In this document: in pieces, positions 1 to 62,065 of the stretch
Numbering within the stretch: the first letter of the stretch is position 1
Layout: every line of letters starts with the position of its first letter
Source: an uncultured Clostridia bacterium
GTDB lineage: Bacteria > Bacillota > Clostridia > Oscillospirales > CAG-272
Direction: 5' to 3'
Length of the DNA stretch: 62,065 bases
Assembly (NCBI GenBank): GCA_946410595.1
Contig: CAMKAU010000003.1
Coordinates: forward strand, 1-62,065
Program-made: the position numbers and the translations under genes
Notes under the pieces: model-generated
Databases searched by the model: none
What the model saw: only the letters and a program-made list of their open reading frames with translations
Told to the model about the DNA's origin: nothing

Positions 1-334
1 GATAAGACGACAGATCGATATAGCCCTCTTGCAGCTTCGGCTCCTCGGGAGCTTGTCCGGCTTCCGGCAGCCCGTAGAATTTCCGCAGGATCCCTTCGGC
101 GACGATCGGCGTAATGCAGAACGTTTTCGCGTTTCCTTTGTGCTGATCCGCGTATGCCTGGAACGCCCTCTCCGCCGCTTCGAGCGACATTTCCTTGACC
201 TGCAAATCCTGCTCGATCAGCTCCGCGCTCTTCGGCTCCCGCGCCGCGATCTCTTTCAGCTGCTCGCCGATCATAAACCGCGGCTTTCCTTCGTGTCCCT
301 TCTGTTGCTGTGCGATGATTTCTTGAAGTTTCAT
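1..334 (-). CDS. Partial CDS whose C-terminus lies beyond the window edge. Small phage/ICE-associated protein, tentatively PcfK-like/AcrIIA9-family-like.
   Basis: Absent from the ORF track because it runs off the edge. ATG at 334 has GGAGG 9 nt upstream (revcomp of 344-348). Translation MKLQEIIAQQQKGHEGKPRFMIGEQLKEIAAREPKSAELIEQDLQVKEMSLEAAERAFQAYADQHKGNAKTFCITPIVAEGILRKFYGLPE... has high GC3. The family assignment is from memory of similar sequences only. Confidence 0.55.
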   Translation of the reverse strand, partial: MKLQEIIAQQQKGHEGKPRFMIGEQLKEIAAREPKSAELIEQDLQVKEMSLEAAERAFQAYADQHKGNAKTFCITPIVAEGILRKFYGLPEAGQAPEEPKLQEGYIDLSSY

Positions 335-397
335 AATAGAATCCCTCCGTTTATCTATTCGCCGGTATTATGCCGCCGACGTCGGCAGATTGACGAA

Positions 398-583
398 TTA
401 AGCGACGAATTTTTCGAGAGGCACGTTCAAGGCGCGGCATATAGCCACGTATTCGTCGGCTGTGATTTTCCGTTTTCCGTTCAGCATAGCTGAAAAGATA
501 TTGAGCGGAATCCCCACCCTGTCAGCTATCGCTTTGAATTTCAGCCCCTCTTCTTGAATGTAAATCTTAATCTTTGCACCCAT
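398..583 (-). CDS. XRE-family helix-turn-helix transcriptional regulator (Cro-like, 61 aa)
   Basis: ORF track protein MGAKIKIYIQEEGLKFKAIADRVGIPLNIFSAMLNGKRKITADEYVAICRALNV is a typical HTH_3 fold. GGAGG lies 8 nt upstream of the ATG. Divergent from a second XRE gene. Confidence 0.85.
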   Translation of the reverse strand: MGAKIKIYIQEEGLKFKAIADRVGIPLNIFSAMLNGKRKITADEYVAICRALNVPLEKFVA

Positions 584-598
584 AATTTGACCTCCAAC

Positions 599-644
599 AA
601 TTCAGCGTTGCTGTATTTTTCTTTATTATAATTCAGCGTCGCTG
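599..644. promoter_or_regulatory. Two operator-like 15-bp direct repeats AATTCAGCGT(T/C)GCTG at 599-613 and 630-644
   Basis: Read directly. Each repeat contains the palindrome CAGCG-N-CGCTG (perfect in copy 2). Centre-to-centre spacing is 31 bp. Copy 2 lies in the spacer of the minus-strand promoter. A related TTCAG-N5-CTGAA palindrome sits at 673-686. Confidence 0.5.
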
Positions 645-653
645 ATTTGTCAA
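625..653 (-). promoter_or_regulatory. Sigma-A type promoter TTGACA-17-TATAAT for the Cro-like gene
   Basis: On the minus strand, TTGACA is the revcomp of 648-653 and TATAAT the revcomp of 625-630, separated by a 17-nt spacer. Confidence 0.6.
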
Positions 654-694
654 GTGTTTTCTTGAAAATTATTCAGTAAATCTGAAATTATATC

Positions 695-723
695 TTGATT
701 TTTTAGCCGTTCTCATATATAAT
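695..723 (+). promoter_or_regulatory. Sigma-A type promoter TTGATT-17-TATAAT for the CI-like gene
   Basis: TTGATT at 695-700, 17-nt spacer, TATAAT at 718-723, about 34 nt upstream of the ATG at 757. Confidence 0.55.
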
Positions 724-756
724 AGGAAGCGAGCACTTGAAAGAGAGGAAAATTAT

Positions 757-1152
757 ATGGGAACAATCAGAGAAGAGATAGCTAAAAATATTCGCTTTTA
801 CCGGAAAAAGAGCGGTCTAACGCAGAAAGAGCTCTCCGAGAAGATCGGCGTCAATAACTCCGCTGTGTCGAATTGGGAGAGCGGACAGAATTCGATCGAT
901 ATCGAAATTCTCGTCAAAGTCTGCGACGCGCTCGGCGTTTCTCTTTCTGATATTTACGGCATTTACGGAAATACAACCACGGAAGAATATTCCTCCCACG
1001 AGCGCGAAGTGATCCTCGCGTACCGTAGCAACCCCTCAATGCAGGAAGCCGTCGATAAGCTCCTCGGGATTTCTTCGGAGGCTCCCTCCATAGGAGAGGA
1101 TATCGCCTCAACCGTCGCCGCAGCGGTCGAAAAAAGTTCCGTCAAAAGCTGA
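757..1152 (+). CDS. XRE-family HTH transcriptional regulator (CI-like repressor, 131 aa)
   Basis: The N-terminus IRFYRKKSGLTQKELSEKIGVNNSAVSNWESGQNSIDIEILVKVCDALGVSLSDIY is a canonical HTH_3. The C-terminal extension is of unknown fold. Confidence 0.85.
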   Translation: MGTIREEIAKNIRFYRKKSGLTQKELSEKIGVNNSAVSNWESGQNSIDIEILVKVCDALGVSLSDIYGIYGNTTTEEYSSHEREVILAYRSNPSMQEAVDKLLGISSEAPSIGEDIASTVAAAVEKSSVKS

Positions 1153-1218
1153 CGATCCTATTCCCGCTCCCGGGAATTGTGTTTGTATTTACTATCTATC
1201 TATGAAGGAGAAAAGAAA

Positions 1219-1683
1219 ATGAAGAAGCTCAAAGCCTGGCAGATAATCCTCTTGATTATCTTTTACCCCGTCGGAATCGTCTATCTGATCGTCTATCTCT
1301 GCAAGAAGAGCAAAAATAAAAGCGCCGCTCCGAGATTTGATCTCGCGACGGCGCAGATCGAGCGCGATTTTCATACGAAAGTCGTCGGTGTCAGTTTCAA
1401 CAACGCCGACGGAAGCAGCCGGCAGGAGGCGATCAAGACCTGCCGCTCCGGAGAGGATATCGTATTGAAGCCCGTCCCGACGAAAGAATATCCGGACGCG
1501 ATCGGCGTTTTCTCGAAAGCCGGGAAGCAGATCGGCTTTCTCAACGCAGATCTCGCTCACGATCTGAAATACAAATACCCGACAAATCCGATGAGCTGCG
1601 CGATCTCCGATATTCACGGCGGAGAGGAGAATAAGAACCTCGGCGTCAACCTTCACGTGATTATTTACAAAAAGCAATCGTAA
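1219..1683 (+). CDS. Membrane-anchored HIRAN-domain protein (154 aa from the ATG at 1219)
   Basis: GAAGGAG RBS upstream of the ATG at 1219; the track start at 1177 is less likely. N-terminal TM helix AWQIILLIIFYPVGIVYLIVYLC. HIRAN-like core VVGVSFNNADGSSRQEAIKTCRSGEDIVLKPVPTKEYPDAIGVFSKAGKQIGFLNADLAHDL. Confidence 0.7.
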   Translation: MKKLKAWQIILLIIFYPVGIVYLIVYLCKKSKNKSAAPRFDLATAQIERDFHTKVVGVSFNNADGSSRQEAIKTCRSGEDIVLKPVPTKEYPDAIGVFSKAGKQIGFLNADLAHDLKYKYPTNPMSCAISDIHGGEENKNLGVNLHVIIYKKQS

Positions 1684-1714
1684 TCTCTTATTTTATCGAC
1701 CACAAGGAGGAAGA

Positions 1715-3550
1715 ATGAGCTTCGCAAAGATCCGTCCGGTTCCCGAAGCGTGCGCTCTGAACGCTGTTCTGTATTGCCGCTTCTCATCTGACCGTCAAAA
1801 AGAGAATAGTATTGACTTTCAGCTCCGGGCAGATCGCGAGTATTGCGAGCGGAAGGGATTAAAAGTCGTCGGCGAGTATATCGACCGCGCTCTGACCGGA
1901 ACCAATGACAACCGCCCCGAATTTCAGCGAATGATCCGGGACGCCAAAAAGCAGCAGTTCGCCTTTATCATCGTTTACCGGTTCGACCGCTTCGCCCGGA
2001 ACCGGTACGATTCCGCAATCTACAAGAAGGAGCTCGAAAGCGTCGGCGTCCGCGTCCTCTCGACAGAGGAGAGCGTCGGAACCGGCGACGAGGGAATAAT
2101 CCTCGAAAGCATTTACGAGGCTATGGCGGAGAGCTATTCCCGCAAGCTGTCGAAGATCGTCCTCGAAGGATTGAAGGAAACCGCCCGAAAAGGATTGACG
2201 ACCGGCGCCCCGCCGTTCGGCTTCTGCTCTGTCGATCACCGGCTCGCGATCGACGAGCGCACCGCTCCCGCCGTCCGTCTCTGCTTTGATTCCTACGCCC
2301 AGGGAAGAACGAAAACCGAGATCGCCGAGGATCTGAACGCTCGCGGCTACCGGACGCGCAAGGGAACGCCCTTCAATATCGAGACGGTGACGCGTGTCCT
2401 CTCGAACCGCGTCTATATCGGCGAGAACGATTACGCCGGGATCGAGCGCCGGTGTCCCTCCATAATCGACGAGAAAACCTTCGCAACCGTGCAGGAGCTT
2501 CTCGCGAAGAATAAGCGCTCCTACGGCAAGAAAAAAGAGCGGGCGTTCTTCGCCCTCTCCGGGAAGCTGTTTTGCGGCGTCTGCGGCGCTGCTATGGTAG
2601 GCGACGAGGGAACGAGCAAAACCGGCAAAACGTTCTTTTATTACACCTGCGCGACCAAAAAGAAAAAGCGCTCCTGCAAGAAGAAGAGCGAGAAGAAGGA
2701 TTTTCTCGAATGGTACGTCTGCGAGCAGACGGTGAAGTACGTTCTCACCGACGAACGGATCTCCGAGATCGCCGAGAAAGTCGTCGCCCTGGAAGAGCAG
2801 GAGAACGGTTCCGGAGAGCTGCGCCGTCTCGAAAAAGAGCTCGCCGCCGTCGAGAAGGATTTCTCCACGCTCGCCGAGAAGCTGCTCCTCACGGATTCTC
2901 CCGGCATTATCAAAGCGATAAACGAAAAAGCTGCTGTCCTGGAAGCCAGGAAAGCGGATCTCGAAAAGGAAATCACCGATTTGAAGCTCCGCTCCGATCT
3001 CTCCCTCAATCAAGAGGAAGTCGAAGCGTATCTGAACACCTTCCGGAACGGAGATCTTCTCGACGAGGATTTCCGGCGCCGGCTGATCCATACGCTCGTC
3101 AATTCGGTTTATATATGGGACGACAAGATCTTGATCTACTATAACGTGCGCGGATTCGAGAGCGTTTCCTATATCGACGCCCTCTCCGACGCCGATCAGC
3201 TGACGGAGCCCGGGTGTTCGGATAGCTTATCAAACGAACCACCAAAAAAACAAGGGTCGCCCGTCGGGTGCCCCTTGTTTTTTTGCTTGGATCAAAAGAG
3301 GGGATTCGAAGGGCGCGGAGTGAATGCCGCTCCGGGGGATCGTCAGTTCGCGCCCAGGTTCGCCCACAAAAAATCCCGCGCTCCCGCGTGGGATTTTTCC
3401 TTTTTCACTCTTCACTTTCCCCTCTTCCGCGCCGGGGGAGGGATCTCGGATCCGTTCGGGGGGTCCAAGGGTCGAAAAAAACAAAAAAAAGAAAAAACGT
3501 CTTTCTTTTTTGCCCGGGGATGCGTTATAATAAAAATGTACCCATTTTGA
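1715..3550 (+). CDS. Large serine recombinase (resolvase/invertase catalytic domain plus recombinase and zinc-ribbon region). The 3' end is doubtful beyond about 3245.
   Basis: AGGAGG RBS. N-terminal motif AVLYCRFSSDRQ...YRFDRFARN (catalytic Ser). Cys-rich segment CGVCG...YYTCATKKKKRSC followed by a coiled coil. The last ~100 aa translate through two terminator hairpins and look non-protein-like. Confidence 0.9.
   Translation: MSFAKIRPVPEACALNAVLYCRFSSDRQKENSIDFQLRADREYCERKGLKVVGEYIDRALTGTNDNRPEFQRMIRDAKKQQFAFIIVYRFDRFARNRYDSAIYKKELESVGVRVLSTEESVGTGDEGIILESIYEAMAESYSRKLSKIVLEGLKETARKGLTTGAPPFGFCSVDHRLAIDERTAPAVRLCFDSYAQGRTKTEIAEDLNARGYRTRKGTPFNIETVTRVLSNRVYIGENDYAGIERRCPSIIDEKTFATVQELLAKNKRSYGKKKERAFFALSGKLFCGVCGAAMVGDEGTSKTGKTFFYYTCATKKKKRSCKKKSEKKDFLEWYVCEQTVKYVLTDERISEIAEKVVALEEQENGSGELRRLEKELAAVEKDFSTLAEKLLLTDSPGIIKAINEKAAVLEARKADLEKEITDLKLRSDLSLNQEEVEAYLNTFRNGDLLDEDFRRRLIHTLVNSVYIWDDKILIYYNVRGFESVSYIDALSDADQLTEPGCSDSLSNEPPKKQGSPVGCPLFFCLDQKRGFEGRGVNAAPGDRQFAPRFAHKKSRAPAWDFSFFTLHFPLFRAGGGISDPFGGSKGRKKQKKEKTSFFFARGCVIIKMYPF
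3244..3284. terminator. Bidirectional intrinsic terminator-like hairpin
   Basis: A 13-bp stem AAAAAAACAAGGG / CCCTTGTTTTTTT with a 15-nt loop. The A-run and T-run form part of the stem. Confidence 0.6.
3368..3410 (+). terminator. Second, imperfect hairpin followed by a T-rich tract
   Basis: AAAAATCCCGCG ctcc CGCGTGGGATTTTT with a 1-2 nt bulge, followed by CCTTTTTC. Confidence 0.4.
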
Positions 3551-3574
3551 GCAGGGATATATAAGGAGAAAATC

Positions 3575-6500
3575 ATGAAAAAACGGAAGTTGGTTTTGCT
3601 GTCGCTGGTTTTGGCGCTTCTCTTGTCGGCGGGCGCTCTTTCCGCGATCGTGTTCGGGAGCGGGGCGGCCTCCGCCGTTCCCGTGATGGAAACGCCGGTG
3701 GCGCTCCCCGCGGGCAGCTATCCCCGGATGACGCGCCTTTCCACGGGCGCTTTGATGGTCTACGCCGGGCACAATGAATATATCTCCTTTGATTCGGGCG
3801 AGACTTATACACAAAGAACGTCCGATCTCCATCTCAACGCCGCGTCGTCCATTACGACCGGGACGATGACTCACAACGGGATGGACCGCGCCAATACCCA
3901 GGCGATCGAGCTTTCGGACGGCTCGATGATGATGGCGTACCGCACGCATACCCACACGCCGGCGGACTATCAGGAGGGGGACGAGTTCTATACCTCGATC
4001 CGCGTGATGACCCGCTCCGCGGAGGACAACTTTTTTTCCTATGACAATGAGGAGATCCTGATCGAACGGACGGTGACGGTCAAGCACGGCTTCTGGGAGC
4101 CGTTCCTCCTTCAGCTTGACGAAAACACCGTCGCGATGTACTACGCCGACGATCTCACCCCCCGCACCGAGCGCGGCTCTTCTTCCTGGTATCAGGATAT
4201 CTCCGTGATGACCTACGATATACCCACAAAGACCTGGAACAAAACGCCCCGGATCTGCCTTGACGGCATCGAGCACGCGAGCCGCGACGGGATGCCGATC
4301 GTCGCCCGTCTCTACGACGGCAGCGGCTACGTGCTGGCGATCGAGGGCTGGATCGACGGGGGCAGCAACCTGGAGATCGAGCTCTGGTTTTCGCAGGACG
4401 GACTCACGAACTGGACCAACCGCACCGTCGTCGCCCGCTCGAACACCAAGGGCTACAACTGCGCCGTTCCCGGCGTCGCCGTCCTGCCGGACGGCCGGCT
4501 CGCCGTTTCCTTTCAGGAGCCGCTCTCCGCTATCGGGCGCACGCTGCTCAACGGCGAGGTCGCCTACAACGGCACGCCGCACGTCGTCCTCTCCTCCGGC
4601 CCCGTAACGTTTGCAAGCTCCGCCTCGCTCGCTTCCGCGACGACGAGCGGCTCGACGGCCTGCTACCGGCTTTCCTCCTCTTTTTCCACCGAAGTCGCCC
4701 TTCCCCTCGATTACGGCGAGTACGATCAGCCCGGCACGGCCGACGATACCTACTACTGCGCCTGGAACTCCGTTTACTGCGCGAACGGCTATCTGTATTT
4801 CTGCGGATCGGTCGGTCATAACGTGCAAAACGGCGAAACGGTCAAAGCCGTTTCCGACGGCGTGCAGATCTGCCGCGCGCCGGTCGCCGGAGCGGACACG
4901 CCCGATCCCCTCGCCGCGGCGGAGGGATGGGACGCCTTCCATATTTCCATCCCCGATCAGCTGTTCCGTCTGATGAACGATCCGGGCGCGTGGGGGATCG
5001 ACTGCGTTCTCGACTGCGATATCGACCTTTCGCAGGCGGCGTCCTCTCTTTCCCAATCGCCGATCGGTACGTCCGCCTCAAAGCCCTTTACCGGGACCTT
5101 CGACGGGCGAGGGCATACGGTCTCCGGGCTGGATCTCGAATCGAACGAAACGACCTTGTCCGGCACCGGTCTCGGGCTGTTCGGCTACGTCAAAAACGCA
5201 ACGGTCCGGGATCTCGGCGCGGAAGGCGAGCTGCGGATCGCGCAGCGGTACGCCGGGATGGTCGGCCGTTCGCTCGATTCCGATCTGATCGGGCTCCGCT
5301 CTTCTCTGACGCTCCGGTTCCTCTCCAGCCAGGAGTCCGGCGTGACAAAGCTCTCTCACGCGGGGGGCGTGGTCGGCTATTTCACGGTCGACGGGGCGGC
5401 GACCCGGCACAAGCAGGTGTCAGGATGCGTTTTTGACGGGATCTTCACCGGGGAAGCTTCCACGATCAGCCGCTCGGGCGGCGTGATCGGACTGATCGAC
5501 TTCGGCTCCGGCACCAAGGTCTCCGCGACCGTCTCCGATTGCCGCAACACGGGGACCGTCTCCGGCGGGAGCCGTCTCGGCGGCGTCATCGGCGCCGTTT
5601 ACAATCCGTCGCCGAACGCGGGCGCCGATCTCACGGTCACCCGCTGTCAAAACGAAGGGACCGTCACGGCGGTTGCGACAACCGACGGCTTCTGCGGCGG
5701 GATCGTCGGTCTCTTGCAGAACGGATCGTCCTGCGCCGGTATGACCTCGCTTCTCGGCTCGGTCAACGCGGGGACCGTTTCCGGCGTGCTCAACGTCGCG
5801 GGGATCGCCGGGGGCGCTGTCAGCGACTCGGCGCAGCTTTCGGTCGCCCGCTGCGCGAATACGGGCGCCGTTTCCTCCACGCGCACCGCGGCTCTCTCCG
5901 GGACCGGCGCGATCGTCGGCAAGGCCCGCGGCGTGGAGGTGCGCGACTGTGAAGCGCGCGGCTCCGTCACCGGCGCGGCCAGCGCCGACGTCGGCGGTCT
6001 GATCGGCTACGCCGCCTACAACGGCTCGTCGCAGACCAACTCCGTTTCCCTCTGCCGCAACTACGCCGCGCTCACCCTGTCCGCCGCGGGGAGCGCGCTC
6101 TCCGGCGGCGCGCAGAGCGGCGCGACCGTTTCCTTTGCCGATTTTTATCTTGCCGAGGGCGCCGGCGCGTCTTCTTCCGACGCGGTCGTCCTCCCCGTGA
6201 CCGCCGATCCGGCCGAGTACCACCACTTTGACTTTGAGGCCGTCTGGACGATGACCGAAAACGGCCCGGCCCTGCGCGATTTCGCCGGCGGATACGCCGA
6301 GCCGCTCAGCCGGGGCACGCCGGAGAGCTACGCCGTCCGTTACGTCTGCGACGCGGGGGACGACGCAAACGACGGGCTTACCCCCGCCTCTCCCCTCGCC
6401 ACCCTTCCCGCGGCGGCGCGGCAGCTCACGGGCGGCGGCGTCATCGTCGTCTGCGGGCCTCTCACCGTCACAAACGCCTCGCTTGCCGCCAATTCCGTCT

Positions 6501-9500
6501 ACCCGGTCACGGTCACTTCTTATTATAACGGCGCCGACTACCGCGCGGGCGGCAACGCCGCAAACGACGCGCGTTTCATCGCGGCGACCTCGATCACCGC
6601 GGCGGCCAACGGGTATTACGGTCTCCGTTTCAACGGCGACTATACGCTGGAAAACCTCGATCTCGTCTGGTCGGGCAGCAATCCCGCCTTCATTCTGGCG
6701 TACCATAATTTCCGGATCGCCTCCTCCGTCTTCTCCGTGACGGCGGACCCCGCCGACGCGGAGACCGCGTCGAAAAACGGGATCCTCCTCCTCGGGATGA
6801 ACACGAGCGAGACCTCCGCCGCCGTGATCACCCGCGACCAGACCGTCGTCCTTGAGGGCGACTGCTCCTATAACTGGATCCGCGCGGGCGGACGCAACGG
6901 CACCGACGAGACCTATTCCGGCCGGATGACGATCCGCCACGCCTACGGCGACGTGCTGGCTCCCGTCCCCTCCGCCTCCGCCGCGCACACCGCTTCCGGC
7001 GCCTCCCTGCTCGGCCACAACAACTGGGACGGGGCGAAGATCGTATATGATTTCTCCGGCGGGACGATCCGCGGCGATCTGTTCGTTCTCGGCTATACCT
7101 CGCAGAGGGTTTCCTCCGCGAAGGCCTCGGTCGAGGTCAACTTCCTCGGCGGCCGGGTCCTCGGGGACGTCGTCGTCCGCCAGAATCCCGCCTATCCCGC
7201 CTTGCTAAGCGGAACGGTGGAGATCAATGTGCCGGACGGCGCGCCCTTCTCCCGCCTTGATACCGCGGGCACGGACGGCGTGGATTTCTGCGTGCGGGCG
7301 GCGGAGGACTGGCTTGACCGGCTCGACTTCTCCGGCGCGGCGGCGGAAGGGAAGCTCTGCTTTGTGACCGACGCGGCGTCCCGCGCCGCCTCCGCCTCCT
7401 GGCTGATGCTGGCGCGGACCGGGACGGAGGAAAACATCCTGGATCTGCAGGGCTTCCAGATTCGCGATAACGAAAACGGCGCCGCGCTGCGCGCGGTCTT
7501 CCGCCTCCTCGGGTCCTTTGCGGAGGACTATATGGATTACCGGACCGTCGAGTTCGGCGTCCTCGTCAAAAATGCGGAAAACCCCATCCCCTTCCGCTAT
7601 TTCCCGGGCGGCGGACAGTACGGCGACGAAACGGCGGATACCGGTCATGACGCCAACCTACAGCTTTCGACACGGCAGTTCAAAACGCTCAACTACCTCT
7701 GCAGCGCGCAGACCGGCTCCGCCGTCGTGCTCGATTATTTCTACGACCCGGAGGAGAGCGATCTGGTCACCTTTGCCGCCGCCGTCCGTTTTGCCGACGA
7801 GGAGACGATTGCGCTGTATGCGCGCAAGGGCTTCGCTTTCTGTCCGTACGCAGTCCTCTGCGACGGGGAAGGGAACCTTGTGACCCTCGCCGGCGGGACG
7901 GTCTCCGCCTCTCTCTACGATCTGGCGGCCTCGCTCCATGAAAAACCGGGGGTGAGCGCCGAATCCGCCGCGATCGCGGAGTCTGTCGTAAACCGCTGCC
8001 GGCGGATCACGCCCGCGGAGGAGCTCAACACCGTCTCCGTTCCGGGCAGCCACGCCGGGGAAGCGGCGGGGCAGGCGACGGTCGAGTACGACTATCGCAC
8101 CTACGCCGAGCTGGATACCGGCTCCGCCGGTCTCGGCGTGACCGCCTGCTACTATCCGCGCGTCAAACAGATGAAGGACGGCAGGTACATCCTTTTCTAT
8201 CAGAACGGGCAGGTCAGCGGCAATATGTACTGCGCCACGGGCGATACGCCGCAGTCCTTCTCCGGTAAGACGATCATCTTCCGTTCGTACGACACGACGC
8301 TGCCGGACGGAACGGCGGATTCCGTCCGCTTCTCGAGCGGGGACGCCCTCGTCCTCTCAAACGGCGATATCCTCGCCGTTACCGCCCTGCGGATCAATCA
8401 CGATTATACGCAAAACGTCGCCGGCGGCGGGCTGGTCCTCAGCCGCTCGACCGACAACGGAAAGACCTGGAGCAAGGCGCGGCTCATCTATACCGGCAAC
8501 TGCTGGGAGCCGCACCTGATCGAGCTGCCGGACGGGGAAGTGCAGATCTACTTTACCCATATCGCGCCGAAGTGGTATTACGATACCTACCGCAGCGAGC
8601 GCCGCTCCAGCGGCGTCGGCCTGATCCGCTCCTATGACGCCGGGGAGAGCTGGACGCCCTACGTGACCGAGCCGCCCTACGCCGCCGAGCGTGTGATGCA
8701 GCAGTATGTCACCACGCTTTACGGAGTTCGCCATTTCACCGATCAGATGCCGGTCGCCTGCCTCCTCGCCGACGGCACGCTCGCCGTCGCGGCGGAGAGC
8801 AAACAGGCCGATAACAGCACCTTCAAGATCTCCCTCGGCTATTCGGACGATAACTGGGCGACGGGTCTCGGGTACGACGAGACCGGCCCCGCCGAACGTC
8901 TCGACAACTTTGTCACCGGCGCGGGTCCGTATCTCGCCGCCTTCCCCTCCGGGGAGACGCTCCTCTCCTACAACCGCAGCAATACGATGATCGTCCGCAC
9001 CGGCGACGCCGGCGCGCGCGCCTTCGGCGGCGAGTCGACGGTCTTCGGGACAAACGGCTACTGGGGCTCGCTTTTCGTCGACGGGACGCACAGCGCCGTC
9101 GCCGCGTTCCCGAGCGTTTCGGGTAATACCTCCTCGATCCGCACGGTCACCCTCCGCCTCAATCACGCGCTCTTTGCAAACGAGGCGTCTCCCGTGATCG
9201 ACGGGTATATCGCCGACTGGCTCTCCAATACGGACGCCGTCTTCCTCGGCGCAAAGACCCAGGCGCAGGTTACCGTCCGGACCGCCTACGACGCGGAAAA
9301 CGCCTACTTCCTCATAGAGCGCAGCGACCGCGCTCTCCGCTTGTCCGACACCGTGACCCTGTACCTTCCCGCGGCGGGCGGCGGGACCTACACGCTCGCC
9401 CTTGACCCGGCCGGTACGGTAGCGCTATATAAGGACGGAACCCCGGTCTCCTTTACCGGCGCGTGCGCGGTCTTCACGGACGGCACCTTCGACAATCCCT

Positions 9501-12500
9501 CCGACGAAGACGGCGGCGTGCTCTGGGAGGTCTCCTTCCCCCGCGAGCTGCTCAACGATCTCGGCCGTACCCTCCGCTTCACCTATACCTTCACCGCGAA
9601 AAACGAGGGCGGCTCCACCGTGACCGAAACGCCGGTCGGCGCCGTTTTGAGCGAGGCGAACTCTCCGACGTGGTTCAAGACCTATCTCGGCGAACCGGAG
9701 CCGGAGACCCCGGCGCAGGACGCCGTTTTCGTCGACGGGCAGAACGGCTCCGACGCAAACGACGGGCTCACCGCCTCCTCGGCGGTCGCCAGCTACGGGC
9801 GGGCGTTCTCGCTGCTTACGCCGGAGCGTTCGACCGTCGTCGTGGTCAACACCGTTCCCGCGGCGGAAGATTTCGTTTTCCCCGCTTACGGCGGGACCGT
9901 GACGATCACCGGCCGATACGGGATCTTCGACTACGCGAAAAACAACAACGCGGGTCTTGAGATCCGTTCCTCCGCCTCCTTTTCCTCCGACGTGATCCTC
10001 GACGGGATCCGTCTCCTCGCGGAGAGCGACGGCGCAAAGATCTGCGCCCGCTTCCACAACGTGACCGTGACCGATACGGTCGTTTCGGTCGGAGAGAGGC
10101 CGTCCTTTGTCGGCGGTTATCTCGTCTCCGACCTCGCCCTCAACGCCGAGGGACACCTGACGGCGTCTGAGGTCAGCCACACCGGCAGCGTTACCTTCTC
10201 GATCTGCGGCGGAAGCTGGCGCAGCGTCGTCGGCGGCAACGTCCGGCTCGGGCAGAACGCTCCCGTCGGAACGGTGAACGGCTCGCTGACCCTCTCCCTC
10301 GGCGGCTCGGTCGAAGTGGAGTCCGGCGCGATCACAGACGATATCGGCGTCGATTACGTCGCCGCCTCCGGCGCGAATATCGCCAAGGGAGCGGTCACGC
10401 TGGAGATCACCGGCGGGACCTACAAGACCCCGGTTTACGCGATCGGACACCTCGGCAAGTATTATAATTTTACCGCCGCCAACGGCAAGACCGGGACCGA
10501 CGGACTGCAGGAGAGCTACGATACGCTCTATGACGCCGCGGTCAGCGTCCTGATCTCGGGCGGGGACTTTACCTCGCCGAAAGCGACGGAGATAAAAGCC
10601 CTCCAGGTCCCCGGAGAGACCGCGCTGCACGCGGACTGCGCCTTCACGGTCACGGGCGGCTCATTTGCGGATACGCTCGCCTTCTCCGCCCTCGGCGTCC
10701 TCGGAAACACGACCGCCGCCGGCGTTCCCGCCGGGCAGAGAACGGTAGACTTCCTCTCCGTCAACGGGGAGACGGTCGCCGAGCGCCACGTTCCGCGCCT
10801 TGCCTGCTGCGGAGACAGCATCACCTTCGGCACCGGTTTTACCGCGCAGGACGGGTATCTCGCCGTCAACTTCTCCTACCCGGCGCAGCTCCAGCGGCTT
10901 TACGGCGACACGGCCGTCGTCGGGAACTTCGGCTATCCCGGCTCGAACGTGACCTCAAGCTCCTACGCGAAATATTATCAGTCCCTTTGCTGGAATCTCC
11001 TTGAAGATTTCGATCCGGATTTCGTCCTCTTTGCGCTCGGGACCAACAACGCGTCTCTGATGCCGAACGGCCTTGCCGATTTCAAGAACAGCTATACCGC
11101 GATGTTCCGGGCTCTCCGCGAGACGTACCCGGAGGTCAAAGTCTTCATGACCACCGCCCTCTACCGCTTTGACAAAGCGGAGCGCACCGAGCAGGTCGAC
11201 AGTTATATCATCCCGGCGCAAAAGGAGATTTCCGCCCGTTTCTTCGGGTTTACCAAACTCGTCGATCTCAACACCCTCTTCCGTCCCTACGGCAGCACGA
11301 CCTATTATAAGGATAAACTGCACCCCAACAACCTCGGCTATTCCAAACTCGCCGATATCCTCTTTGAGACGCTCGATCTCACAGGCGCGTCCTTCTCCTC
11401 CTTCCCGCCGTCGGAGAGCGGCGACGGGATGGATATTTCCGCCGATGAACTGGAAAACTGGGACTCTCCGGTGCAGGCGTCCGGTACGGCTGCGCCCGCT
11501 CCCGTCTATGAGAGCGCGTTTTCCGATCCGAACGAGCTTTCCTCGCTGCGCGTCCTGTACGGCGGTTTTGAGGTGAAAAACGGCGCCCTTTACGCCTCCT
11601 CCGCGCTCTCCTCCGGTTATTCCACGCTTCTGCTTCCGACTGACACATTCGGCGATTTTATCGCCGAGTGTGATTTCCTCGGTCATATCCGCGGCGGCGG
11701 TCTGATCATCCGCTCCGACGGGGAGCGCGCCTCCTCGGCAAGCGACACCTCCTTTTACGGCTACCTTGCCTTCATCGGCAACGCCGGAGGGCTCGGCGCG
11801 CTCGGCTGCGCGGGCAGCGAGGGGACGTGGAGCGGCAACCTCTTCGTTTCTCCCTCCGACGTGACCGCGCCCGGCGCCGATCTGCATCTGCGCGTCCTCG
11901 CCGTCGGCAACGTCCTTCTCTACACCGTCACGGACAAGACGACGGGGGAGGAGGTCTTCCGCAGCATTTACCGCGTCGGCGACCATCCGAACGATACGAT
12001 CTCCGCGCTCTCCGGCCTTGTCGGGATCCGTCTGCTCAACGACGGCGGCGTCGGCCGGATCGACAACGTCAGCGTCCGCCCGCTGAAGAGTGCTGCCGAG
12101 GCGTTCCGTCTCCCGCAGGGGAACGCCTTTACCGCCGCCGCGACCCTTTCCTCGCAGGAGACGGTCACCCTCCTCGATCCGGACGGAAACGGACTCTTCC
12201 TTTGCTTTGACCCGGAAACCGACCGGATCCTGATCTTCCGGCGGGAAAACGGCTCTCTTACCCGGGCGGCGGAAACGGGGATCCCCCTCTCCGCGGGCGG
12301 GGAATACCCCTTCGGCGTTTCGCTTTCGGAGGGGATCTGCCGGATCTTCTTCGGATATACCGACTACCCGATCTATGAGACCGCCTGCCCGGCCGCCTCT
12401 TTGACGCTCTCCTCCTCCTTTGCGTTTTCCTCGGTGCTGGAGAAGGCGGAGACGGCGCCGGAGGAGACCTATCTCAACCCCGTCGCGTCCGGTCCCGACC

Positions 12501-14599
12501 CCGACGTTTACTTTGAAGACGGCGTTTACTATCTCTATACGCACCAGAACGGCGCCGTCCAGGCGCAGACCTCGACCGATCTCTGCCACTGGTCGGAGAT
12601 GCAGCCGGTTTATACCGTCGATCACAGCGTGACCGACATCACCGCCTATATGAGCCCCAACGTCTTCAAGAGCGGCGATACCTACTATCTTCTGATCGCT
12701 TCGAAGACAAGGACTCTGACCGAACACCGCGTCCGCTACGCGACCGCCTCCTCTCCCCTCGGGCCGTTTACGATGGCGGGCGAGGATTCCTTTGTCAACG
12801 ATGTGCAGGAGATCGGCGGCGCGCCCTTTATCGACGAGGACGGAAAGATCTACCTGACCACCGTCCGATTCGGCGGCGGCAACCACGTTTATATCCAGGA
12901 GATCCGGGCGGAAAACGGCGTGATCACGCCGGTCACGCCGGGGACGCCCGTCATCAGCCCGAGCGAGTATTACGAGTGCGACCCCTACGAGGGCAGCGCC
13001 TCCTACGCAAAGATCTGCGAGGGCGGCGTGATCACCAAGCATAACGGGCTCTACTATATGCTCTACGCCTCCGGCCACTACAAAGGGCATTACGGGGAGG
13101 CGTGCGCCGTCAGCGAGAATATCTACGGCCCGTATACGAAGGTCGGCTATAACGAGGTCCTCTCCTATACCGATGAGGCGGACGGCGTCGGCGATTGCGT
13201 CTTTGTCCGCTCGCCCGACGGCAGCGAGCTCTTCGTGATGTATCACCGCCATACCGTCATCGGCAACGCGGGAACGGTCCGCAGCATCTGCATCGACCGC
13301 GTCGTCTTCGAGCGGGACGAAAACGGCGGACCGGACATTCTCCGGATCGTCGGTCCGACGAGCACCCCGCAGCCCGCCCCGTCGAGTCTTTGCTTTGAGA
13401 GCAGCTTTTCCACCGTAACGGATCAGGTGCGCGGCGTTCCGTATTCCCGGATCTACGTGCTGCAGGACGGGCGCTTCCTCTGCGTCTGGACCGAGCGGGA
13501 GCGGACGACCGAGATCCCCCGCATGATGGGGGCGTTCAGCTCCGATAAGGGAGAGACCTGGACCGCTCCGCGCGAGCTCTACCGGGACGGCGACCCCGAC
13601 AAGACCCTTGCCAACGCGGACATCATCCAGCTGGAGCCGACCGGCGGCGCCGCGTACGGCGAGATCCTGATCGCCTACCGCGCAAACGACACCTTCGTTC
13701 CGCGGACCGCCGCGGAGGCGTGCGATTACGCTTCCTCGATCCGCGTGATCTCCAGCACGGACAACGGCGAGACCTTCCACGCGCACTCGGTCGTGCGGGA
13801 GGAGTTTGAGGAGAACGTTTACGGCTCGGTCGGGCTCTGGGAGCCGTGCTTTGGCTACCTGAACGGCAAGCTGACCTGCATCTACGCCGTCGGGATGTCT
13901 CTTTCCACCGGTAAGATCGCCAGCACCGATATTTCCGAGTGGAACGGGCAGGCGTGGGTGAAAAACGAGACCTATCAGGCGGCGGAGGGGACCTTCTGCT
14001 CCGGGAAAAACGGGATGCCGATCTGGCAGCCGCTTGCCGGCGGCGGCTATCTCTGCGCGGTCGAGACCAACCGCTATAAAACGACCCGCGGCAATATCCT
14101 GCTGCCGTATCTGCTCTATTCCGCCGACGGGGTGCTCTGGCGCGACCTGACCTGCGCCCACTTCCCGGAGACCGGGCAGGGGATCTGCGGCGCGCCCTAC
14201 TGCGTCGAGCTGCCGGACGGCAGACTGGCGATCGCCTTCCAGTCAAACGAGGACGCGCTGGCGGACGGCAGCGCGGTGATGAGCGCCTCCGATCCGACAA
14301 AAGCGGAAAACTCCAACAACGACAAGGCGATCCGCGTCGTCTTCAGCAAAAAGAGCGTCGCGGAACTCCTCAAGATGTCGATCCCCGATCCCGCCGCTTC
14401 CACCCTCGAGGAGCAGGAGCGCTTCGTCTCCGATAACTTTACCGAGCCCGTCACGGTGCTTACCTACACGGCGGGCGTCAAGCAGAACTGGGCGGGTATG
14501 TTCCTTGACGACGGGTATCTCTACCTCTATTTCGGAACGAACCAAACCGTTCCCTACGGCGACATCGTCCTGACCCACACGCCCGTCCCGGGCGCGTGA
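3575..14599 (+). CDS. Giant secreted multi-domain glycan-active protein (3,674 aa). Module order: three Asp-box (sialidase-superfamily) beta-propellers, GLUG-repeat beta-helix, two pectate-lyase-like beta-helices, CBM9-like, SGNH esterase, LamG/DUF1080-like and GH43.
   Basis: Single uninterrupted ORF. AAGGAG RBS 6 nt upstream. Sec signal peptide MKKRKLVLLSLVLALLLSAGALSAIVFG. Module motifs are listed in the sub-features below. Confidence 0.9.
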   Translation: MKKRKLVLLSLVLALLLSAGALSAIVFGSGAASAVPVMETPVALPAGSYPRMTRLSTGALMVYAGHNEYISFDSGETYTQRTSDLHLNAASSITTGTMTHNGMDRANTQAIELSDGSMMMAYRTHTHTPADYQEGDEFYTSIRVMTRSAEDNFFSYDNEEILIERTVTVKHGFWEPFLLQLDENTVAMYYADDLTPRTERGSSSWYQDISVMTYDIPTKTWNKTPRICLDGIEHASRDGMPIVARLYDGSGYVLAIEGWIDGGSNLEIELWFSQDGLTNWTNRTVVARSNTKGYNCAVPGVAVLPDGRLAVSFQEPLSAIGRTLLNGEVAYNGTPHVVLSSGPVTFASSASLASATTSGSTACYRLSSSFSTEVALPLDYGEYDQPGTADDTYYCAWNSVYCANGYLYFCGSVGHNVQNGETVKAVSDGVQICRAPVAGADTPDPLAAAEGWDAFHISIPDQLFRLMNDPGAWGIDCVLDCDIDLSQAASSLSQSPIGTSASKPFTGTFDGRGHTVSGLDLESNETTLSGTGLGLFGYVKNATVRDLGAEGELRIAQRYAGMVGRSLDSDLIGLRSSLTLRFLSSQESGVTKLSHAGGVVGYFTVDGAATRHKQVSGCVFDGIFTGEASTISRSGGVIGLIDFGSGTKVSATVSDCRNTGTVSGGSRLGGVIGAVYNPSPNAGADLTVTRCQNEGTVTAVATTDGFCGGIVGLLQNGSSCAGMTSLLGSVNAGTVSGVLNVAGIAGGAVSDSAQLSVARCANTGAVSSTRTAALSGTGAIVGKARGVEVRDCEARGSVTGAASADVGGLIGYAAYNGSSQTNSVSLCRNYAALTLSAAGSALSGGAQSGATVSFADFYLAEGAGASSSDAVVLPVTADPAEYHHFDFEAVWTMTENGPALRDFAGGYAEPLSRGTPESYAVRYVCDAGDDANDGLTPASPLATLPAAARQLTGGGVIVVCGPLTVTNASLAANSVYPVTVTSYYNGADYRAGGNAANDARFIAATSITAAANGYYGLRFNGDYTLENLDLVWSGSNPAFILAYHNFRIASSVFSVTADPADAETASKNGILLLGMNTSETSAAVITRDQTVVLEGDCSYNWIRAGGRNGTDETYSGRMTIRHAYGDVLAPVPSASAAHTASGASLLGHNNWDGAKIVYDFSGGTIRGDLFVLGYTSQRVSSAKASVEVNFLGGRVLGDVVVRQNPAYPALLSGTVEINVPDGAPFSRLDTAGTDGVDFCVRAAEDWLDRLDFSGAAAEGKLCFVTDAASRAASASWLMLARTGTEENILDLQGFQIRDNENGAALRAVFRLLGSFAEDYMDYRTVEFGVLVKNAENPIPFRYFPGGGQYGDETADTGHDANLQLSTRQFKTLNYLCSAQTGSAVVLDYFYDPEESDLVTFAAAVRFADEETIALYARKGFAFCPYAVLCDGEGNLVTLAGGTVSASLYDLAASLHEKPGVSAESAAIAESVVNRCRRITPAEELNTVSVPGSHAGEAAGQATVEYDYRTYAELDTGSAGLGVTACYYPRVKQMKDGRYILFYQNGQVSGNMYCATGDTPQSFSGKTIIFRSYDTTLPDGTADSVRFSSGDALVLSNGDILAVTALRINHDYTQNVAGGGLVLSRSTDNGKTWSKARLIYTGNCWEPHLIELPDGEVQIYFTHIAPKWYYDTYRSERRSSGVGLIRSYDAGESWTPYVTEPPYAAERVMQQYVTTLYGVRHFTDQMPVACLLADGTLAVAAESKQADNSTFKISLGYSDDNWATGLGYDETGPAERLDNFVTGAGPYLAAFPSGETLLSYNRSNTMIVRTGDAGARAFGGESTVFGTNGYWGSLFVDGTHSAVAAFPSVSGNTSSIRTVTLRLNHALFANEASPVIDGYIADWLSNTDAVFLGAKTQAQVTVRTAYDAENAYFLIERSDRALRLSDTVTLYLPAAGGGTYTLALDPAGTVALYKDGTPVSFTGACAVFTDGTFDNPSDEDGGVLWEVSFPRELLNDLGRTLRFTYTFTAKNEGGSTVTETPVGAVLSEANSPTWFKTYLGEPEPETPAQDAVFVDGQNGSDANDGLTASSAVASYGRAFSLLTPERSTVVVVNTVPAAEDFVFPAYGGTVTITGRYGIFDYAKNNNAGLEIRSSASFSSDVILDGIRLLAESDGAKICARFHNVTVTDTVVSVGERPSFVGGYLVSDLALNAEGHLTASEVSHTGSVTFSICGGSWRSVVGGNVRLGQNAPVGTVNGSLTLSLGGSVEVESGAITDDIGVDYVAASGANIAKGAVTLEITGGTYKTPVYAIGHLGKYYNFTAANGKTGTDGLQESYDTLYDAAVSVLISGGDFTSPKATEIKALQVPGETALHADCAFTVTGGSFADTLAFSALGVLGNTTAAGVPAGQRTVDFLSVNGETVAERHVPRLACCGDSITFGTGFTAQDGYLAVNFSYPAQLQRLYGDTAVVGNFGYPGSNVTSSSYAKYYQSLCWNLLEDFDPDFVLFALGTNNASLMPNGLADFKNSYTAMFRALRETYPEVKVFMTTALYRFDKAERTEQVDSYIIPAQKEISARFFGFTKLVDLNTLFRPYGSTTYYKDKLHPNNLGYSKLADILFETLDLTGASFSSFPPSESGDGMDISADELENWDSPVQASGTAAPAPVYESAFSDPNELSSLRVLYGGFEVKNGALYASSALSSGYSTLLLPTDTFGDFIAECDFLGHIRGGGLIIRSDGERASSASDTSFYGYLAFIGNAGGLGALGCAGSEGTWSGNLFVSPSDVTAPGADLHLRVLAVGNVLLYTVTDKTTGEEVFRSIYRVGDHPNDTISALSGLVGIRLLNDGGVGRIDNVSVRPLKSAAEAFRLPQGNAFTAAATLSSQETVTLLDPDGNGLFLCFDPETDRILIFRRENGSLTRAAETGIPLSAGGEYPFGVSLSEGICRIFFGYTDYPIYETACPAASLTLSSSFAFSSVLEKAETAPEETYLNPVASGPDPDVYFEDGVYYLYTHQNGAVQAQTSTDLCHWSEMQPVYTVDHSVTDITAYMSPNVFKSGDTYYLLIASKTRTLTEHRVRYATASSPLGPFTMAGEDSFVNDVQEIGGAPFIDEDGKIYLTTVRFGGGNHVYIQEIRAENGVITPVTPGTPVISPSEYYECDPYEGSASYAKICEGGVITKHNGLYYMLYASGHYKGHYGEACAVSENIYGPYTKVGYNEVLSYTDEADGVGDCVFVRSPDGSELFVMYHRHTVIGNAGTVRSICIDRVVFERDENGGPDILRIVGPTSTPQPAPSSLCFESSFSTVTDQVRGVPYSRIYVLQDGRFLCVWTERERTTEIPRMMGAFSSDKGETWTAPRELYRDGDPDKTLANADIIQLEPTGGAAYGEILIAYRANDTFVPRTAAEACDYASSIRVISSTDNGETFHAHSVVREEFEENVYGSVGLWEPCFGYLNGKLTCIYAVGMSLSTGKIASTDISEWNGQAWVKNETYQAAEGTFCSGKNGMPIWQPLAGGGYLCAVETNRYKTTRGNILLPYLLYSADGVLWRDLTCAHFPETGQGICGAPYCVELPDGRLAIAFQSNEDALADGSAVMSASDPTKAENSNNDKAIRVVFSKKSVAELLKMSIPDPAASTLEEQERFVSDNFTEPVTVLTYTAGVKQNWAGMFLDDGYLYLYFGTNQTVPYGDIVLTHTPVPGA
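3690..4890 (+). other. Module 1 of the giant protein: Asp-box beta-propeller (sialidase superfamily), paralogous to CDS 34022..35695
   Basis: Motifs YPRMTRLSTG, Asp-box SFDSGETY, EFYTSIRVMTRS, HGFWEP, SRDGMPIV and PGVAVLPDGRLAVSFQE. All have near-identical counterparts in the 557-aa stand-alone protein. Confidence 0.7.
4925..6080 (+). other. Module 2: GLUG-motif repeat beta-helix
   Basis: FTGTFDGRGHTVSGL followed by repeated GG(V/I/L)(V/I)G units (AGGVVGY, SGGVIGL, LGGVIGA, CGGIVGL, VGGLIGY) at roughly 30-aa periodicity with N(T/E)G(T/A)V turns. Confidence 0.65.
6329..7330 (+). other. Module 3: right-handed beta-helix (pectate-lyase-like) A
   Basis: N-cap YVCDAGDDANDGLTPASPLATL...GGVIVVCGPLTV. 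It resembles the N-terminal module of CDS 19071..21929. Confidence 0.5.
8090..9170 (+). other. Module 4: second Asp-box beta-propeller
   Basis: YYPRVKQMKDGRYILFYQ; Asp-boxes SRSTDNGKTWS and RSYDAGESWT; WEPHLIELPDGEV. Confidence 0.7.
9178..9690 (+). other. Module 5: CBM9/DOMON-like beta-sandwich (tentative)
   Basis: PVIDGYIADWLSNTDAVFLGAKTQAQVTVRTAYDAENAYFLIERSD fits the pattern typical of CBM9-like domains. Confidence 0.4.
9720..10780 (+). other. Module 6: right-handed beta-helix B
   Basis: VFVDGQNGSDANDGLTASSAVASY...TVVVVNTV followed by GG-rich turn repeats (ICGGSW, ITGGTY, ISGGDF, VTGGSF). Confidence 0.5.
10790..11380 (+). other. Module 7: SGNH/GDSL-family hydrolase (carbohydrate esterase-like)
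   Basis: Block I CCGDSITFG, block II FGYPGS, block III ALGTNN and block V DKLHPN are all present in order. Confidence 0.75.
11545..12085 (+). other. Module 8: concanavalin/LamG (DUF1080-like) jelly-roll
   Basis: FEVKNGALYAS...FGDFIAECDFLGHIRGGGLIIRSD...LRVLAVGNVLLYTV...GRIDNVSV. It resembles the N-terminus of CDS 17564..19018. Confidence 0.5.
12467..13385 (+). other. Module 9: GH43-family five-bladed propeller
   Basis: NPVASGPDPDVYFEDGVYYLYT (base Asp), FIDEDGKIYL (pKa-modulating Asp), CEGGVITKHNGLYYMLYA (acid Glu) and ICIDRVVFE...GPTSTPQP. Confidence 0.75.
13400..14596 (+). other. Module 10: third Asp-box beta-propeller
   Basis: Asp-boxes FSSDKGETWT and SSTDNGETFH; LWEPCFGYLNGKL; VELPDGRLAIAFQS. 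Confidence 0.65.
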
Positions 14600-14604
14600 G
14601 AAAC

Positions 14605-14644
14605 AAAAAAACGCTTCGGCTCTCCAGAGCCGAAGCGTTTTTTT
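14605..14644. terminator. Bidirectional intrinsic terminator between convergent genes
   Basis: AAAAAAACGCTTCGGCTC tcca GAGCCGAAGCGTTTTTTT. It lies exactly between the stop at 14599 and the minus-strand stop at 14646. Confidence 0.8.
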
Positions 14645-14645
14645 G

Positions 14646-15038
14646 TCAGTCCAGCGTGACCGGCGCGGCGGTGAAGGAGCAGAGAACGCCGACGGGGTTT
14701 TTGAGAGAGAGGACCTCAAAGATCCCGTCCCCGACGCGGTACATTCCGCCAAGCTCCGGGTAGTCCCGCAGCATCGCCGCCCGCGCTTCGTCCCGGTCGT
14801 CGCGGACGAGCTCTCCCGTCACGCGGATCCATTCGCCCTCCCCGGTCATGCCGGAGATCTCCACCTTCGGATTGGCGGCGATCTGCGCGTAGCAGGGCTT
14901 TTTGTTGTTCGTGCAGAGATAGATCCTGCCCTCAAACTCCGCCACGGCGCCGAAGGGGCGCACCCGCGGCTGATCCCCCTCCGCCGTCGCCACGAAAAAG
15001 ACGCCGGCTTTTTTCAGGTATTCCGTGATCTTGTGCAT
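14646..15038 (-). CDS. Pyridoxamine 5'-phosphate oxidase-family (FMN-binding split-barrel) protein
   Basis: VFFVATAEGDQPRVRPFGAV...IYLCTNNKKPCYAQIAANPKVEISG. AAGGAG RBS 7 nt upstream. Confidence 0.75.
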   Translation of the reverse strand: MHKITEYLKKAGVFFVATAEGDQPRVRPFGAVAEFEGRIYLCTNNKKPCYAQIAANPKVEISGMTGEGEWIRVTGELVRDDRDEARAAMLRDYPELGGMYRVGDGIFEVLSLKNPVGVLCSFTAAPVTLD

Positions 15039-15097
15039 AGGTTTCTCCTTTTCTTATCGTTTCTCCGCTTTCATTGTAGCAGATCCGCTGTTTCGCG

Positions 15098-15355
15098 TCA
15101 AGAAAAAGAGCGCCGTCTTTTTTGCTCAAAGAGCGCGGCGGAGGCGCGCAGTGGTCCGTTTTGCCGCGCCGGGATCCGCCAGATCTTCTCCGGCCGCAGC
15201 CGCGCCGCCGCGCGGGCGAAAAAGGCCTTCAATTCATAGCGGAAATAGATCCCGCAGACGGCGAGGTCGAGCAAAAGCCCCAGCGCGATCTCAAGCCACA
15301 GGGGCGCCCCCAGAAAGTCAAAGAGCCCCGCAAAGAATAAAAATCCGAGTATCAT
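15098..15355 (-). CDS. Small hypothetical membrane protein (85 aa)
   Basis: Internal ATG at 15355 has AAGGAG 8 nt upstream. Two hydrophobic helices (MILGFLFFAGLFDFLGAPLWLEIALGLLLDLAVCGIYF). The longer track ORF start is unsupported. Confidence 0.45.
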   Translation of the reverse strand: MILGFLFFAGLFDFLGAPLWLEIALGLLLDLAVCGIYFRYELKAFFARAAARLRPEKIWRIPARQNGPLRASAALFEQKRRRSFS

Positions 15356-15454
15356 TTTGTTTTCTCCTTTCCTCTTTTGCGGCTTGCGCCGCCTTCCTTC
15401 CGTCCCTATCTTAACGGAAGAAGTGTCCGATAAAACGGACTCGAAAACGGAAAA

Positions 15455-15488
15455 CAAAAAGATCCGCTCCCGGAAAGGGGAGCGGATC
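15455..15488 (-). terminator. Intrinsic terminator downstream of malQ
   Basis: Minus strand reads GATCCGCTCCC ctttcc GGGAGCGGATC followed by TTTTTG. Confidence 0.65.
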
Positions 15489-15492
15489 GTTT

Positions 15493-16917
15493 TCAGTTGC
15501 CGGCAAGACGGCCGGAAAGACGGTTGAGATAGCGCCACCAGCCGCGGTCCAGACCGTCTGTCGCGCCTTTTTCCAGCCGGAAGCGCCAGCAGCCGTCCGG
15601 TACGCCGGGGACGTTCATCCGCGCGTCCGAGCCGTAAAAGAGCAGATCCTGGATCGGGAAGACGACCGTGTCCGCGGGGGAAACGAGGAGTTCGCGCATC
15701 AGCGCCATGCAGCCCGCCCGCTCGTCCTCGCCCTGATACCCGGCGTAGGCAAAGGCGTGGCGGCGCTTCTCCGGCGAAAGGGACCGGACCCAGCCGAGGA
15801 GGGTGTCGTTGTCGTGCGTGCCGCTGTACGCCGCCGCGTTTTCGGGATAACGGTAGGGAAGATGGGCGTCCCGCGGGTCGCCGTAAAAATCGGCAAACTG
15901 GAGCACCCGCATCCCGGGGAGCCCCGCTTCGTCAAGAAAGGCGCGGAGAGAGAGGGTGGAAACGCCGAGATCCTCCGCAAGGATCCCGCCGTCCCCCGCC
16001 GCTTCGCGGATCGCGCTCACAAACGGCATCCCGGGGCCTTTTTTCCAGCGGCCCTCTTTTGCCGTTTTCGCGTTCGCGGGGATCGCGTAGTACGCTTCGA
16101 TCGCCCGGAAGTGGTCGATACGCAGCTCGTCGAAGAAGGAAAAGCAGAAGCGGATCCGCTCGCGCCACCAGGCAAAGCCGTCCGCCCGCATCCGTTCCCA
16201 GTCGTAGAGGGGGTTGCCCCAGAGCTGCCCCTCGGCGGAAAAGAGATCGGGCGGGACGCCGGCGACCTCGGTCGGCCGCCGCTTTTTATCAAGGCGGAAA
16301 AGCTCCGGGTGGAGCGCGGCGTCGCAGCTCTCCCCGTCCACGTAGATCGGAATATCGCCGAGGATCTTCACGCCCTTTTCTTTTGCGTAGGCGCGGACCG
16401 TTTTCCATTGCTGCGCGAACTCGTAAGCGCAGAAAAGAAGCCGGAACGCCGCGTTTTTCTCCCCGGGAAAACGCCGCTCTGCCGCCCATTCGCAGTATTC
16501 GCGCTGTTTTTCTTCCCGCTCGGCAAAAGAGAGGATCCTGTTTCTTTCACCTGCGTCCGCCCGGTCCGCCGCGGAAAAGAGGAGAGGAAGGCGCTCCCGC
16601 GCCAGCCGCTCGAACTCCGCCCGGAAGGGGGCGTTTTGCCGCGCGCCGGCGAGCTCTGCGTCGGTCAGCAGTCCCTTGTCCCGCAGGATCTCCGGATCGA
16701 TCAGATAGGGATTTACGCTGAAGGCGGAGGGGGATTTATAGGGGGAGCCGCCGGCGTCCGTTTCACAGAAGGGAAGGACCTGCCAGAGGGAAAACCCGCA
16801 CCCGGCGAGAAGATCCAGAAAGGAAAGCGCCTCCCGGCCGAAGGTCCCGCAGCCGTAATCCCCGGGCAGGGAGGAGACGTGCAGCAATACGCCGCTGCGG
16901 CGCGCGGACTTACGCAT
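15493..16917 (-). CDS. malQ: 4-alpha-glucanotransferase (amylomaltase, GH77)
   Basis: SGVLLHVSSLPGDYGCGTFG...WQVLPF...SPYKSPSAFSVNPYLID. The ATG at 16917 overlaps the upstream gene by 8 nt; the track start at 16923 is a TTG. Confidence 0.9.
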   Translation of the reverse strand: MRKSARRSGVLLHVSSLPGDYGCGTFGREALSFLDLLAGCGFSLWQVLPFCETDAGGSPYKSPSAFSVNPYLIDPEILRDKGLLTDAELAGARQNAPFRAEFERLARERLPLLFSAADRADAGERNRILSFAEREEKQREYCEWAAERRFPGEKNAAFRLLFCAYEFAQQWKTVRAYAKEKGVKILGDIPIYVDGESCDAALHPELFRLDKKRRPTEVAGVPPDLFSAEGQLWGNPLYDWERMRADGFAWWRERIRFCFSFFDELRIDHFRAIEAYYAIPANAKTAKEGRWKKGPGMPFVSAIREAAGDGGILAEDLGVSTLSLRAFLDEAGLPGMRVLQFADFYGDPRDAHLPYRYPENAAAYSGTHDNDTLLGWVRSLSPEKRRHAFAYAGYQGEDERAGCMALMRELLVSPADTVVFPIQDLLFYGSDARMNVPGVPDGCWRFRLEKGATDGLDRGWWRYLNRLSGRLAGN

Positions 16918-17344
16918 CGGCAAGGAAGGAGAGCGTCTCCTTCATATCGGGCGCCCCGGCCGGGGTGGGGGTAAAGGTGATGGTGGGACGGACAAAATAC
17001 TCCTCCAGCGCGTCGGCAAAGGGGCGGAGCGGGGCGCTCTCCGCCAGCTCCCGCGGACGGGGCAGGGAGGAGAGGGTACGCGCGTCGAGGTGGTCCTCGT
17101 CAAGGATCGTGGCAAAATGCTCGTCGTAGTACCGGCTGCGGATGAAGCTGGAAAAATAGAAGATCGCCTTTCTCGCCGCCTCCATTTCGGCGGAGAGGGC
17201 GGCGTCCTCCCCCGCGGCAAGGTCGGCGGCGGGGATCAGCCCTTTCGCGCGGTAGACCCGCTCTCCGCGGTGGTTGTAGACGCAAAAGGCGAAAGCGGCG
17301 CCGTCCTTTGCCGGTTTTGCGGCGGCGCAAAGACTGTAATTCAT
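16910..17344 (-). CDS. Hypothetical protein (144 aa)
   Basis: GGAGA RBS 8 nt upstream, high GC3, translationally coupled to malQ. No family recognised. Confidence 0.5.
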   Translation of the reverse strand: MNYSLCAAAKPAKDGAAFAFCVYNHRGERVYRAKGLIPAADLAAGEDAALSAEMEAARKAIFYFSSFIRSRYYDEHFATILDEDHLDARTLSSLPRPRELAESAPLRPFADALEEYFVRPTITFTPTPAGAPDMKETLSFLADA

Positions 17345-17478
17345 ACGATCATCTCCTTATCTGTCAGCCGTTTTATTGTAGCACGCTTTTTTCTCTATTG
17401 CAACAGGAGAAGGCGAAAAGACAGCCGGAAACCGTTTTACAAAAAACGGAAAAGACGATATAGAAATGCCTTTCCGTC

Positions 17479-17507
17479 TTGACGGGAAGGGAAAAAACGG
17501 CTATAAT
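17479..17507 (+). promoter_or_regulatory. Sigma-A type promoter TTGACG-17-TATAAT
   Basis: TTGACG at 17479-17484, 17-nt spacer, TATAAT at 17502-17507, about 57 nt upstream of the ATG at 17564. Confidence 0.6.
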
Positions 17508-17563
17508 GAAACCGCAGAGAGATCTGACTTTTTTCGGGAGGTGCGGGCTTTCCCGCAACGGAT

Positions 17564-19018
17564 ATGCAGGAGATCAAATGGCTTTCCCAGGGCGGCTCCG
17601 TCAGCGTGCGCGACGGGGTTTATACGCCGGATACGGAACAGGATACCTATCTTTTTTCGGAGGAAAAGGCGCCCCGTGATTTCTCTTTTTCCTGTGAGGT
17701 AAAGATCAACAAACCGGGCGACTGCGGCGTGCTCTTCCGCGCGCAGGGCAAAAACGGCATCGAGTGGATTGCCGGGTATTATTTTTCCTTCAACGCGGAC
17801 ACGCATACCGTCACGCTCCAGAACGTCAACGGGGGCGATCACTACAAAAACGAGCTCGGCCGGATCACCTGCCCCTTCGAGTACGGCAGGTGGTATACCG
17901 TCAAGGTCTGTATGCAGGACTATAACGCCCGCCTCTGGTTCAACAATTTCGAGTACGAGATCCCGCCGTACTATACCAAGTTCGATCTTCAGCTCAGGCA
18001 TTTCCCCCGCGGGGTGATCGGGCTGCACTTCGGAGAGGGCGTCGCCTCGTTCCGGAACGTCGTGCTCGGGGAGAACACCGAGGTCTTCGATCTCGACCCG
18101 GACAAGTCCTATCAGAACCCGATCATCTACGGCGCCGACCCGGACATCATGTACCACGACGGCACCTATTATCTCTACTATACCGACACGCAGGATATGT
18201 CGCTCTTCCAATGCTATACCTCAAAGGATCTCGTCCACTGGTCGGAGCCGCATATCGTCTTCCACGGCTGCGACGGGTGGGGCAACAACGAGTATATGAG
18301 CCCGAACGTGATCTGCTATAAAGGGCTTTTCTATATGTTCTACGCCTCCCATACCGCGTGGGACGAAAACCATAAGCGCCGCGTCCAGGTCGCTTACGCC
18401 TCCTCGGACTCCCCCCTCGGCCCCTTCAAATCGAAGACCTGCCGGCCGCTGCACACCGATATCCAGGAGATCGGCGGGCATCCCTTCGTCGACGAGGACG
18501 GGCGGGTCTACCTCTCCGTCGTCCGCTTCAACCACGGCAACGAGATCTGGGCGTACGAGATCAAGCTGGAGGACGGCGTCGTTACCCCGGTCGAGGAAAC
18601 GCTCACGCGGCTGATGGTCCCGGACTGCGACTGGGAGCGCGATTACGCGAATATCGTGGAGGGCGCCGTGATTTTCCGGCACAACGGCCTTTACTACACG
18701 GTCTACGCCGGCAGCCACTATAAGGGCAGCTACGCGGAGGGTCTCGCGTGGGCAAAAAATCCTCTCGGCCCCTACACCAAGTACGAGTATAATCCCATCC
18801 TGCGGAAAACGGCGTTCACCCGCGGAACGGGGGACAGCGTCTACGTCCGCAACGCAAAAGGCGAATACATCATGTTCTACCATCAGCATTTCAGCGTCAC
18901 GGAGATCTCGCCCCGCCAGATCTGTATGGACCGGATGAAGTTCGTCAAACGGGACGGCGGCCCGGACGTTCTGATCGTCAACGGTCCCACGGCGACCCCG
19001 CAGCCCGGTCTTGCGTAA
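17564..19018 (+). CDS. Cytoplasmic LamG/DUF1080-like plus GH43-family glycoside hydrolase (484 aa, no signal peptide)
   Basis: N-terminus FSFSCEVKINKPGDCGVLFRAQG...YYFSFNADTHTVTLQ. GH43 motifs NPIIYGADPDIMYHDGTYYLYYT, FVDEDGRVYL, VEGAVIFRHNGLYYTVYA and ICMDRMKF...GPTATPQP. The start lacks a good SD. Confidence 0.85.
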   Translation: MQEIKWLSQGGSVSVRDGVYTPDTEQDTYLFSEEKAPRDFSFSCEVKINKPGDCGVLFRAQGKNGIEWIAGYYFSFNADTHTVTLQNVNGGDHYKNELGRITCPFEYGRWYTVKVCMQDYNARLWFNNFEYEIPPYYTKFDLQLRHFPRGVIGLHFGEGVASFRNVVLGENTEVFDLDPDKSYQNPIIYGADPDIMYHDGTYYLYYTDTQDMSLFQCYTSKDLVHWSEPHIVFHGCDGWGNNEYMSPNVICYKGLFYMFYASHTAWDENHKRRVQVAYASSDSPLGPFKSKTCRPLHTDIQEIGGHPFVDEDGRVYLSVVRFNHGNEIWAYEIKLEDGVVTPVEETLTRLMVPDCDWERDYANIVEGAVIFRHNGLYYTVYAGSHYKGSYAEGLAWAKNPLGPYTKYEYNPILRKTAFTRGTGDSVYVRNAKGEYIMFYHQHFSVTEISPRQICMDRMKFVKRDGGPDVLIVNGPTATPQPGLA

Positions 19019-19024
19019 CAAAGA

Positions 19025-19060
19025 GGCGGTATGACGGTTTTTCCGCCATACCGCCGTTTT
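19025..19060 (+). terminator. Hairpin plus T-run between the two GH43 genes
   Basis: GGCGGTATG ... CATACCGCC with an inner 3-bp extension, followed by GTTTT. It ends 1 nt before the GGAGG RBS of the next gene. Confidence 0.5.
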
Positions 19061-19070
19061 GGAGGATACC

Positions 19071-21929
19071 ATGAAAAAGATCCTGACCTTTCTCGCGCTT
19101 TTTTTGACCTTTCTGATCCTTTGCCCGGCGGCGGTTTTCGCAGCTGAAGGCAAGGAGAACGTGATCTTCCTGTCCGACGGCGGTGGGGACGCGCTCGACG
19201 GGAGCGCCCCCGGCCGCGCGATGAAAAGCATCAAGGACGCGGTCCGCCGGCTTTACTCCGGCGGGACGCTCGTGATCTGCGGCCCCGTGAGCGTCGCGGA
19301 GTCCGTTTCGCTGCCGGAGAACGTCGGGCGGATCACGATCACCTCGGTCTACGGCGGGGTGGACTACCGCGAAAAGGAGGGGGCGGCGCTGATCCTCTCC
19401 AAAAACCTGCAGATCGAAGGGCCGACCGTCTTCCGGGACCTTGAGATCCGGACGAAGGATAAAAACCTCGTTCTCGTCTGCAACGGGAGCCGCGCGGTTT
19501 TCGATACCGGCATCACCTGCAAGGCGGACGGGGCGAACGCCACGCTGCCCTCCATCACGGGCAGCGGCTGCACCAACTACGCCTTCGGCGGCGCCGCGCT
19601 GACGGTGAACAGCGGCTCCTGGCTGCGTCTGCGCGGCGGAAACCGCTCCACGGGCGAGGTGCGCGGAGATACCTATATCGAGATCAACGGCGGCAGCTTT
19701 TCCTCCCTCGTCGAGGGAGGGGGAGAGACCGCTCAGACCGGCAGTATCTATATGCTGATCACCGGCGGGACCTTCAGCGGCGGCGTTTACGGAGCCACGG
19801 GCAAGCCCGTGAACGGCAGCGTAACGATCGCCGTGACCGGCGGTACCTTCAAGAGCGTTACCGTTTCCGCCGGCGGCCAGATCGGCGGGTCCGCCTCGCT
19901 TTCCGTTCTGTCGCCGGTCAGCGCCGCCTTCAAAGGAACGCAGAACCTGGCGGCGGGCGGCTCGGTCGCAACCTTCTCCGAAAAACCGAAAAGCGGCGTC
20001 AGCGGCTTTACGGACGTAAAGACCTACGCGTCGGCGGAGGAAGCCGAGGCGGAGCTGGAAGCGCTCCGCGGGCTCTTTAACGCGCGGTTTGCCGAATGGG
20101 ACGCCGCGGAGGAGGCGTTTCACGCCGAGGTGCGGGAACGCGCCGCGCTCCGGAAGACCGCGACCCTTTCGCTTGAAAAAACGTCCGCTGCGGCGGACGG
20201 GCAGGTGGACGGCGCCGTTCCCGCGTACGCCGTCTGGAGCCTCCCGCTTTTGCTGATCGGCGGGATCCTCGCCGCGCTCGCCCTCTTTCTCTTTCTCAAA
20301 AAGCTCCCGGTCCCCGGGGCGGTCGCCGCCGCGCTCGCCCTTGCCGCTCTCGCGCTCGCGCTCGTTTTCAACGCGAAAACGGGCGGAGGCGACGGAGAGC
20401 GCCGCGGCGCTCTGACAACAGAGACCGGCGGAGAAAGCGCCGGCGGGGAAGCGGGGAAAAACGGGGAGGTCTTCTGGGATCTCTACGGCTCCGTCACGGC
20501 GGATCCGGCGGCCGGACTTCTGTCCGCTTCCGCTCCCGCCGCCGTTTTCCTTGACGCGGACGAAACGGAGAATATCCGCGCCGAGAGCGTTCTCACCCTT
20601 TCCGAGGGCGGCAAGGCGGGGCTTTACTTCAACGTCACGCCCGGCAAAGCGGAGGAAGGACTGTTCCCGAAGGGGTATTACCTTGAGATCGACGAGGCGG
20701 CGGACCGCGTCACGCTCTACACGCAGGAGGGGACGACCCTCGTCCCGTTCGGGACAAGATACTGCAAAACAGAAGCGGGCGCCGCGATCCCCGTCGTCTT
20801 CGAGGCGTACACCCGTTATCTCGCCGTCTACGTCAACGAAAACCCGCTTGACGAGGATCCCTACCCCAAGTTCGAGCTCAACGCCGGCGAGTTCAAAAAG
20901 GGCACGTTCGGCTACTCTCTCTCCGCGGGTACGACCTTTACCTATCCCGTCCTCTCCGCCTTCGACGGCGCGCGCTATCAGGGCGAGACCTATAAAAATC
21001 CCGTCGTGACCGATCTGACCGACCCGGATATTTTCTACTGGGAGGGGACCTATTACCTGTACGGCGCGGGCTCCAAGTATCTGCGCTGCTATACCTCGAC
21101 GGACGGGAAGACCTGGACCGACGCCGGTATGGTGATGGATCCGAAGGACGTCTGGGGGGAAAAGAACTTCCGCGCCTCCAATATCCTGTATCGCGACGGA
21201 TATTTCTACATGTTTTATATGGCAACGCCCGCGAGCGGGAAGGACGTTACCTCTTACGCGACGGCGAAAAGCCCGCTCGGGCCGTTCACCTCGGTAAAAA
21301 AGCAGCCGCTGGATCCAAACGTCGAGCAGATCGGCGGCCAGCCCTTCGTCGACGACGACGGCCGGATCTGGCTGACCGTCGTGCGCTCCGGGCCGGGCAA
21401 CGTCCTCTACCTGCTTGAGATCGAGTGCCGGGACGGCGAGGTAACGGTCAAAGACGGCAGTCTGACCAAGCTGATCCAGCCGGACGAGCGCTGGGAAAAC
21501 TGCATCGCGCCCGTGACCGAGTGCGGATATATCTACAAGCACGGCGGCTACTACTATCTCATCTACGCCGGCGGCAACTACAATTCCGCTTACGGCGCGG
21601 GCTACGCCGTCGCGGAGAAGGTAACGGGGCCCTACGTCCGCTGCGAGGGCAACCCGATCCTCTATTCCACCGCCCAGGCGTACGGCAACGGCGCCGTCTC
21701 GATCTTCCCCTCGCCGGACGGCAGCGAGCTGTTCGTGACCTATCTGCGCCACAGCGCCGTCACCTCCGTCCGCCCCCTCAACACCTGCATCGACCGGATC
21801 AAGTTCGTCCCCAATCCCGCGGGCGGCGCGGATCTGCTCTGCATCTGCGGCCCGACCGTGACGCCCCAGCCCCTGCCGTCCGCTTCGGGGACGGGAACGC
21901 CGTCGGAAACGCAGCGCTTCTTCCATTGA
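19071..21929 (+). CDS. Secreted beta-helix / internal TM pair / GH43 protein (952 aa)
   Basis: GGAGG RBS 5 nt before the ATG at 19071; the track start at 19059 is a TTG. Signal peptide MKKILTFLALFLTFLILCPAAVFA. Beta-helix with GG(T/S)F turns. Two hydrophobic segments at about 20230-20375. GH43 motifs NPVVTDLTDPDIFYWEGTYYLYGA, FVDDDGRIWL, TECGYIYKHGGYYYLIYA and CIDRIKF...GPTVTPQP. Confidence 0.85.
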   Translation: MKKILTFLALFLTFLILCPAAVFAAEGKENVIFLSDGGGDALDGSAPGRAMKSIKDAVRRLYSGGTLVICGPVSVAESVSLPENVGRITITSVYGGVDYREKEGAALILSKNLQIEGPTVFRDLEIRTKDKNLVLVCNGSRAVFDTGITCKADGANATLPSITGSGCTNYAFGGAALTVNSGSWLRLRGGNRSTGEVRGDTYIEINGGSFSSLVEGGGETAQTGSIYMLITGGTFSGGVYGATGKPVNGSVTIAVTGGTFKSVTVSAGGQIGGSASLSVLSPVSAAFKGTQNLAAGGSVATFSEKPKSGVSGFTDVKTYASAEEAEAELEALRGLFNARFAEWDAAEEAFHAEVRERAALRKTATLSLEKTSAAADGQVDGAVPAYAVWSLPLLLIGGILAALALFLFLKKLPVPGAVAAALALAALALALVFNAKTGGGDGERRGALTTETGGESAGGEAGKNGEVFWDLYGSVTADPAAGLLSASAPAAVFLDADETENIRAESVLTLSEGGKAGLYFNVTPGKAEEGLFPKGYYLEIDEAADRVTLYTQEGTTLVPFGTRYCKTEAGAAIPVVFEAYTRYLAVYVNENPLDEDPYPKFELNAGEFKKGTFGYSLSAGTTFTYPVLSAFDGARYQGETYKNPVVTDLTDPDIFYWEGTYYLYGAGSKYLRCYTSTDGKTWTDAGMVMDPKDVWGEKNFRASNILYRDGYFYMFYMATPASGKDVTSYATAKSPLGPFTSVKKQPLDPNVEQIGGQPFVDDDGRIWLTVVRSGPGNVLYLLEIECRDGEVTVKDGSLTKLIQPDERWENCIAPVTECGYIYKHGGYYYLIYAGGNYNSAYGAGYAVAEKVTGPYVRCEGNPILYSTAQAYGNGAVSIFPSPDGSELFVTYLRHSAVTSVRPLNTCIDRIKFVPNPAGGADLLCICGPTVTPQPLPSASGTGTPSETQRFFH

Positions 21930-21993
21930 ATCGCGCGGCGGCCGGACGCGTCCGTTCTGCGGAAAATAAAAAGGGAAAAAATACAAAAAACTG

Positions 21994-22022
21994 TTGACAA
22001 TCCCGATGCGTTGTGATACCTT
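21994..22022 (+). promoter_or_regulatory. Putative promoter TTGACA-17-TACCTT, sharing TTGTGATA with the paralogue's promoter
   Basis: TTGACA at 21994-21999 and TACCTT at 22017-22022, preceded by TGA (extended -10-like). Confidence 0.4.
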
Positions 22023-22061
22023 TATAGACAAGAAACTGTTTATTGGTAAAAGGAGCATAAT

Positions 22062-22634
22062 ATGAAAAAGATTATTTGCTTTGTTTTTGCTGTCGCTATG
22101 GTGATGACCCTCGCGGTTTCCGCTTTCGCGATTGAGCCCGATACGGCCGCGAACGCCCAGGAGATCAAAACCTTCCTTGCCGAGCTTACCACGAAGTTCC
22201 CCGCTCTCGGCTTCAAGGAAGCGGATCTGAACGCTGCCAACAACTACATTGACAGCTACAGCAGCAAGAACCCCATCACCGCGGCGCAGGTTACGACGAT
22301 CAAGACCGCTCTCAACGAGGGTGTTGCGATCTACAACGCAAACAACAAGGAAGAGACCAACCTGAGCAACCTTCCCGCGAACGTGAAGACCGCCATTCTG
22401 GCCAAGGCGAACGAGGCCGTCAGCGTCCTCGGGCTGAGCGTCAGCACCAAGAACGGGACCGTCAAGTTCGTGCGCATCTCTGACGGCGAAGAAGTTTACT
22501 CCACTTCCGCCACGCTCGTGAAGTCCACCGGCGCCGAGTCCGGCGTTCTTCCGATGGTCATCACCTGCTCTGCCGCCGCCGTTCTCCTTGTGGGCGCTTA
22601 TCTGATCACCCGCAAGCTCGGCGCCAAGGCTTGA
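22062..22634 (+). CDS. Small secreted helical surface protein with a C-terminal sorting-signal-like tail (LVKSTG + TM + basic tail). Paralogue of 40652..41281.
   Basis: AAAGGAG RBS. Signal peptide MKKIICFVFAVAMVMTLAVSAFA. C-terminus TLVKSTGAESGVLPMVITCSAAAVLLVGAYLITRKLGAKA. Sits directly upstream of a sortase gene. Confidence 0.8.
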   Translation: MKKIICFVFAVAMVMTLAVSAFAIEPDTAANAQEIKTFLAELTTKFPALGFKEADLNAANNYIDSYSSKNPITAAQVTTIKTALNEGVAIYNANNKEETNLSNLPANVKTAILAKANEAVSVLGLSVSTKNGTVKFVRISDGEEVYSTSATLVKSTGAESGVLPMVITCSAAAVLLVGAYLITRKLGAKA

Positions 22635-23434
22635 GACCGGCACGGGACAATAGAAAAAACGGTCGGGCGTTATTATTCTATATAATAACGCCCGTCCTTT
22701 TTGCTATTGTCGTTTCCGCGGTCCTTTGTTTCTCCCTCTCGCCCTTTCTGACCACGGTTTCCTCCGCCCTGGACATTCTCGCGCGGGACGTTTCCGGCCG
22801 CGAGGGGGTGCAGATCAACGACCTGACCGTCGATCCGGTCCTGCCCGCGGAGGAGACGGCGCCGCAGGGGACGGGAGAGGACGATCCCCCCGCTCCCGCC
22901 GAGACCGGCGGGGAAGCGCCGGTAACGGCGGAGCCGGATCCCTCCGGCGCCGTTCTCCCCAACACGCCAAACGCCCCCAGCTCCTATATCCGCTTCGGGA
23001 CCTTTACCTTTCCCGCGATCAACGACAAGTTCGGCTGGATCCGGGTGGAGAACACCGCGATCAACTGCGCGCTTTATATGGGGGACAGCCGGCCGCTGCT
23101 TAATCTCGGCGCCTGCGTTTCCCCCTATTCCCGTATTCCGGGCGATTCGGGCACCACGCTGATCGGCGGACACGCCACGGCGTATTTCCACACGCTCGGC
23201 AACGCCTATATCGGCGACCGCGTCTATATCACGACCAACTACGGCAGTTACGTTTACGAGATCACCGGCTCGGTGATCAGCGATTACTGGGATACGAGCG
23301 TCTTCGATCTCGGCGCGGATGAGGAGAGTCTCGTTCTCTATACCTGCTATCCGTTCAGCACGCTGATCGCGGTCAACAAGCGTTATTACGTCTATTGCCG
23401 CTATCTTTCCGGCCCGATCATCCGGAGGGACTGA
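22631..23434 (+). CDS. Sortase-family transpeptidase (267 aa, class undetermined)
   Basis: Basic N-terminus plus TM anchor (RPARDNRKNGRALLFYIITPVLFAIVVSAVLCF). Pro/Glu-rich linker. Catalytic-type motifs TLIGGH (His), LVLYTCYP (Cys) and KRYYVYCRY (Arg). The TTG start overlaps the upstream TGA (cTTGA). Confidence 0.75.
   Translation: MRPARDNRKNGRALLFYIITPVLFAIVVSAVLCFSLSPFLTTVSSALDILARDVSGREGVQINDLTVDPVLPAEETAPQGTGEDDPPAPAETGGEAPVTAEPDPSGAVLPNTPNAPSSYIRFGTFTFPAINDKFGWIRVENTAINCALYMGDSRPLLNLGACVSPYSRIPGDSGTTLIGGHATAYFHTLGNAYIGDRVYITTNYGSYVYEITGSVISDYWDTSVFDLGADEESLVLYTCYPFSTLIAVNKRYYVYCRYLSGPIIRRD
22664..22702 (+). terminator. Intrinsic terminator-like hairpin located inside the 5' end of the sortase ORF
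   Basis: A 13-bp perfect stem CGGGCGTTATTAT tctat ATAATAACGCCCG followed by TCCTTTTT. The stem is unusually AT-rich for this genome. Confidence 0.6.
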
Positions 23435-23435
23435 C

Positions 23436-24377
23436 ATGAAAAATGCAAAGCTGATCGGAAACGCGATCAACGTCCTCGTGGCGATGATCCTTACGGCGGC
23501 TCTCTTTTCGGGCGCGCTGTTTTTGTCCTGCCTGCTCACCGCCTGCCGCTATCCGTATATGCGCTCGGCGATGGAGGCGACGCGTGTGCCGGAGGAAAAA
23601 CTCGCCGATTTCCGCGAAGAACTCAAAGAGGAAATGCTCAACTCCGGCGTGGACGACGCGTTTATCGAGTCGATCCTTCCGGCGGATCCCGCAGGCGACT
23701 TTTTCGCCGTTCTGGCGGAGATCTACGGGGAGGAGCCGGCGGAAAGCTCGCTCTCGGACGGCCGTTATCACGACCTCGTGTATCGCGCCGTTGAAGCAAA
23801 AGTCAAAGAACAGATCGCCGACCTCGGCGTGGAGGACGGAGAGTCCTTTTACGACGAGGAAACGCTGACCGCCGTTGCGGATACGGTCGTCCGGCTTTAT
23901 CAGTCCACTCTGAAGATCCCGGGGGCGGTGATGCTTTCCTATTATCTGGAGCGCGTCCGCTTTCTCTCCGCCGTAACGCTCGCCTTTTCCGTGCTGATCG
24001 GGGGAGCGTCCTTTCTGATCCTTGTCAGCGGAGGGAAAAAGGAAGGGGCGGCGTTCCGCTACGCGTCGGTGTCCGCCTTTGCCGCGGCGCTGATCTTTCT
24101 GGCCGCGTTCCTCTTTTTCCGCTTCAGCGGCTATATCGAGGGATTTCTGACGCAGACCGGAGGGGACTACGCCATCCTCCTTGCGATCAGAAAAACCGCC
24201 GCAGACGTCACGGGACGTTCGGCGGCGGCTCTGGGCGCGCTCGGGGTTATTTTCCTCGGGATCCGTCTGTTTGCTCTCCGTCCTTCCGACCGGATTGCGG
24301 AAGAGGCCTGGCGGATGTACGAAACGAGAGATAACACAGCGTTCCGCCGCACGGGAGGCCGCAGCAGCAGACGCTGA
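23436..24377 (+). CDS. Hypothetical polytopic membrane protein (313 aa) co-transcribed with the sortase
   Basis: ATG lies 1 nt after the sortase stop. One N-terminal TM, an acidic soluble region, then 3-4 C-terminal TMs. No family recognised. Confidence 0.6.
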   Translation: MKNAKLIGNAINVLVAMILTAALFSGALFLSCLLTACRYPYMRSAMEATRVPEEKLADFREELKEEMLNSGVDDAFIESILPADPAGDFFAVLAEIYGEEPAESSLSDGRYHDLVYRAVEAKVKEQIADLGVEDGESFYDEETLTAVADTVVRLYQSTLKIPGAVMLSYYLERVRFLSAVTLAFSVLIGGASFLILVSGGKKEGAAFRYASVSAFAAALIFLAAFLFFRFSGYIEGFLTQTGGDYAILLAIRKTAADVTGRSAAALGALGVIFLGIRLFALRPSDRIAEEAWRMYETRDNTAFRRTGGRSSRR

Positions 24378-25068
24378 AGAGGATCCACAGCGTATCCGCG
24401 CTCACGGGGCAGTCTTCCGCCATCCGTTCCAGCGCGGACATATCCGTAAACGTCAAGAGAACAGAACCGATCGCGTATACCGCGGCCGCTGCCGTCGAAA
24501 ACAGGACGAGCATCACGCAGGTACGGGAAAGGTTCTTTCTTTTTTTCAGCCGTTTTCCGCAGAGAACGGAAAGGGCGAGGAGAAAAAAGAGAACGAGGCA
24601 GGAAAGATAAGAAGAAAGAAAGATCAGCGTAACCACGTTGAAAAATTCGGCAAAAAAGGCGAGCGCCTCTTTGAGCGCCGGCGGCGCGGCAAAAAGCAGA
24701 CCCGCGATCACGGGGAGAAGGAACGCCGCGGCGTGGAGGAGAAAGAGGGAGAAAAGAAAGGAAAGGACGATCCCGCCGAGCGTTTTTTGCGAGAGCCCGT
24801 CCTGCGCGCGGGGAAAAGCGCGGTAAAGAAGAGAGAGGTGCAAAGCAAACAGCCCGACCAGAGCGGAGAAAAGGAGCACGCCCTCGAGAAGAAAAAAGAC
24901 GGCGTTCTCTTTTTCCGCGGGGAGGAAAAGGGAGGAGAGCAGAACGAGCGCCAGCGCGGCTGGGGGGAGAAGCAGGAAGCGGGCCGCCCGCTCAAAGCAG
25001 AAAGAAAAAACGGAGGAAAGCCGGTCCTTTGCGGAGGAACGCGAGACGGTTTCGATCGTGCGCTTCAT
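24247..25068 (-). CDS. Hypothetical polytopic membrane protein (273 aa), translationally coupled to rsmI
   Basis: The ATG at 25068 overlaps the rsmI stop (ATGA). Multiple hydrophobic helices. The 3' end overlaps the convergent CDS 23436..24377 by 131 nt. Confidence 0.6.
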   Translation of the reverse strand: MKRTIETVSRSSAKDRLSSVFSFCFERAARFLLLPPAALALVLLSSLFLPAEKENAVFFLLEGVLLFSALVGLFALHLSLLYRAFPRAQDGLSQKTLGGIVLSFLFSLFLLHAAAFLLPVIAGLLFAAPPALKEALAFFAEFFNVVTLIFLSSYLSCLVLFFLLALSVLCGKRLKKRKNLSRTCVMLVLFSTAAAAVYAIGSVLLTFTDMSALERMAEDCPVSADTLWILFSVCCCGLPCGGTLCYLSFRTSARPLPQSGRKDGEQTDGSRGK

Positions 25069-25946
25069 TCGTCGTTCTCCTTGCAAAGGGCGCGGTAAAG
25101 CTCGTTTTTGGCGATCCCGCGGTCGGCGGCGGCGCGTTTGATCGCGTCCATCCGGCGCATTCCGCCCGCTTCGTAAAAGGCGACGTGCTCCTCGGGGGAG
25201 AGCAGGCAGAGGTCGTTTGCCGCGCGCTCCTTTGCCGGGGAGCCCTCGATCACAAGGGCGAACTCCCCGCGCGGCTCCTCGCTTTCGTAGCGTTCCCGCG
25301 CGGCGGAAAGGGTCGTGCGCACGGTTTCCTCGTTCAGCTTCGTCATTTCCCGGCAGAGAGCGATCCGGCGGTCGCCGAGTGTGTCAAAGAGCTCGCCAAG
25401 CGTTTTTTTCAGGCGGTGGGGCGCCTCGTAGAGAACGAGGGTGTCGGAGAGGGCGGCCAGCGCCGCCAGCCGCTCCCGCCGCTCCTTGTTCTCCCGCGGG
25501 AGGAACCCCTCGAAATGAAAGGTGCGCGCGGGGAGCCCGGAGAGGGCGAGCGCGGAGACGGCGGCGGAGGGCCCCGGGATCACGGAAACGGGTACGCCCG
25601 CCTGCGCGCAGAGCGCAACGAGCGCCTCCCCGGGGTCGCTGATCGCCGGCATGCCGGCGTCCGTGACCAGGGCGCAGCTCTCCCCCGCGAGGAGCCGGGT
25701 GAGGATCGCCTCCCCCTTTTCGGCCTGATTGTGCTCAAAATAGGAGATCATCTCTTTTTTGATCCCCAGCGCGGCGAGCAGCCGCCCGGAAACGCGCGTG
25801 TCCTCCGCCGCCACAAATCCGACCTCGGAGAGGACCTTGACCGCCCGTTCGGAGAGGTCGGAGAGATTGCCGATCGGCGTGCCGACCAGATAGAGCGTGC
25901 CGCCGAGGACCGCGTTTTTTTCTTCGCCGTTTCGTTTCATGGTCAT
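25065..25946 (-). CDS. rsmI: 16S rRNA (cytidine1402-2'-O)-methyltransferase
   Basis: GTLYLVGTPIGNLSDLSERAVKVL...VAAEDTR...ALVTDAGMPAISDPG. Confidence 0.9.
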   Translation of the reverse strand: MTMKRNGEEKNAVLGGTLYLVGTPIGNLSDLSERAVKVLSEVGFVAAEDTRVSGRLLAALGIKKEMISYFEHNQAEKGEAILTRLLAGESCALVTDAGMPAISDPGEALVALCAQAGVPVSVIPGPSAAVSALALSGLPARTFHFEGFLPRENKERRERLAALAALSDTLVLYEAPHRLKKTLGELFDTLGDRRIALCREMTKLNEETVRTTLSAARERYESEEPRGEFALVIEGSPAKERAANDLCLLSPEEHVAFYEAGGMRRMDAIKRAAADRGIAKNELYRALCKENDE

Positions 25947-26710
25947 CCTTTTTCAAACATCGTTTTGCCGCCGTAGATCGCGGCGGCGTCCGCCGAATAA
26001 CCGTCGGCGTCCGGGCCGTCCCGCAAAAAGAGCGGACGGGTGATCTCAAGTCCCTCGCCGGCGCCCTTTTTTGCTTCCAGAAGGAGAAGGGAGGGGGCGG
26101 CGGCGGGATGCTCGCAGACGAGCGTCATCCGCTTCGGAGAGAGGGAAGCGGCGCGCAGCGCGTCAAAGAGAGCGGCAAGCCGCTCCGGCCGGTAGACGAG
26201 AAAAAAACTGCCTCCCGTCCGCAATAGCCGCGCCGCCGCGGCGGAAAAATCGCCGATCCCGCCGTACACCTCCCGCCGCGCGGCGTTTTTTTCGTCCGCC
26301 GCGGAAGGGAGCCCCGCGCCGGCGGCGAGATACGGGGGATTGGAAACGACGAAATCGACCTCGCCGCCGCAGTCGGCGGGAGAGGCCTCCCGTACGTCGC
26401 GGCAGAATACGCGCATCCGGTCGGAAAAGCGGTTGTCCGCGGCGTTCTCTGCGGTCAGCGCGGCGTATGCCGGCTGGATCTCGTAGCAAAAGATCCGCTC
26501 CGCCTTTTCCCGCGAGAGGAGCAGCAGCGAGAGGATCCCCGTGCCGGAGCCGAGCTCGGCCGCGGTCAGGGGGCGCCGCGCGGAGGGAACGAAGGAGGCG
26601 AGCAAGAGCGCGTCGGTCCCGAACTTCAGCCCGTTTTTGCGCTGGGTGAGGATCAGGTCGTCGTTGACGCGGTCGGTCGTCGTTTGCGTTTCATAATCGG
26701 GAACGATCAT
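25943..26710 (-). CDS. tRNA (adenine-N6)-methyltransferase-like SAM-dependent methyltransferase (YabB/TrmN6-like)
   Basis: LKFGTDALLLASF, ELGSGTGILSL and VVSNPPYL. Its position upstream of rsmI matches the Firmicute yabB-yabC arrangement. Confidence 0.8.
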   Translation of the reverse strand: MIVPDYETQTTTDRVNDDLILTQRKNGLKFGTDALLLASFVPSARRPLTAAELGSGTGILSLLLLSREKAERIFCYEIQPAYAALTAENAADNRFSDRMRVFCRDVREASPADCGGEVDFVVSNPPYLAAGAGLPSAADEKNAARREVYGGIGDFSAAAARLLRTGGSFFLVYRPERLAALFDALRAASLSPKRMTLVCEHPAAAPSLLLLEAKKGAGEGLEITRPLFLRDGPDADGYSADAAAIYGGKTMFEKG

Positions 26711-26794
26711 AAGACCCCTTTATAACCGAAAAGCGAAACAATCCGGGGAAAACCGGGCTGCTCCGCTTTTTAGGTTTCTATCGAGTTCAGAAAA

Positions 26795-26968
26795 TCATTC
26801 GTCCTGAAGGGGCGCGCCCACGGGGCAGACGCCGGCGCAGGTGCCGCAATCGATGCATTCGTCCGCATCAATTACGTACTTGCCGTCTCCTTCGGAGATT
26901 GCATTGACGGGGCATTCGGCAGCGCAGGAGCCGCACGCGATGCAATCGTCGGAAATCTTATAAGCCAT
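26795..26968 (-). CDS. Clostridial-type 2x[4Fe-4S] ferredoxin (57 aa)
   Basis: Below the ORF-track size cut-off. Translation MAYKISDDCIACGSCAAECPVNAISEGDGKYVIDADECIDCGTCAGVCPVGAPLQDE contains two CxxCxxCxxxCP motifs. GGAGGTG RBS 7 nt upstream. Confidence 0.9.
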   Translation of the reverse strand: MAYKISDDCIACGSCAAECPVNAISEGDGKYVIDADECIDCGTCAGVCPVGAPLQDE

Positions 26969-27000
26969 TCAAAACACCTCCAATACCAAAAGTTAAGTTT

Positions 27001-27028
27001 ATTCTATCACACTTTCCGAAAAAATCAA
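27001..27028 (-). promoter_or_regulatory. Putative promoter for the ferredoxin gene (TTGATT-16-TAGAAT with an upstream TG)
   Basis: Minus strand reads TTGATT ttttcggaaagtgtga TAGAAT. Confidence 0.45.
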
Positions 27029-27085
27029 GCGTTTTCGGAAATATTTTTTGCGGGGAAAAAACGGGGCCGGAAAAACGCGGCGCCA

Positions 27086-28114
27086 TCAGCTTTCCCCGGT
27101 TTCCTCCACGTTCGGCCGGGTAAGGATCTCGACCTGGTTTTCCGCGGGTTTCTCCCCTTCGCCGGATTTTTTCTGCTTCTGGCGGGGGGCGTTTTTCGCG
27201 GCGTTTTCCGCCTTGCGCTGCTTGGCGGTCATCAGCACCTTCACGTCGTCACGCGAGTAATACTTCGGCGATTCGGGCTTGTCCTCCAGCTTGACGCGCA
27301 CCTGTCCGACGAGGGGGTTGACTTCCGTGATGATCCCCTTGCCGCCGGATACCTCAACGAGCGATCCGACCGCCGGCGTCTTTTTGATCTCCTCGTCGTA
27401 CACGTCGTGTTCATAGCGCAGGCAGCACATCAAACGGCCGCACGCGCCGGACACCTTCGAGCTGTTGAGGGAGAAGTTCTGTTCTTTCGCCATCTTGATC
27501 GAAACCTGGACAAACTCGGAGAGAAAGCTGTGGCAGCAGAAGGGGCGTCCGCAGACGCCGAGGCCGCCCATCAGCTTCGCCTCGTCCCGGATGCCGACCT
27601 GCCGCAGCTCGATGCGGGTGCGGAAGATGGAGGCCAGCTCCTTCACCAGCTCCCGGAAATCCACGCGTCCCTCGGCGGTAAAGTAGAAGAGGAGCTTGCT
27701 GTTGTCAAAGGTGTATTCCGCGTCGATCAAACTCATCTCCAGCCCGGATTCTTCGATCTTTTTGCGGCAGATCTCGCAGGCCTTCGCTTCCTTTTGGCGG
27801 TTTTCCGCGTCGTGCTTTTTGTCCGCCTCGGTCGCCACGCGCACGACGGGGCGCAGGGGACGGACGACCTCCCGCTCCCGTACGACCGTGTTGCCCGCGG
27901 CCGCTTCGGCAAGCTCCAGCCCGCGCGCCGTTTCCACGATCACCGCGTCGCCGGCCTTCACGGTCAGCTCGCCCGGGTCGAAGTAATAGGTCTTGCCCGC
28001 CCGCCGGAACCGCAGTCCGACGACGGTAACGGGCGCCTCGGGATCTCTTTTTTCTTTGGCGCCTTCCGCTTCCGCGGGCGCTTTTTCCAGATAATCGTCC
28101 AAACTGTTTGCCAT
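27086..28114 (-). CDS. ricT: PSP1-domain regulatory protein RicT (YaaT)
   Basis: LLFYFTAEGRVDFRELVKELASIFRTRIELRQVGIRDEAK..GGLGVCGRPFCC...CGRLMCCLRYE. Confidence 0.9.
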   Translation of the reverse strand: MANSLDDYLEKAPAEAEGAKEKRDPEAPVTVVGLRFRRAGKTYYFDPGELTVKAGDAVIVETARGLELAEAAAGNTVVREREVVRPLRPVVRVATEADKKHDAENRQKEAKACEICRKKIEESGLEMSLIDAEYTFDNSKLLFYFTAEGRVDFRELVKELASIFRTRIELRQVGIRDEAKLMGGLGVCGRPFCCHSFLSEFVQVSIKMAKEQNFSLNSSKVSGACGRLMCCLRYEHDVYDEEIKKTPAVGSLVEVSGGKGIITEVNPLVGQVRVKLEDKPESPKYYSRDDVKVLMTAKQRKAENAAKNAPRQKQKKSGEGEKPAENQVEILTRPNVEETGES

Positions 28115-28128
28115 ACGGTTCCTTTCTC

Positions 28129-29166
28129 TTACGGTCGGATCCCGCCCCGCGCGTGATAGGCGCGCAAGGCAAAAGCCGGTAACAGCGTTTTCGGCGCGGC
28201 GTTTTTCTCCAGTTCGTCCGCCGTGTCCGTCAGGAGCGAGGAGAGAGCGGCCGCTCCTTTCACGGAGATACGCGAGGCGCAGGCGGACGCTTCCTCCGGC
28301 GTGAGGAAAAAGTCCGGCTCAAATCGCTCGGTACGCTTTGCCGCTATTATATCACGCATCGCGCGATAAATCAACCTCAAGAGGGCGAGCAGCTCCTCTT
28401 TTTTTTGCGGAAAACGGTTGAAAAAGAGCAAAAACTCTCCTCTCGAGCAATCTCTGCCGAACAGCCCGACCGTCTCCGCGACGAGGGCGCGGTCGGCGAG
28501 GGGGGCTTCCGCTTCCTTCTTTTTTTGATAGATCGCCTCGGCAAGCGCCAGATTTCCCCCGGACGCGGCGGCGGCAAAGTCCGCATCGACCCCAAAGAAG
28601 GGGAGCGTGTCCTTCAGATAGGCGGCCAGCTCCCGGCGCGTCGGCGGGGAGAGACGGAGGACGGGGGCGCGGCTCCGCACGGTGGGGAGGAGCTTTTGCG
28701 CGTTTTCCGCCAGCAACAGGTAAACGGTGCGCGAGCCGGGCGGCTCCTCCAGCATTTTCAGGAGGGAGTTTTGCGCCTGCGGGGTCATCCGGTCCGCTTC
28801 TTTGATGATATAACACTTAAAGTCGAGCTCTCCCGGCGTCAGAATGAGACTTTCCTTCAGCCGCCGGATCCGGTCCACGCCGATCGTGGCTTTGCCCTCG
28901 TCGGGGCCGATCGTCTGCACGTCCGGGCAGAGGGAAGAGAGGATCCGAGCGCACGGCCCGCACGTTCCGCATGGCAGAGGGGCGAGGGGATCGGTCTTTT
29001 TTTCGCAGGCAAGCGCCGCGGCAACGGCGCGGGCGAACGCCTCTTTCCCGGACCCCTTCGGTCCTTCCAGGAGATAGGCGTGGGCAAATGCGCCGCTCTC
29101 GATATCGTCGGCGATCGCGCGGCGCAGCCGCGCGCTTCCGCAAACGGAGGGGAACGCTTCCTTCAT
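28129..29166 (-). CDS. holB: DNA polymerase III delta' subunit
   Basis: ATG at 29166 has AAGGAG 6 nt upstream; the track start at 29469 is an over-extension. HAYLLEGPKGSGKEAFA and the zinc module CGTCGPCARI. Confidence 0.85.
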   Translation of the reverse strand: MKEAFPSVCGSARLRRAIADDIESGAFAHAYLLEGPKGSGKEAFARAVAAALACEKKTDPLAPLPCGTCGPCARILSSLCPDVQTIGPDEGKATIGVDRIRRLKESLILTPGELDFKCYIIKEADRMTPQAQNSLLKMLEEPPGSRTVYLLLAENAQKLLPTVRSRAPVLRLSPPTRRELAAYLKDTLPFFGVDADFAAAASGGNLALAEAIYQKKKEAEAPLADRALVAETVGLFGRDCSRGEFLLFFNRFPQKKEELLALLRLIYRAMRDIIAAKRTERFEPDFFLTPEEASACASRISVKGAAALSSLLTDTADELEKNAAPKTLLPAFALRAYHARGGIRP

Positions 29167-29298
29167 CCCGTCTCCTTTCCGCGCCCGAAGGCGTCTTTCT
29201 TTTGCTCCAGTATAGCACAGTTTTGCGGCGAGGACAAGTTTTTTTCGCATAAAAAACTGACAAGCCTCATAGATTGTTCCGAAAGGACGGAAAAAACC

Positions 29299-30210
29299 AT
29301 GACCGAATGGACGCAGCCGAATACTCTGCCGCCGGCGCTCGACGCGCTGGGCGAGCGCGCCAAAGAGGCGATTTTCCGCGCTCTCCGGGCGCGGGGCGTC
29401 TCCCCCTCCGAGCTGACGGAGGTGCGCGTACGCGCCGCCCGCCCCCTCTCCCTTACCCTCGACCGGCAAAACCTCGTTCTCGATCTCTCCTTTTCCGCCG
29501 AGGAGATCGGGGAGACGGTGCGCCGCCTTTGCCGCGGCTCGGTCTACGCCTACGAGGATACGATCCGCGAGGGGTATCTCCCCCTGCCCGGCGGCGTGCG
29601 CTGCGGCGTCTACGGCGCGGCGTACAGCGAGGGGGAGCGGATCCTCTCCCTGCGTTCCTTTTCCGGGCTGGTCTTCCGTCTGCCGCGCAGGATCCGCGGC
29701 AAGGCCGCGTTCCCCGCCTCCCTCTTTTTACAAAACCGGCGGGGGATGCTGCTCTTTTCTCCTCCCGGCGTGGGGAAAACGACGGTTCTGCGCGAGCTTG
29801 CGGAGCGTCTTTCCACGGGGGAACGCCCCCTGCGCGTCGCGGTGATCGACAGCCGCGGGGAGCTCGACGACGGGACCCTTTCCCCCTCCGCTCTGATCGA
29901 CCTCCTCTCCGGCTATCCGAGGGGGAAGGGGATCAGCGTGGCGGTACGGACGCTTTCGCCCGATCTGATCGTAACCGACGAGATCGGGACGCCGGAGGAG
30001 GCGGAAAGTCTCCTCCTCTCCGCCCGGTGCGGGGTGCCGGTCGTCGCCACCGCGCACGCGGCGAGCTTTGAGGAGCTGGAGCGTTCCGCTTTGCTCTCCC
30101 CCCTTCTCTCTGCCGGGGTCTTTCCCGATCTCGTGCGCGTTACAAGAGAGCCGGGGGAAGCGGATTTTACTTTCGAGACGGGAGAGGGGGCGGTTTTGTG
30201 TCGGTCGTGA
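29299..30210 (+). CDS. spoIIIAA: Stage III sporulation protein AA (ATPase)
   Basis: Real start ATG at 29299; track ORF 28405..30210 is over-extended. Walker A SPPGVGKTT and Walker B LIVTDEIG. Confidence 0.85.
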   Translation: MTEWTQPNTLPPALDALGERAKEAIFRALRARGVSPSELTEVRVRAARPLSLTLDRQNLVLDLSFSAEEIGETVRRLCRGSVYAYEDTIREGYLPLPGGVRCGVYGAAYSEGERILSLRSFSGLVFRLPRRIRGKAAFPASLFLQNRRGMLLFSPPGVGKTTVLRELAERLSTGERPLRVAVIDSRGELDDGTLSPSALIDLLSGYPRGKGISVAVRTLSPDLIVTDEIGTPEEAESLLLSARCGVPVVATAHAASFEELERSALLSPLLSAGVFPDLVRVTREPGEADFTFETGEGAVLCRS

Positions 30211-30683
30211 CCTTCGCTGGCGGGGTCCTGCTCGTTTCCGCTTCCTCCGTTTTTTCTTTCGTTTACCGCCGCCGGCTGGAACGCCGCGCCCGCGCCGCGG
30301 GCGAGATCCGGGACTTTTTCTCCTTCGCGGGGGAACAGATCGCCGCCTTCGGCTCTCCCCTTGACCGGATCCTCGCCGCCGCGCCGGAGGGCCTTTTGCG
30401 GGAGTGCGGGTTCTACGAAGCGGCGCGGCGCGACCCCGGCGAGGCGATCGCGCGGGCGTCCGCCGCGCTCTCCCTCGGGCGGGAGGACGAGCGTCTTCTT
30501 CGCGATTTCTTTTGCAGCGCCGGCGCCGGCTTTGCCGGGAGCGAGGAGAGGCGCTGCGCCGCCTTCGCGGCGGAGGCGGGCAGGCGGGCGGATCGCCTGC
30601 AAAGCGAGCTTCCGCAAAGAAAAAAGCTCGCCTCCACCCTTTCCTTCTGCTTTTCGCTGATGGCGATCCTGCTTTTTTTGTGA
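30198..30683 (+). CDS. spoIIIAB: Stage III sporulation protein AB
   Basis: Position in the operon, GTG start overlapping AA, N- and C-terminal TM helices, size 161 aa. Confidence 0.75.
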   Translation: MSVVTFAGGVLLVSASSVFSFVYRRRLERRARAAGEIRDFFSFAGEQIAAFGSPLDRILAAAPEGLLRECGFYEAARRDPGEAIARASAALSLGREDERLLRDFFCSAGAGFAGSEERRCAAFAAEAGRRADRLQSELPQRKKLASTLSFCFSLMAILLFL

Positions 30684-30691
30684 GGTGACGG

Positions 30692-30886
30692 ATGGATATC
30701 GGACTGATCATGAAGATCGCGGGCGTCGGACTGCTCGTCGCCGTGATCAATCAGGTCCTTGCCAAAACGGGCAGGGAGGAGCAGGCGACCTTCGTTACGG
30801 TCGCGGGGATCGTCACGGTGCTGATCGTCCTCGTCGCCGAGATCGCCAAGCTCTTTCAGACCGTCCGCTCGGTCTTCGGACTGTGA
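30692..30886 (+). CDS. spoIIIAC: Stage III sporulation protein AC
   Basis: MDIGLIMKIAGVGLLVAVINQVLAKTGREEQATFVTVAGIV is a typical 64-aa two-TM AC protein. Confidence 0.85.
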   Translation: MDIGLIMKIAGVGLLVAVINQVLAKTGREEQATFVTVAGIVTVLIVLVAEIAKLFQTVRSVFGL

Positions 30887-31266
30887 GCGTCTACGCGCTC
30901 CTCGGCGCGGCGGTCCTGTGCGCCGTCGCGGCTCTCGTTCTGCGGGAGAGCAAAAGCGGGCTCGCCGCCGTCGCGGCGCTCTTTGCGGGGGCGCTCCTTC
31001 TCGGCGCGGCGGCGGAGCGTTACGCGCCCGTCGTGCGGGAACTCTTATCACTTGCTTCGGGCAGCTCGTTTTCCTCTTACGCGGGCGTCTTTCTGCGCGC
31101 GCTCGGCGCGGCGCTGCTCGCCGAGCTGGCGGCGTCCGTTTGCCGGGACCTCGGCGAGACCTCGCTCGCCGCCAAGGCCGAACTGATCGGAAAAGCGGAG
31201 ATCCTCCTGCTCTCCCTTCCGCTCGCGCGGGAGCTGATCGCCGCCGTTTCGGAGCTGATGATATGA
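30883..31266 (+). CDS. spoIIIAD: Stage III sporulation protein AD
   Basis: GTG at 30883 overlaps the AC stop (GTGA). A 127-aa polytopic membrane protein; the upstream part of track ORF 30685..31266 is artefact. Confidence 0.8.
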   Translation: MSVYALLGAAVLCAVAALVLRESKSGLAAVAALFAGALLLGAAAERYAPVVRELLSLASGSSFSSYAGVFLRALGAALLAELAASVCRDLGETSLAAKAELIGKAEILLLSLPLARELIAAVSELMI

Positions 31267-32411
31267 AAAAAGCCGGGATCGCTTTTCTCGTTTGTCTGCT
31301 TTTCGTTCTCTTTCCCGGCTTTGCGCGGGCGCAGGAGTACGAGTACCGCTATATCCCGGAGGAGGAGGGGGAAAACGCCCGGGTGTCGGAGTACGCCGCC
31401 GCCTTCCGCGAAACGCTGCCGGACGGACTGTCCGAGGGGAGCCGGGAGCTGGCGGAGGCGGCGCTGAAAGGGAAGAGCGGGCTTTCCTTTTCCCGCCTTC
31501 TCCGTGAGAGCTTTTTTGCGATCACGCGGGAAGCGACGGCGCCGCTGCGCCTGCTCTCCCTCCTTATCGCGCTTTTGATCGTCCTCTCCCTCTTCCGCTC
31601 GCTCGGCAAAAGCGCGGAGGAAAACGCCGGCGTCGCCGCCTCCTTCCGCCTTTGCTCGGTCCTCGCGCTCTCCTCCTGCGTTCTCGGCACGGCGCGGCAC
31701 ACGGTCGCGGCGGTGCGGGATATTCTTTCCTCCTTCAACTCCTTTCTCTTTGCGATGTTCCCTGTCCTGACCTCCCTCTACGCCTCGGGCGGAAAGGTAG
31801 GGGAGGCGGTCGCCGCCCATTCCGCGCTTTACCTCGTTACCTCTTTTATCTCGGATTTCTGCGTCCGGTTTATCCTCCCGGCGGGCGGGATCCTCACGGC
31901 GCTCGCCCTCGCGGGCGCGGTCCTGCCGTTCGATCTCTCCGGCTTTTCCCGCTGGATCAAGCGTCTCTTTTCGCTCTCGCTTGCGCTGGCGTCCGCAGCC
32001 CTCTCGGCCGTGCTCGCCTTCCAGACCCATATTTCCGCCGCGCGGGACGGACTCGCTTTGCGGGCGGTGCGCTTTGCCGCCGGCAGCTTCATCCCCGTCG
32101 TCGGCGCTTCGCTCGGGGAAGCGTTCCGCACCGTCGCGGGCAGTCTCTCCTTTCTCAAAACGACGCTCGGGTGGGCGTCCGTCGCCGTCGCGCTGGGGCT
32201 GCTTTTGCCGCTTCTCCTCTCTCTGCTCCTCTTCCGGTTTTCCCTCGGCGCCGCCTCCGCCTGCGCGAAGGCGATCGGCTGCCAAAAGGAGAGCGGGCTT
32301 ATGGAGGAGATATCAGAGGTGTTCGGTCTTTACGCGGGCGTGGTAACGGCGGCGGGGTCGGTTTTTATCGTGGCGATCACGCTCCTCGTGCAGAGCGGCG
32401 GGGGAGAATGA
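31263..32411 (+). CDS. spoIIIAE: Stage III sporulation protein AE
   Basis: ATG at 31263 overlaps the AD stop (ATGA). Signal peptide MKKAGIAFLVCLLFVLFPGFARA followed by a polytopic membrane domain, 382 aa. Confidence 0.85.
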   Translation: MKKAGIAFLVCLLFVLFPGFARAQEYEYRYIPEEEGENARVSEYAAAFRETLPDGLSEGSRELAEAALKGKSGLSFSRLLRESFFAITREATAPLRLLSLLIALLIVLSLFRSLGKSAEENAGVAASFRLCSVLALSSCVLGTARHTVAAVRDILSSFNSFLFAMFPVLTSLYASGGKVGEAVAAHSALYLVTSFISDFCVRFILPAGGILTALALAGAVLPFDLSGFSRWIKRLFSLSLALASAALSAVLAFQTHISAARDGLALRAVRFAAGSFIPVVGASLGEAFRTVAGSLSFLKTTLGWASVAVALGLLLPLLLSLLLFRFSLGAASACAKAIGCQKESGLMEEISEVFGLYAGVVTAAGSVFIVAITLLVQSGGGE

Positions 32412-32412
32412 G

Positions 32413-32880
32413 ATGAAGGAAGCGATTCCGGCCGCTCTCGCGTTCGCCCTCGGCGGGAGCTTTCTCTTTTCTCTCCTCCCCGGCGGCAAAAAGGGGATCT
32501 CCGCCGCGCTCACCGTTCTCTTTTCGCTCTCGCTGCTCTCCCTGGTCCTTTGCCCCGTCCTCTCTCTCCGGGAGATTTCCCTTTCCGCGCCGGAGGAGAG
32601 CGCGGAGACCTCTTTTGCCGAGGGGGACCGGAGCTGGATCCTCGAGGAAACGGCCAAACAGATCGGCCGCGAGGTGACCGCCTATCTGCGAGAGCATTAT
32701 CAGACGGACGTTTCGGGAATGAGCGTCGCCGTAACGCTTGACCTCGACGAAGAAAACGTTCTGCGGGTAAAGGAGATCACGATCGATCTGCGCGCCTCTC
32801 TCGTCACCTTTGACGTCCGCGCGCTGAAAAGCGAACTCTCCGACCTGCTCGATACGCCGGTCACCGTGCTTGTGAGGTAA
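32413..32880 (+). CDS. spoIIIAF: Stage III sporulation protein AF
   Basis: Operon position, two N-terminal TMs, 155 aa. Confidence 0.7.
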   Translation: MKEAIPAALAFALGGSFLFSLLPGGKKGISAALTVLFSLSLLSLVLCPVLSLREISLSAPEESAETSFAEGDRSWILEETAKQIGREVTAYLREHYQTDVSGMSVAVTLDLDEENVLRVKEITIDLRASLVTFDVRALKSELSDLLDTPVTVLVR

Positions 32881-32882
32881 CG

Positions 32883-33314
32883 ATGGATACGAAACAACCC
32901 CTAAAAAGAAAAAAAGCCGACCTCCCGCTCCTTCTCTGCGCCCTTCTCGCGGCGCTGGGGATCCTTCTGCTGGCGGGCGGGGCGCTGTTCGGAAGCAAAA
33001 CGGAGGGAGAGACCTCCGCCGCCGCGATCGACGAAGCGGCGTATCTCGACGGGCTGCGCCGGCGGGCGGAGGCGCTGTGCAACTCGGTCGCCGGGGTCTC
33101 GGACGCGGAGGTGATGCTCACCTGCGAAACGGGCTTTGAGTACCGCTATACCGCGGCGGGCAGGCCGGAGGTCACCGTCTATCCGAGGCCGAACGGCGTG
33201 GCCGTCGTCTGCGTCGGCGGCGATCTCCCGCAAAACCAGAAAAAGATCATCGACCTCCTCTCCGCCGCCTTCGGGCTCTCCTCCGCGCGAATTTCCGTCG
33301 CGGGCAAGGCATAG
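32883..33314 (+). CDS. spoIIIAG: Stage III sporulation protein AG
   Basis: N-terminal TM. C-terminus GVSDAEVMLT...GVAVVCVGGDLPQNQKKIIDLLSAAFGLSSARISV. Confidence 0.75.
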   Translation: MDTKQPLKRKKADLPLLLCALLAALGILLLAGGALFGSKTEGETSAAAIDEAAYLDGLRRRAEALCNSVAGVSDAEVMLTCETGFEYRYTAAGRPEVTVYPRPNGVAVVCVGGDLPQNQKKIIDLLSAAFGLSSARISVAGKA

Positions 33315-33385
33315 TTTCCCACCCGCGCGAATAGGATAAAAACAGATGGAAAACCGTCAGATCGGAAAGAAAGGAAGAAAACACT

Positions 33386-33970
33386 ATGCGGGATTTTTTG
33401 AGAACCGTCTGGGAAAAGACGAAAACGGTCGGAGGAAAGATCGGCAAGAGAAATCTGGTCCTGATCGCCTGTGTGTTCGCCCTCGGCGCGGTCGTGTATC
33501 TGAACTTCAGACTGTTCACCGCCCCGGACGGCGCGATCGCCTACGGCACGTCGAATATGAAGGATAACGTCAGCGTCGCCGACGTTGCCGCCAAAGAGAA
33601 AGAGGGAAGCGGCGGCGCCGAGGAGTATTTCGCCTCCACCGTCCTCAACCGCCAGAAGGCGCGCGACGAGGCGATCGAAGTGCTGCGGACCGTCGTTTCC
33701 TCGGAGAGTGCGCTGGAAACGGCCAAAGAGCAGGCGCTCGGCGATATCGAACGGATCGCCGCCGATATCGCCAAAGAGGCGGACATCGAAACGCTCATCT
33801 GCTCCAAGGGCTTTGAGAGCTGTATCGCCGTCATCTCCGGGGACGTCGTTAACGTCATCGTCAAGTCCTCCGGGCTCCTGCCGAGCGAGGTCGCGCAGAT
33901 CAACGAGATCGTCCTCGAACAGACCGGCACCAAACCGGAGAACGTCAAGATCATCGAAAAAAGCGCCTGA
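33386..33970 (+). CDS. spoIIIAH: Stage III sporulation protein AH
   Basis: N-terminal TM. YFASTVLNRQKARDEAIEVL and C-terminal AVISGDVVNVIVKSSGL...INEIVLEQTG. Confidence 0.75.
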   Translation: MRDFLRTVWEKTKTVGGKIGKRNLVLIACVFALGAVVYLNFRLFTAPDGAIAYGTSNMKDNVSVADVAAKEKEGSGGAEEYFASTVLNRQKARDEAIEVLRTVVSSESALETAKEQALGDIERIAADIAKEADIETLICSKGFESCIAVISGDVVNVIVKSSGLLPSEVAQINEIVLEQTGTKPENVKIIEKSA

Positions 33971-33983
33971 AAACGGCAAAAAA

Positions 33984-34017
33984 GAAGAAGCCACGCAAGC
34001 GGGGCTTCTTCCTTTTT
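33984..34017. terminator. Bidirectional terminator between convergent spoIIIAH and 34022..35695
   Basis: GAAGAAGCC ... GGCTTCTTC stem with an upstream A-run and a downstream CTTTTT. Confidence 0.6.
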
Positions 34018-34021
34018 GTTC

Positions 34022-35695
34022 TTATTTTCCTTTTTTCCGTCGGCAAAGGACGGGCAGGATCGCGCCGGCGAGCAGAGCGGCGGCGCCGATCGCCGCGAGA
34101 GTGAAGGGGACGGCGGATTTTTCTGCGGACGGACCGGGCGTTTCTTTCGCCGCGGGATCGGGCGGAGCCGTTTCCGGCGCGGCGCTTTCGGCGGCGGCGT
34201 TCTTCGTTTCGGGGACAAGGGTTATCTCCGAGGCGGCGGGGAGCGTTTGCGCGGCGCTCTCCGGGGCGGCCGTTTCCGGCGGCGCGGAAGTCAGCGGCTC
34301 CTCGGTCACCGACTCCGTTGGGGGTTCCGTGGCGGTAGACTGTGTGACGGGCGCGGTCGCGGGAGCCTGCGTCACGGGCACGGTTACGGGGGCGGTCACG
34401 GCTGTCGTTTCCGGACGGGAAAACGGCTCCGCGACCTGGAGGCGGCTGATCTGCACGCCGAAGCCCTTGCGCTCCGCGGCGGAGAGGTTATAGCCGGTGC
34501 CGCTGAGGGCGTAGAGGTAGCCGTTTGCATAGGTGACGGCGTTCCAGATCGAATAGGCGGCGTCGGCGTGGTCGCCCGACGAGTCGGTAAAGTTGCGTTT
34601 TACGGCGACCTCTTCAAAGGACGGGGAGATCCCCTTGGAAGCGGGGGTCAATCCGTGGCCGCCGCCGGAAAGGGAGACCGGATCCTTGGAGAGGATGAGC
34701 TTCATCGTCACGTTGCAGTCGACCGAGCTGCTGAGCACGGCGCGGCCGCGCGTGGAGACGTTTTCCTGATAGGAGACGGCGATTCGGCCGTCCGGCAGAA
34801 CGGCAACGCCGGGCGCGGAGCAGCGGGGGTTCTTGTTGTCGGTCTTGTTCTTGTAGACCTCCGGCTCGGCGACGATCACGCCGTCTTTCCAGTCGTACCC
34901 GTTCGGGGAGAACCAGAGCTGGGTGCAGAAGACGTAGGAGGATGGCTTCGGCTGCGCCTCGATCGACATGACGTACCCGCTGCCGTCGGAAAGCCGCTCA
35001 ACGGTCGGCATCCCGTCGCGGCTCTGGTGCTCCTTGCCGGAGAGACAGACGCGGGGCGTTTTGTCCCACGTCCCGGAGGAGATCGAATAGGTCAGGACGC
35101 GGATATCCTGCAGATACCCGCCGGAGGAAGTCTTTCCGGCGTTGAGATCGTCGGAATAGTAGACGGCGAGGGTGTCGCCGTCCAGCAGGACGGGATACGG
35201 CTCCCAGTAGCCGTGATGGACCTTCGGCGTGCTCTCGACCAGCACCGTTTCCTTCCCGTAGGCGCCGGAGGAGCCGCTCCGGGACATCACGCGGATCGAG
35301 GTATAGAACTCTTTTTCCGCGCTGCTGTCGTAATTTTTCGTGTGGCAGCGGTAAAAGATCATCATCGAGCCGTCCGGCAGCTCGATCGGAACGGTGTTCG
35401 CGCGGGTCAGCGTATGCGTCACGCCGGAAGCGGTCGTCACGGTCGCGGGCGTCCCCGCAAAGAGGTTAGAGCTTTTTTTCTGATAGGTCGCGCCGTTATC
35501 GGAGGAGCGGTATTCGGTCGTTTCCCCCGTCACGATCAGGTCGCCGTTTGAGAGGCGCGTCATCCGCGGATAGCCGCCGGAGCCGACGCGGACGGGATCC
35601 TCGGTGGAGAGGGAGGCCGCCGCGGCGGCCAGCCCCGCCGGAAGAAGCAGCAGAGCGGAGAGCAGCAGCGCCGAAAAACGCTTGAGAGTGGGCAT
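34022..35695 (-). CDS. Secreted Asp-box beta-propeller (sialidase superfamily) with a Pro/Thr-rich stalk and a C-terminal TM anchor (557 aa)
   Basis: AAGGAG RBS. Signal peptide MPTLKRFSALLLSALLLLPAGLAAAAA. YPRMTRLSNG, Asp-box SSDNGATY, EFYTSIRVMSRS, HGYWEP and PGVAVLPDGRIAVSYQE. Tail AVPFTLAAIGAAALLAGAILPVLCRRKKGK. Confidence 0.8.
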   Translation of the reverse strand: MPTLKRFSALLLSALLLLPAGLAAAAASLSTEDPVRVGSGGYPRMTRLSNGDLIVTGETTEYRSSDNGATYQKKSSNLFAGTPATVTTASGVTHTLTRANTVPIELPDGSMMIFYRCHTKNYDSSAEKEFYTSIRVMSRSGSSGAYGKETVLVESTPKVHHGYWEPYPVLLDGDTLAVYYSDDLNAGKTSSGGYLQDIRVLTYSISSGTWDKTPRVCLSGKEHQSRDGMPTVERLSDGSGYVMSIEAQPKPSSYVFCTQLWFSPNGYDWKDGVIVAEPEVYKNKTDNKNPRCSAPGVAVLPDGRIAVSYQENVSTRGRAVLSSSVDCNVTMKLILSKDPVSLSGGGHGLTPASKGISPSFEEVAVKRNFTDSSGDHADAAYSIWNAVTYANGYLYALSGTGYNLSAAERKGFGVQISRLQVAEPFSRPETTAVTAPVTVPVTQAPATAPVTQSTATEPPTESVTEEPLTSAPPETAAPESAAQTLPAASEITLVPETKNAAAESAAPETAPPDPAAKETPGPSAEKSAVPFTLAAIGAAALLAGAILPVLCRRKKGK

Positions 35696-35705
35696 CGCGT
35701 TCTCC

Positions 35706-37211
35706 TTATTTTTCTTTCTTTTGCAGGATGATCTCGGAGAGACCGGCGGTATCCTGTCCCTCCTTCAGGGTAACGGTGATCTCCAGCGTTTTCACCTTCG
35801 TCCCCTCGGGCAGCTCGCTCAGCACGCAGAGCGCCGGGCTTTTCACGTCGGCGGAGAAGCGGAGGTTTTCGATGCGGTAAACGCCGTTTACCGTTACCGT
35901 CGCCGTCTTCGGGAAGTACCCGGCGTAGGAGGCGGGATAGATCCAGACGTAGGAAAGGGGCGTTTCCTCGTCAAAGGTCAGCTTCACGACGCTCTCCTCC
36001 GTGAGCTTGCAGTAGGTCCCGGTGGTAAGGGAGCCGGTGCTGCCGTCGACGAGAATCTTCGCTTCCTTGCCGTCCAGCTCCGCCTTCACGCCCTCGTGGA
36101 TCGTCGTGATGCCGTTGAGCCCGGAGGGAAGCGGCTGGCGCCAGGTGGAGGGGCCGTTGACCGAGAGGGCGCCGTCCTCCGCAAAGACCATCCGGTCGAT
36201 GCAGGGGGTGCGGTTGCCGCTCGGGTTTTTCACGTCGGTATGGCTGTGGTAGACGGTGAACATTTCCGTCCCGTCGGGGGAGAAGAAGTAGTTGTTGTGG
36301 CCGGTGCCGGAGGTCAGCTTGCCGTCTCCCTGCAGGATCGGATTGTTTTTCGGCTTGGTAAAGGGCCCGGTCGGGGAGGAGGAGGTCGCGTACCCGACGC
36401 AGTAGGAAGCGGCGGCGTAGTAGTTGGCGGAGAACATCAGGTAGTAGATCCCGTTCCGCTTGAACACGCAGGGTCCCTCGTTCCAGATGACGCCGCCGGC
36501 TTTCAGCTCCCACGCCTCGGTCGGGGTGGTAAGAAGGATCGGATCGCCCACCGTTTCCTTCAGATCGCTTGTCAGCTCGATCACGCAGCTCTGGCTGACC
36601 CGCTTGTCGCCGATATAGTTCGTGGAATTGTCTTTGGAGTAGTAGAGATAGCACCTGCCGTCGTCGTCAAAGAAGAGGCTGCCGTCGATCACGCTGTAAG
36701 AGGGGGAGAAGAGCGCCTTGCCGCCGAGATAGTCGGTAAACGGCCCTTCCGGCTTGTCCGCAACGGCAAGCCCGATGCTGTGCAGGTTCGTTTTGGCGTT
36801 CTGCGCGGAGAAGACGAGGTAGTATTTTCCCTTGTATTCGTGGCATTCCGGCGCCCAGAACTTCTGATCGCCGAAGGTGGCGCTCGTCTTCTGATAGACC
36901 ACGCCGACCTCGGTCCAGCGGTCGAGGAGCTTTGACTTCCAGCATTTGAAGCCGGTGCCGGTCGAGGTGGCGTACAGATAATACGCGCCGTTTGCGTAGA
37001 GGATAAAGGGGTCGCCGATCTTTGTGATCGCGGAATACGGGTTTTTCATCAGTTCGCCTCCATAAGCGCCGCCGTTTTCAAAGACGGTGATTTCTTGTTT
37101 CGGTTCTTCGGTTTCCGGGGCCGTGTCCGCCGGATCCCCCGTTGCTTCGCAGGAGAAAAGGGAGAGGGAAAGCGCAAAGAGCAGGAGAAGGGAAAGAAGG
37201 TGTTTTTTCAT
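35706..37211 (-). CDS. GH43-family lipoprotein with a C-terminal beta-sandwich (CBM-like) domain, copy 3 (501 aa)
   Basis: ATG at 37211 with GAGG RBS. Lipobox LSLFSC. GDPFILYANGAYYLYAT, FWAPECHEYKGKYYLVFSA, VIDGSLFFDDDGRCYL, WNEGPCVFKRNGIYYLMFSA. Confidence 0.85.
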   Translation of the reverse strand: MKKHLLSLLLLFALSLSLFSCEATGDPADTAPETEEPKQEITVFENGGAYGGELMKNPYSAITKIGDPFILYANGAYYLYATSTGTGFKCWKSKLLDRWTEVGVVYQKTSATFGDQKFWAPECHEYKGKYYLVFSAQNAKTNLHSIGLAVADKPEGPFTDYLGGKALFSPSYSVIDGSLFFDDDGRCYLYYSKDNSTNYIGDKRVSQSCVIELTSDLKETVGDPILLTTPTEAWELKAGGVIWNEGPCVFKRNGIYYLMFSANYYAAASYCVGYATSSSPTGPFTKPKNNPILQGDGKLTSGTGHNNYFFSPDGTEMFTVYHSHTDVKNPSGNRTPCIDRMVFAEDGALSVNGPSTWRQPLPSGLNGITTIHEGVKAELDGKEAKILVDGSTGSLTTGTYCKLTEESVVKLTFDEETPLSYVWIYPASYAGYFPKTATVTVNGVYRIENLRFSADVKSPALCVLSELPEGTKVKTLEITVTLKEGQDTAGLSEIILQKKEK

Positions 37212-37218
37212 CGTGGCC

Positions 37219-38730
37219 TCACTTCGCTTTTTTGTATTGCAGGACAAGCTCGGAGAGCGCGCCCGTTTGCTTTCCGTCCGGTGGCGTCACGGTGATCTCC
37301 AGCGTTTCGATCAGGGTGCCCTTCGGCAGCGCGCCGAGATTGAGGACGGCGGGGGAGTTTACCTTGGAGGAGAACGCAACGTTCTCAAACCGGTAGGTAC
37401 CGTTGACCGTCACGGAGAAGGAGAGGGGACGGAGCGCGTCCTTGTCGCCGGGGTAGACCCACAGCTCGGAAAGGGCGGTCGGCGTCTCCGGCGTTACGGT
37501 CACCGTATCCGCTTCCGTCAGCATCAGATAGGGGGAGCCGGTCCGCCCGTCGAGGAGGCGGGCGGCGATCTTTTCGTCCATTCCCTTTACGGTAACGTTC
37601 ACGCCCTCGGTCAGCTTATAATGACCGCTCGTTCCGCTCGGGACCGGCTGCGCCCAGACGGTCGGGCCGTTTACGTAAAGCAGCCCGTCCTCGCCGAAGG
37701 CGAGGCGGTCGATGCAGGGGGTGCGGTCGCCGCTCGGGTTTTCGGGATCGGTGTGGATGTGATAGACGGTGTAGATCTCCGTCCCGTCGGGGGAGAGGAA
37801 GAAGTTGTTGTGCCCCGGTCCGCTGACCTTCCCGCCGTCCGACTGAAGGATCGGATTGTTCGCCGGCTTCGTATAGGGCCCCAGCACGTTTTTCGCCGTG
37901 GCGTAGCCGACGCAGTAGGTCGCCTTGGAGTAGGAATTGGCGGAGAACATCAGATAGTAGGTCCCGTCGTGCTTGAAGATGCACGGCCCCTCGTTCCAAA
38001 GGGTATTGCCCGATTTTTTCTCCCAGTCCTCGGTCGGAGTGGAGAGGATCACCGGCTCCCCGACCGTGGATTTCAGATCGGGGGAAAGCTCGATCGCGCA
38101 GGACTGGCTTGTCTTTTTGCCGTTTACCTTGTTGGTCGAGCAGTCCTTTGAGTAGATCAGATAGCACTTGCCGTCGTCATCAAAGAAAAGACTCGCGTCG
38201 ATCACGCTGTACCCGGGGGAAAAGAGCGGGGCGCCGTCCGGCAAGAGATCGGTAAACGGCCCCTCCGGCTTGTCCGCCACGGCGATGCCGATGCTGTGGA
38301 GGTTCGTTTTGCTGCTCTGCGCGGAGAAGACGAGGTAGTATTTCCCCTTGTATTCGTGGCATTCCGGCGCCCAGAACTTCTGATCGCCGAAGCGGCAGGC
38401 GGTATAGTCGTAGACCCGGCCGACCGACGACCAGGTTTTGAGATCGGAGGAGCGCCAGCACTTCATTGCCGAGGTCGCGTAAAGATAATACGCTCCTTCC
38501 GCGTAAAGGATATAGGGATCTCCGATCTTGGTAATGGAGGAGTAGGGGTTTTTCGTGTAGGAAGCGGCGATCGGATCCTTGTTCTCAAGCGGGATCAGTT
38601 CGGCCGTTTCGTCCGGCTCCGGCGAAAGGGAAGAAAGGTCGGAAGACCCGGCCGCCTCCCCGCCGCTCCGGCAGGAGGGGAGAAGAAGGCAGAAGATGAG
38701 GAAAAGGAGAAGAAAAGAACGGCGTTTCAT
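37219..38730 (-). CDS. GH43-family lipoprotein with a C-terminal beta-sandwich domain, copy 2 (503 aa)
   Basis: ATG at 38730 with AAAGGAG 7 nt upstream. Lipobox LLLPSC. The 820-aa track ORF is an out-of-frame over-extension into the upstream gene. GH43 motifs as in copy 3. Confidence 0.85.
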   Translation of the reverse strand: MKRRSFLLLFLIFCLLLPSCRSGGEAAGSSDLSSLSPEPDETAELIPLENKDPIAASYTKNPYSSITKIGDPYILYAEGAYYLYATSAMKCWRSSDLKTWSSVGRVYDYTACRFGDQKFWAPECHEYKGKYYLVFSAQSSKTNLHSIGIAVADKPEGPFTDLLPDGAPLFSPGYSVIDASLFFDDDGKCYLIYSKDCSTNKVNGKKTSQSCAIELSPDLKSTVGEPVILSTPTEDWEKKSGNTLWNEGPCIFKHDGTYYLMFSANSYSKATYCVGYATAKNVLGPYTKPANNPILQSDGGKVSGPGHNNFFLSPDGTEIYTVYHIHTDPENPSGDRTPCIDRLAFGEDGLLYVNGPTVWAQPVPSGTSGHYKLTEGVNVTVKGMDEKIAARLLDGRTGSPYLMLTEADTVTVTPETPTALSELWVYPGDKDALRPLSFSVTVNGTYRFENVAFSSKVNSPAVLNLGALPKGTLIETLEITVTPPDGKQTGALSELVLQYKKAK

Positions 38731-38741
38731 GTCGGCTCCTT

Positions 38742-40439
38742 TCATTTTTGGTACTGCAAAACGAGTTCGGCAAGGGCCCCCGTCGTTTTCCCGTCTCCCG
38801 GCGTTACGGTGATCTCCAGCGTTTCGGCGGTCACGCCCGCGGGGAGCGCGGAAAAGGAGAAGACGAGCGTCGCGCCTTCCTCGGAGGGGAAGAGGACGCC
38901 TTCGATCAGATAGGTCCCGTTGACGAGGACCGAGGCGCTTTTCGGTCCGGTGCCCGTCCCGCCGGGATAGAGCCAGAGCGCGGCCGGCCGGACCGGGGAG
39001 GAGAGGGAGACGGTCAGGACGTCCTCCGCTTTCAGGGAGACGGAGGAGCCGCCCGTCCGCCCGTCGAGCAGAGAGAAGGCGGAGGCGGCGCTTTCTCCCG
39101 TCAGGGAGAGGGAAACGCCCTCCGTCAGCTTGTAAAAGCCGCTCACGCCGCTCGGCACCGGCTGGTTCCACGCGCTCGGGCCGTTTGCGTAGAGGAGGCC
39201 GTCCTCGCCGAAGACGAGCTTGTCGAGATTCGGCGTGCGGTTGCCGCTGGGATTTGCGGGATCGACCTGCGTGTGATAAACGGTGTAGATCTCCGTTCCG
39301 TCGGGGGAGAGGAAGTAGTTGTTGTGCCCGGAGCCGCTCGTCGTGGCGCCGCTCCCCTGCAGGATCGGGTTGTTCTTCGGCTTGACGTAGGGGCCGAGCA
39401 CGTTCGTCGCCATCGCGTAGCCGACGCAGTAGTAGTTGGTGGCGTAATAGTTGGCGGAGAACATCAGATAATAGGTCCCGTTGTGCTTGATGATGCACGG
39501 GCCCTCGTTCCAGAGGGTACTGCCCGATTTCTTTTCCCACGCCTCGGTCGGGGTGGAGAGGATCACAGGTTCCCCGACCGTCGACTTGAGATCGGACGTG
39601 AGCTCGATCGCGCAGGACTGGCTCGTCTTCTTGCCGTTCACCCAGTTGGTGGAGCAGTCCTTCGAGTAGATCAGATAGCACTTTCCGTCGTCGTCAAAGA
39701 AGAGGCTGGCGTCGATCACGCTGTAGCCGGGCGAGAAGAGGGGCGCTCCCTCCGGCAGGAGATCGGTAAAGGGGCCTTCCGGCCTGTCCGCCACGGCGAT
39801 GCCGATGCTGTGCCGGCCGGTCGACTTGTTCGAAGCGGAGAAGACCAGGTAGAACTTCCCGTTGTGTTCGTGGCATTCCGGCGCCCAGAACTTTTCCTGT
39901 CCGAACGCGCATTTCGTGTAATCGTAGACCCGCCCGAGCGACGTCCAGGTCTTCAGATTGGTGGAACGCCAGCACTTCATCCCCGAGGTCGCGTACATAT
40001 AGTAGACCCCGTTATAGTAGAGGATATACGGGTCGCCGATCTTGGTGATCGAGGAATAGGGGTTTTTCATGTAGGAGAGGGCGGGGAGCGAGATGCTGTC
40101 GAGCCGGACGATGGGATCCGGTTCCGGCTCCGGCTCCGTTACGGGTTCCGGCTCCGGTTCGGTCTCCGGCTCCGTCTGCGGCGGTTCTGTTGCAGGCTCT
40201 GTCTGCGGCTCGGTTTCCGGATCGGTCTCCGGCTCCGTCGCCGGTTCCGCCGTCTCCGGCGCGTCCGTCGCGGCGGGCGCCTCTGTCCCGGCGGGGAAGG
40301 TCACGGCGTCCCGCTCCGCCGCCGTCGCGGCCTCGGTCAGCGCCGGCGCCGTGTCGGCCGGATCCGTCCGGACGCAGGCGGAAAAGAGGGGCAAAACGAG
40401 AGAGAGGAGAAGAAGAATGGGAACGAGGCGTTGTTTCAT
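38742..40439 (-). CDS. GH43-family lipoprotein with a TEP/EP-repeat linker and a C-terminal beta-sandwich domain, copy 1 (565 aa)
   Basis: ATG at 40439 with GGAGGG RBS; the track start at 40457 is a TTG. Lipobox LPLFSAC. Linker TEPETDPETEPQTEPATEPPQTEPETEPEPEPVTEPEPEPDP. Catalytic region is very similar to copy 2 by eye (not computed). Confidence 0.85.
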   Translation of the reverse strand: MKQRLVPILLLLSLVLPLFSACVRTDPADTAPALTEAATAAERDAVTFPAGTEAPAATDAPETAEPATEPETDPETEPQTEPATEPPQTEPETEPEPEPVTEPEPEPDPIVRLDSISLPALSYMKNPYSSITKIGDPYILYYNGVYYMYATSGMKCWRSTNLKTWTSLGRVYDYTKCAFGQEKFWAPECHEHNGKFYLVFSASNKSTGRHSIGIAVADRPEGPFTDLLPEGAPLFSPGYSVIDASLFFDDDGKCYLIYSKDCSTNWVNGKKTSQSCAIELTSDLKSTVGEPVILSTPTEAWEKKSGSTLWNEGPCIIKHNGTYYLMFSANYYATNYYCVGYAMATNVLGPYVKPKNNPILQGSGATTSGSGHNNYFLSPDGTEIYTVYHTQVDPANPSGNRTPNLDKLVFGEDGLLYANGPSAWNQPVPSGVSGFYKLTEGVSLSLTGESAASAFSLLDGRTGGSSVSLKAEDVLTVSLSSPVRPAALWLYPGGTGTGPKSASVLVNGTYLIEGVLFPSEEGATLVFSFSALPAGVTAETLEITVTPGDGKTTGALAELVLQYQK

Positions 40440-40598
40440 GGGGGCCCTCCGCTGCAAAGTGTTTTCCGTCCCGCACGGCGGAACAAAAAATTGCTCTTAT
40501 TTATTATACATCGTTATTATATCGTCCCCGGGACGGGAAATCAAGATGCGGAGGAAAAAACTTTCATTTGTCTTTCATTATACTACGTACTGCGAAAT

Positions 40599-40627
40599 TT
40601 GACATGAAGGCGAATTTGTGATATAGT
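40599..40627 (+). promoter_or_regulatory. Sigma-A promoter TTGACA-17-TATAGT with an extended -10 TG
   Basis: TTGACA at 40599-40604 and TGATATAGT ending at 40627, 24 nt upstream of the ATG at 40652 region. Confidence 0.6.
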
Positions 40628-40651
40628 AAAAACACAAAAATCACAAAGGAG

Positions 40652-41281
40652 TTGTCTATGAAACAGATTGCTTGCCTGCTTTTTGCGCTCGTCATGGTCA
40701 TGACGTTTGCCGTTACCGCTTTTGCGGCTGATGCCGCTACTACCGCTAACGCCAAAGAACTGAAAGACTATCTTGCCGGCCTTGTCACCAAGTTCCCCGG
40801 GCTCGGCGTCAAGGCTGAGGATCTGAACGCTGCCAACAACTATATTGACAGCTATATTTCCACCAATACTCTTTCTGCCGAACAGGTCAAAACGATCAAG
40901 GATGCTCTTGATGCCGGGGTTGAGATTTACAAAGAGAATAGCAAGGAAGAACTCGATCTCAGTAAGCTTTCCGAGTACGTGAAGTCCCAGATCCTTACCA
41001 AGGCGAATGAGGCGTTTGCCGTTATCGGCCTGAAGGCTACCACCGAAAAGGACAGCGTCAAGTTCCTGAAGGTCGCTGACAACACCGTTGTTTACGAGAC
41101 CAAATCTACTCTTGTCAAATCCACAGGGTCGGGCGTTTCGTCGTTAGATGAAATTCTGAAAGGAAATGTGGAGATTTCTCTTCCTGTCGCGCTGGGGATT
41201 TCAAGTTCTGTTTTGAGTTTGGTTGCGATCGTTTTAAGTATCGTTGCCATTGTTGTTGCTTCCAAGAAGAAAGGAAAATAA
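40652..41281 (+). CDS. Small secreted helical surface protein with LVKSTG + TM + basic tail, paralogue of 22062..22634 (209 aa)
   Basis: Signal peptide MKQIACLLFALVMVMTFAVTAFA. Shares DLNAANNYIDSY, TKANEA and TLVKSTG with the paralogue. Tail ISSSVLSLVAIVLSIVAIVVASKKKGK. GC content is visibly lower than in neighbouring genes. Confidence 0.8.
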   Translation: MSMKQIACLLFALVMVMTFAVTAFAADAATTANAKELKDYLAGLVTKFPGLGVKAEDLNAANNYIDSYISTNTLSAEQVKTIKDALDAGVEIYKENSKEELDLSKLSEYVKSQILTKANEAFAVIGLKATTEKDSVKFLKVADNTVVYETKSTLVKSTGSGVSSLDEILKGNVEISLPVALGISSSVLSLVAIVLSIVAIVVASKKKGK

Positions 41282-41302
41282 AATTTCTTTTAAAACTTTC
41301 TC

Positions 41303-41331
41303 TTGACATGCGTTGCTTGTTGTGCTATGAT
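41303..41331 (+). promoter_or_regulatory. Sigma-A promoter TTGACA-17-TATGAT upstream of ylxM-ffh
   Basis: TTGACA at 41303-41308, 17-nt spacer ending in TGC, TATGAT at 41326-41331. Confidence 0.6.
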
Positions 41332-41371
41332 GTGTAAAACAAAAACGTTTACACCTTGACCGGAGCGTCGG

Positions 41372-41749
41372 ATGTTTGAAAAAAATCTGGAGATCGGAAC
41401 GCTGATCGACTTTTACGGCGATCTTCTGCCCGAGGAACAAAAAAAGCTGCTCGCCGCCTATTATTTCGACGATCTTTCGCTCGCCGAGGCGGCGGAGATC
41501 TTTTCGATGACGCGCCAGGGCGCGCGCGCCGCGATCAAACGCGGGGAGAAGGAGCTGCTCTTTTTTGAGGAAAAGCTCGGACTCGCCGCCCTGCACCGGG
41601 ACCGGCAGCGGGAGCTTGCCGCGCTCCTTGCGCTGGCCGGACGCCAGCGGGAGCTCTGCCTCGGCAAAAACGACCCGGCGCTGACCGCCTGCGCAGAGGA
41701 GCTGGAGGCGCGGCTTTCCGCTCTCTCCGGGGAAAAAGAGACAAACTGA
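41372..41749 (+). CDS. ylxM: UPF0122 / YlxM putative DNA-binding protein (SRP operon)
   Basis: LIDFYGDLLPEEQKKLLAAYYFDDLSLAEAAEIFSMTRQGARAAIKRGEKEL. Sits immediately upstream of ffh. Confidence 0.85.
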   Translation: MFEKNLEIGTLIDFYGDLLPEEQKKLLAAYYFDDLSLAEAAEIFSMTRQGARAAIKRGEKELLFFEEKLGLAALHRDRQRELAALLALAGRQRELCLGKNDPALTACAEELEARLSALSGEKETN

Positions 41750-41779
41750 CGCGGCGCGACCGCCGATGGAGAATACCGA

Positions 41780-43111
41780 ATGTTTCAAAGTCTGTCCGAA
41801 AAACTGTCCAACGCCTTCCGGCGCTTCCGCAGCAAGGGGAAGCTGACCGAGGCGGACGTGCGCGAGGGGATGCGCGAGGTCAAGCTCGCGCTGCTCGAGG
41901 CGGACGTCAACTTCAAGGTCGTCAAGGAGTTCTGCAGCCGGGTCACCGAGCGCGCCGTCGGCGCGCAGGTACTGGAGAGCCTGCTCCCCGAGCAGCAGAT
42001 CGTCAAGATCGTCAACGAGGAACTGATCGCCATCATGGGCGGGGAGAACGCCAAGCTCGAGATCTCCCCCAAGCCCCCGACGGTCGTTCTGATGTGCGGC
42101 CTGCAGGGCGCCGGAAAAACCACCCACAGCGCCAAGCTCGCCTCCTATTTCAAAAAGAAGGGGAAAAATCCCCTCCTCGTCGCCTGCGATATCTACCGTC
42201 CCGCCGCGATCGACCAGCTGAAAACGGTCGGGGAAGCGGTCGGGGTGCCGGTCTTCTCGCAGGGAACGGACTGTCCCGCCGTCGAGATCGCCAAAGCGGG
42301 CGTGGAGTTTGCCAAAAAGAACTGCCACGATATGGTCTTCATCGACACGGCGGGCCGCCTCCATATCGACGAAGGCCTGATGGAGGAGCTGGAGGACATC
42401 CGGCGGGAGACCGCTCCCACCGAGATCCTGCTCGTCGTGGACGCGATGACCGGGCAGGACGCCGTCAACGTGGCAAAAGCGTTCAACGAAAAGCTGGAGC
42501 TCACCGGCGTGATCCTGACCAAGATGGACGGCGACACCCGCGGCGGCGCCGCGCTCTCCGTCCGCTATATCACCGGCAAGCCGATCAAGTTCATCGGCGT
42601 GGGGGAAAAGCTCGATATGCTCGAGCCCTTCTATCCCGACCGCCTCGCCTCCCGCATCCTCGGGATGGGCGATGTGCTCACCCTGATCGAAAAGGCGGAG
42701 CAGGCGTTCGACGAAAAGAAGGCGGCGGAGATGGAGAAAAAACTCCGCGAGTCCTCCTTCACGCTCTCCGACTATCTGGAGCAGATGGACCAGCTGAAAA
42801 ACATGGGCAGTCTCGAGCAGCTCGCGGGGATGATCCCCGGGATGAACGGCGCGGCCCTGCGGGACGCGAAGATCGACGAAAAGGCGATGGACCGGAACAA
42901 GGCGATCATCTGCTCGATGACGATGCGCGAGCGGGAGCGCCCCGACATCATCAATTCCTCCCGCAAAAAGCGGATCGCGGCGGGCGCCGGCACCACGGTC
43001 GAGGAGGTCAACCGCCTGCTCCGCCAGTTCGACGCGATGAACAAAATGATGAAGCAGTTTACGGGCAAGGGCTCGAAAAAACTGCGCAGGATGATGAAAA
43101 TACCGTTTTAA
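41780..43111 (+). CDS. ffh: Signal recognition particle protein Ffh
   Basis: MFQSLSEKLSNAFRRF..., GLQGAGKTT, DTAGRL, TKMDGDTRGGAALS and a Met-rich M domain. Confidence 0.95.
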   Translation: MFQSLSEKLSNAFRRFRSKGKLTEADVREGMREVKLALLEADVNFKVVKEFCSRVTERAVGAQVLESLLPEQQIVKIVNEELIAIMGGENAKLEISPKPPTVVLMCGLQGAGKTTHSAKLASYFKKKGKNPLLVACDIYRPAAIDQLKTVGEAVGVPVFSQGTDCPAVEIAKAGVEFAKKNCHDMVFIDTAGRLHIDEGLMEELEDIRRETAPTEILLVVDAMTGQDAVNVAKAFNEKLELTGVILTKMDGDTRGGAALSVRYITGKPIKFIGVGEKLDMLEPFYPDRLASRILGMGDVLTLIEKAEQAFDEKKAAEMEKKLRESSFTLSDYLEQMDQLKNMGSLEQLAGMIPGMNGAALRDAKIDEKAMDRNKAIICSMTMRERERPDIINSSRKKRIAAGAGTTVEEVNRLLRQFDAMNKMMKQFTGKGSKKLRRMMKIPF

Positions 43112-43165
43112 CGGAAACGGGTTTTTATAAAAAACAAAACTATATTTTTTGGAGGAAAACAAACC

Positions 43166-43411
43166 ATGGCAGTCAAAATCAGACTTACCCGGATCGGGAA
43201 GAAAAAGGAACCCAGCTACAGAGTCGTTGTGGCGGACGCGCGGATGCCCCGCGACGGCAGATTCGTCGAGGAGATCGGCTTCTATAATCCGCTGACCGAC
43301 CCCGCCACCGTCAAGATCGACGCGGAGAAGGCGCAGAAGTGGATCAAGAACGGCGCACAGCCGACCGATACCGTCCGCGCGCTTCTGAAGAAGAGCGGTA
43401 TCATCGAATAA
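43166..43411 (+). CDS. rpsP: 30S ribosomal protein S16
   Basis: [42 protein letters not shown]. Confidence 0.95.
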
Positions 43412-43448
43412 GCAGAAAGGAAGTTTGCCCGCCGGCGAAAGAGAGAAT

Positions 43449-43688
43449 ATGATAGATCTGAAAGATACCTTAACCGATATCGCCAAAGCGATCGTGGATC
43501 ATCCCGACGACGTCGCGGTGGAGGAACGGAACAAGGAAAACGGCGAAACGCTGCTTACCCTTCACGTTCACCCGGACGATATGGGCATGGTCATCGGCAG
43601 GCACGGCAAGATCGCCAAGTCGATCCGCCTGATCATCAAAGCCGCGGCCAATTCCTCAAACGAGAAGGTCACGGTAGAGATCGAGTGA
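43449..43688 (+). CDS. khpA: KH-domain RNA-binding protein (KhpA/YlqC)
   Basis: ATG at 43449; the track start at 43425 is a TTG. LTLHVHPDDMGMVIGRHGKIAKSIRLIIKA. Confidence 0.85.
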   Translation: MIDLKDTLTDIAKAIVDHPDDVAVEERNKENGETLLTLHVHPDDMGMVIGRHGKIAKSIRLIIKAAANSSNEKVTVEIE

Positions 43689-43700
43689 TCCCGCCATATA

Positions 43701-43736
43701 ACGGAGCTTGTCCCTTTGGAAAAGCTCCGTTTTTTT
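43701..43736 (+). terminator. Intrinsic terminator after khpA
   Basis: ACGGAGCTT ... AAGCTCCGT followed by TTTTTT. Confidence 0.7.
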
Positions 43737-43746
43737 CGGAGGAATT

Positions 43747-45231
43747 ATGAAGAATCGCAAGTACGTCCTCGCCCTCGATTGCGGCACGTCCAGCGTGCGC
43801 GCGATCGTTTTTGACCTTGCCGGCGCGCCCGTCTCCTGCGTGGCGCGCAGCGTAAAGCTCGACTACCCCGTCCCCGGCTGCGTGGAGCAAAGCGCCGAGG
43901 AGATCTGGACCCGCCAGATCTCCGCCGCCTACGAGGCGATCACCTCCGCCGGGATCACGGCGGGCGAGATCGCCGCGATCGGCATCACCAACCAGCGCGA
44001 GACTGCGATCGCGTGGGACAAAAAGACCGGTCAGCCGCTCGCCCCCGCCATCGTCTGGCAATGCCGGCGGACGGCGGAGCGCTGCGCCGCCCTGGCTGTT
44101 TCCCCCGAGATGGAGGAGATCCGGGAAAAGACCGGCCTTGTCGCCGATCCCTATTTTTCCGCCACCAAGTTCGAGTGGATGCTCGCAAACGTCCCCGGCC
44201 TGCGCGAGCGCGCGGAGCGCGGAGAGGTCGCCTTCGGCACGGTGGACAGCTGGCTCCTTTACCGCCTCTCCGGCGGGAAGGTCTTTGCCACCGACCTGTC
44301 CAACGCCTCCCGCACGATGCTCTGCGATATCCGCACCGGCGCGTGGGACGCCGGGCTCTGCTCCTTTTTCGGGATCCCGGAAAGCGCCCTCTGCGAGATC
44401 CTGCCGTCCTCCGGTCTCTTCTGCGAGACGGAGGCGGACCTGCTCGGAGCGCCGATCCCGGTCTGCGGCGTTGCGGGCGATCAGCAGTCCGCCCTCTTCG
44501 GGCACGCCTGCGTGGACGCGGGCGAGTTGAAAAATACCTACGGCACCGGCGGTTTTCTTTTGATGAACACCGGCTCCCGTCCCAAGCTCGACCGCGAGGG
44601 CGGGCTCCTCTCCACCGTCGCGTGGCAGCGGGACGGCGCGATCACCTACGCCCTCGAGGGCTCGGTCTTCGTGTGCGGCGCGGCGATCCAGTGGCTGCGG
44701 GACGGGCTCTCGATCATCAAAAGCTCCCCCGAGTCGGAGGAGCTGGCGCGTTCGGTCCCGGACAGCGGCGGCGTCTATATGGTCCCCGCCTTTACCGGGC
44801 TTGGCGCCCCCTACTGGAACAGCGCCGCCCGCGGCGCGATCCTCGGGATCACCCGCGGCACCGAACGGGGGCATATCGCGCGCGCCGCGCTGGAGGCGCT
44901 CGCCTACCAGACCGCGGACGTCGTGCGCGAGATGGAACGCGTCACGGGGGAGAGCGTCCGCTCCTTGCGGGTGGACGGCGGAGCCGCCGCCAACGATCTT
45001 CTGATGCAGATCCAGGCGGACGTGCTCGGCGTTCCCGTCCGGCGGCCGGAATACGCGGAGATCACCGCGCGGGGCGCCGCCATGCTCGCCGCCCTCGGCG
45101 TCGGCGCGATCTCCGCGCCCGAGGAGTTCCTCGCGGGGGAGAAAAGCGCGGTCTTCGAGCCGCAGATCGGCGAAGAAAAACGGAAAGAAATGCTCGACGG
45201 CTGGCACGAGGCGGTGCGCCGCGTGCTCTGA
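43747..45231 (+). CDS. glpK: Glycerol kinase
   Basis: GGAGG RBS before the ATG at 43747. YVLALDCGTSSVRAIVFD, GITNQRETAIAWDKKTGQP, IVWQCRRT. Confidence 0.95.
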   Translation: MKNRKYVLALDCGTSSVRAIVFDLAGAPVSCVARSVKLDYPVPGCVEQSAEEIWTRQISAAYEAITSAGITAGEIAAIGITNQRETAIAWDKKTGQPLAPAIVWQCRRTAERCAALAVSPEMEEIREKTGLVADPYFSATKFEWMLANVPGLRERAERGEVAFGTVDSWLLYRLSGGKVFATDLSNASRTMLCDIRTGAWDAGLCSFFGIPESALCEILPSSGLFCETEADLLGAPIPVCGVAGDQQSALFGHACVDAGELKNTYGTGGFLLMNTGSRPKLDREGGLLSTVAWQRDGAITYALEGSVFVCGAAIQWLRDGLSIIKSSPESEELARSVPDSGGVYMVPAFTGLGAPYWNSAARGAILGITRGTERGHIARAALEALAYQTADVVREMERVTGESVRSLRVDGGAAANDLLMQIQADVLGVPVRRPEYAEITARGAAMLAALGVGAISAPEEFLAGEKSAVFEPQIGEEKRKEMLDGWHEAVRRVL

Positions 45232-45268
45232 AAAAACGGGCGGGGAAACGCCCCGCCCGCAAAGAAAC

Positions 45269-45315
45269 AAGCGGAGAAGAAGGATCGAAGAGTCCTTTCT
45301 TCTCCGCTTGTTTTT
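45269..45315 (+). terminator. Strong intrinsic terminator after glpK
   Basis: A ~16-bp stem AAGCGGAGAAGAAGGA ... TCCTTTCTTCTCCGCTT followed by GTTTTT. It is preceded by a second GC hairpin at 45237-45259 that has no T-tract. Confidence 0.7.
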
Positions 45316-45394
45316 ATGATTTGACGGCAGGCCGTCACGAATGGCCGCATTTTTTAACAAACTGTAAATCCGGTCCCCCGCGGTACGATTTTCC

Positions 45395-45423
45395 TTGCAA
45401 GGGGAGCGGATTTCTGGTATAAT
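45395..45423 (+). promoter_or_regulatory. Sigma-A promoter TTGCAA-17-TATAAT upstream of the flotillin gene
   Basis: TTGCAA at 45395-45400 and TATAAT at 45418-45423. Confidence 0.6.
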
Positions 45424-45493
45424 CATATCCGGAACAACTGTACAGTGATCCGGGTGTTCAAGCAATCCGATGCAAACAGAAAGGAGTATTGTT

Positions 45494-47059
45494 ATGCTTT
45501 CCATTACCGCGCTCGCACTCACCCTCGAAAACGTGCCGGTCCCCGCTATCGTAACGGCAGTGGTCCTGATCCTCGCGTTCTTTATCTTTGTGATTTCCGG
45601 TTACGTCAAGGCGCCGCCGGACCGCGCGTTCATCATCTCCGGCCGCAAAAAAGAGCCGAAGATCCTGATCGGCCGCGCCGGGATCAAGCTCCCCTTCTTT
45701 GAGCGCAAAGATACGCTTCTCCTCAAACAGATCAGCATCGACATCAAGACGAACGGCTACGTTCCCACCCTTGACTTTATCGGCGTGGATATCGACGCCG
45801 TGGCAAAGGTCCGCGTCAACACCGATCCCGCGGGGATCAAGGTCGCGATGAAGAACTTCCTCAATATGAACGAGGCGCAGATCATCGCGGCTCTGACCGA
45901 CTCGCTGCAGGGTAATATGCGCGAGATCATCGGCACCGTCAAGCTGAAAGAGCTCAACACCGACCGTAAAAAGTTCGGCGACGAGGTCCAGGAAAAAGCG
46001 CAGAAGGATATGAACGCCCTCGGCATCGAGATCATCTCCTGCAACATCCAGAAGATCGAGGACGAAAAGGGACTGATCATTGCCCTCGGTCAGGACAATA
46101 TGAGCCAGATCCAGAAGGACGCGTCGATCGCCAAGGCGCAGGCGGAAAAGGACGTCGCCATCGCGGAAGCGGAGGCGAAAAAGGCCGCCAACGACGCGCA
46201 GGTCGCCGCGGAGACGGAGATCGCCGCCAAGCAGAACGAGCTGCGCATCCGCCAGGCGGAGCTGAAACGCGAGTCCGATATCAAACAGGCGGAAGCGGAC
46301 GCGGCGTACCAGATCCAACAGCAGGAACAGCGCAAGACCATCGAGATCACCACCGCCAACGCGAACATCGCCAAGCAGGAGCGGGAGATCGAGCTGAAAA
46401 AGCGCGAGGTCGAAGTAACGGCGCAGAAGCTGGACGCCGACGTCAAAAAACGCGCGGAAGCGGACCGCTTCGCCCGTCAGCAGCAGGCGGAGGCGGCGCT
46501 CTACGAGCGGCAGAAGAGAGCGGAAGCCGAAAAGTTTGAGCAGATGAAGGCGGCGGAAGCCCGCAAGATCCAGGCGGAGGCCGACCTCTTCGCCCGCCAG
46601 CAGGAGGCGGAGGGGATCCGCGCCGTCGGCGAGGCGGAAGCGAAAGCCATCGAAGCGAAAGGGATCGCCGAAGCGGAAGCCCTCGAAAAGAAAGCCGAAG
46701 CGATGAAAAAATACGGCCAGGCGGCGATGATGGAAATGATCATCAAGGCCCTGCCCGAGATGGCGGCGGCGGTCGCCAAGCCGATGGAGAATATCGACAA
46801 GATCACGATCATCGACGGCGGCAGCGGGGAAGGCGGCGTCTCCGGCGTCGGCGCCTACGTCCCGGCCGCGCTCGCCAGAACGATCGAGACGGTCAGAGAA
46901 GCCACCGGCGTTGATATCCGCGAGATCATGCGCGCGAATACCTACGACGCCAAAGTAACAAAGAACGTCAACGTCACCGGCCTCCCCGGCGGGGACGGCA
47001 ACCCCTCGCCCGCAGCGGATAATATCGTCCAGGCCGCCGTCACCGACCCGGAGAAGTAA
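45494..47059 (+). CDS. Flotillin-family SPFH/Band-7 protein (FloT/YuaG-like, 521 aa)
   Basis: AAAGGAG RBS before the ATG at 45494. N-terminal hairpin TM, SPFH core (IDAVAKVRV...LQGNMREIIGT) and a long Ala/Glu/Lys-rich coiled coil. Confidence 0.9.
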   Translation: MLSITALALTLENVPVPAIVTAVVLILAFFIFVISGYVKAPPDRAFIISGRKKEPKILIGRAGIKLPFFERKDTLLLKQISIDIKTNGYVPTLDFIGVDIDAVAKVRVNTDPAGIKVAMKNFLNMNEAQIIAALTDSLQGNMREIIGTVKLKELNTDRKKFGDEVQEKAQKDMNALGIEIISCNIQKIEDEKGLIIALGQDNMSQIQKDASIAKAQAEKDVAIAEAEAKKAANDAQVAAETEIAAKQNELRIRQAELKRESDIKQAEADAAYQIQQQEQRKTIEITTANANIAKQEREIELKKREVEVTAQKLDADVKKRAEADRFARQQQAEAALYERQKRAEAEKFEQMKAAEARKIQAEADLFARQQEAEGIRAVGEAEAKAIEAKGIAEAEALEKKAEAMKKYGQAAMMEMIIKALPEMAAAVAKPMENIDKITIIDGGSGEGGVSGVGAYVPAALARTIETVREATGVDIREIMRANTYDAKVTKNVNVTGLPGGDGNPSPAADNIVQAAVTDPEK

Positions 47060-47073
47060 GAGCCGGAAACAAC

Positions 47074-47129
47074 CTTCCTTTTCTGAAGAAAAGGAAGCGA
47101 AAAGCCCTACTTTTCTGAAGAAAAGTAGG
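47074..47129. repeat. Two tandem 24-nt hairpins sharing the core CTTTTC-TGAA-GAAAAG
   Basis: CTTCCTTTTC tgaa GAAAAGGAAG at 47074-47097 and CCTACTTTTC tgaa GAAAAGTAGG at 47106-47129, with a 32-nt period. Confidence 0.6.
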
Positions 47130-47184
47130 CAAAAGACTTTTCAAAAAGGGAAAAGGGAAAAGCGTTACAAATCAAAAAGAGGCC

Positions 47185-47216
47185 AAAAAGCCGGTCACAA
47201 TCGTGACCGGCTTTTT
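47185..47216. terminator. Bidirectional intrinsic terminator
   Basis: AAAAAGCCGGTCAC aatc GTGACCGGCTTTTT. Confidence 0.75.
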
Positions 47217-47302
47217 GCTTGGACGGATTCCCCGTTCGCCTCCCTCCCCGAGGGCCCATGCCCCAAAAGGTCCTGCGGACCTTTCCGGGGACCCCGTGAG
47301 CG

Positions 47303-49045
47303 TTACTTACCCTTTTTCATCACGCAGACATACCCGTCCTCGCGGAAGACCGTTTCATAGCCGAGCTTTGCGTATTCGCCGGGATACTTCTGCCATTCGC
47401 CGTAGCGCAGGTCGACGACGACCCAGTCGGTCTCGCGCATCCCTTCGATCAGATAGAGCTCTCTCCGGTTGGAGAGGTTGGCGGCGAGGAAGGTGGAAAC
47501 GGAGACCGACTCTCCCTCCGGCACCAGCGCGATCCCGCGGCCGATGATCTCTGTCTCCGCCGCAAAATACTTCGGATAGGAGAGGTAGGAGGAGTGGCGG
47601 GAGAAGCGCATCGAGGCGGTCAGCAGCGCCGCGCAGACGGCGAGGGCGGCGAGATACCGCCGCGCGCTTGCAAGTTCCGTGTAATTGAGGACGGACGCGT
47701 AGACGAGCAGCGCAAGCGACCCGAAGACGTACTGGAAATCAATGGAATGCTGATAGACGTAATCCGGCATCAGGTTGACGAGGATCAGCCCGCCGAGCAG
47801 GATAAAACGGGAGACCTTTTTGCTGGCGAAGGGGAGCAGCCCGAGCGGCAGCAGCATAAAGGCGGCGCACTCTAACTTTTCCGCGGTGAAACAGGCGCGG
47901 ATCACCCGCATCGGGTCGGTCAGCGCCGTTACGATCACGCCGATGAGGGACCCGTCCGAGGAGACGTTCTGGTAGCGGTAGGACATGATCCCGAGCCCGT
48001 AGGTGTCGATATACCAGCAGGCAAAGAGAAAGTAGAGGAGGGAGAGCGCAAGCATCGCGCCGCCGAGCGCTCGTCTCCTGCCCGAGAGGAGGAGAAAGAG
48101 GGCGAGGAACGCCACGTAGACCGCCGCGTCCTCCTTGATCATACAGGTAAAGAGGGAGAAGACCATCGCCCAGACGGCACCGCTTTTGCCGCCCTTTTCG
48201 GCAAAGAGGATCGCCGAAAATAGAAAGAGCGGGAGCAGGCAGTTTTCGTGGAAGTCGTACATACAGCCGCCGATCAGCGCGGGGTGGATCAGATAGAGAA
48301 AACAGAAAGCAAAGGAAGCGCGCGCCGTCAGCTTCATCCGGCGGCAGATCAGCCACAGCGGAACGACCGCCGCCGCCAGCGCGGCAGACTGGAGGATCTG
48401 CACGGTGGCGGGGTAGGGAAAGAGCAGGTAAAAAGGCAGAAGAAAGTATAGGGCGGGGGAGAGATGAACGGCAAAGTGCGAGAGGATCTGATCCCGCTCG
48501 CAGGAGGCGTCCGGGGAAAAGTGGTCCCGGAGCGACCAGAAGATCTGGGCAAAAATGCCGAAGTCGTAGGTCGGGGTGTGGTAGGTCAGATACCGGAAAG
48601 CGCCGATCAGCCCCACCCGCGCCGCAAAGACGAGCGCGCAGGCGAGCGCGGCGGCGAACCAGAGCTTGCCGCCCCGGTCGGGGAGGGAGAACCGTTCGGT
48701 TCCGCGCAGGACGTACATAAGTACGAGGGCAAGGACCGCCGCGGCGGCGAGGAAGGCGAGATGGTCATCCTGCTTGCCGTAGAGATCCCAGCAAAAGGAA
48801 AGGCAGAGGAGAAGGGAGGAGAGAAGCAGCGTCCCCTTCCCGGCGGCAAGCCCCCCTCGCGTGGCAAGCGAAACGGTGAAAAGGGCAAGAAAGACCGCGC
48901 AGCCGATTAGGAGAGGGAGCAGGAGCGTCCCTTCCCCGGAGAGCGGAAAGAGCTTTGCGGCCGCGGCTCCGCACACCCACGCGGAAACGAGCGCGAGCGT
49001 CAGCTCTTCTCTTTTTTGATACAAAGTCTGAAACAGATCGTTCAT
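47303..49045 (-). CDS. DUF2079-family polytopic membrane protein (580 aa)
   Basis: GAGGTG RBS before the ATG at 49045. Many TM helices and the motif YHTPTYDFGIFAQIFWS. The family name is recalled from memory. Confidence 0.75.
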   Translation of the reverse strand: MNDLFQTLYQKREELTLALVSAWVCGAAAAKLFPLSGEGTLLLPLLIGCAVFLALFTVSLATRGGLAAGKGTLLLSSLLLCLSFCWDLYGKQDDHLAFLAAAAVLALVLMYVLRGTERFSLPDRGGKLWFAAALACALVFAARVGLIGAFRYLTYHTPTYDFGIFAQIFWSLRDHFSPDASCERDQILSHFAVHLSPALYFLLPFYLLFPYPATVQILQSAALAAAVVPLWLICRRMKLTARASFAFCFLYLIHPALIGGCMYDFHENCLLPLFLFSAILFAEKGGKSGAVWAMVFSLFTCMIKEDAAVYVAFLALFLLLSGRRRALGGAMLALSLLYFLFACWYIDTYGLGIMSYRYQNVSSDGSLIGVIVTALTDPMRVIRACFTAEKLECAAFMLLPLGLLPFASKKVSRFILLGGLILVNLMPDYVYQHSIDFQYVFGSLALLVYASVLNYTELASARRYLAALAVCAALLTASMRFSRHSSYLSYPKYFAAETEIIGRGIALVPEGESVSVSTFLAANLSNRRELYLIEGMRETDWVVVDLRYGEWQKYPGEYAKLGYETVFREDGYVCVMKKGK

Positions 49046-49133
49046 ACAGCACCTCAAGCGCTTCTATCGTAACACAGCTTTATACGCTTTGTCTACCGGA
49101 AATCCTGAAAAAAACGGAAAAACGGGCAAAAAC

Positions 49134-49162
49134 TTGACAATCCGGACAAGGCGGGATATAAT
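49134..49162 (+). promoter_or_regulatory. Consensus sigma-A promoter TTGACA-17-TATAAT
   Basis: TTGACA at 49134-49139 and TATAAT at 49157-49162. Confidence 0.65.
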
Positions 49163-49193
49163 AAAACCATCATAAATAAAGGAGGGTTTTACC

Positions 49194-49394
49194 ATGACCG
49201 TTACCAAACAGTCTTTGATCGGCGACGTTCTCGACGCGGAGCCGGAGACCGCCGCTTTTTTCTTTGAGATCGGGATGCACTGCCTCGGCTGCCCCGCCTC
49301 CCGCGGCGAGAACATCGAGCAGGCGTGCGCCGTCCACGGCACCGACGCCGACGCGCTGGTGAAGAAGATCAACGATTATCTCGCGTCCAAATAA
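49194..49394 (+). CDS. DUF1858-domain (hybrid-cluster-protein-associated redox disulfide) small protein
   Basis: AGGAGGG RBS. IGDVLDAEPETAAFFFEIGMHCLGCPASRGENIEQACAVHG. Confidence 0.75.
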   Translation: MTVTKQSLIGDVLDAEPETAAFFFEIGMHCLGCPASRGENIEQACAVHGTDADALVKKINDYLASK

Positions 49395-49396
49395 CC

Positions 49397-50095
49397 ATGC
49401 AGACGGACCGTACACGCGATCCGGGAAAACGGCTCCTTGCGGCGGCGCAGTACGTTCGCGCAGGAGCCGTTTTTGCCGACGTCGGGACCGACCACGCCGC
49501 CCTCCCCATCCTGCTCTGCCGGACGGGGCGGGTCCAAAAGGCCTACGCCTGCGATATTGCCCGGGCGCCGCTGGAGGCCGCGCGCCGCAACATCGAGCGC
49601 GCCGGGCTTGCCGGCCGGATCGTCCCGCTGCTCTGCGACGGGTTTTCCGGGCTGGAGGGGCTCGGCGTCACGGACGCCGCCGTCTGCGGGATGGGAGGAG
49701 AGCTGACCGCCCGTCTGATCGGCGCGGCGCCCTTCCTCGCCCGCGACCGCGTCCGGCTCATCCTCCAGCCGATGACACGCGCCCGCTTTCTCCGTTCCTT
49801 TCTCCTCTCCGCCGGGTTTTCGATCGAAGAGGAGGAGCTCCTCTCGGACGCGGGCAGGCAGTACGAGCTGATCGTCGCCTCCTATACCGGAAAAACGGAG
49901 GAATGGAGCGAGGCGGAGCTGTATCTTGGAAAGAAGAACGTCGCCCGCGGCGGGGAGGCGCTCGCCCGGCTGGCCGCCCGGCGCGTCGCCCATCTGAAGA
50001 ACCTGGCAAACGGGCAGACCGGCGCCGAAAAAGAAAAAACGGAGGAAACGATCCGTCAGATCCGGGCGCTCGCGGCGCCGGCGGAAAGGAAATGA
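49397..50095 (+). CDS. trmK: tRNA (adenine22-N1)-methyltransferase
   Basis: ATG at 49397. FADVGTDHAALPILL, YACDIARAPLE, LILQP. Followed by a Nif3-family gene as in the Firmicute yqfN-yqfO arrangement. Confidence 0.85.
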   Translation: MQTDRTRDPGKRLLAAAQYVRAGAVFADVGTDHAALPILLCRTGRVQKAYACDIARAPLEAARRNIERAGLAGRIVPLLCDGFSGLEGLGVTDAAVCGMGGELTARLIGAAPFLARDRVRLILQPMTRARFLRSFLLSAGFSIEEEELLSDAGRQYELIVASYTGKTEEWSEAELYLGKKNVARGGEALARLAARRVAHLKNLANGQTGAEKEKTEETIRQIRALAAPAERK

Positions 50096-50096
50096 T

Positions 50097-50858
50097 ATGA
50101 CAGTAGCCGAGCTTTATACGTACTTTGACGCGCGGTTTCCCGCGTCGCTCACCCTGCCGTGGGATCACGACGGGCTTCAGATCTGTCCCAATCCCGCAAG
50201 GGAGGTGCGGCGCGTGCTCGTCTCGCTCGACGTCACACGGGAGGCGGTCGCGCGCGCGCTCGAGGAGAACTGCGACGCGGTCCTCACCCATCACCCGCTC
50301 TTTTTCGAGCCGCTGAGGCAGCTCTGCGCGGGCGCCGGCCGGGGCGGAACAGCGCTCTCCCTGATCCGCGCGGGGATCGCGCAGATGAGCTTCCACACCC
50401 GCTTCGACGCGGCGGACGGCGGGATGAACGATCTCCTTTGCGCCGCCGTCGGCGCAAAACCCATCGGCCGGATCGGGCCCGAGGGGGAGGCGGTCGCGCG
50501 CCTCGCGGAGATCGCGCCGCAGACGCCCCGCGATTTTGCAAAAACGGTCAAAAAAGCCCTCCGCGCCCCCTTCGTTTTGCTGACGGAGGCGGGGGAGGAG
50601 CCGGTCGGGCGGATCGCCGTCTGCGGCGGGGACGGAAAGGATTTTATTCAGGCCGCCGCCGAAGCGGGCGCCGGGCTGCTTCTCTGCGGCCGCTCGGGCT
50701 ATAACGCCGACGTGGAGGCGCCGGAATACGGCGTATCCGTTCTGGAGGCCGGACATTTTTATACCGAGGCGGTCTGCCTCCCGTATTTTGCGGAGGAGCT
50801 GAAACGCCTCGGTATCGAGCCCGTCGTGTACGGCGAATGCGCCGTCCGGGCGTTATAA
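50097..50858 (+). CDS. Nif3-like dinuclear metal centre protein (YqfO family)
   Basis: WDHDGLQI, VLVSLDVT, AVLTHHPLFF, FHTRFDAADGGMND, EAGHFYTE. Confidence 0.85.
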   Translation: MTVAELYTYFDARFPASLTLPWDHDGLQICPNPAREVRRVLVSLDVTREAVARALEENCDAVLTHHPLFFEPLRQLCAGAGRGGTALSLIRAGIAQMSFHTRFDAADGGMNDLLCAAVGAKPIGRIGPEGEAVARLAEIAPQTPRDFAKTVKKALRAPFVLLTEAGEEPVGRIAVCGGDGKDFIQAAAEAGAGLLLCGRSGYNADVEAPEYGVSVLEAGHFYTEAVCLPYFAEELKRLGIEPVVYGECAVRAL

Positions 50859-52007
50859 ACGGGGAGCGACCCCGAGAAAGGCGCACGCCTCGCGGTATTC
50901 CGCCGCGGCGGCGCTTTTCTTTTTTTCGCTTGCCCCCCGGACGGCGCGGAGGATCACGTTTTTGGGCGTGTCGTCCGGGTCGATCAGCTCCGCCGCCGCC
51001 GTCTCATAGCCATTTGCCTCGAGATAGAGGACCCGCAGCGCGTCGGTAAGCGAAGCGCAGATCTTGTCGGAGAGGACGCCGTGCCGCAAGGCAAAGGAAA
51101 GCGGCGGGCAGGAGACGGCGCGGGAGAGCTCCCGCTGGCAGCAGGGGGTGGAGAGGATCGCCGCGGCGCCGAGGCGGATCGCCGTTTCGAGGACGGTATC
51201 GGTCGCCGTGTCGCAGGCGTGCAGGGAGAGGACGAGATCCGGCCGGCCGCTCTCGGGCAGGTCCCGGATATCCGCGGCGAGGAACCGCATTCCGTCAAAC
51301 CCCAGCCGCCGCGCGGCCGCCTCGCAGAGCTCCATCATATCTTTTTTCCGGTCGACGCAGAGCATCGAAACGTCCCGTCCGAGCGTGCGCGCGAGATAGT
51401 GATAGACGGCAAAGGAGAGGTAGCACTTGCCGCAGCAGAGATCATAGACGGTCAGAGGCCCCGTCTCCGGCAGGGCGGGCAGCACGTCGCGCAGAAACTC
51501 GAGAAAGCGGCAGATCTGCCGGAACTTCGCCTGCCGGGAGGGCAGGACCCGCCCCTCGCGGTCGGAGATCCCCAGCTCCCGCAAAAAGGGCTCTCTCCCG
51601 TCGAGGAGACGGTTTTTTTGCCGGGAGAGGGAGGGGATCGCGGCCGCCGTCGCGCCTTTTTTCAGCGCGGCGGGCAGGCGCAGGAACTCGCTCCCCTTTT
51701 TGCTCCGCTTATACTCTCCGCTCGCCTCCGCGCCGACAAGATCCGCCTGGAAAAAGCGGGGCAGCGTCTCCGTGAGCGTTTCGTCCGGAAAGGCGGAAAA
51801 GTTCTTTTGCAGAACCTTGCCGTCGGCGAGGAATGTCTCGGCGACAAAAAGGATTCGCTCTCCGTCCCGGCGCCGCTCCAGCTTCCATTTGAGGAGGGCG
51901 GGATCCGCCGGGCGGGAGAGGACGAGCATCCGCGCACCTCCCGCTTCAAACGCCGCCTTCGCCGCCGCGAGGAAGCGGCGTCCCTTTTCGGTCAGTTCAT
52001 TTGCCAT
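50853..52007 (-). CDS. Class I SAM-dependent methyltransferase, function unknown
   Basis: VYDLCCGKCYLSFAVY and LSLHACDTATD...STPCCQ. Confidence 0.7.
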   Translation of the reverse strand: MANELTEKGRRFLAAAKAAFEAGGARMLVLSRPADPALLKWKLERRRDGERILFVAETFLADGKVLQKNFSAFPDETLTETLPRFFQADLVGAEASGEYKRSKKGSEFLRLPAALKKGATAAAIPSLSRQKNRLLDGREPFLRELGISDREGRVLPSRQAKFRQICRFLEFLRDVLPALPETGPLTVYDLCCGKCYLSFAVYHYLARTLGRDVSMLCVDRKKDMMELCEAAARRLGFDGMRFLAADIRDLPESGRPDLVLSLHACDTATDTVLETAIRLGAAAILSTPCCQRELSRAVSCPPLSFALRHGVLSDKICASLTDALRVLYLEANGYETAAAELIDPDDTPKNVILRAVRGASEKKKSAAAAEYREACAFLGVAPRL

Positions 52008-52728
52008 CGGTCCCGTCCTTCTTCTTGCCGAGGGAAATCTTTTTTTCCTTGCCTTCGCGCAGCCGGTTGATATTATCCTTATGGTGGAAGACGACCAGAA
52101 GCGCGATCGCCAGCGCGAACAGAACGGAGATGCCGGGCCCCGCCACGCGGAACAGGATGAGAGGGTACATCAGGGCGGCGATGACCGAGCCGAGGGAAAC
52201 GTACTTCGTCCACAAAACGAGGATCAGAAAGACGGTCAGGCAGAAAAGAAAGGTGAGGGGGGAGAGGATCAGCATCGCGCCGGCGGCGGCCGCCACGCCC
52301 TTTCCGCCCTGAAAGCGGTGGTAAACGGGGAAGCAGTGCCCCGCCACGCAGAAAAACGCCGCCGTATAGGAGGCGAGATCCGTGATCTCCTTCCCCGGTA
52401 CGAGATAAGCGCCGATCACCCGGGCGATGAGGACGGCGATCACCGCTTTGAGCACGTCCCCCGCGAGGGTAACGGCGGCGGCCCCTTTGCCGTAGGTGCG
52501 GAGCATATTCGTCATTCCGGCGTTCCCGCTGCCGTAGTCGCGGATATCCTGCTTATAGCGGAGTTTGGAATAGAGGATCCCGGTGTTGACGCTGCCGAGA
52601 AAGTACCCGACCGCGGCGGAGAGCAGCACGCCGAGGAAGATCAGCGCCGTCTGTCCGGCGGAGAGACCGGCGGGAGCGGCCGCTTCTTCGGCAAGTGCGG
52701 AAACGGGGAGGGGAAAAGATCCGAACAT
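51997..52728 (-). CDS. plsY: Glycerol-3-phosphate acyltransferase PlsY
   Basis: GGAGGA RBS before the ATG at 52728. GSGNAGMTN, HCFPVYHRFQGGKGV. Confidence 0.9.
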   Translation of the reverse strand: MFGSFPLPVSALAEEAAAPAGLSAGQTALIFLGVLLSAAVGYFLGSVNTGILYSKLRYKQDIRDYGSGNAGMTNMLRTYGKGAAAVTLAGDVLKAVIAVLIARVIGAYLVPGKEITDLASYTAAFFCVAGHCFPVYHRFQGGKGVAAAAGAMLILSPLTFLFCLTVFLILVLWTKYVSLGSVIAALMYPLILFRVAGPGISVLFALAIALLVVFHHKDNINRLREGKEKKISLGKKKDGTDGK

Positions 52729-52831
52729 AACGTTCCTCCGATATGTAGTGATCTTATTATACAACACCGGAGAGGGAAAAGGAATAGAAAAAGAAAAAAA
52801 GAGAAAAATCTTTTCGGATCCCTTTGCGCGG

Positions 52832-52860
52832 TTGACTTTTTGGCCGCGTTTTTGTATACT
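52832..52860 (+). promoter_or_regulatory. Sigma-A promoter TTGACT-17-TATACT upstream of ligA
   Basis: TTGACT at 52832-52837 and TATACT at 52855-52860. Confidence 0.55.
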
Positions 52861-52888
52861 GTATAGGAAAAACGGGACGGAGGCGGAT

Positions 52889-54877
52889 ATGGACGTCATT
52901 CAGAAAAAAATGCGTGATCTGGCAAAAAAGCTGGAGTATCATGCCCGGCTTTACTACGTGTACGACCGGCCGGAGATCTCCGATTTTGCCTACGACGAGA
53001 TGTTCGAGGAGTTAAAACGCCTGGAGGAGGAATATCCGCAGTACAAGGATAAAAACTCTCCCACCGCCCGCGTCGGCGGCGCCGCGCTCGACAAGTTCAG
53101 ACCGGCGGAGCACCGCGTCCGGCTCGGCAGCCTGACCGACGTGTTCAGCTATGACGAGCTGCGGGCGTTCGTGGAAAAGGCGGAGCGGGAAGCGGGGAAG
53201 GACGCGTACTTTTCCGCCGAGCCGAAGATCGACGGCCTCTCCCTCGCCCTGACCTACGAGCGGGGCGAGCTTGTCCGGGGCGCCACCCGCGGGGACGGGA
53301 ACGTCGGCGAGGACGTGACGGAAAACGTCCGCACCATCCGCTCGGTCCCGCTTACCCTGCCGGAGCCCCTTTCCTTCGTCGTGCGCGGCGAGGTCTTTAT
53401 GCCCCGCGCGGTCTTTGAAAAACTCAACGCCGAACGGGAGAAAAAGGGGGAGGCGCTGATGGCGAATCCCCGCAACGCCGCCGCCGGGTCGCTGCGCCAG
53501 CTCGACCCGAAGATCACGGCAAAACGCGAACTGGATCTTTTCGTTTTCAACCTGCAGGAAGGATCGCTCTACGCGGACGGCAGCGTCCCGGACAGCCACA
53601 CGGCGATCCTCGACCGTCTCTCGGAGCTCGGCTTCCGCGTCCTTGAGGGAAGGGAGCGGATCCGGGGGTTTGAGAACGTCCGGCGCTACGTGGAAACGCT
53701 CGGAGAGCGCCGTCCGTCGCTTTCCTACGATACCGACGGAGCGGTCCTGAAGCTCGATTCGCTTCTCCTGCGCCGCCGGATGGGCGAGGGGACCAGCACC
53801 CCCAACTGGGCGGTCGCCTTCAAGTACCCGCCGGAGGAAAAGGAAGCCACCCTGCTCGATATCACCGTCGCCGTCGGGCGCACCGGGGTCCTGACGCCGA
53901 ACGCCGTCCTGACCCCCGTCCGCCTCGCCGGGACCACCGTGACGCGGGCGACCCTCCATAACGCCGATTTTATCGCGGAAAAGGACGTCCGCGTCGGCGA
54001 TACCGTGATCGTCCGCAAGGCGGGCGAGATCATCCCCGAGATCGTGCGCAGTCTGCCGGAAAAACGGACCGGCGGAGAAACGCCCTACACGATGCCCGCG
54101 GTCTGCCCCTCCTGCGGAGAGCCCGTTTTCCGCGACGAGGAGGCCGCCGTCCGCTGCAAAAACCCCGACTGCCCCGCCCAGCGCGCCCGCCAGATCGAGC
54201 ATTTTGCCTCCAAGGACGCGATGGATATCGAGGGGCTCGGCCCCCGCGTCGTCGAGCTGCTGCTCGCCGAGGGGAAGATCCGGGACGCGGCGGACCTCTA
54301 TCTCCTCCGCGAGGAGGATCTGGCCGACCTTCCCGGCTTCGGCAAAAAATCCGCCGAAAATCTCGTCGCCGCCGTCGCCCGCTCGAAGGGAGCGGGGCTG
54401 GAGCGCCTTCTCTACGCCTTCGGCGTCCGGCAGGTCGGCGAGGTCGCGGCGGCCGCCGTCGCCCGCAAGGCGGGATCGCTCGAGCGGCTCTTTACGATGA
54501 CCCGCGAGGAGTTCTGCGAGATCGCCGACGTCGGCGGGATCACCGCGGACAACCTCGTTTCCTATTTCGCGACCGACCACGCCCGCGCCCGCGCCGACCG
54601 CCTCTCGGCGTACGGTCTGTACACCCTGCCCGTCGCCCAGCCGGCGGGGGAGAAGCTGGCGGGTCTGACCTTCGTCATCACCGGTACCCTCCCCTCCATG
54701 AGCCGCGACGAGGCGAAAAAACGCATCGCGGCGGAGGGAGGCAAGGTCTCCTCCTCCGTTTCCCGCAAGACCGACTATCTGCTCTGCGGCTCGGACGCCG
54801 GCTCCAAGCTCACCGAGGCGACCCGCCTCGGCGTTCCCGTCATCGACGAGGAAAAACTCCTCGAAATGCTCCGTTAA
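52889..54877 (+). CDS. ligA: NAD-dependent DNA ligase
   Basis: GGAGG RBS before the ATG at 52889. YYVYDRPEISDFAYD, EPKIDGLS (adenylation Lys), zinc finger CPSCGEPV...CKNPDCP, and a BRCT C-terminus. Confidence 0.95.
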   Translation: MDVIQKKMRDLAKKLEYHARLYYVYDRPEISDFAYDEMFEELKRLEEEYPQYKDKNSPTARVGGAALDKFRPAEHRVRLGSLTDVFSYDELRAFVEKAEREAGKDAYFSAEPKIDGLSLALTYERGELVRGATRGDGNVGEDVTENVRTIRSVPLTLPEPLSFVVRGEVFMPRAVFEKLNAEREKKGEALMANPRNAAAGSLRQLDPKITAKRELDLFVFNLQEGSLYADGSVPDSHTAILDRLSELGFRVLEGRERIRGFENVRRYVETLGERRPSLSYDTDGAVLKLDSLLLRRRMGEGTSTPNWAVAFKYPPEEKEATLLDITVAVGRTGVLTPNAVLTPVRLAGTTVTRATLHNADFIAEKDVRVGDTVIVRKAGEIIPEIVRSLPEKRTGGETPYTMPAVCPSCGEPVFRDEEAAVRCKNPDCPAQRARQIEHFASKDAMDIEGLGPRVVELLLAEGKIRDAADLYLLREEDLADLPGFGKKSAENLVAAVARSKGAGLERLLYAFGVRQVGEVAAAAVARKAGSLERLFTMTREEFCEIADVGGITADNLVSYFATDHARARADRLSAYGLYTLPVAQPAGEKLAGLTFVITGTLPSMSRDEAKKRIAAEGGKVSSSVSRKTDYLLCGSDAGSKLTEATRLGVPVIDEEKLLEMLR

Positions 54878-55452
54878 GCCAGCCCGAGATAGACGAGGAT
54901 CCCGTTGTAGATCCCGCGCGCAAAGGCCTCCGGGTCGCCGTTCAGCTTCGCCGCGTCCGAGGGGTTGGTGATAAAGCCGAGCTCGATCAGCGCGGCGGGC
55001 ATCGCCGTTTTCCGCAAAACGTACAAGCTCGGCCGCGCCGTCACGCCTCGGTTTTTCAGCCCCGTCGAGAGGTTCAGCCGCCGCAAGATCTCCTCCGCAA
55101 GCCGGTAGGCGGGCGAGGTAACGGCGTACACGAACGCCTCGCTCCCCGTCGCCTCCGGTATGGTGGAGGCGTTGCAGTGCAGGGAGAGAAAATAGTCCGC
55201 CCCCCACGCGTTCGCGCCGTTTGCGCGGGCGGCGAGACTGGTGTTCTGCGAAGTGCCGAGCTGCGTTTCCGCCGTCGGGCGGGAGAGCCGCGTTTCAAAA
55301 TGCCCGTTCGCGTCCAGGAAATCCCGCAAGAGGATCCCCACGCGGAAGACGACGTCCTGCTCCCGCAGGCCGTTTCCCTCCGCGCCCGCGTTCGGGTTGG
55401 TCGGGTTGTGCCCCTGATCTATGTAGATTTTATATCGCGTTTGACGTTCCAT
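54874..55452 (-). CDS. N-acetylmuramoyl-L-alanine amidase (Amidase_3 family)
   Basis: IYIDQGHNP, YFLSLHCNA, GSEAFVY, PAALIELGFITN. Confidence 0.85.
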   Translation of the reverse strand: MERQTRYKIYIDQGHNPTNPNAGAEGNGLREQDVVFRVGILLRDFLDANGHFETRLSRPTAETQLGTSQNTSLAARANGANAWGADYFLSLHCNASTIPEATGSEAFVYAVTSPAYRLAEEILRRLNLSTGLKNRGVTARPSLYVLRKTAMPAALIELGFITNPSDAAKLNGDPEAFARGIYNGILVYLGLA

Positions 55453-55514
55453 CGTAACGCTCCTTTCCGCTTTCGCTGCTGTCAGTGTATGCGGAGAGGA
55501 GGGAAAGGTTCTAT

Positions 55515-56228
55515 ATGGCAGACAGAAAAAAGATCCTCAGCGCCGTCCGCCGCGCCTGCGAGGAATACCGGATGATCGAGCCGGGGGATCGCATCGCCGT
55601 CGGGTTGTCGGGCGGCAAGGATTCGCTTACCCTGCTCGTCGCGCTCGCGGAGATGCGGCGGTTTTATCCCGCGCCCTACGAGCTGATCGCGATCACCGCC
55701 GATCTCGGCTTTCCCGGCGCGGATTTTTCCCCGATGGAGGAGCTCTGCCGCTCGCTTGACGTTCCCTACGTGATCGAGCGTACCGAGATCGCCCGGGTCG
55801 TCTTCGACGAACGCAAGGAAACAAACCCCTGCTCCCTCTGCGCCAAGATGCGCCGCGGCGCGATCCACGGGGCGGCCAAGCGCCTCGGCTGCGGCAAGGT
55901 CGCGTTCGCCCATCATTTTGACGACGTGGCGGAGACCTTTCTCCTCAATCTCTTTCACGAGGGGCGGCTTGGCGCCTTCCAGCCGGTTACTTATCTCGAC
56001 CGCACCGGAGTTACCCTGATCCGGCCGCTGATCTTTTTAGAGGAAAAGGAGATCCGCTCCTTTGTCAAAAAGGAGGCGCTCCCCGTCCTGCCCAGTCTCT
56101 GCCCCGCGGACAAGCACAGCGAGCGCGAGGAGATGAAGGAGCTTTTGCGGGATCTGGAACGCCGCTGGCCCGAACTGCGCCAAAAGATCTTCACCGCCCT
56201 CCGCAAAAGCCACACAGACGGCTATTAA
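55515..56228 (+). CDS. PP-loop ATPase, tRNA 2-thiocytidine biosynthesis TtcA-like
   Basis: IAVGLSGGKDSLTL, CSLCAKMRRG. Start could instead be 55485. Confidence 0.8.
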   Translation: MADRKKILSAVRRACEEYRMIEPGDRIAVGLSGGKDSLTLLVALAEMRRFYPAPYELIAITADLGFPGADFSPMEELCRSLDVPYVIERTEIARVVFDERKETNPCSLCAKMRRGAIHGAAKRLGCGKVAFAHHFDDVAETFLLNLFHEGRLGAFQPVTYLDRTGVTLIRPLIFLEEKEIRSFVKKEALPVLPSLCPADKHSEREEMKELLRDLERRWPELRQKIFTALRKSHTDGY

Positions 56229-56266
56229 ACCGACTCCGCAGGAAAACGACGAAACGAGGGGATCCG

Positions 56267-57229
56267 ATGGAAGAAAAGAAAACCGGGAACGCGCCCGGGG
56301 GAGAAAAGCGGGACGGCAGGGAAACCGTCGTTTACCGGGACGGGCGGTATATGCTCGGGGAAAAGGACGGCGCCCCCTGCGTGATCGCGGGCGGGACGGC
56401 CTACCGCCTCTCCTGCCATCCCTACGAGCCCTGCCTCTATATCACCGACGAAACGGGCGGCCTTACCGCGGTCCACAACGCGTTTGACCCCGCCGTCGTC
56501 CTGGCCGCCTTTGCCCGCGGCGAGACGGTCTCGTCGATCACCGGCTTTGAGTACGACGCGCAGGATTTCTGCCGGATGGTCGAATACGCCGCCGGCCGGC
56601 TTGATCTTCAGATCGACGAGGCGGAAAAGGTCTTCGGCGGCCGCGCCAAACGGAAAAACCCGCCGCCGGAGAGAAAAAAAGAAAAGGAAAACCCGCCGCG
56701 CGGCGAGAGGGAAGAAGACCCCCGCCCGGAGAACGGCCGGATCGCAGAGGACGAGCGCTTTGCCGCCGCGCTCCGCGATTATCCCGACGCCGAGATCGAC
56801 TTCTGCCTTGTCAAAACCGACGGCGCTCTCCGCGGGTACGGCGCGCACCGGTCGGCGCTCGCTCTGGCGTGCCGATCCCTCTTTTTCGACGGGGAGGAAG
56901 CGGTCTGGGATTACGATCTCGGCCGGGCGGAGGCAAAACCGATCGGCACCGACGCGCTCTTCGCGCCCGCCGATCCGGCGGGGCCGCTCAACTACCGCCG
57001 GGCGTTTCTCGACCCGCCGCACGGAAACGCCTATACCGCAGCGGATTTCGAGAGGGTGAACGACGCCCTTTTCCCGAACGGCCGGGAGGAGCTCGAGGTT
57101 TACGAGTGGACGACCGACTGGTCGGAGTATTTTGACGAAGGACACGAATGGTGGGGCGCGCTCTGCTTTACGGTCTGCGATAAAACGCTTGACCGGTTCG
57201 CCGTGATCCTCGCCTCCGCGACGGACTGA
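56267..57229 (+). CDS. Hypothetical protein with a central basic/acidic low-complexity linker (320 aa)
   Basis: ORF with high GC3. Linker AKRKNPPPERKKEKENPPRGEREEDPRPENG. C-terminal WTTDWSEYFDEGHEWWGALCFTV. No family recognised. Confidence 0.55.
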   Translation: MEEKKTGNAPGGEKRDGRETVVYRDGRYMLGEKDGAPCVIAGGTAYRLSCHPYEPCLYITDETGGLTAVHNAFDPAVVLAAFARGETVSSITGFEYDAQDFCRMVEYAAGRLDLQIDEAEKVFGGRAKRKNPPPERKKEKENPPRGEREEDPRPENGRIAEDERFAAALRDYPDAEIDFCLVKTDGALRGYGAHRSALALACRSLFFDGEEAVWDYDLGRAEAKPIGTDALFAPADPAGPLNYRRAFLDPPHGNAYTAADFERVNDALFPNGREELEVYEWTTDWSEYFDEGHEWWGALCFTVCDKTLDRFAVILASATD

Positions 57230-57231
57230 AT

Positions 57232-57263
57232 AAAAAACGGACTGAACGATCAGTCCGTTTTTT
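57232..57263. terminator. Bidirectional terminator overlapping the stop of the DMT transporter gene
   Basis: AAAAAACGGACTGA acga TCAGTCCGTTTTTT. Confidence 0.75.
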
Positions 57264-58197
57264 CGTCTTCGGCAGGGCTTTCCGCTTCGCCGTCCGGCGC
57301 TTTTTGCTTTTTTCGCGGCAGCTCGGCCTGCGCAAGCAGGATCGCCGCAAAGAGGACGGCGCAGCCGAGATATTCCCGCGCGCTGTACCGCTCGTGAAGG
57401 AGAAGAACCCCGAAGAGGGTGGCAAAGACCGACTCGGTCGACATGATCAGCGCGGCCGTCGCGGGCTGGCCGGATAGCTTCTGCCCGAGCGCCTGCAGCG
57501 TGTAGCCGATCGCGGAGGAGAAGAAGGAAAGATAGATCAGCTCGGCAAGCGACCCGCGCAGGGCGGCGGCGGCGGGGAGCCCCTCGGAGAGGAGAGCGGG
57601 CGCGACCGAGAGGATCCCGGCGACGAGGAACTCGATCGCCGTTAAGAGAAGCGGGTCAAAATCCTTGCCGGTCACGTCGACCAGGATGATCTGAACGGAG
57701 AAGAAAAAGGCGCACGCGAGCAGCCAGACGTCCCCCGCCGTAACGGCGCCGAACAGACTGCCGTCCCCGGAGCAGAGAAGGTAAAGACCGCCCAGCCCCA
57801 GCAAAACGGCGAAGAAGACCTGCGGCCGGAGCCGTTTGCCGAAGGCGAAGCGGATCAGCGGGACGAGGAGGATATAGAGAGCGGTGAGAAAGCCGGACCG
57901 GCCCGCCGCCACCGTTACGATCCCGATCTGCTGCGCGGCGGAGGCGAGAAAGAGCGCGACCCCGCAGGCGATACTGAGGAGAAAGGTCTTTTTGCCGATT
58001 TTGACCGGCTTTTTCGTGATCCGGGCGCGGAAAAAGATCACGAGAAAGAGAAGCGCCGAGCCGGCAAAGGAGCGGATGCCGTTGAGCGTGAGGGGGCCGA
58101 GATCGTCAACGCCGGTCCGCTGCGCGATAAACGCGCCGCCCCAGATCACGGCGCCGAGGAGGAGAATGAGATGGCCGAGGACGCTTTTTTTCTTCAT
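57250..58197 (-). CDS. DMT-superfamily (EamA) transporter
   Basis: Ten predicted TM helices and an N-terminus GHLILLLGAVIWGGAFIAQR typical of EamA repeats. Confidence 0.85.
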   Translation of the reverse strand: MKKKSVLGHLILLLGAVIWGGAFIAQRTGVDDLGPLTLNGIRSFAGSALLFLVIFFRARITKKPVKIGKKTFLLSIACGVALFLASAAQQIGIVTVAAGRSGFLTALYILLVPLIRFAFGKRLRPQVFFAVLLGLGGLYLLCSGDGSLFGAVTAGDVWLLACAFFFSVQIILVDVTGKDFDPLLLTAIEFLVAGILSVAPALLSEGLPAAAALRGSLAELIYLSFFSSAIGYTLQALGQKLSGQPATAALIMSTESVFATLFGVLLLHERYSAREYLGCAVLFAAILLAQAELPRKKQKAPDGEAESPAEDEKTD

Positions 58198-58222
58198 AAC
58201 GAACTCTTTTTGCGGAAAAGAA

Positions 58223-58251
58223 TTGCAAAACGCCGAAGGATAGTGTATAAT
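58223..58251 (+). promoter_or_regulatory. Sigma-A promoter TTGCAA-17-TATAAT
   Basis: TTGCAA at 58223-58228 and TATAAT at 58246-58251. Confidence 0.55.
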
Positions 58252-58338
58252 AATAAATCATATTATGGGAAACTGTTCTTCGGCGCCGCATAGGTGCATC
58301 ATATCATATTCCGCCGCCGATTGCAAGAGGAAAACGAG

Positions 58339-58674
58339 ATGGGATTTTTCGACCTGATCCGCCGGAAAAGCAAACCCGGCAGCCGCGCCTTCCGCGAGGA
58401 GATGGCAAAGCGGCTGGACGGCCGCCATATCCGCTACGTGACCGAGCGGGACGAATCGGGGACCGAGATCGTCCTCGGCAAAAACGGCTCGCTTGCGATC
58501 AAGGGGGACGAGTTCCTCGTCTCGGTGCCGGAAAAGACGCTGATGCGCGCAAAGATCGTCGATCTCGACGCGTGGGAGCTGATGTCAAAGGACGGGGTGG
58601 TCATCACCGCGCCCGATCTGGAGCGGGACGGCGCCGTCCATACCCTGACCGCGTTTTACGTTTATTATCGCTGA
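58339..58674 (+). CDS. Hypothetical small protein (111 aa)
   Basis: ATG at 58339 after an AGAGGA-like RBS. No family recognised. Confidence 0.5.
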   Translation: MGFFDLIRRKSKPGSRAFREEMAKRLDGRHIRYVTERDESGTEIVLGKNGSLAIKGDEFLVSVPEKTLMRAKIVDLDAWELMSKDGVVITAPDLERDGAVHTLTAFYVYYR

Positions 58675-58687
58675 CGGAGGAAACACC

Positions 58688-59431
58688 ATGTGCGTTCGGG
58701 ACCTTCTCCATGCCGTGACCGGCCGGAGCCGTTTTTTGTCCGCCGTGATCTTAGCGGGCGGGGCTTCCTCCCGCTTCGGCGGGGAGACGCCCAAGCAGTA
58801 CCGCGCGGTCGCGGGTCTCTCCGTCCTCGGGCATACCCTGCGCGCCTTCGAGTCCTGCCCGGAGGTCTCCGAGATCATCGTCGTCTGCCCGGAGGGGGAC
58901 GGGGAAAAGGTCGCCGCGATCGCAAAGGAAGCGGGGATCTCCAAATATAAACGCGCGGTCGCGGGCGGCGAGACCCGCCAGCGCTCCGCGATCCTCGGCT
59001 TTGCCCAAATATCAGAGAAGGCGGAGTACGTCGCGTTCCACGACGCGGCGCGCTGCCTCGTTACGCCGGAGATCATTTCCGCCGTTTTCCGGGAGGCGGT
59101 CCTCGCCGGCACCGGCGCCATCGCCTGCGCGCCCGTCACCGATACGGTCAAGCGGAGAACGGCGCTCGGCACGGTCGCGGAAACGCTCGACCGCGACGGG
59201 CTCGCCGCGGCGGCGACCCCGCAGATCTTCCGGGAAAACCTCTACCGCGCCGTCGCCTATACGGCGCAGAAGGAGAACTTCCTCGGCACGGACGAAGCGT
59301 CCCTTTGCGAGCATTACGGTTTTTCCGTCCGCCTCGTCGACTGCGGGCGGGAAAATATCAAGATCACCTACCCGGAGGACCTTCTCTTTGCCGAGGCGGT
59401 CATCCGGAAAAGGGAAGAGGAGAAAACATGA
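58688..59431 (+). CDS. ispD: 2-C-methyl-D-erythritol 4-phosphate cytidylyltransferase
   Basis: [40 protein letters not shown]. Confidence 0.9.
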
Positions 59432-59928
59432 ACGAATACCGGATCGGACAGGGGTATGATACCCACCGCCTCGCCGAGGGAAGAAAGCTCATCCTCGGCG
59501 GCGTGGAGATCCCGTACGGGCGGGGGCTGCTCGGCCACTCGGACGCGGACGCGCTTCTGCACGCGGTAACCGACGCGCTCCTCGGCGCCCTTTCCCTCGG
59601 TGATATCGGCGAGCATTTCCCCGATACCGACCCCGCCTACCGCGGCGCCGACAGCAAAAAGCTGCTCGCGCTCGCGTACGGGCTTGTCCGGGAGCGCGGC
59701 TGGCGGCTCGTCAATCTGGACGCCACCGTCTTTGCCGAAGCGCCGAAGCTCGGACCCTATAAAAAAGAAATGCGCGCCGTTCTCGCCGCCCTTCTCGGAA
59801 CGGAGGAGGAGAGGATCAGCGTCAAAGCGAAGACCGGCGAGGGTGTGGACGCGGTCGGCCGCGGGGAGGCGATCTCCGCCGCCGCGACCGTCCTGTTGGA
59901 AGGAAAAACGCCCCGCCGCACGGTGTAG
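59428..59928 (+). CDS. ispF: 2-C-methyl-D-erythritol 2,4-cyclodiphosphate synthase
   Basis: ATG overlaps the ispD stop (ATGA). [30 protein letters not shown]. Confidence 0.95.
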
Positions 59929-60042
59929 CGTTCACGACCCGCTTGTTTTCCGTCCGGTATGCGGCGGGAGCGTTGCGTTTTCCTTTACCAGAATATGGGC
60001 GACGGGCGATTTCCGTCACCGCGACCTGCAACGGAGGGCTGT

Positions 60043-60702
60043 ATGAAAGAAAAAAAAGAGACCGTCGTGTCCCCCTCGCTCCTTTCGGCGGATTTTTCCC
60101 GGCTGGAGGAGGAGGCGCGCGCCGTGGAGGAGGGAGGCGCCGCGTGGCTGCATCTCGACGTGATGGACGGGGCGTTCGTGCCGAACATCAGCTTCGGCGC
60201 GCCGGTGATCCGGTCGCTGCGCCCGCGCACAAAACTCTTTTTCGACGCGCATCTGATGATCCGGGAGCCGATCCGGTATATAGACGACTTCGTCTCCGCC
60301 GGATGCGATCTCATCACCGTGCACGCGGAGGCCTGCTCCGACGTGAAAGCGACGCTGGAGGCGATCCGCGCCGCGGGAAAAGAGGCGGGTCTCTCGGTCA
60401 AGCCGGGCACGCCGGTCGAGGGGATCTTCGGGCTTTTGCCGCTTCTCTCCGTCGTCCTCGTTATGACGGTGGAGCCGGGCTTCTCCGGGCAGAAGTTCAT
60501 GCCCGATATGCTCCCGAAGATCAAAGCGCTGGAGCATGAGCGACAGCGGCGCTCTCTCGGGTATCGGATCGAGGTGGACGGGGGCGTTTCCCCCGAGAAC
60601 GCAAAGCTGCTTCGCGCGGCGGGCGCCGACGTACTCGTCGCGGGCAGCGCCGTATTCGGGAAAGAAGATAAGGCGGCGGCGATCGCCGCGCTGAAAGGAT
60701 AA
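60043..60702 (+). CDS. rpe: Ribulose-phosphate 3-epimerase
   Basis: GGAGGG RBS before the ATG at 60043. [42 protein letters not shown]. Confidence 0.9.
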
Positions 60703-60704
60703 CG

Positions 60705-62065
<1,361 letters not shown>

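Follow-up and report, generated by a model that had tools for sequence, protein, structure and literature searches.

A giant secreted protein of a ruminant-gut Clostridia bacterium with three GH93-like propellers, a GH43 module and an SGNH esterase, most likely directed at arabinan-type glycans

An open reading frame in the stretch of DNA analysed here (62,065 nucleotides from an uncultured Clostridia bacterium, termed the window) probably encodes one real, Sec-secreted and unanchored multi-catalytic enzyme of ~ 387 kDa from the ruminant gut, most likely acting on arabinan-type (alpha-L-arabinofuranosyl) plant cell-wall glycans. Judged from the families to which its modules are related, the most likely targets would be, for example, acetylated pectic arabinan or arabinose-decorated hemicellulose. 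The chain probably contains five carbohydrate-cutting modules, three of them GH93-like, one GH43 and one an esterase. Among plant-fibre-degrading enzymes of this known type the protein is unusually large, and it represents no new category of system. A preliminary description of this DNA had called the architecture unusual; as to size and make-up this is fair, but rumen CAZymes with several catalytic modules were already known (PMC5831590).

The frame (3575..14599, forward strand) is 11,025 nt long and runs through 3,674 codons without a stop. The features of the gene and its product are given below with coordinates and strand; Ka/Ks values refer to the comparison with the orthologue described further on.

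3563..3569, +, ribosome-binding site AAGGAGA, with the ATG 5 nt further on
3575..3676, +, Sec-type signal peptide, aa 1-34 (from sequence, the sole Kyte–Doolittle hydrophobic window; Ka/Ks 0.13)
3689..4891, +, GH93-like six-bladed propeller 1, aa 39-439, with candidate Glu175 and Glu257 and conserved Arg51 (profile, AF2, Foldseek)
4892..6289, +, probable GLUG-repeat region, aa 440-905 (homologues with PF07581)
6326..7339, +, predicted beta-solenoid module A, aa 918-1255 (AF2)
7340..8089, +, region 1, between module A and propeller 2, aa 1256-1505 (Ka/Ks 0.24)
8090..9172, +, GH93-like propeller 2, aa 1506-1866, with candidate Glu1645 and Glu1741 and Arg1529 (Pfam BNR_2, hhalign)
9173..9694, +, region formerly described as CBM9-like, aa 1867-2040 (Ka/Ks 0.25)
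9695..10780, +, predicted beta-solenoid module B, aa 2041-2402 (paralogue of module A)
10781..11380, +, SGNH/GDSL esterase, aa 2403-2602, with Ser2415, Gly2456, Asn2491 and Asp2580/His2583 (Pfam, motifs)
11546..12085, +, region formerly described as LamG-like, aa 2658-2837 (weak profile matches)
12086..12460, +, predicted reduced DUF1080-like beta-sandwich, aa 2838-2962, adjoining the GH43 module (BLAST)
12461..13390, +, GH43 five-bladed propeller, aa 2963-3272, with base Asp2975, acid Glu3149, Gly3081 and Glu3079 (Pfam, PDB profile)
13391..14596, +, GH93-like propeller 3, aa 3273-3674, with candidate Glu3423 and Glu3497 and Arg3292 (subfamily profile against the PDB)
14603..14646, unstranded, bidirectional intrinsic terminator hairpin common to the giant gene and the convergent PNPOx gene (folding, -32.3 kcal/mol, z = -7.8)

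The homology to both orthologous loci was found to start precisely at the ribosome-binding site, while a consensus promoter scan upstream of the frame detected none. The N terminus of the protein, MKKRKLVLLSLVLALLLSAGALSAIVFGSGAASA, contains a hydrophobic segment, and Kyte–Doolittle windows revealed no other in the protein; we infer cleavage of the signal peptide after ASA34. No LPXTG-plus-TM signal, SLH domain, dockerin or TM anchor was present in the giant protein, which is therefore predicted to be secreted and unanchored. The hairpin 3′ of the stop codon was seen by folding and was missed by a terminator scan. Both the uninterrupted frame with its ribosome-binding site and Sec signal peptide and the absence of a C-terminal anchor had been claimed in the preliminary description, and both were borne out.

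Exhaustive searching recovered a 3,256-aa orthologue in the MAG RGIG3437 (goat rumen), with the same order of modules, 85% amino acid and 86% nucleotide identity, and preserved synteny with the giant's locus. A second orthologue, in RUG12395, ends at a contig edge with 1,339 codons open. Searching a word-indexed protein database yielded neither the giant protein nor its orthologue, and the absence of close homologues in that search was misleading, as both exist. The Ka/Ks values against the orthologue were 0.12-0.36 across all modules, indicative of purifying selection, with the lowest values (0.12-0.21) in the catalytic modules, and every indel between the two genes was in frame. Positions 13385-14637 of the window were without counterpart at the RGIG3437 locus (L005), meaning that propeller 3 is missing there, and on this comparison of loci the propeller is taken to be a strain-specific in-frame gain or loss.

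Logan contigs from four independent bovine gut metagenome studies were found to tile the gene, including its stop codon and terminator; the junction between the GH43 module and propeller 3 at 13385 was bridged by contigs from four runs, and the only indels in the tiling contigs were compensated ones. The gene was hardly covered at all by the raw reads of three bovine runs from 2026, and a search for RNA runs yielded no evidence of expression. The repeated modules share just 22-34% identity, so that there are no DNA repeats able to mislead an assembler, and mis-assembly via repeats was ruled out. It could be that the long frame is artefactual, as a result of chimeric metagenome assembly or of a recent frameshift that fused adjacent genes, and does not correspond to one protein: the window seems to be MAG-derived, the nearest orthologue is without propeller 3, and an exact-sequence look-up in a protein index found no record for the giant protein or for its 484-aa neighbour. 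However, this reading is extremely improbable and is largely refuted by the orthologue with its modules in the same order in another MAG, by the third copy that stays open in RUG12395, by Ka/Ks values far below 1 together with in-frame indels, by the contigs that span the junction and the end of the gene, and by module copies too divergent for mis-joins. The preliminary description had named a split or chimeric assembly as a concern; the orthologues and the tiling contigs revealed neither, and the frame stands.

GH93 is the exo-alpha-1,5-L-arabinanase family and belongs to clan GH-E. A profile of the propeller-1 family (22 members) searched against the PDB matched 3a71 (E = 2.2e-22) and 2w5n (E = 2.3e-20), whereas its best GH33 match (E = 3.5e-11) was partial only. 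The propeller-3 subfamily profile likewise matched 3a71 with E = 1e-17, against 1e-12 for GH33. Propeller 2 matched Pfam BNR_2 (E = 1.9e-7) and aligned in register with the propeller-1 family by hhalign (94% probability, E = 9e-8); similarity to GH93 thus exceeds that to GH33 directly for propellers 1 and 3, and for propeller 2 only via hhalign. The six-bladed fold was tested on the predicted structure of propeller 1, where the AF2 model was all-beta (pLDDT 85.5, pTM 0.89) and its top four matches in a Foldseek search of the PDB were Arb93A (TM 0.56/0.62), with sialidases close behind.

An alignment of the three propellers with both fungal GH93 sequences showed that the YPR, WEP-Glu and GMP motifs and a second Glu are invariant. 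The glutamate pairs E175/E257, E1645/E1741 and E3423/E3497 align with Glu170/Glu242 of Arb93A, the numbering of which was checked by the chain offset and by the title '2ydp E242A mutant'. Both Arb93A residues are reportedly catalytic, a role attributed to Carapito et al. 2009. Five Asp-box motifs, S-x-D-x-G-x-[TS]-[WFY], were located in the giant protein (aa 71, 1625, 1686, 3322 and 3394); Pfam BNR and BNR_2 matched as well, but such repeats are common to the whole of clan GH-E and hence do not discriminate GH33 from GH93. On these comparisons, the three propellers are mutually homologous and are predicted homologues of GH93 exo-alpha-1,5-L-arabinanases, not sialidases. A GH33 identity was rejected, as the matches were partial and weaker than those to GH93 and, in the alignment of propeller 2, the acid/base Asp is replaced by Leu. 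The three Asp-box propellers of the preliminary description are accordingly retained as homologous six-bladed propellers with a BNR_2 match, but their best match is GH93 and not the sialidase type.

The closest characterised proteins by profile and fold are Arb93A of Fusarium graminearum (2w5n/2ydp) and Abnx of Penicillium chrysogenum (3a71). Like these, the propellers of the giant protein are predicted to be six-bladed and share YPR, WEP(F), R.GMP and the glutamates aligning with E170/E242; unlike these, they show an identity of ~ 25%, and the bacterial clade has an additional conserved Arg ('AYR') and longer C-terminal blades. Characterised GH93 enzymes are all fungal and single-domain, and convert linear arabinan to arabinobiose (PMC11813348). 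In contrast to the fungal enzymes, the propellers occur as three copies in a single chain beside other enzymes. The preliminary description had held that the substrate could not be inferred from sequence alone, but the GH93 matches make such an inference possible and point to arabinan-type glycans. The specificity of the propellers could nevertheless differ from that of the fungal enzymes, given the low identity, the modest TM-scores of 0.56-0.62 and the exclusively fungal origin of the characterised members.

The GH43 module matched Pfam PF04616 with E = 1.5e-33 (116.8 bits, cut-off 32.2) over profile positions 1-285 of 288, and its best PDB match, over the full length, was 4qqs, HoAraf43 (E = 5.6e-28). 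HoAraf43 is an alpha-L-arabinofuranosidase with the residues D17/D126/E195 (PMC4356313) and has been assigned to GH43_33 (PMC9278983). The module of the giant protein is placed in the HoAraf43 (GH43_33) lineage. Like this Halothermothrix orenii enzyme, the module keeps the base Asp and the acid Glu: Asp2975 corresponds to D17 and Glu3149 to E195, and neither residue varies across the GH43 alignment (A5). Unlike HoAraf43, which is single-domain, the giant protein has Gly3081 in the pKa-modulator column in place of Asp126. Gly is also present there in both neighbouring paralogues and in two stand-alone 677-aa GH43 proteins (P0259 and P0260), while Asp occupies the column in HoAraf43 and in the remaining pair of GH43 genes in the window (35706-37247 and 38742-40457). 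Glu3079 sits two residues before Gly3081. An equivalent D-to-A change in a related enzyme abolishes activity (PMC9278983), and with the canonical Asp replaced by Gly, the GH43 module may be weak, may rely on Glu3079, or may be non-catalytic. The retention of Gly in the stand-alone proteins and the neighbours, however, speaks for a functional variant and against decay. The preliminary description had assigned an Asp/Asp/Glu triad, of which the family, the base Asp and the acid Glu hold, while the middle Asp is Gly clade-wide.

The SGNH module matched Pfam Lipase_GDSL_2 with E = 1.4e-19 (71.8 bits, cut-off 32.9). Blocks I, II, III and V were identified as GDS2415, G2456, GTN2491N and D2580-K-L-H2583, so that the catalytic set is complete, as had been described previously. 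A partial NCBIfam match covered the C-terminal part of the AxeA1 acetylxylan esterase. Taken together, the HMM scan recovered the GH43, SGNH and BNR_2 propeller modules that had been proposed beforehand.

The catalytic modules are separated by the GLUG region, the two predicted solenoid copies and small beta-rich modules. More than 100 GLUG-motif proteins of Clostridia show homology to residues 440-905 (27-36% identity); of the 120 homologues listed, nearly all align to aa 440-900 and the majority contain PF07581 Glug, which indirectly supports the earlier GLUG assignment. Unlike those proteins, the giant's own sequence gave an insignificant match to the Pfam Glug model (E = 2.5, three stretches). 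This region is probably a beta-helical spacer or adhesion module.

Modules A and B had been described as beta-helices, and this is indirectly supported. The AF2 model of module A (pLDDT ~ 85) showed regular short strands, and the family of module A has the motifs 'VVYV..G...DG', 'TS.Y.G.DYR' and a repeated 'I.GG.F'. No Pfam match to module A was found, and a Foldseek search of the PDB returned nothing significant for it (best E = 0.25); the weak PDB matches were all beta-helix proteins, the top ones being autotransporter passengers, tailspikes and PelN. In BFVD there was one match at 6.4e-5, followed by entries named 'right handed beta helix', 'pectate lyase' and 'tailspike' at E = 0.004-0.3. 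For module A 116 relatives were found, often fused with SGNH or GH43, and it recurs with these two in other Clostridia. It aligned to module B with E ~ 3e-4, the two having a common homologue set, and module B aligned to the N terminus of a 956-aa neighbour. Modules A and B are thus predicted members of an unannotated beta-solenoid family.

For aa 1256-1505 no Pfam match was obtained, the sole relative was the orthologue, and the AF2 model (pLDDT ~ 35) was unusable. The CBM9-like module formerly placed at aa 1867-2040 found no support, since no Pfam family matched at E <= 10 and the only homologue was the orthologue. No Pfam match was obtained for aa 2658-2837 either; this region gave a PDB profile match to 4jqt (E = 0.2) and an hhalign match to a DUF1080-type alignment (E = 0.17), and is common to P0259 and P0260 at 56-59% identity. 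It is possibly a DUF1080/concanavalin-like sandwich. The region at 12090-12460, formerly left unassigned, is now read in part from BLAST: aa 2838-2962 fall within a match of 37% identity to the 3keto-disac_hyd domain (DUF1080, PF06439) that Pfam confirmed in the 484-aa neighbour, with ~ 40 residues missing, suggesting a shortened DUF1080-like domain.

Paralogues of the giant's modules are encoded at the following positions of the window.

17564-19018, +, DUF1080-GH43 paralogue of the giant's modules, with Gly at the pKa-modulator position
19059-21929, +, beta-solenoid...sandwich-GH43 paralogue of the giant's modules, with Gly at the pKa-modulator position
34022..35695, -, stand-alone propeller-1 paralogue (43% identity) that has a linker rich in Pro/Thr, as well as a TM and basic tail at its C terminus

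The window holds five GH43 genes. The stand-alone propeller paralogue lies directly downstream of two of these (35706-37247 and 38742-40457), which are HoAraf43-like and far closer to that enzyme (E = 9e-73), and its position inside a GH43 operon was found in three genomes. A GH43 gene lies within 10 kb in 12 of the 20 related loci, and some of the propeller homologues bear dockerins. No arabinose-utilisation or transporter genes were found nearby, the rest of the window being housekeeping; a candidate arabinose-utilisation locus was rejected, as its FGGY kinase is a glycerol kinase.

One interpretation of these data is that several activities would converge on a single polymer region. The esterase would take off acetyl groups, the GH43 module would cleave arabinofuranosyl side chains or terminal residues, and the GH93-like modules would trim alpha-1,5 chains from the non-reducing end, while the solenoid, GLUG and sandwich modules would keep the catalytic units apart and grip the substrate. 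The outcome would be an intramolecular synergy, making the protein a one-chain counterpart of a cellulosome.

It could instead be that the propellers are sialidase-type (GH33-like) or of another clan GH-E kind and target the acidic sugars found in host mucins or in microbial glycans, which would imply a mixed degrader of host and plant glycans. This is unlikely. Pfam places the propellers in BNR_2, a sialidase-type model, the bacterial 'AYR' Arg is missing in fungal GH93, and the fold search ranks sialidases shortly after GH93; however, the propeller-1 and -3 profiles favour GH93, with E-values that are five to eleven orders of magnitude lower and with longer alignments. Propeller 2, the most divergent of the three, matches only GH33 sialidase blades when queried alone (E ~ 4e-6), but those alignments cover only part of it and are shifted by one blade relative to the family alignment, and a Leu stands opposite the sialidase acid/base Asp. 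In addition, the glutamates aligning with those of Arb93A are invariant in all three propellers, and the genomic partners are GH43 genes and dockerins, not genes of sialic-acid catabolism.

Decidedly unlikely, too, is a mainly surface or adhesion role, with the GLUG region and solenoids as a fibre-binding stalk and some of the 'catalytic' modules, above all the Gly3081 GH43, as degenerate binding remnants. The GLUG region and solenoids account for ~ 30% of the chain and are module types commonly seen in adhesins and autotransporter-like passengers, the weak solenoid fold matches are of the same kind, and a sortase gene lies 8 kb downstream, but the giant protein has no sorting signal or other anchor for such a role. 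The GH43 lacks its middle Asp, yet its base and acid, the SGNH tetrad and the six propeller glutamates are intact, selection is strongest in the catalytic modules, and the Gly variant is conserved in P0259/P0260 and the neighbours. It is doubtful, although conceivable, that the protein is an extreme form of an undescribed Clostridial module toolkit, comprising a new GH93-like (sub)family with another specificity, a solenoid serving as a new glycan-binding or catalytic domain, and a Gly-GH43 with a rearranged centre. If so, it would amount to a 'cellulosome' contained entirely in one chain and suited to a complex glycan rich in arabinose.

On the preferred reading of an arabinan-directed enzyme, the nearest counterparts in design include the T9SS cellulases of 'Ca. 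Paraporphyromonas polyenzymogenes', among which are ORFs of ~ 1,900 aa with six GH5 domains (PMC5831590), and the GH9-GH48 multi-catalytic enzyme CelA of Caldicellulosiruptor (PMC3865294). As in those proteins, a single secreted chain joins catalytic and binding modules with unannotated regions, the setting is rumen or plant biomass, and proximity synergy is presumed. Unlike them, the giant protein is ~ 2x longer, combines three catalytic folds (GH93-like x3, GH43 and SGNH), comes from a Firmicute, has no dockerin or T9SS tail, and has a predicted target that is pentose-type and not cellulose.

A rumen bacterial GH93-like clade that conserves the catalytic glutamates, and that occurs three times within one chain and also as single enzymes with dockerins, would bring exo-arabinanase biology to anaerobic gut bacteria and would supply new enzymes for arabino-oligosaccharide production. 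The giant protein also draws attention to an unannotated beta-solenoid module and to a GH43 clade whose active site departs from the canonical one. It illustrates how very large CAZymes may be assembled by joining units that are separate elsewhere, with whole catalytic modules gained or lost between close strains.

Such units were found in related bacteria as propeller-GLUG-solenoid (P0045), LamG-sandwich-GH43 (P0259/P0260), SGNH-solenoid (P0152/P0168) and propeller-solenoid-GH43 (L021) proteins, and the giant protein looks like a concatenation of units that occur as separate or otherwise fused genes. The propeller clade is small and bacterial, its members coming from rumen and gut MAGs, and the relatives and contigs derive from bovine, sheep and goat gut.

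The giant protein proved to be encoded by a single uninterrupted open reading frame of 3,674 codons (3575 to 14599, forward strand), as the preliminary description had held, and the good ribosome-binding site and Sec signal peptide that it reported were also borne out. Residues 1-34 comprise MKKRK, a hydrophobic core and ASA, and form the sole hydrophobic window of the whole protein. A perfect 20-bp hairpin with a T-run was located 3 nt past the stop codon (-32.3 kcal/mol, z = -7.8); the convergent PNPOx gene shares it. The chain had been said to end without a recognisable anchor, and this was upheld: no LPXTG-plus-TM signal was present at the C terminus and no SLH or dockerin domain was detected in the protein by Pfam. 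The expected propeller, GH43 and SGNH modules were all recovered by Pfam, the propellers as BNR_2 in three stretches. The initiation site and two of the catalytic modules are as follows (amino acid numbers refer to the giant protein):

3563-3569, forward strand, ribosome-binding site AAGGAGA, five bases upstream of the ATG
aa 2411-2589, Lipase_GDSL_2 (SGNH esterase), Pfam E = 1.4e-19
aa 2966-3248, GH43, Pfam E = 1.5e-33

The idea that so long an open reading frame is an artefact was considered and rejected. An exhaustive HMMER search identified an orthologue of 3,256 aa (P0143) with 85% identity across giant residues 1-3271; its gene is complete and lies on contig JAFSSQ010000044.1 (goat-rumen MAG RGIG3437). 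Synteny between the two was kept for PNPOx, GH77 and DUF1080-GH43 and, farther out, for the spoIIIA, holB and GH43 cluster. RUG12395, a cattle-rumen MAG, contains a third copy, open for 1,339 codons as far as the contig end. Comparison of the giant with the goat-rumen orthologue gave Ka/Ks values of 0.12-0.36 in every module and 0.65 in the linker, and all indels were of whole codons. At least 19 metagenome runs from bovine or sheep gut contained the 3' part of the gene. Sequence coverage also spoke against mis-assembly, a concern raised at the outset: Logan contigs of four runs, each from a different study, tiled the gene, and four such contigs crossed position 13385, the sole junction without a counterpart in the orthologue. 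Because the repeated modules inside the giant are only 22-34% identical to one another, the gene contains no DNA repeats prone to mis-joining. Where Logan contigs showed indel variants, these were offset again within a few bases. Metagenome contigs from other strains had paired indels of +1/-1 (or +2/-1/-1), separated by a few bases, at 6890-6894, 8028-8034, 9503-9517 and 9958-9962; these restore the frame and are local recodings of 2-5 codons, not frameshifts. A word-indexed protein search missed both the giant and its 3,256-aa orthologue and returned no match longer than about 1,800 aa, whereas the exhaustive search found the orthologue. The word-indexed database may omit very long proteins, and a lack of matches there does not amount to uniqueness.

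The stretch at 13385-14637, comprising propeller 3 and its terminator, is missing from RGIG3437, whose protein stops with '...PQPVPSHN*' shortly past GH43. Propeller 3 is a clean, in-frame, strain-level module gain or loss, in either direction. In the RGIG3437 locus (L005), positions 13034-13078 hold 45 nt with a different terminator in its place. A search for a close donor of propeller 3 found none, the best relatives (P0136 and loci L025 and L026) being about 31-34% identical.

The three 'Asp-box propellers' of the preliminary description stood as three mutually homologous propellers (propeller 1 versus 3, E = 1e-13; 1 versus 2, E = 2e-5), but the profiles of the propeller-1 family and the propeller-3 subfamily favoured fungal GH93 exo-arabinanases over GH33 sialidases. 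The family profile matched Abnx (3a71) with E = 2.2e-22 and Arb93A (2w5n) with 2.3e-20 over ~270 residues, while the best GH33 sialidase reached 3.5e-11 in short stretches; the propeller-3 subfamily, profiled separately, gave the same ranking (1e-17). The AlphaFold model of propeller 1 (pLDDT 85.5, pTM 0.89) had Arb93A as its four best Foldseek matches, followed by sialidases. When the three propellers and both fungal enzymes were aligned together, YPR, WEP, GMP and a second Glu proved invariant throughout, and the two propeller glutamates aligned with Arb93A chain positions 156 and 228, which are E170 and E242 in the numbering taken from PDB entry '2ydp, E242A mutant'. Propeller 2 searched alone was the outlier, matching only sialidase blades (E about 4e-6); that alignment was one blade out of register and placed Leu at the sialidase acid/base position. 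Aligned to the propeller-1 family by hhalign, propeller 2 was in register with 94% probability (E = 9e-8). A 2025 review describes every characterised GH93 enzyme as fungal, with arabinobiose as the product released from linear arabinan (PMC11813348). Only 22 relatives of the propeller family, many with dockerin, were found in an index of 5.8 billion proteins. Among species-representative genomes 22 loci carried a propeller, all in gut or rumen MAGs and usually as a protein of 400-600 aa, and of the 20 loci that are not orthologous, 12 had a GH43 gene at most 10 kb from the propeller gene.

The SGNH esterase was confirmed with all four blocks complete (GDS2415, G2456, GTN2491N and D2580xxH2583). 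For the GH43 module the best solved relative was the Halothermothrix orenii alpha-L-arabinofuranosidase HoAraf43 (4qqs, E = 5.6e-28), which has been placed in GH43_33 (PMC9278983). The proposed Asp/Asp/Glu triad held only in part: base Asp2975 and acid Glu3149 are kept, but the third canonical carboxylate, HoAraf43 D126, is Gly3081 in the giant. This position is likewise Gly in two neighbouring GH43 paralogues and in P0259 and P0260, homologues that stand alone, and the other two GH43 genes of the window retain Asp. Since the variant is conserved and the GH43 module has a Ka/Ks of 0.14, the module would appear to be a working variant that possibly makes use of Glu3079.

Among the best 120 relatives of aa 440-1510, almost all aligned to aa 440-900 and most carried PF07581; the Pfam GLUG model scored below significance on the giant itself, and the assigned GLUG repeat region is thus supported through its relatives rather than directly. 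Modules A and B, described as beta-helices, were paralogues (E about 3e-4) without a Pfam match. The AlphaFold model of aa 918-1255 (pLDDT about 85) showed short strands at regular spacing; it had no significant match among solved structures, the weak ones being beta-helical autotransporter passengers, tailspikes and pectate lyase, and in BFVD gave one match at 6.4e-5 and then 'right handed beta helix', 'pectate lyase' and 'tailspike' entries. Because of the regular strands and these matches, weak as they are, a beta-solenoid fold is likely, although neither module could be placed in a known beta-helix family. The exhaustive search returned 116 solenoid relatives, and among those scanned the solenoid was fused to an SGNH esterase in P0152 and P0168 and to GH43 in P0148 and P0144, the last also with dockerin. 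The second region left unassigned (aa 2838-2962) could now be aligned, within a 37%-identity match, to the Pfam-verified DUF1080 domain of a 484-aa neighbour, with about 40 residues missing. The 'LamG-like' region also occurs in P0259 and P0260, with all profile matches below significance. The 'CBM9-like' and first unassigned regions had no relatives except the orthologue and no usable structure model.

By sequence comparison, the giant looks like several units joined end to end, which exist separately in other proteins and loci:

signal peptide, propeller, GLUG, solenoid and C-terminal domain: P0045, 1,620 aa
LamG, sandwich and GH43: P0259/P0260, 677 aa
SGNH and solenoid: P0152, P0168
propeller, solenoid and GH43: L021, 1,811 aa
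GLUG and propeller: L027

In both orthologous loci homology to the window begins exactly at the ribosome-binding site (3563), and different genes lie upstream in both relatives. In the window the upstream genes are:

757-1152, HTH_3 protein
1177-1683, HIRAN-domain protein
1715-3550, large serine recombinase, CcrB/XisF-like

The GC content of 757-3562 is 49-56%, against about 62%. This stretch probably marks the border of a mobile element whose integration replaced the original upstream region and its promoter.

The most likely role of the giant is that of a free, secreted multi-enzyme acting on plant glycans that are acetylated and rich in arabinose. Deacetylation would fall to the SGNH esterase and removal of arabinofuranosyl residues to GH43, alpha-1,5 chains would be trimmed by the GH93-like modules, and the solenoid, GLUG and sandwich modules would serve as spacers or binders. 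The analysis established module identities, conserved catalytic residues, secretion signals, selection and a genomic association with GH43 genes and dockerins; the substrate, an exo mode of attack and any synergy among the modules are inferred. Three rival readings were weighed and judged much less likely: sialidase-type propellers, an adhesin whose enzyme modules are degenerate, and an assembly artefact. Rumen CAZymes with several catalytic modules are already known (PMC5831590; PMC3865294); what is new here is how large the protein is, that a bacterium combines three GH93-like modules with GH43 and SGNH, that an unannotated solenoid module recurs, that a GH43 clade lacks the middle Asp, and that close strains differ in having or lacking a whole catalytic module.

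The remainder of the window consists of housekeeping genes, and the surroundings of the giant are not a sugar-utilisation locus. A stand-alone fourth propeller copy is encoded at 34022-35695 (reverse strand), with 43% identity to propeller 1. At its C terminus lie a long linker rich in Pro, Thr, Ala and Glu, a hydrophobic helix and an RRKKGK tail, and no LPXTG could be recognised; unlike the giant, this GH93-like paralogue is probably anchored at the cell surface. RGIG3437 and RUG12395 (loci L008 and L009) retain the operon that it forms with HoAraf43-like GH43 genes, and there three GH43 genes come before it. The GH43 at 38742-40457 (reverse strand) has an N-terminal Pro/Glu/Thr repeat linker, in which a Pfam Trypan_PARP match is spurious; its C-terminal extension, about 130 aa long, recurs in the GH43 at 35706-37247. 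A 956-aa paralogue (solenoid ... sandwich-GH43) at 19059-21929 has two strongly hydrophobic mid-chain stretches ('AVWSLPLLLIGGILAALALFLFLKK...AVAAALALAALALALVF'), which suggests a membrane-spanning segment between the N-terminal solenoid and the C-terminal GH43, an odd topology; a class-D-like sortase gene follows at 22631-23434. The gap from PNPOx to GH77 is only 60 nt in the window, while RGIG3437 encodes there (L005, 13693-19290) an extra secreted protein of 1,865 aa with a solenoid-type N terminus ('VYLDGTGATAG...GGTVVVTGD'), a second large-gene presence/absence difference.
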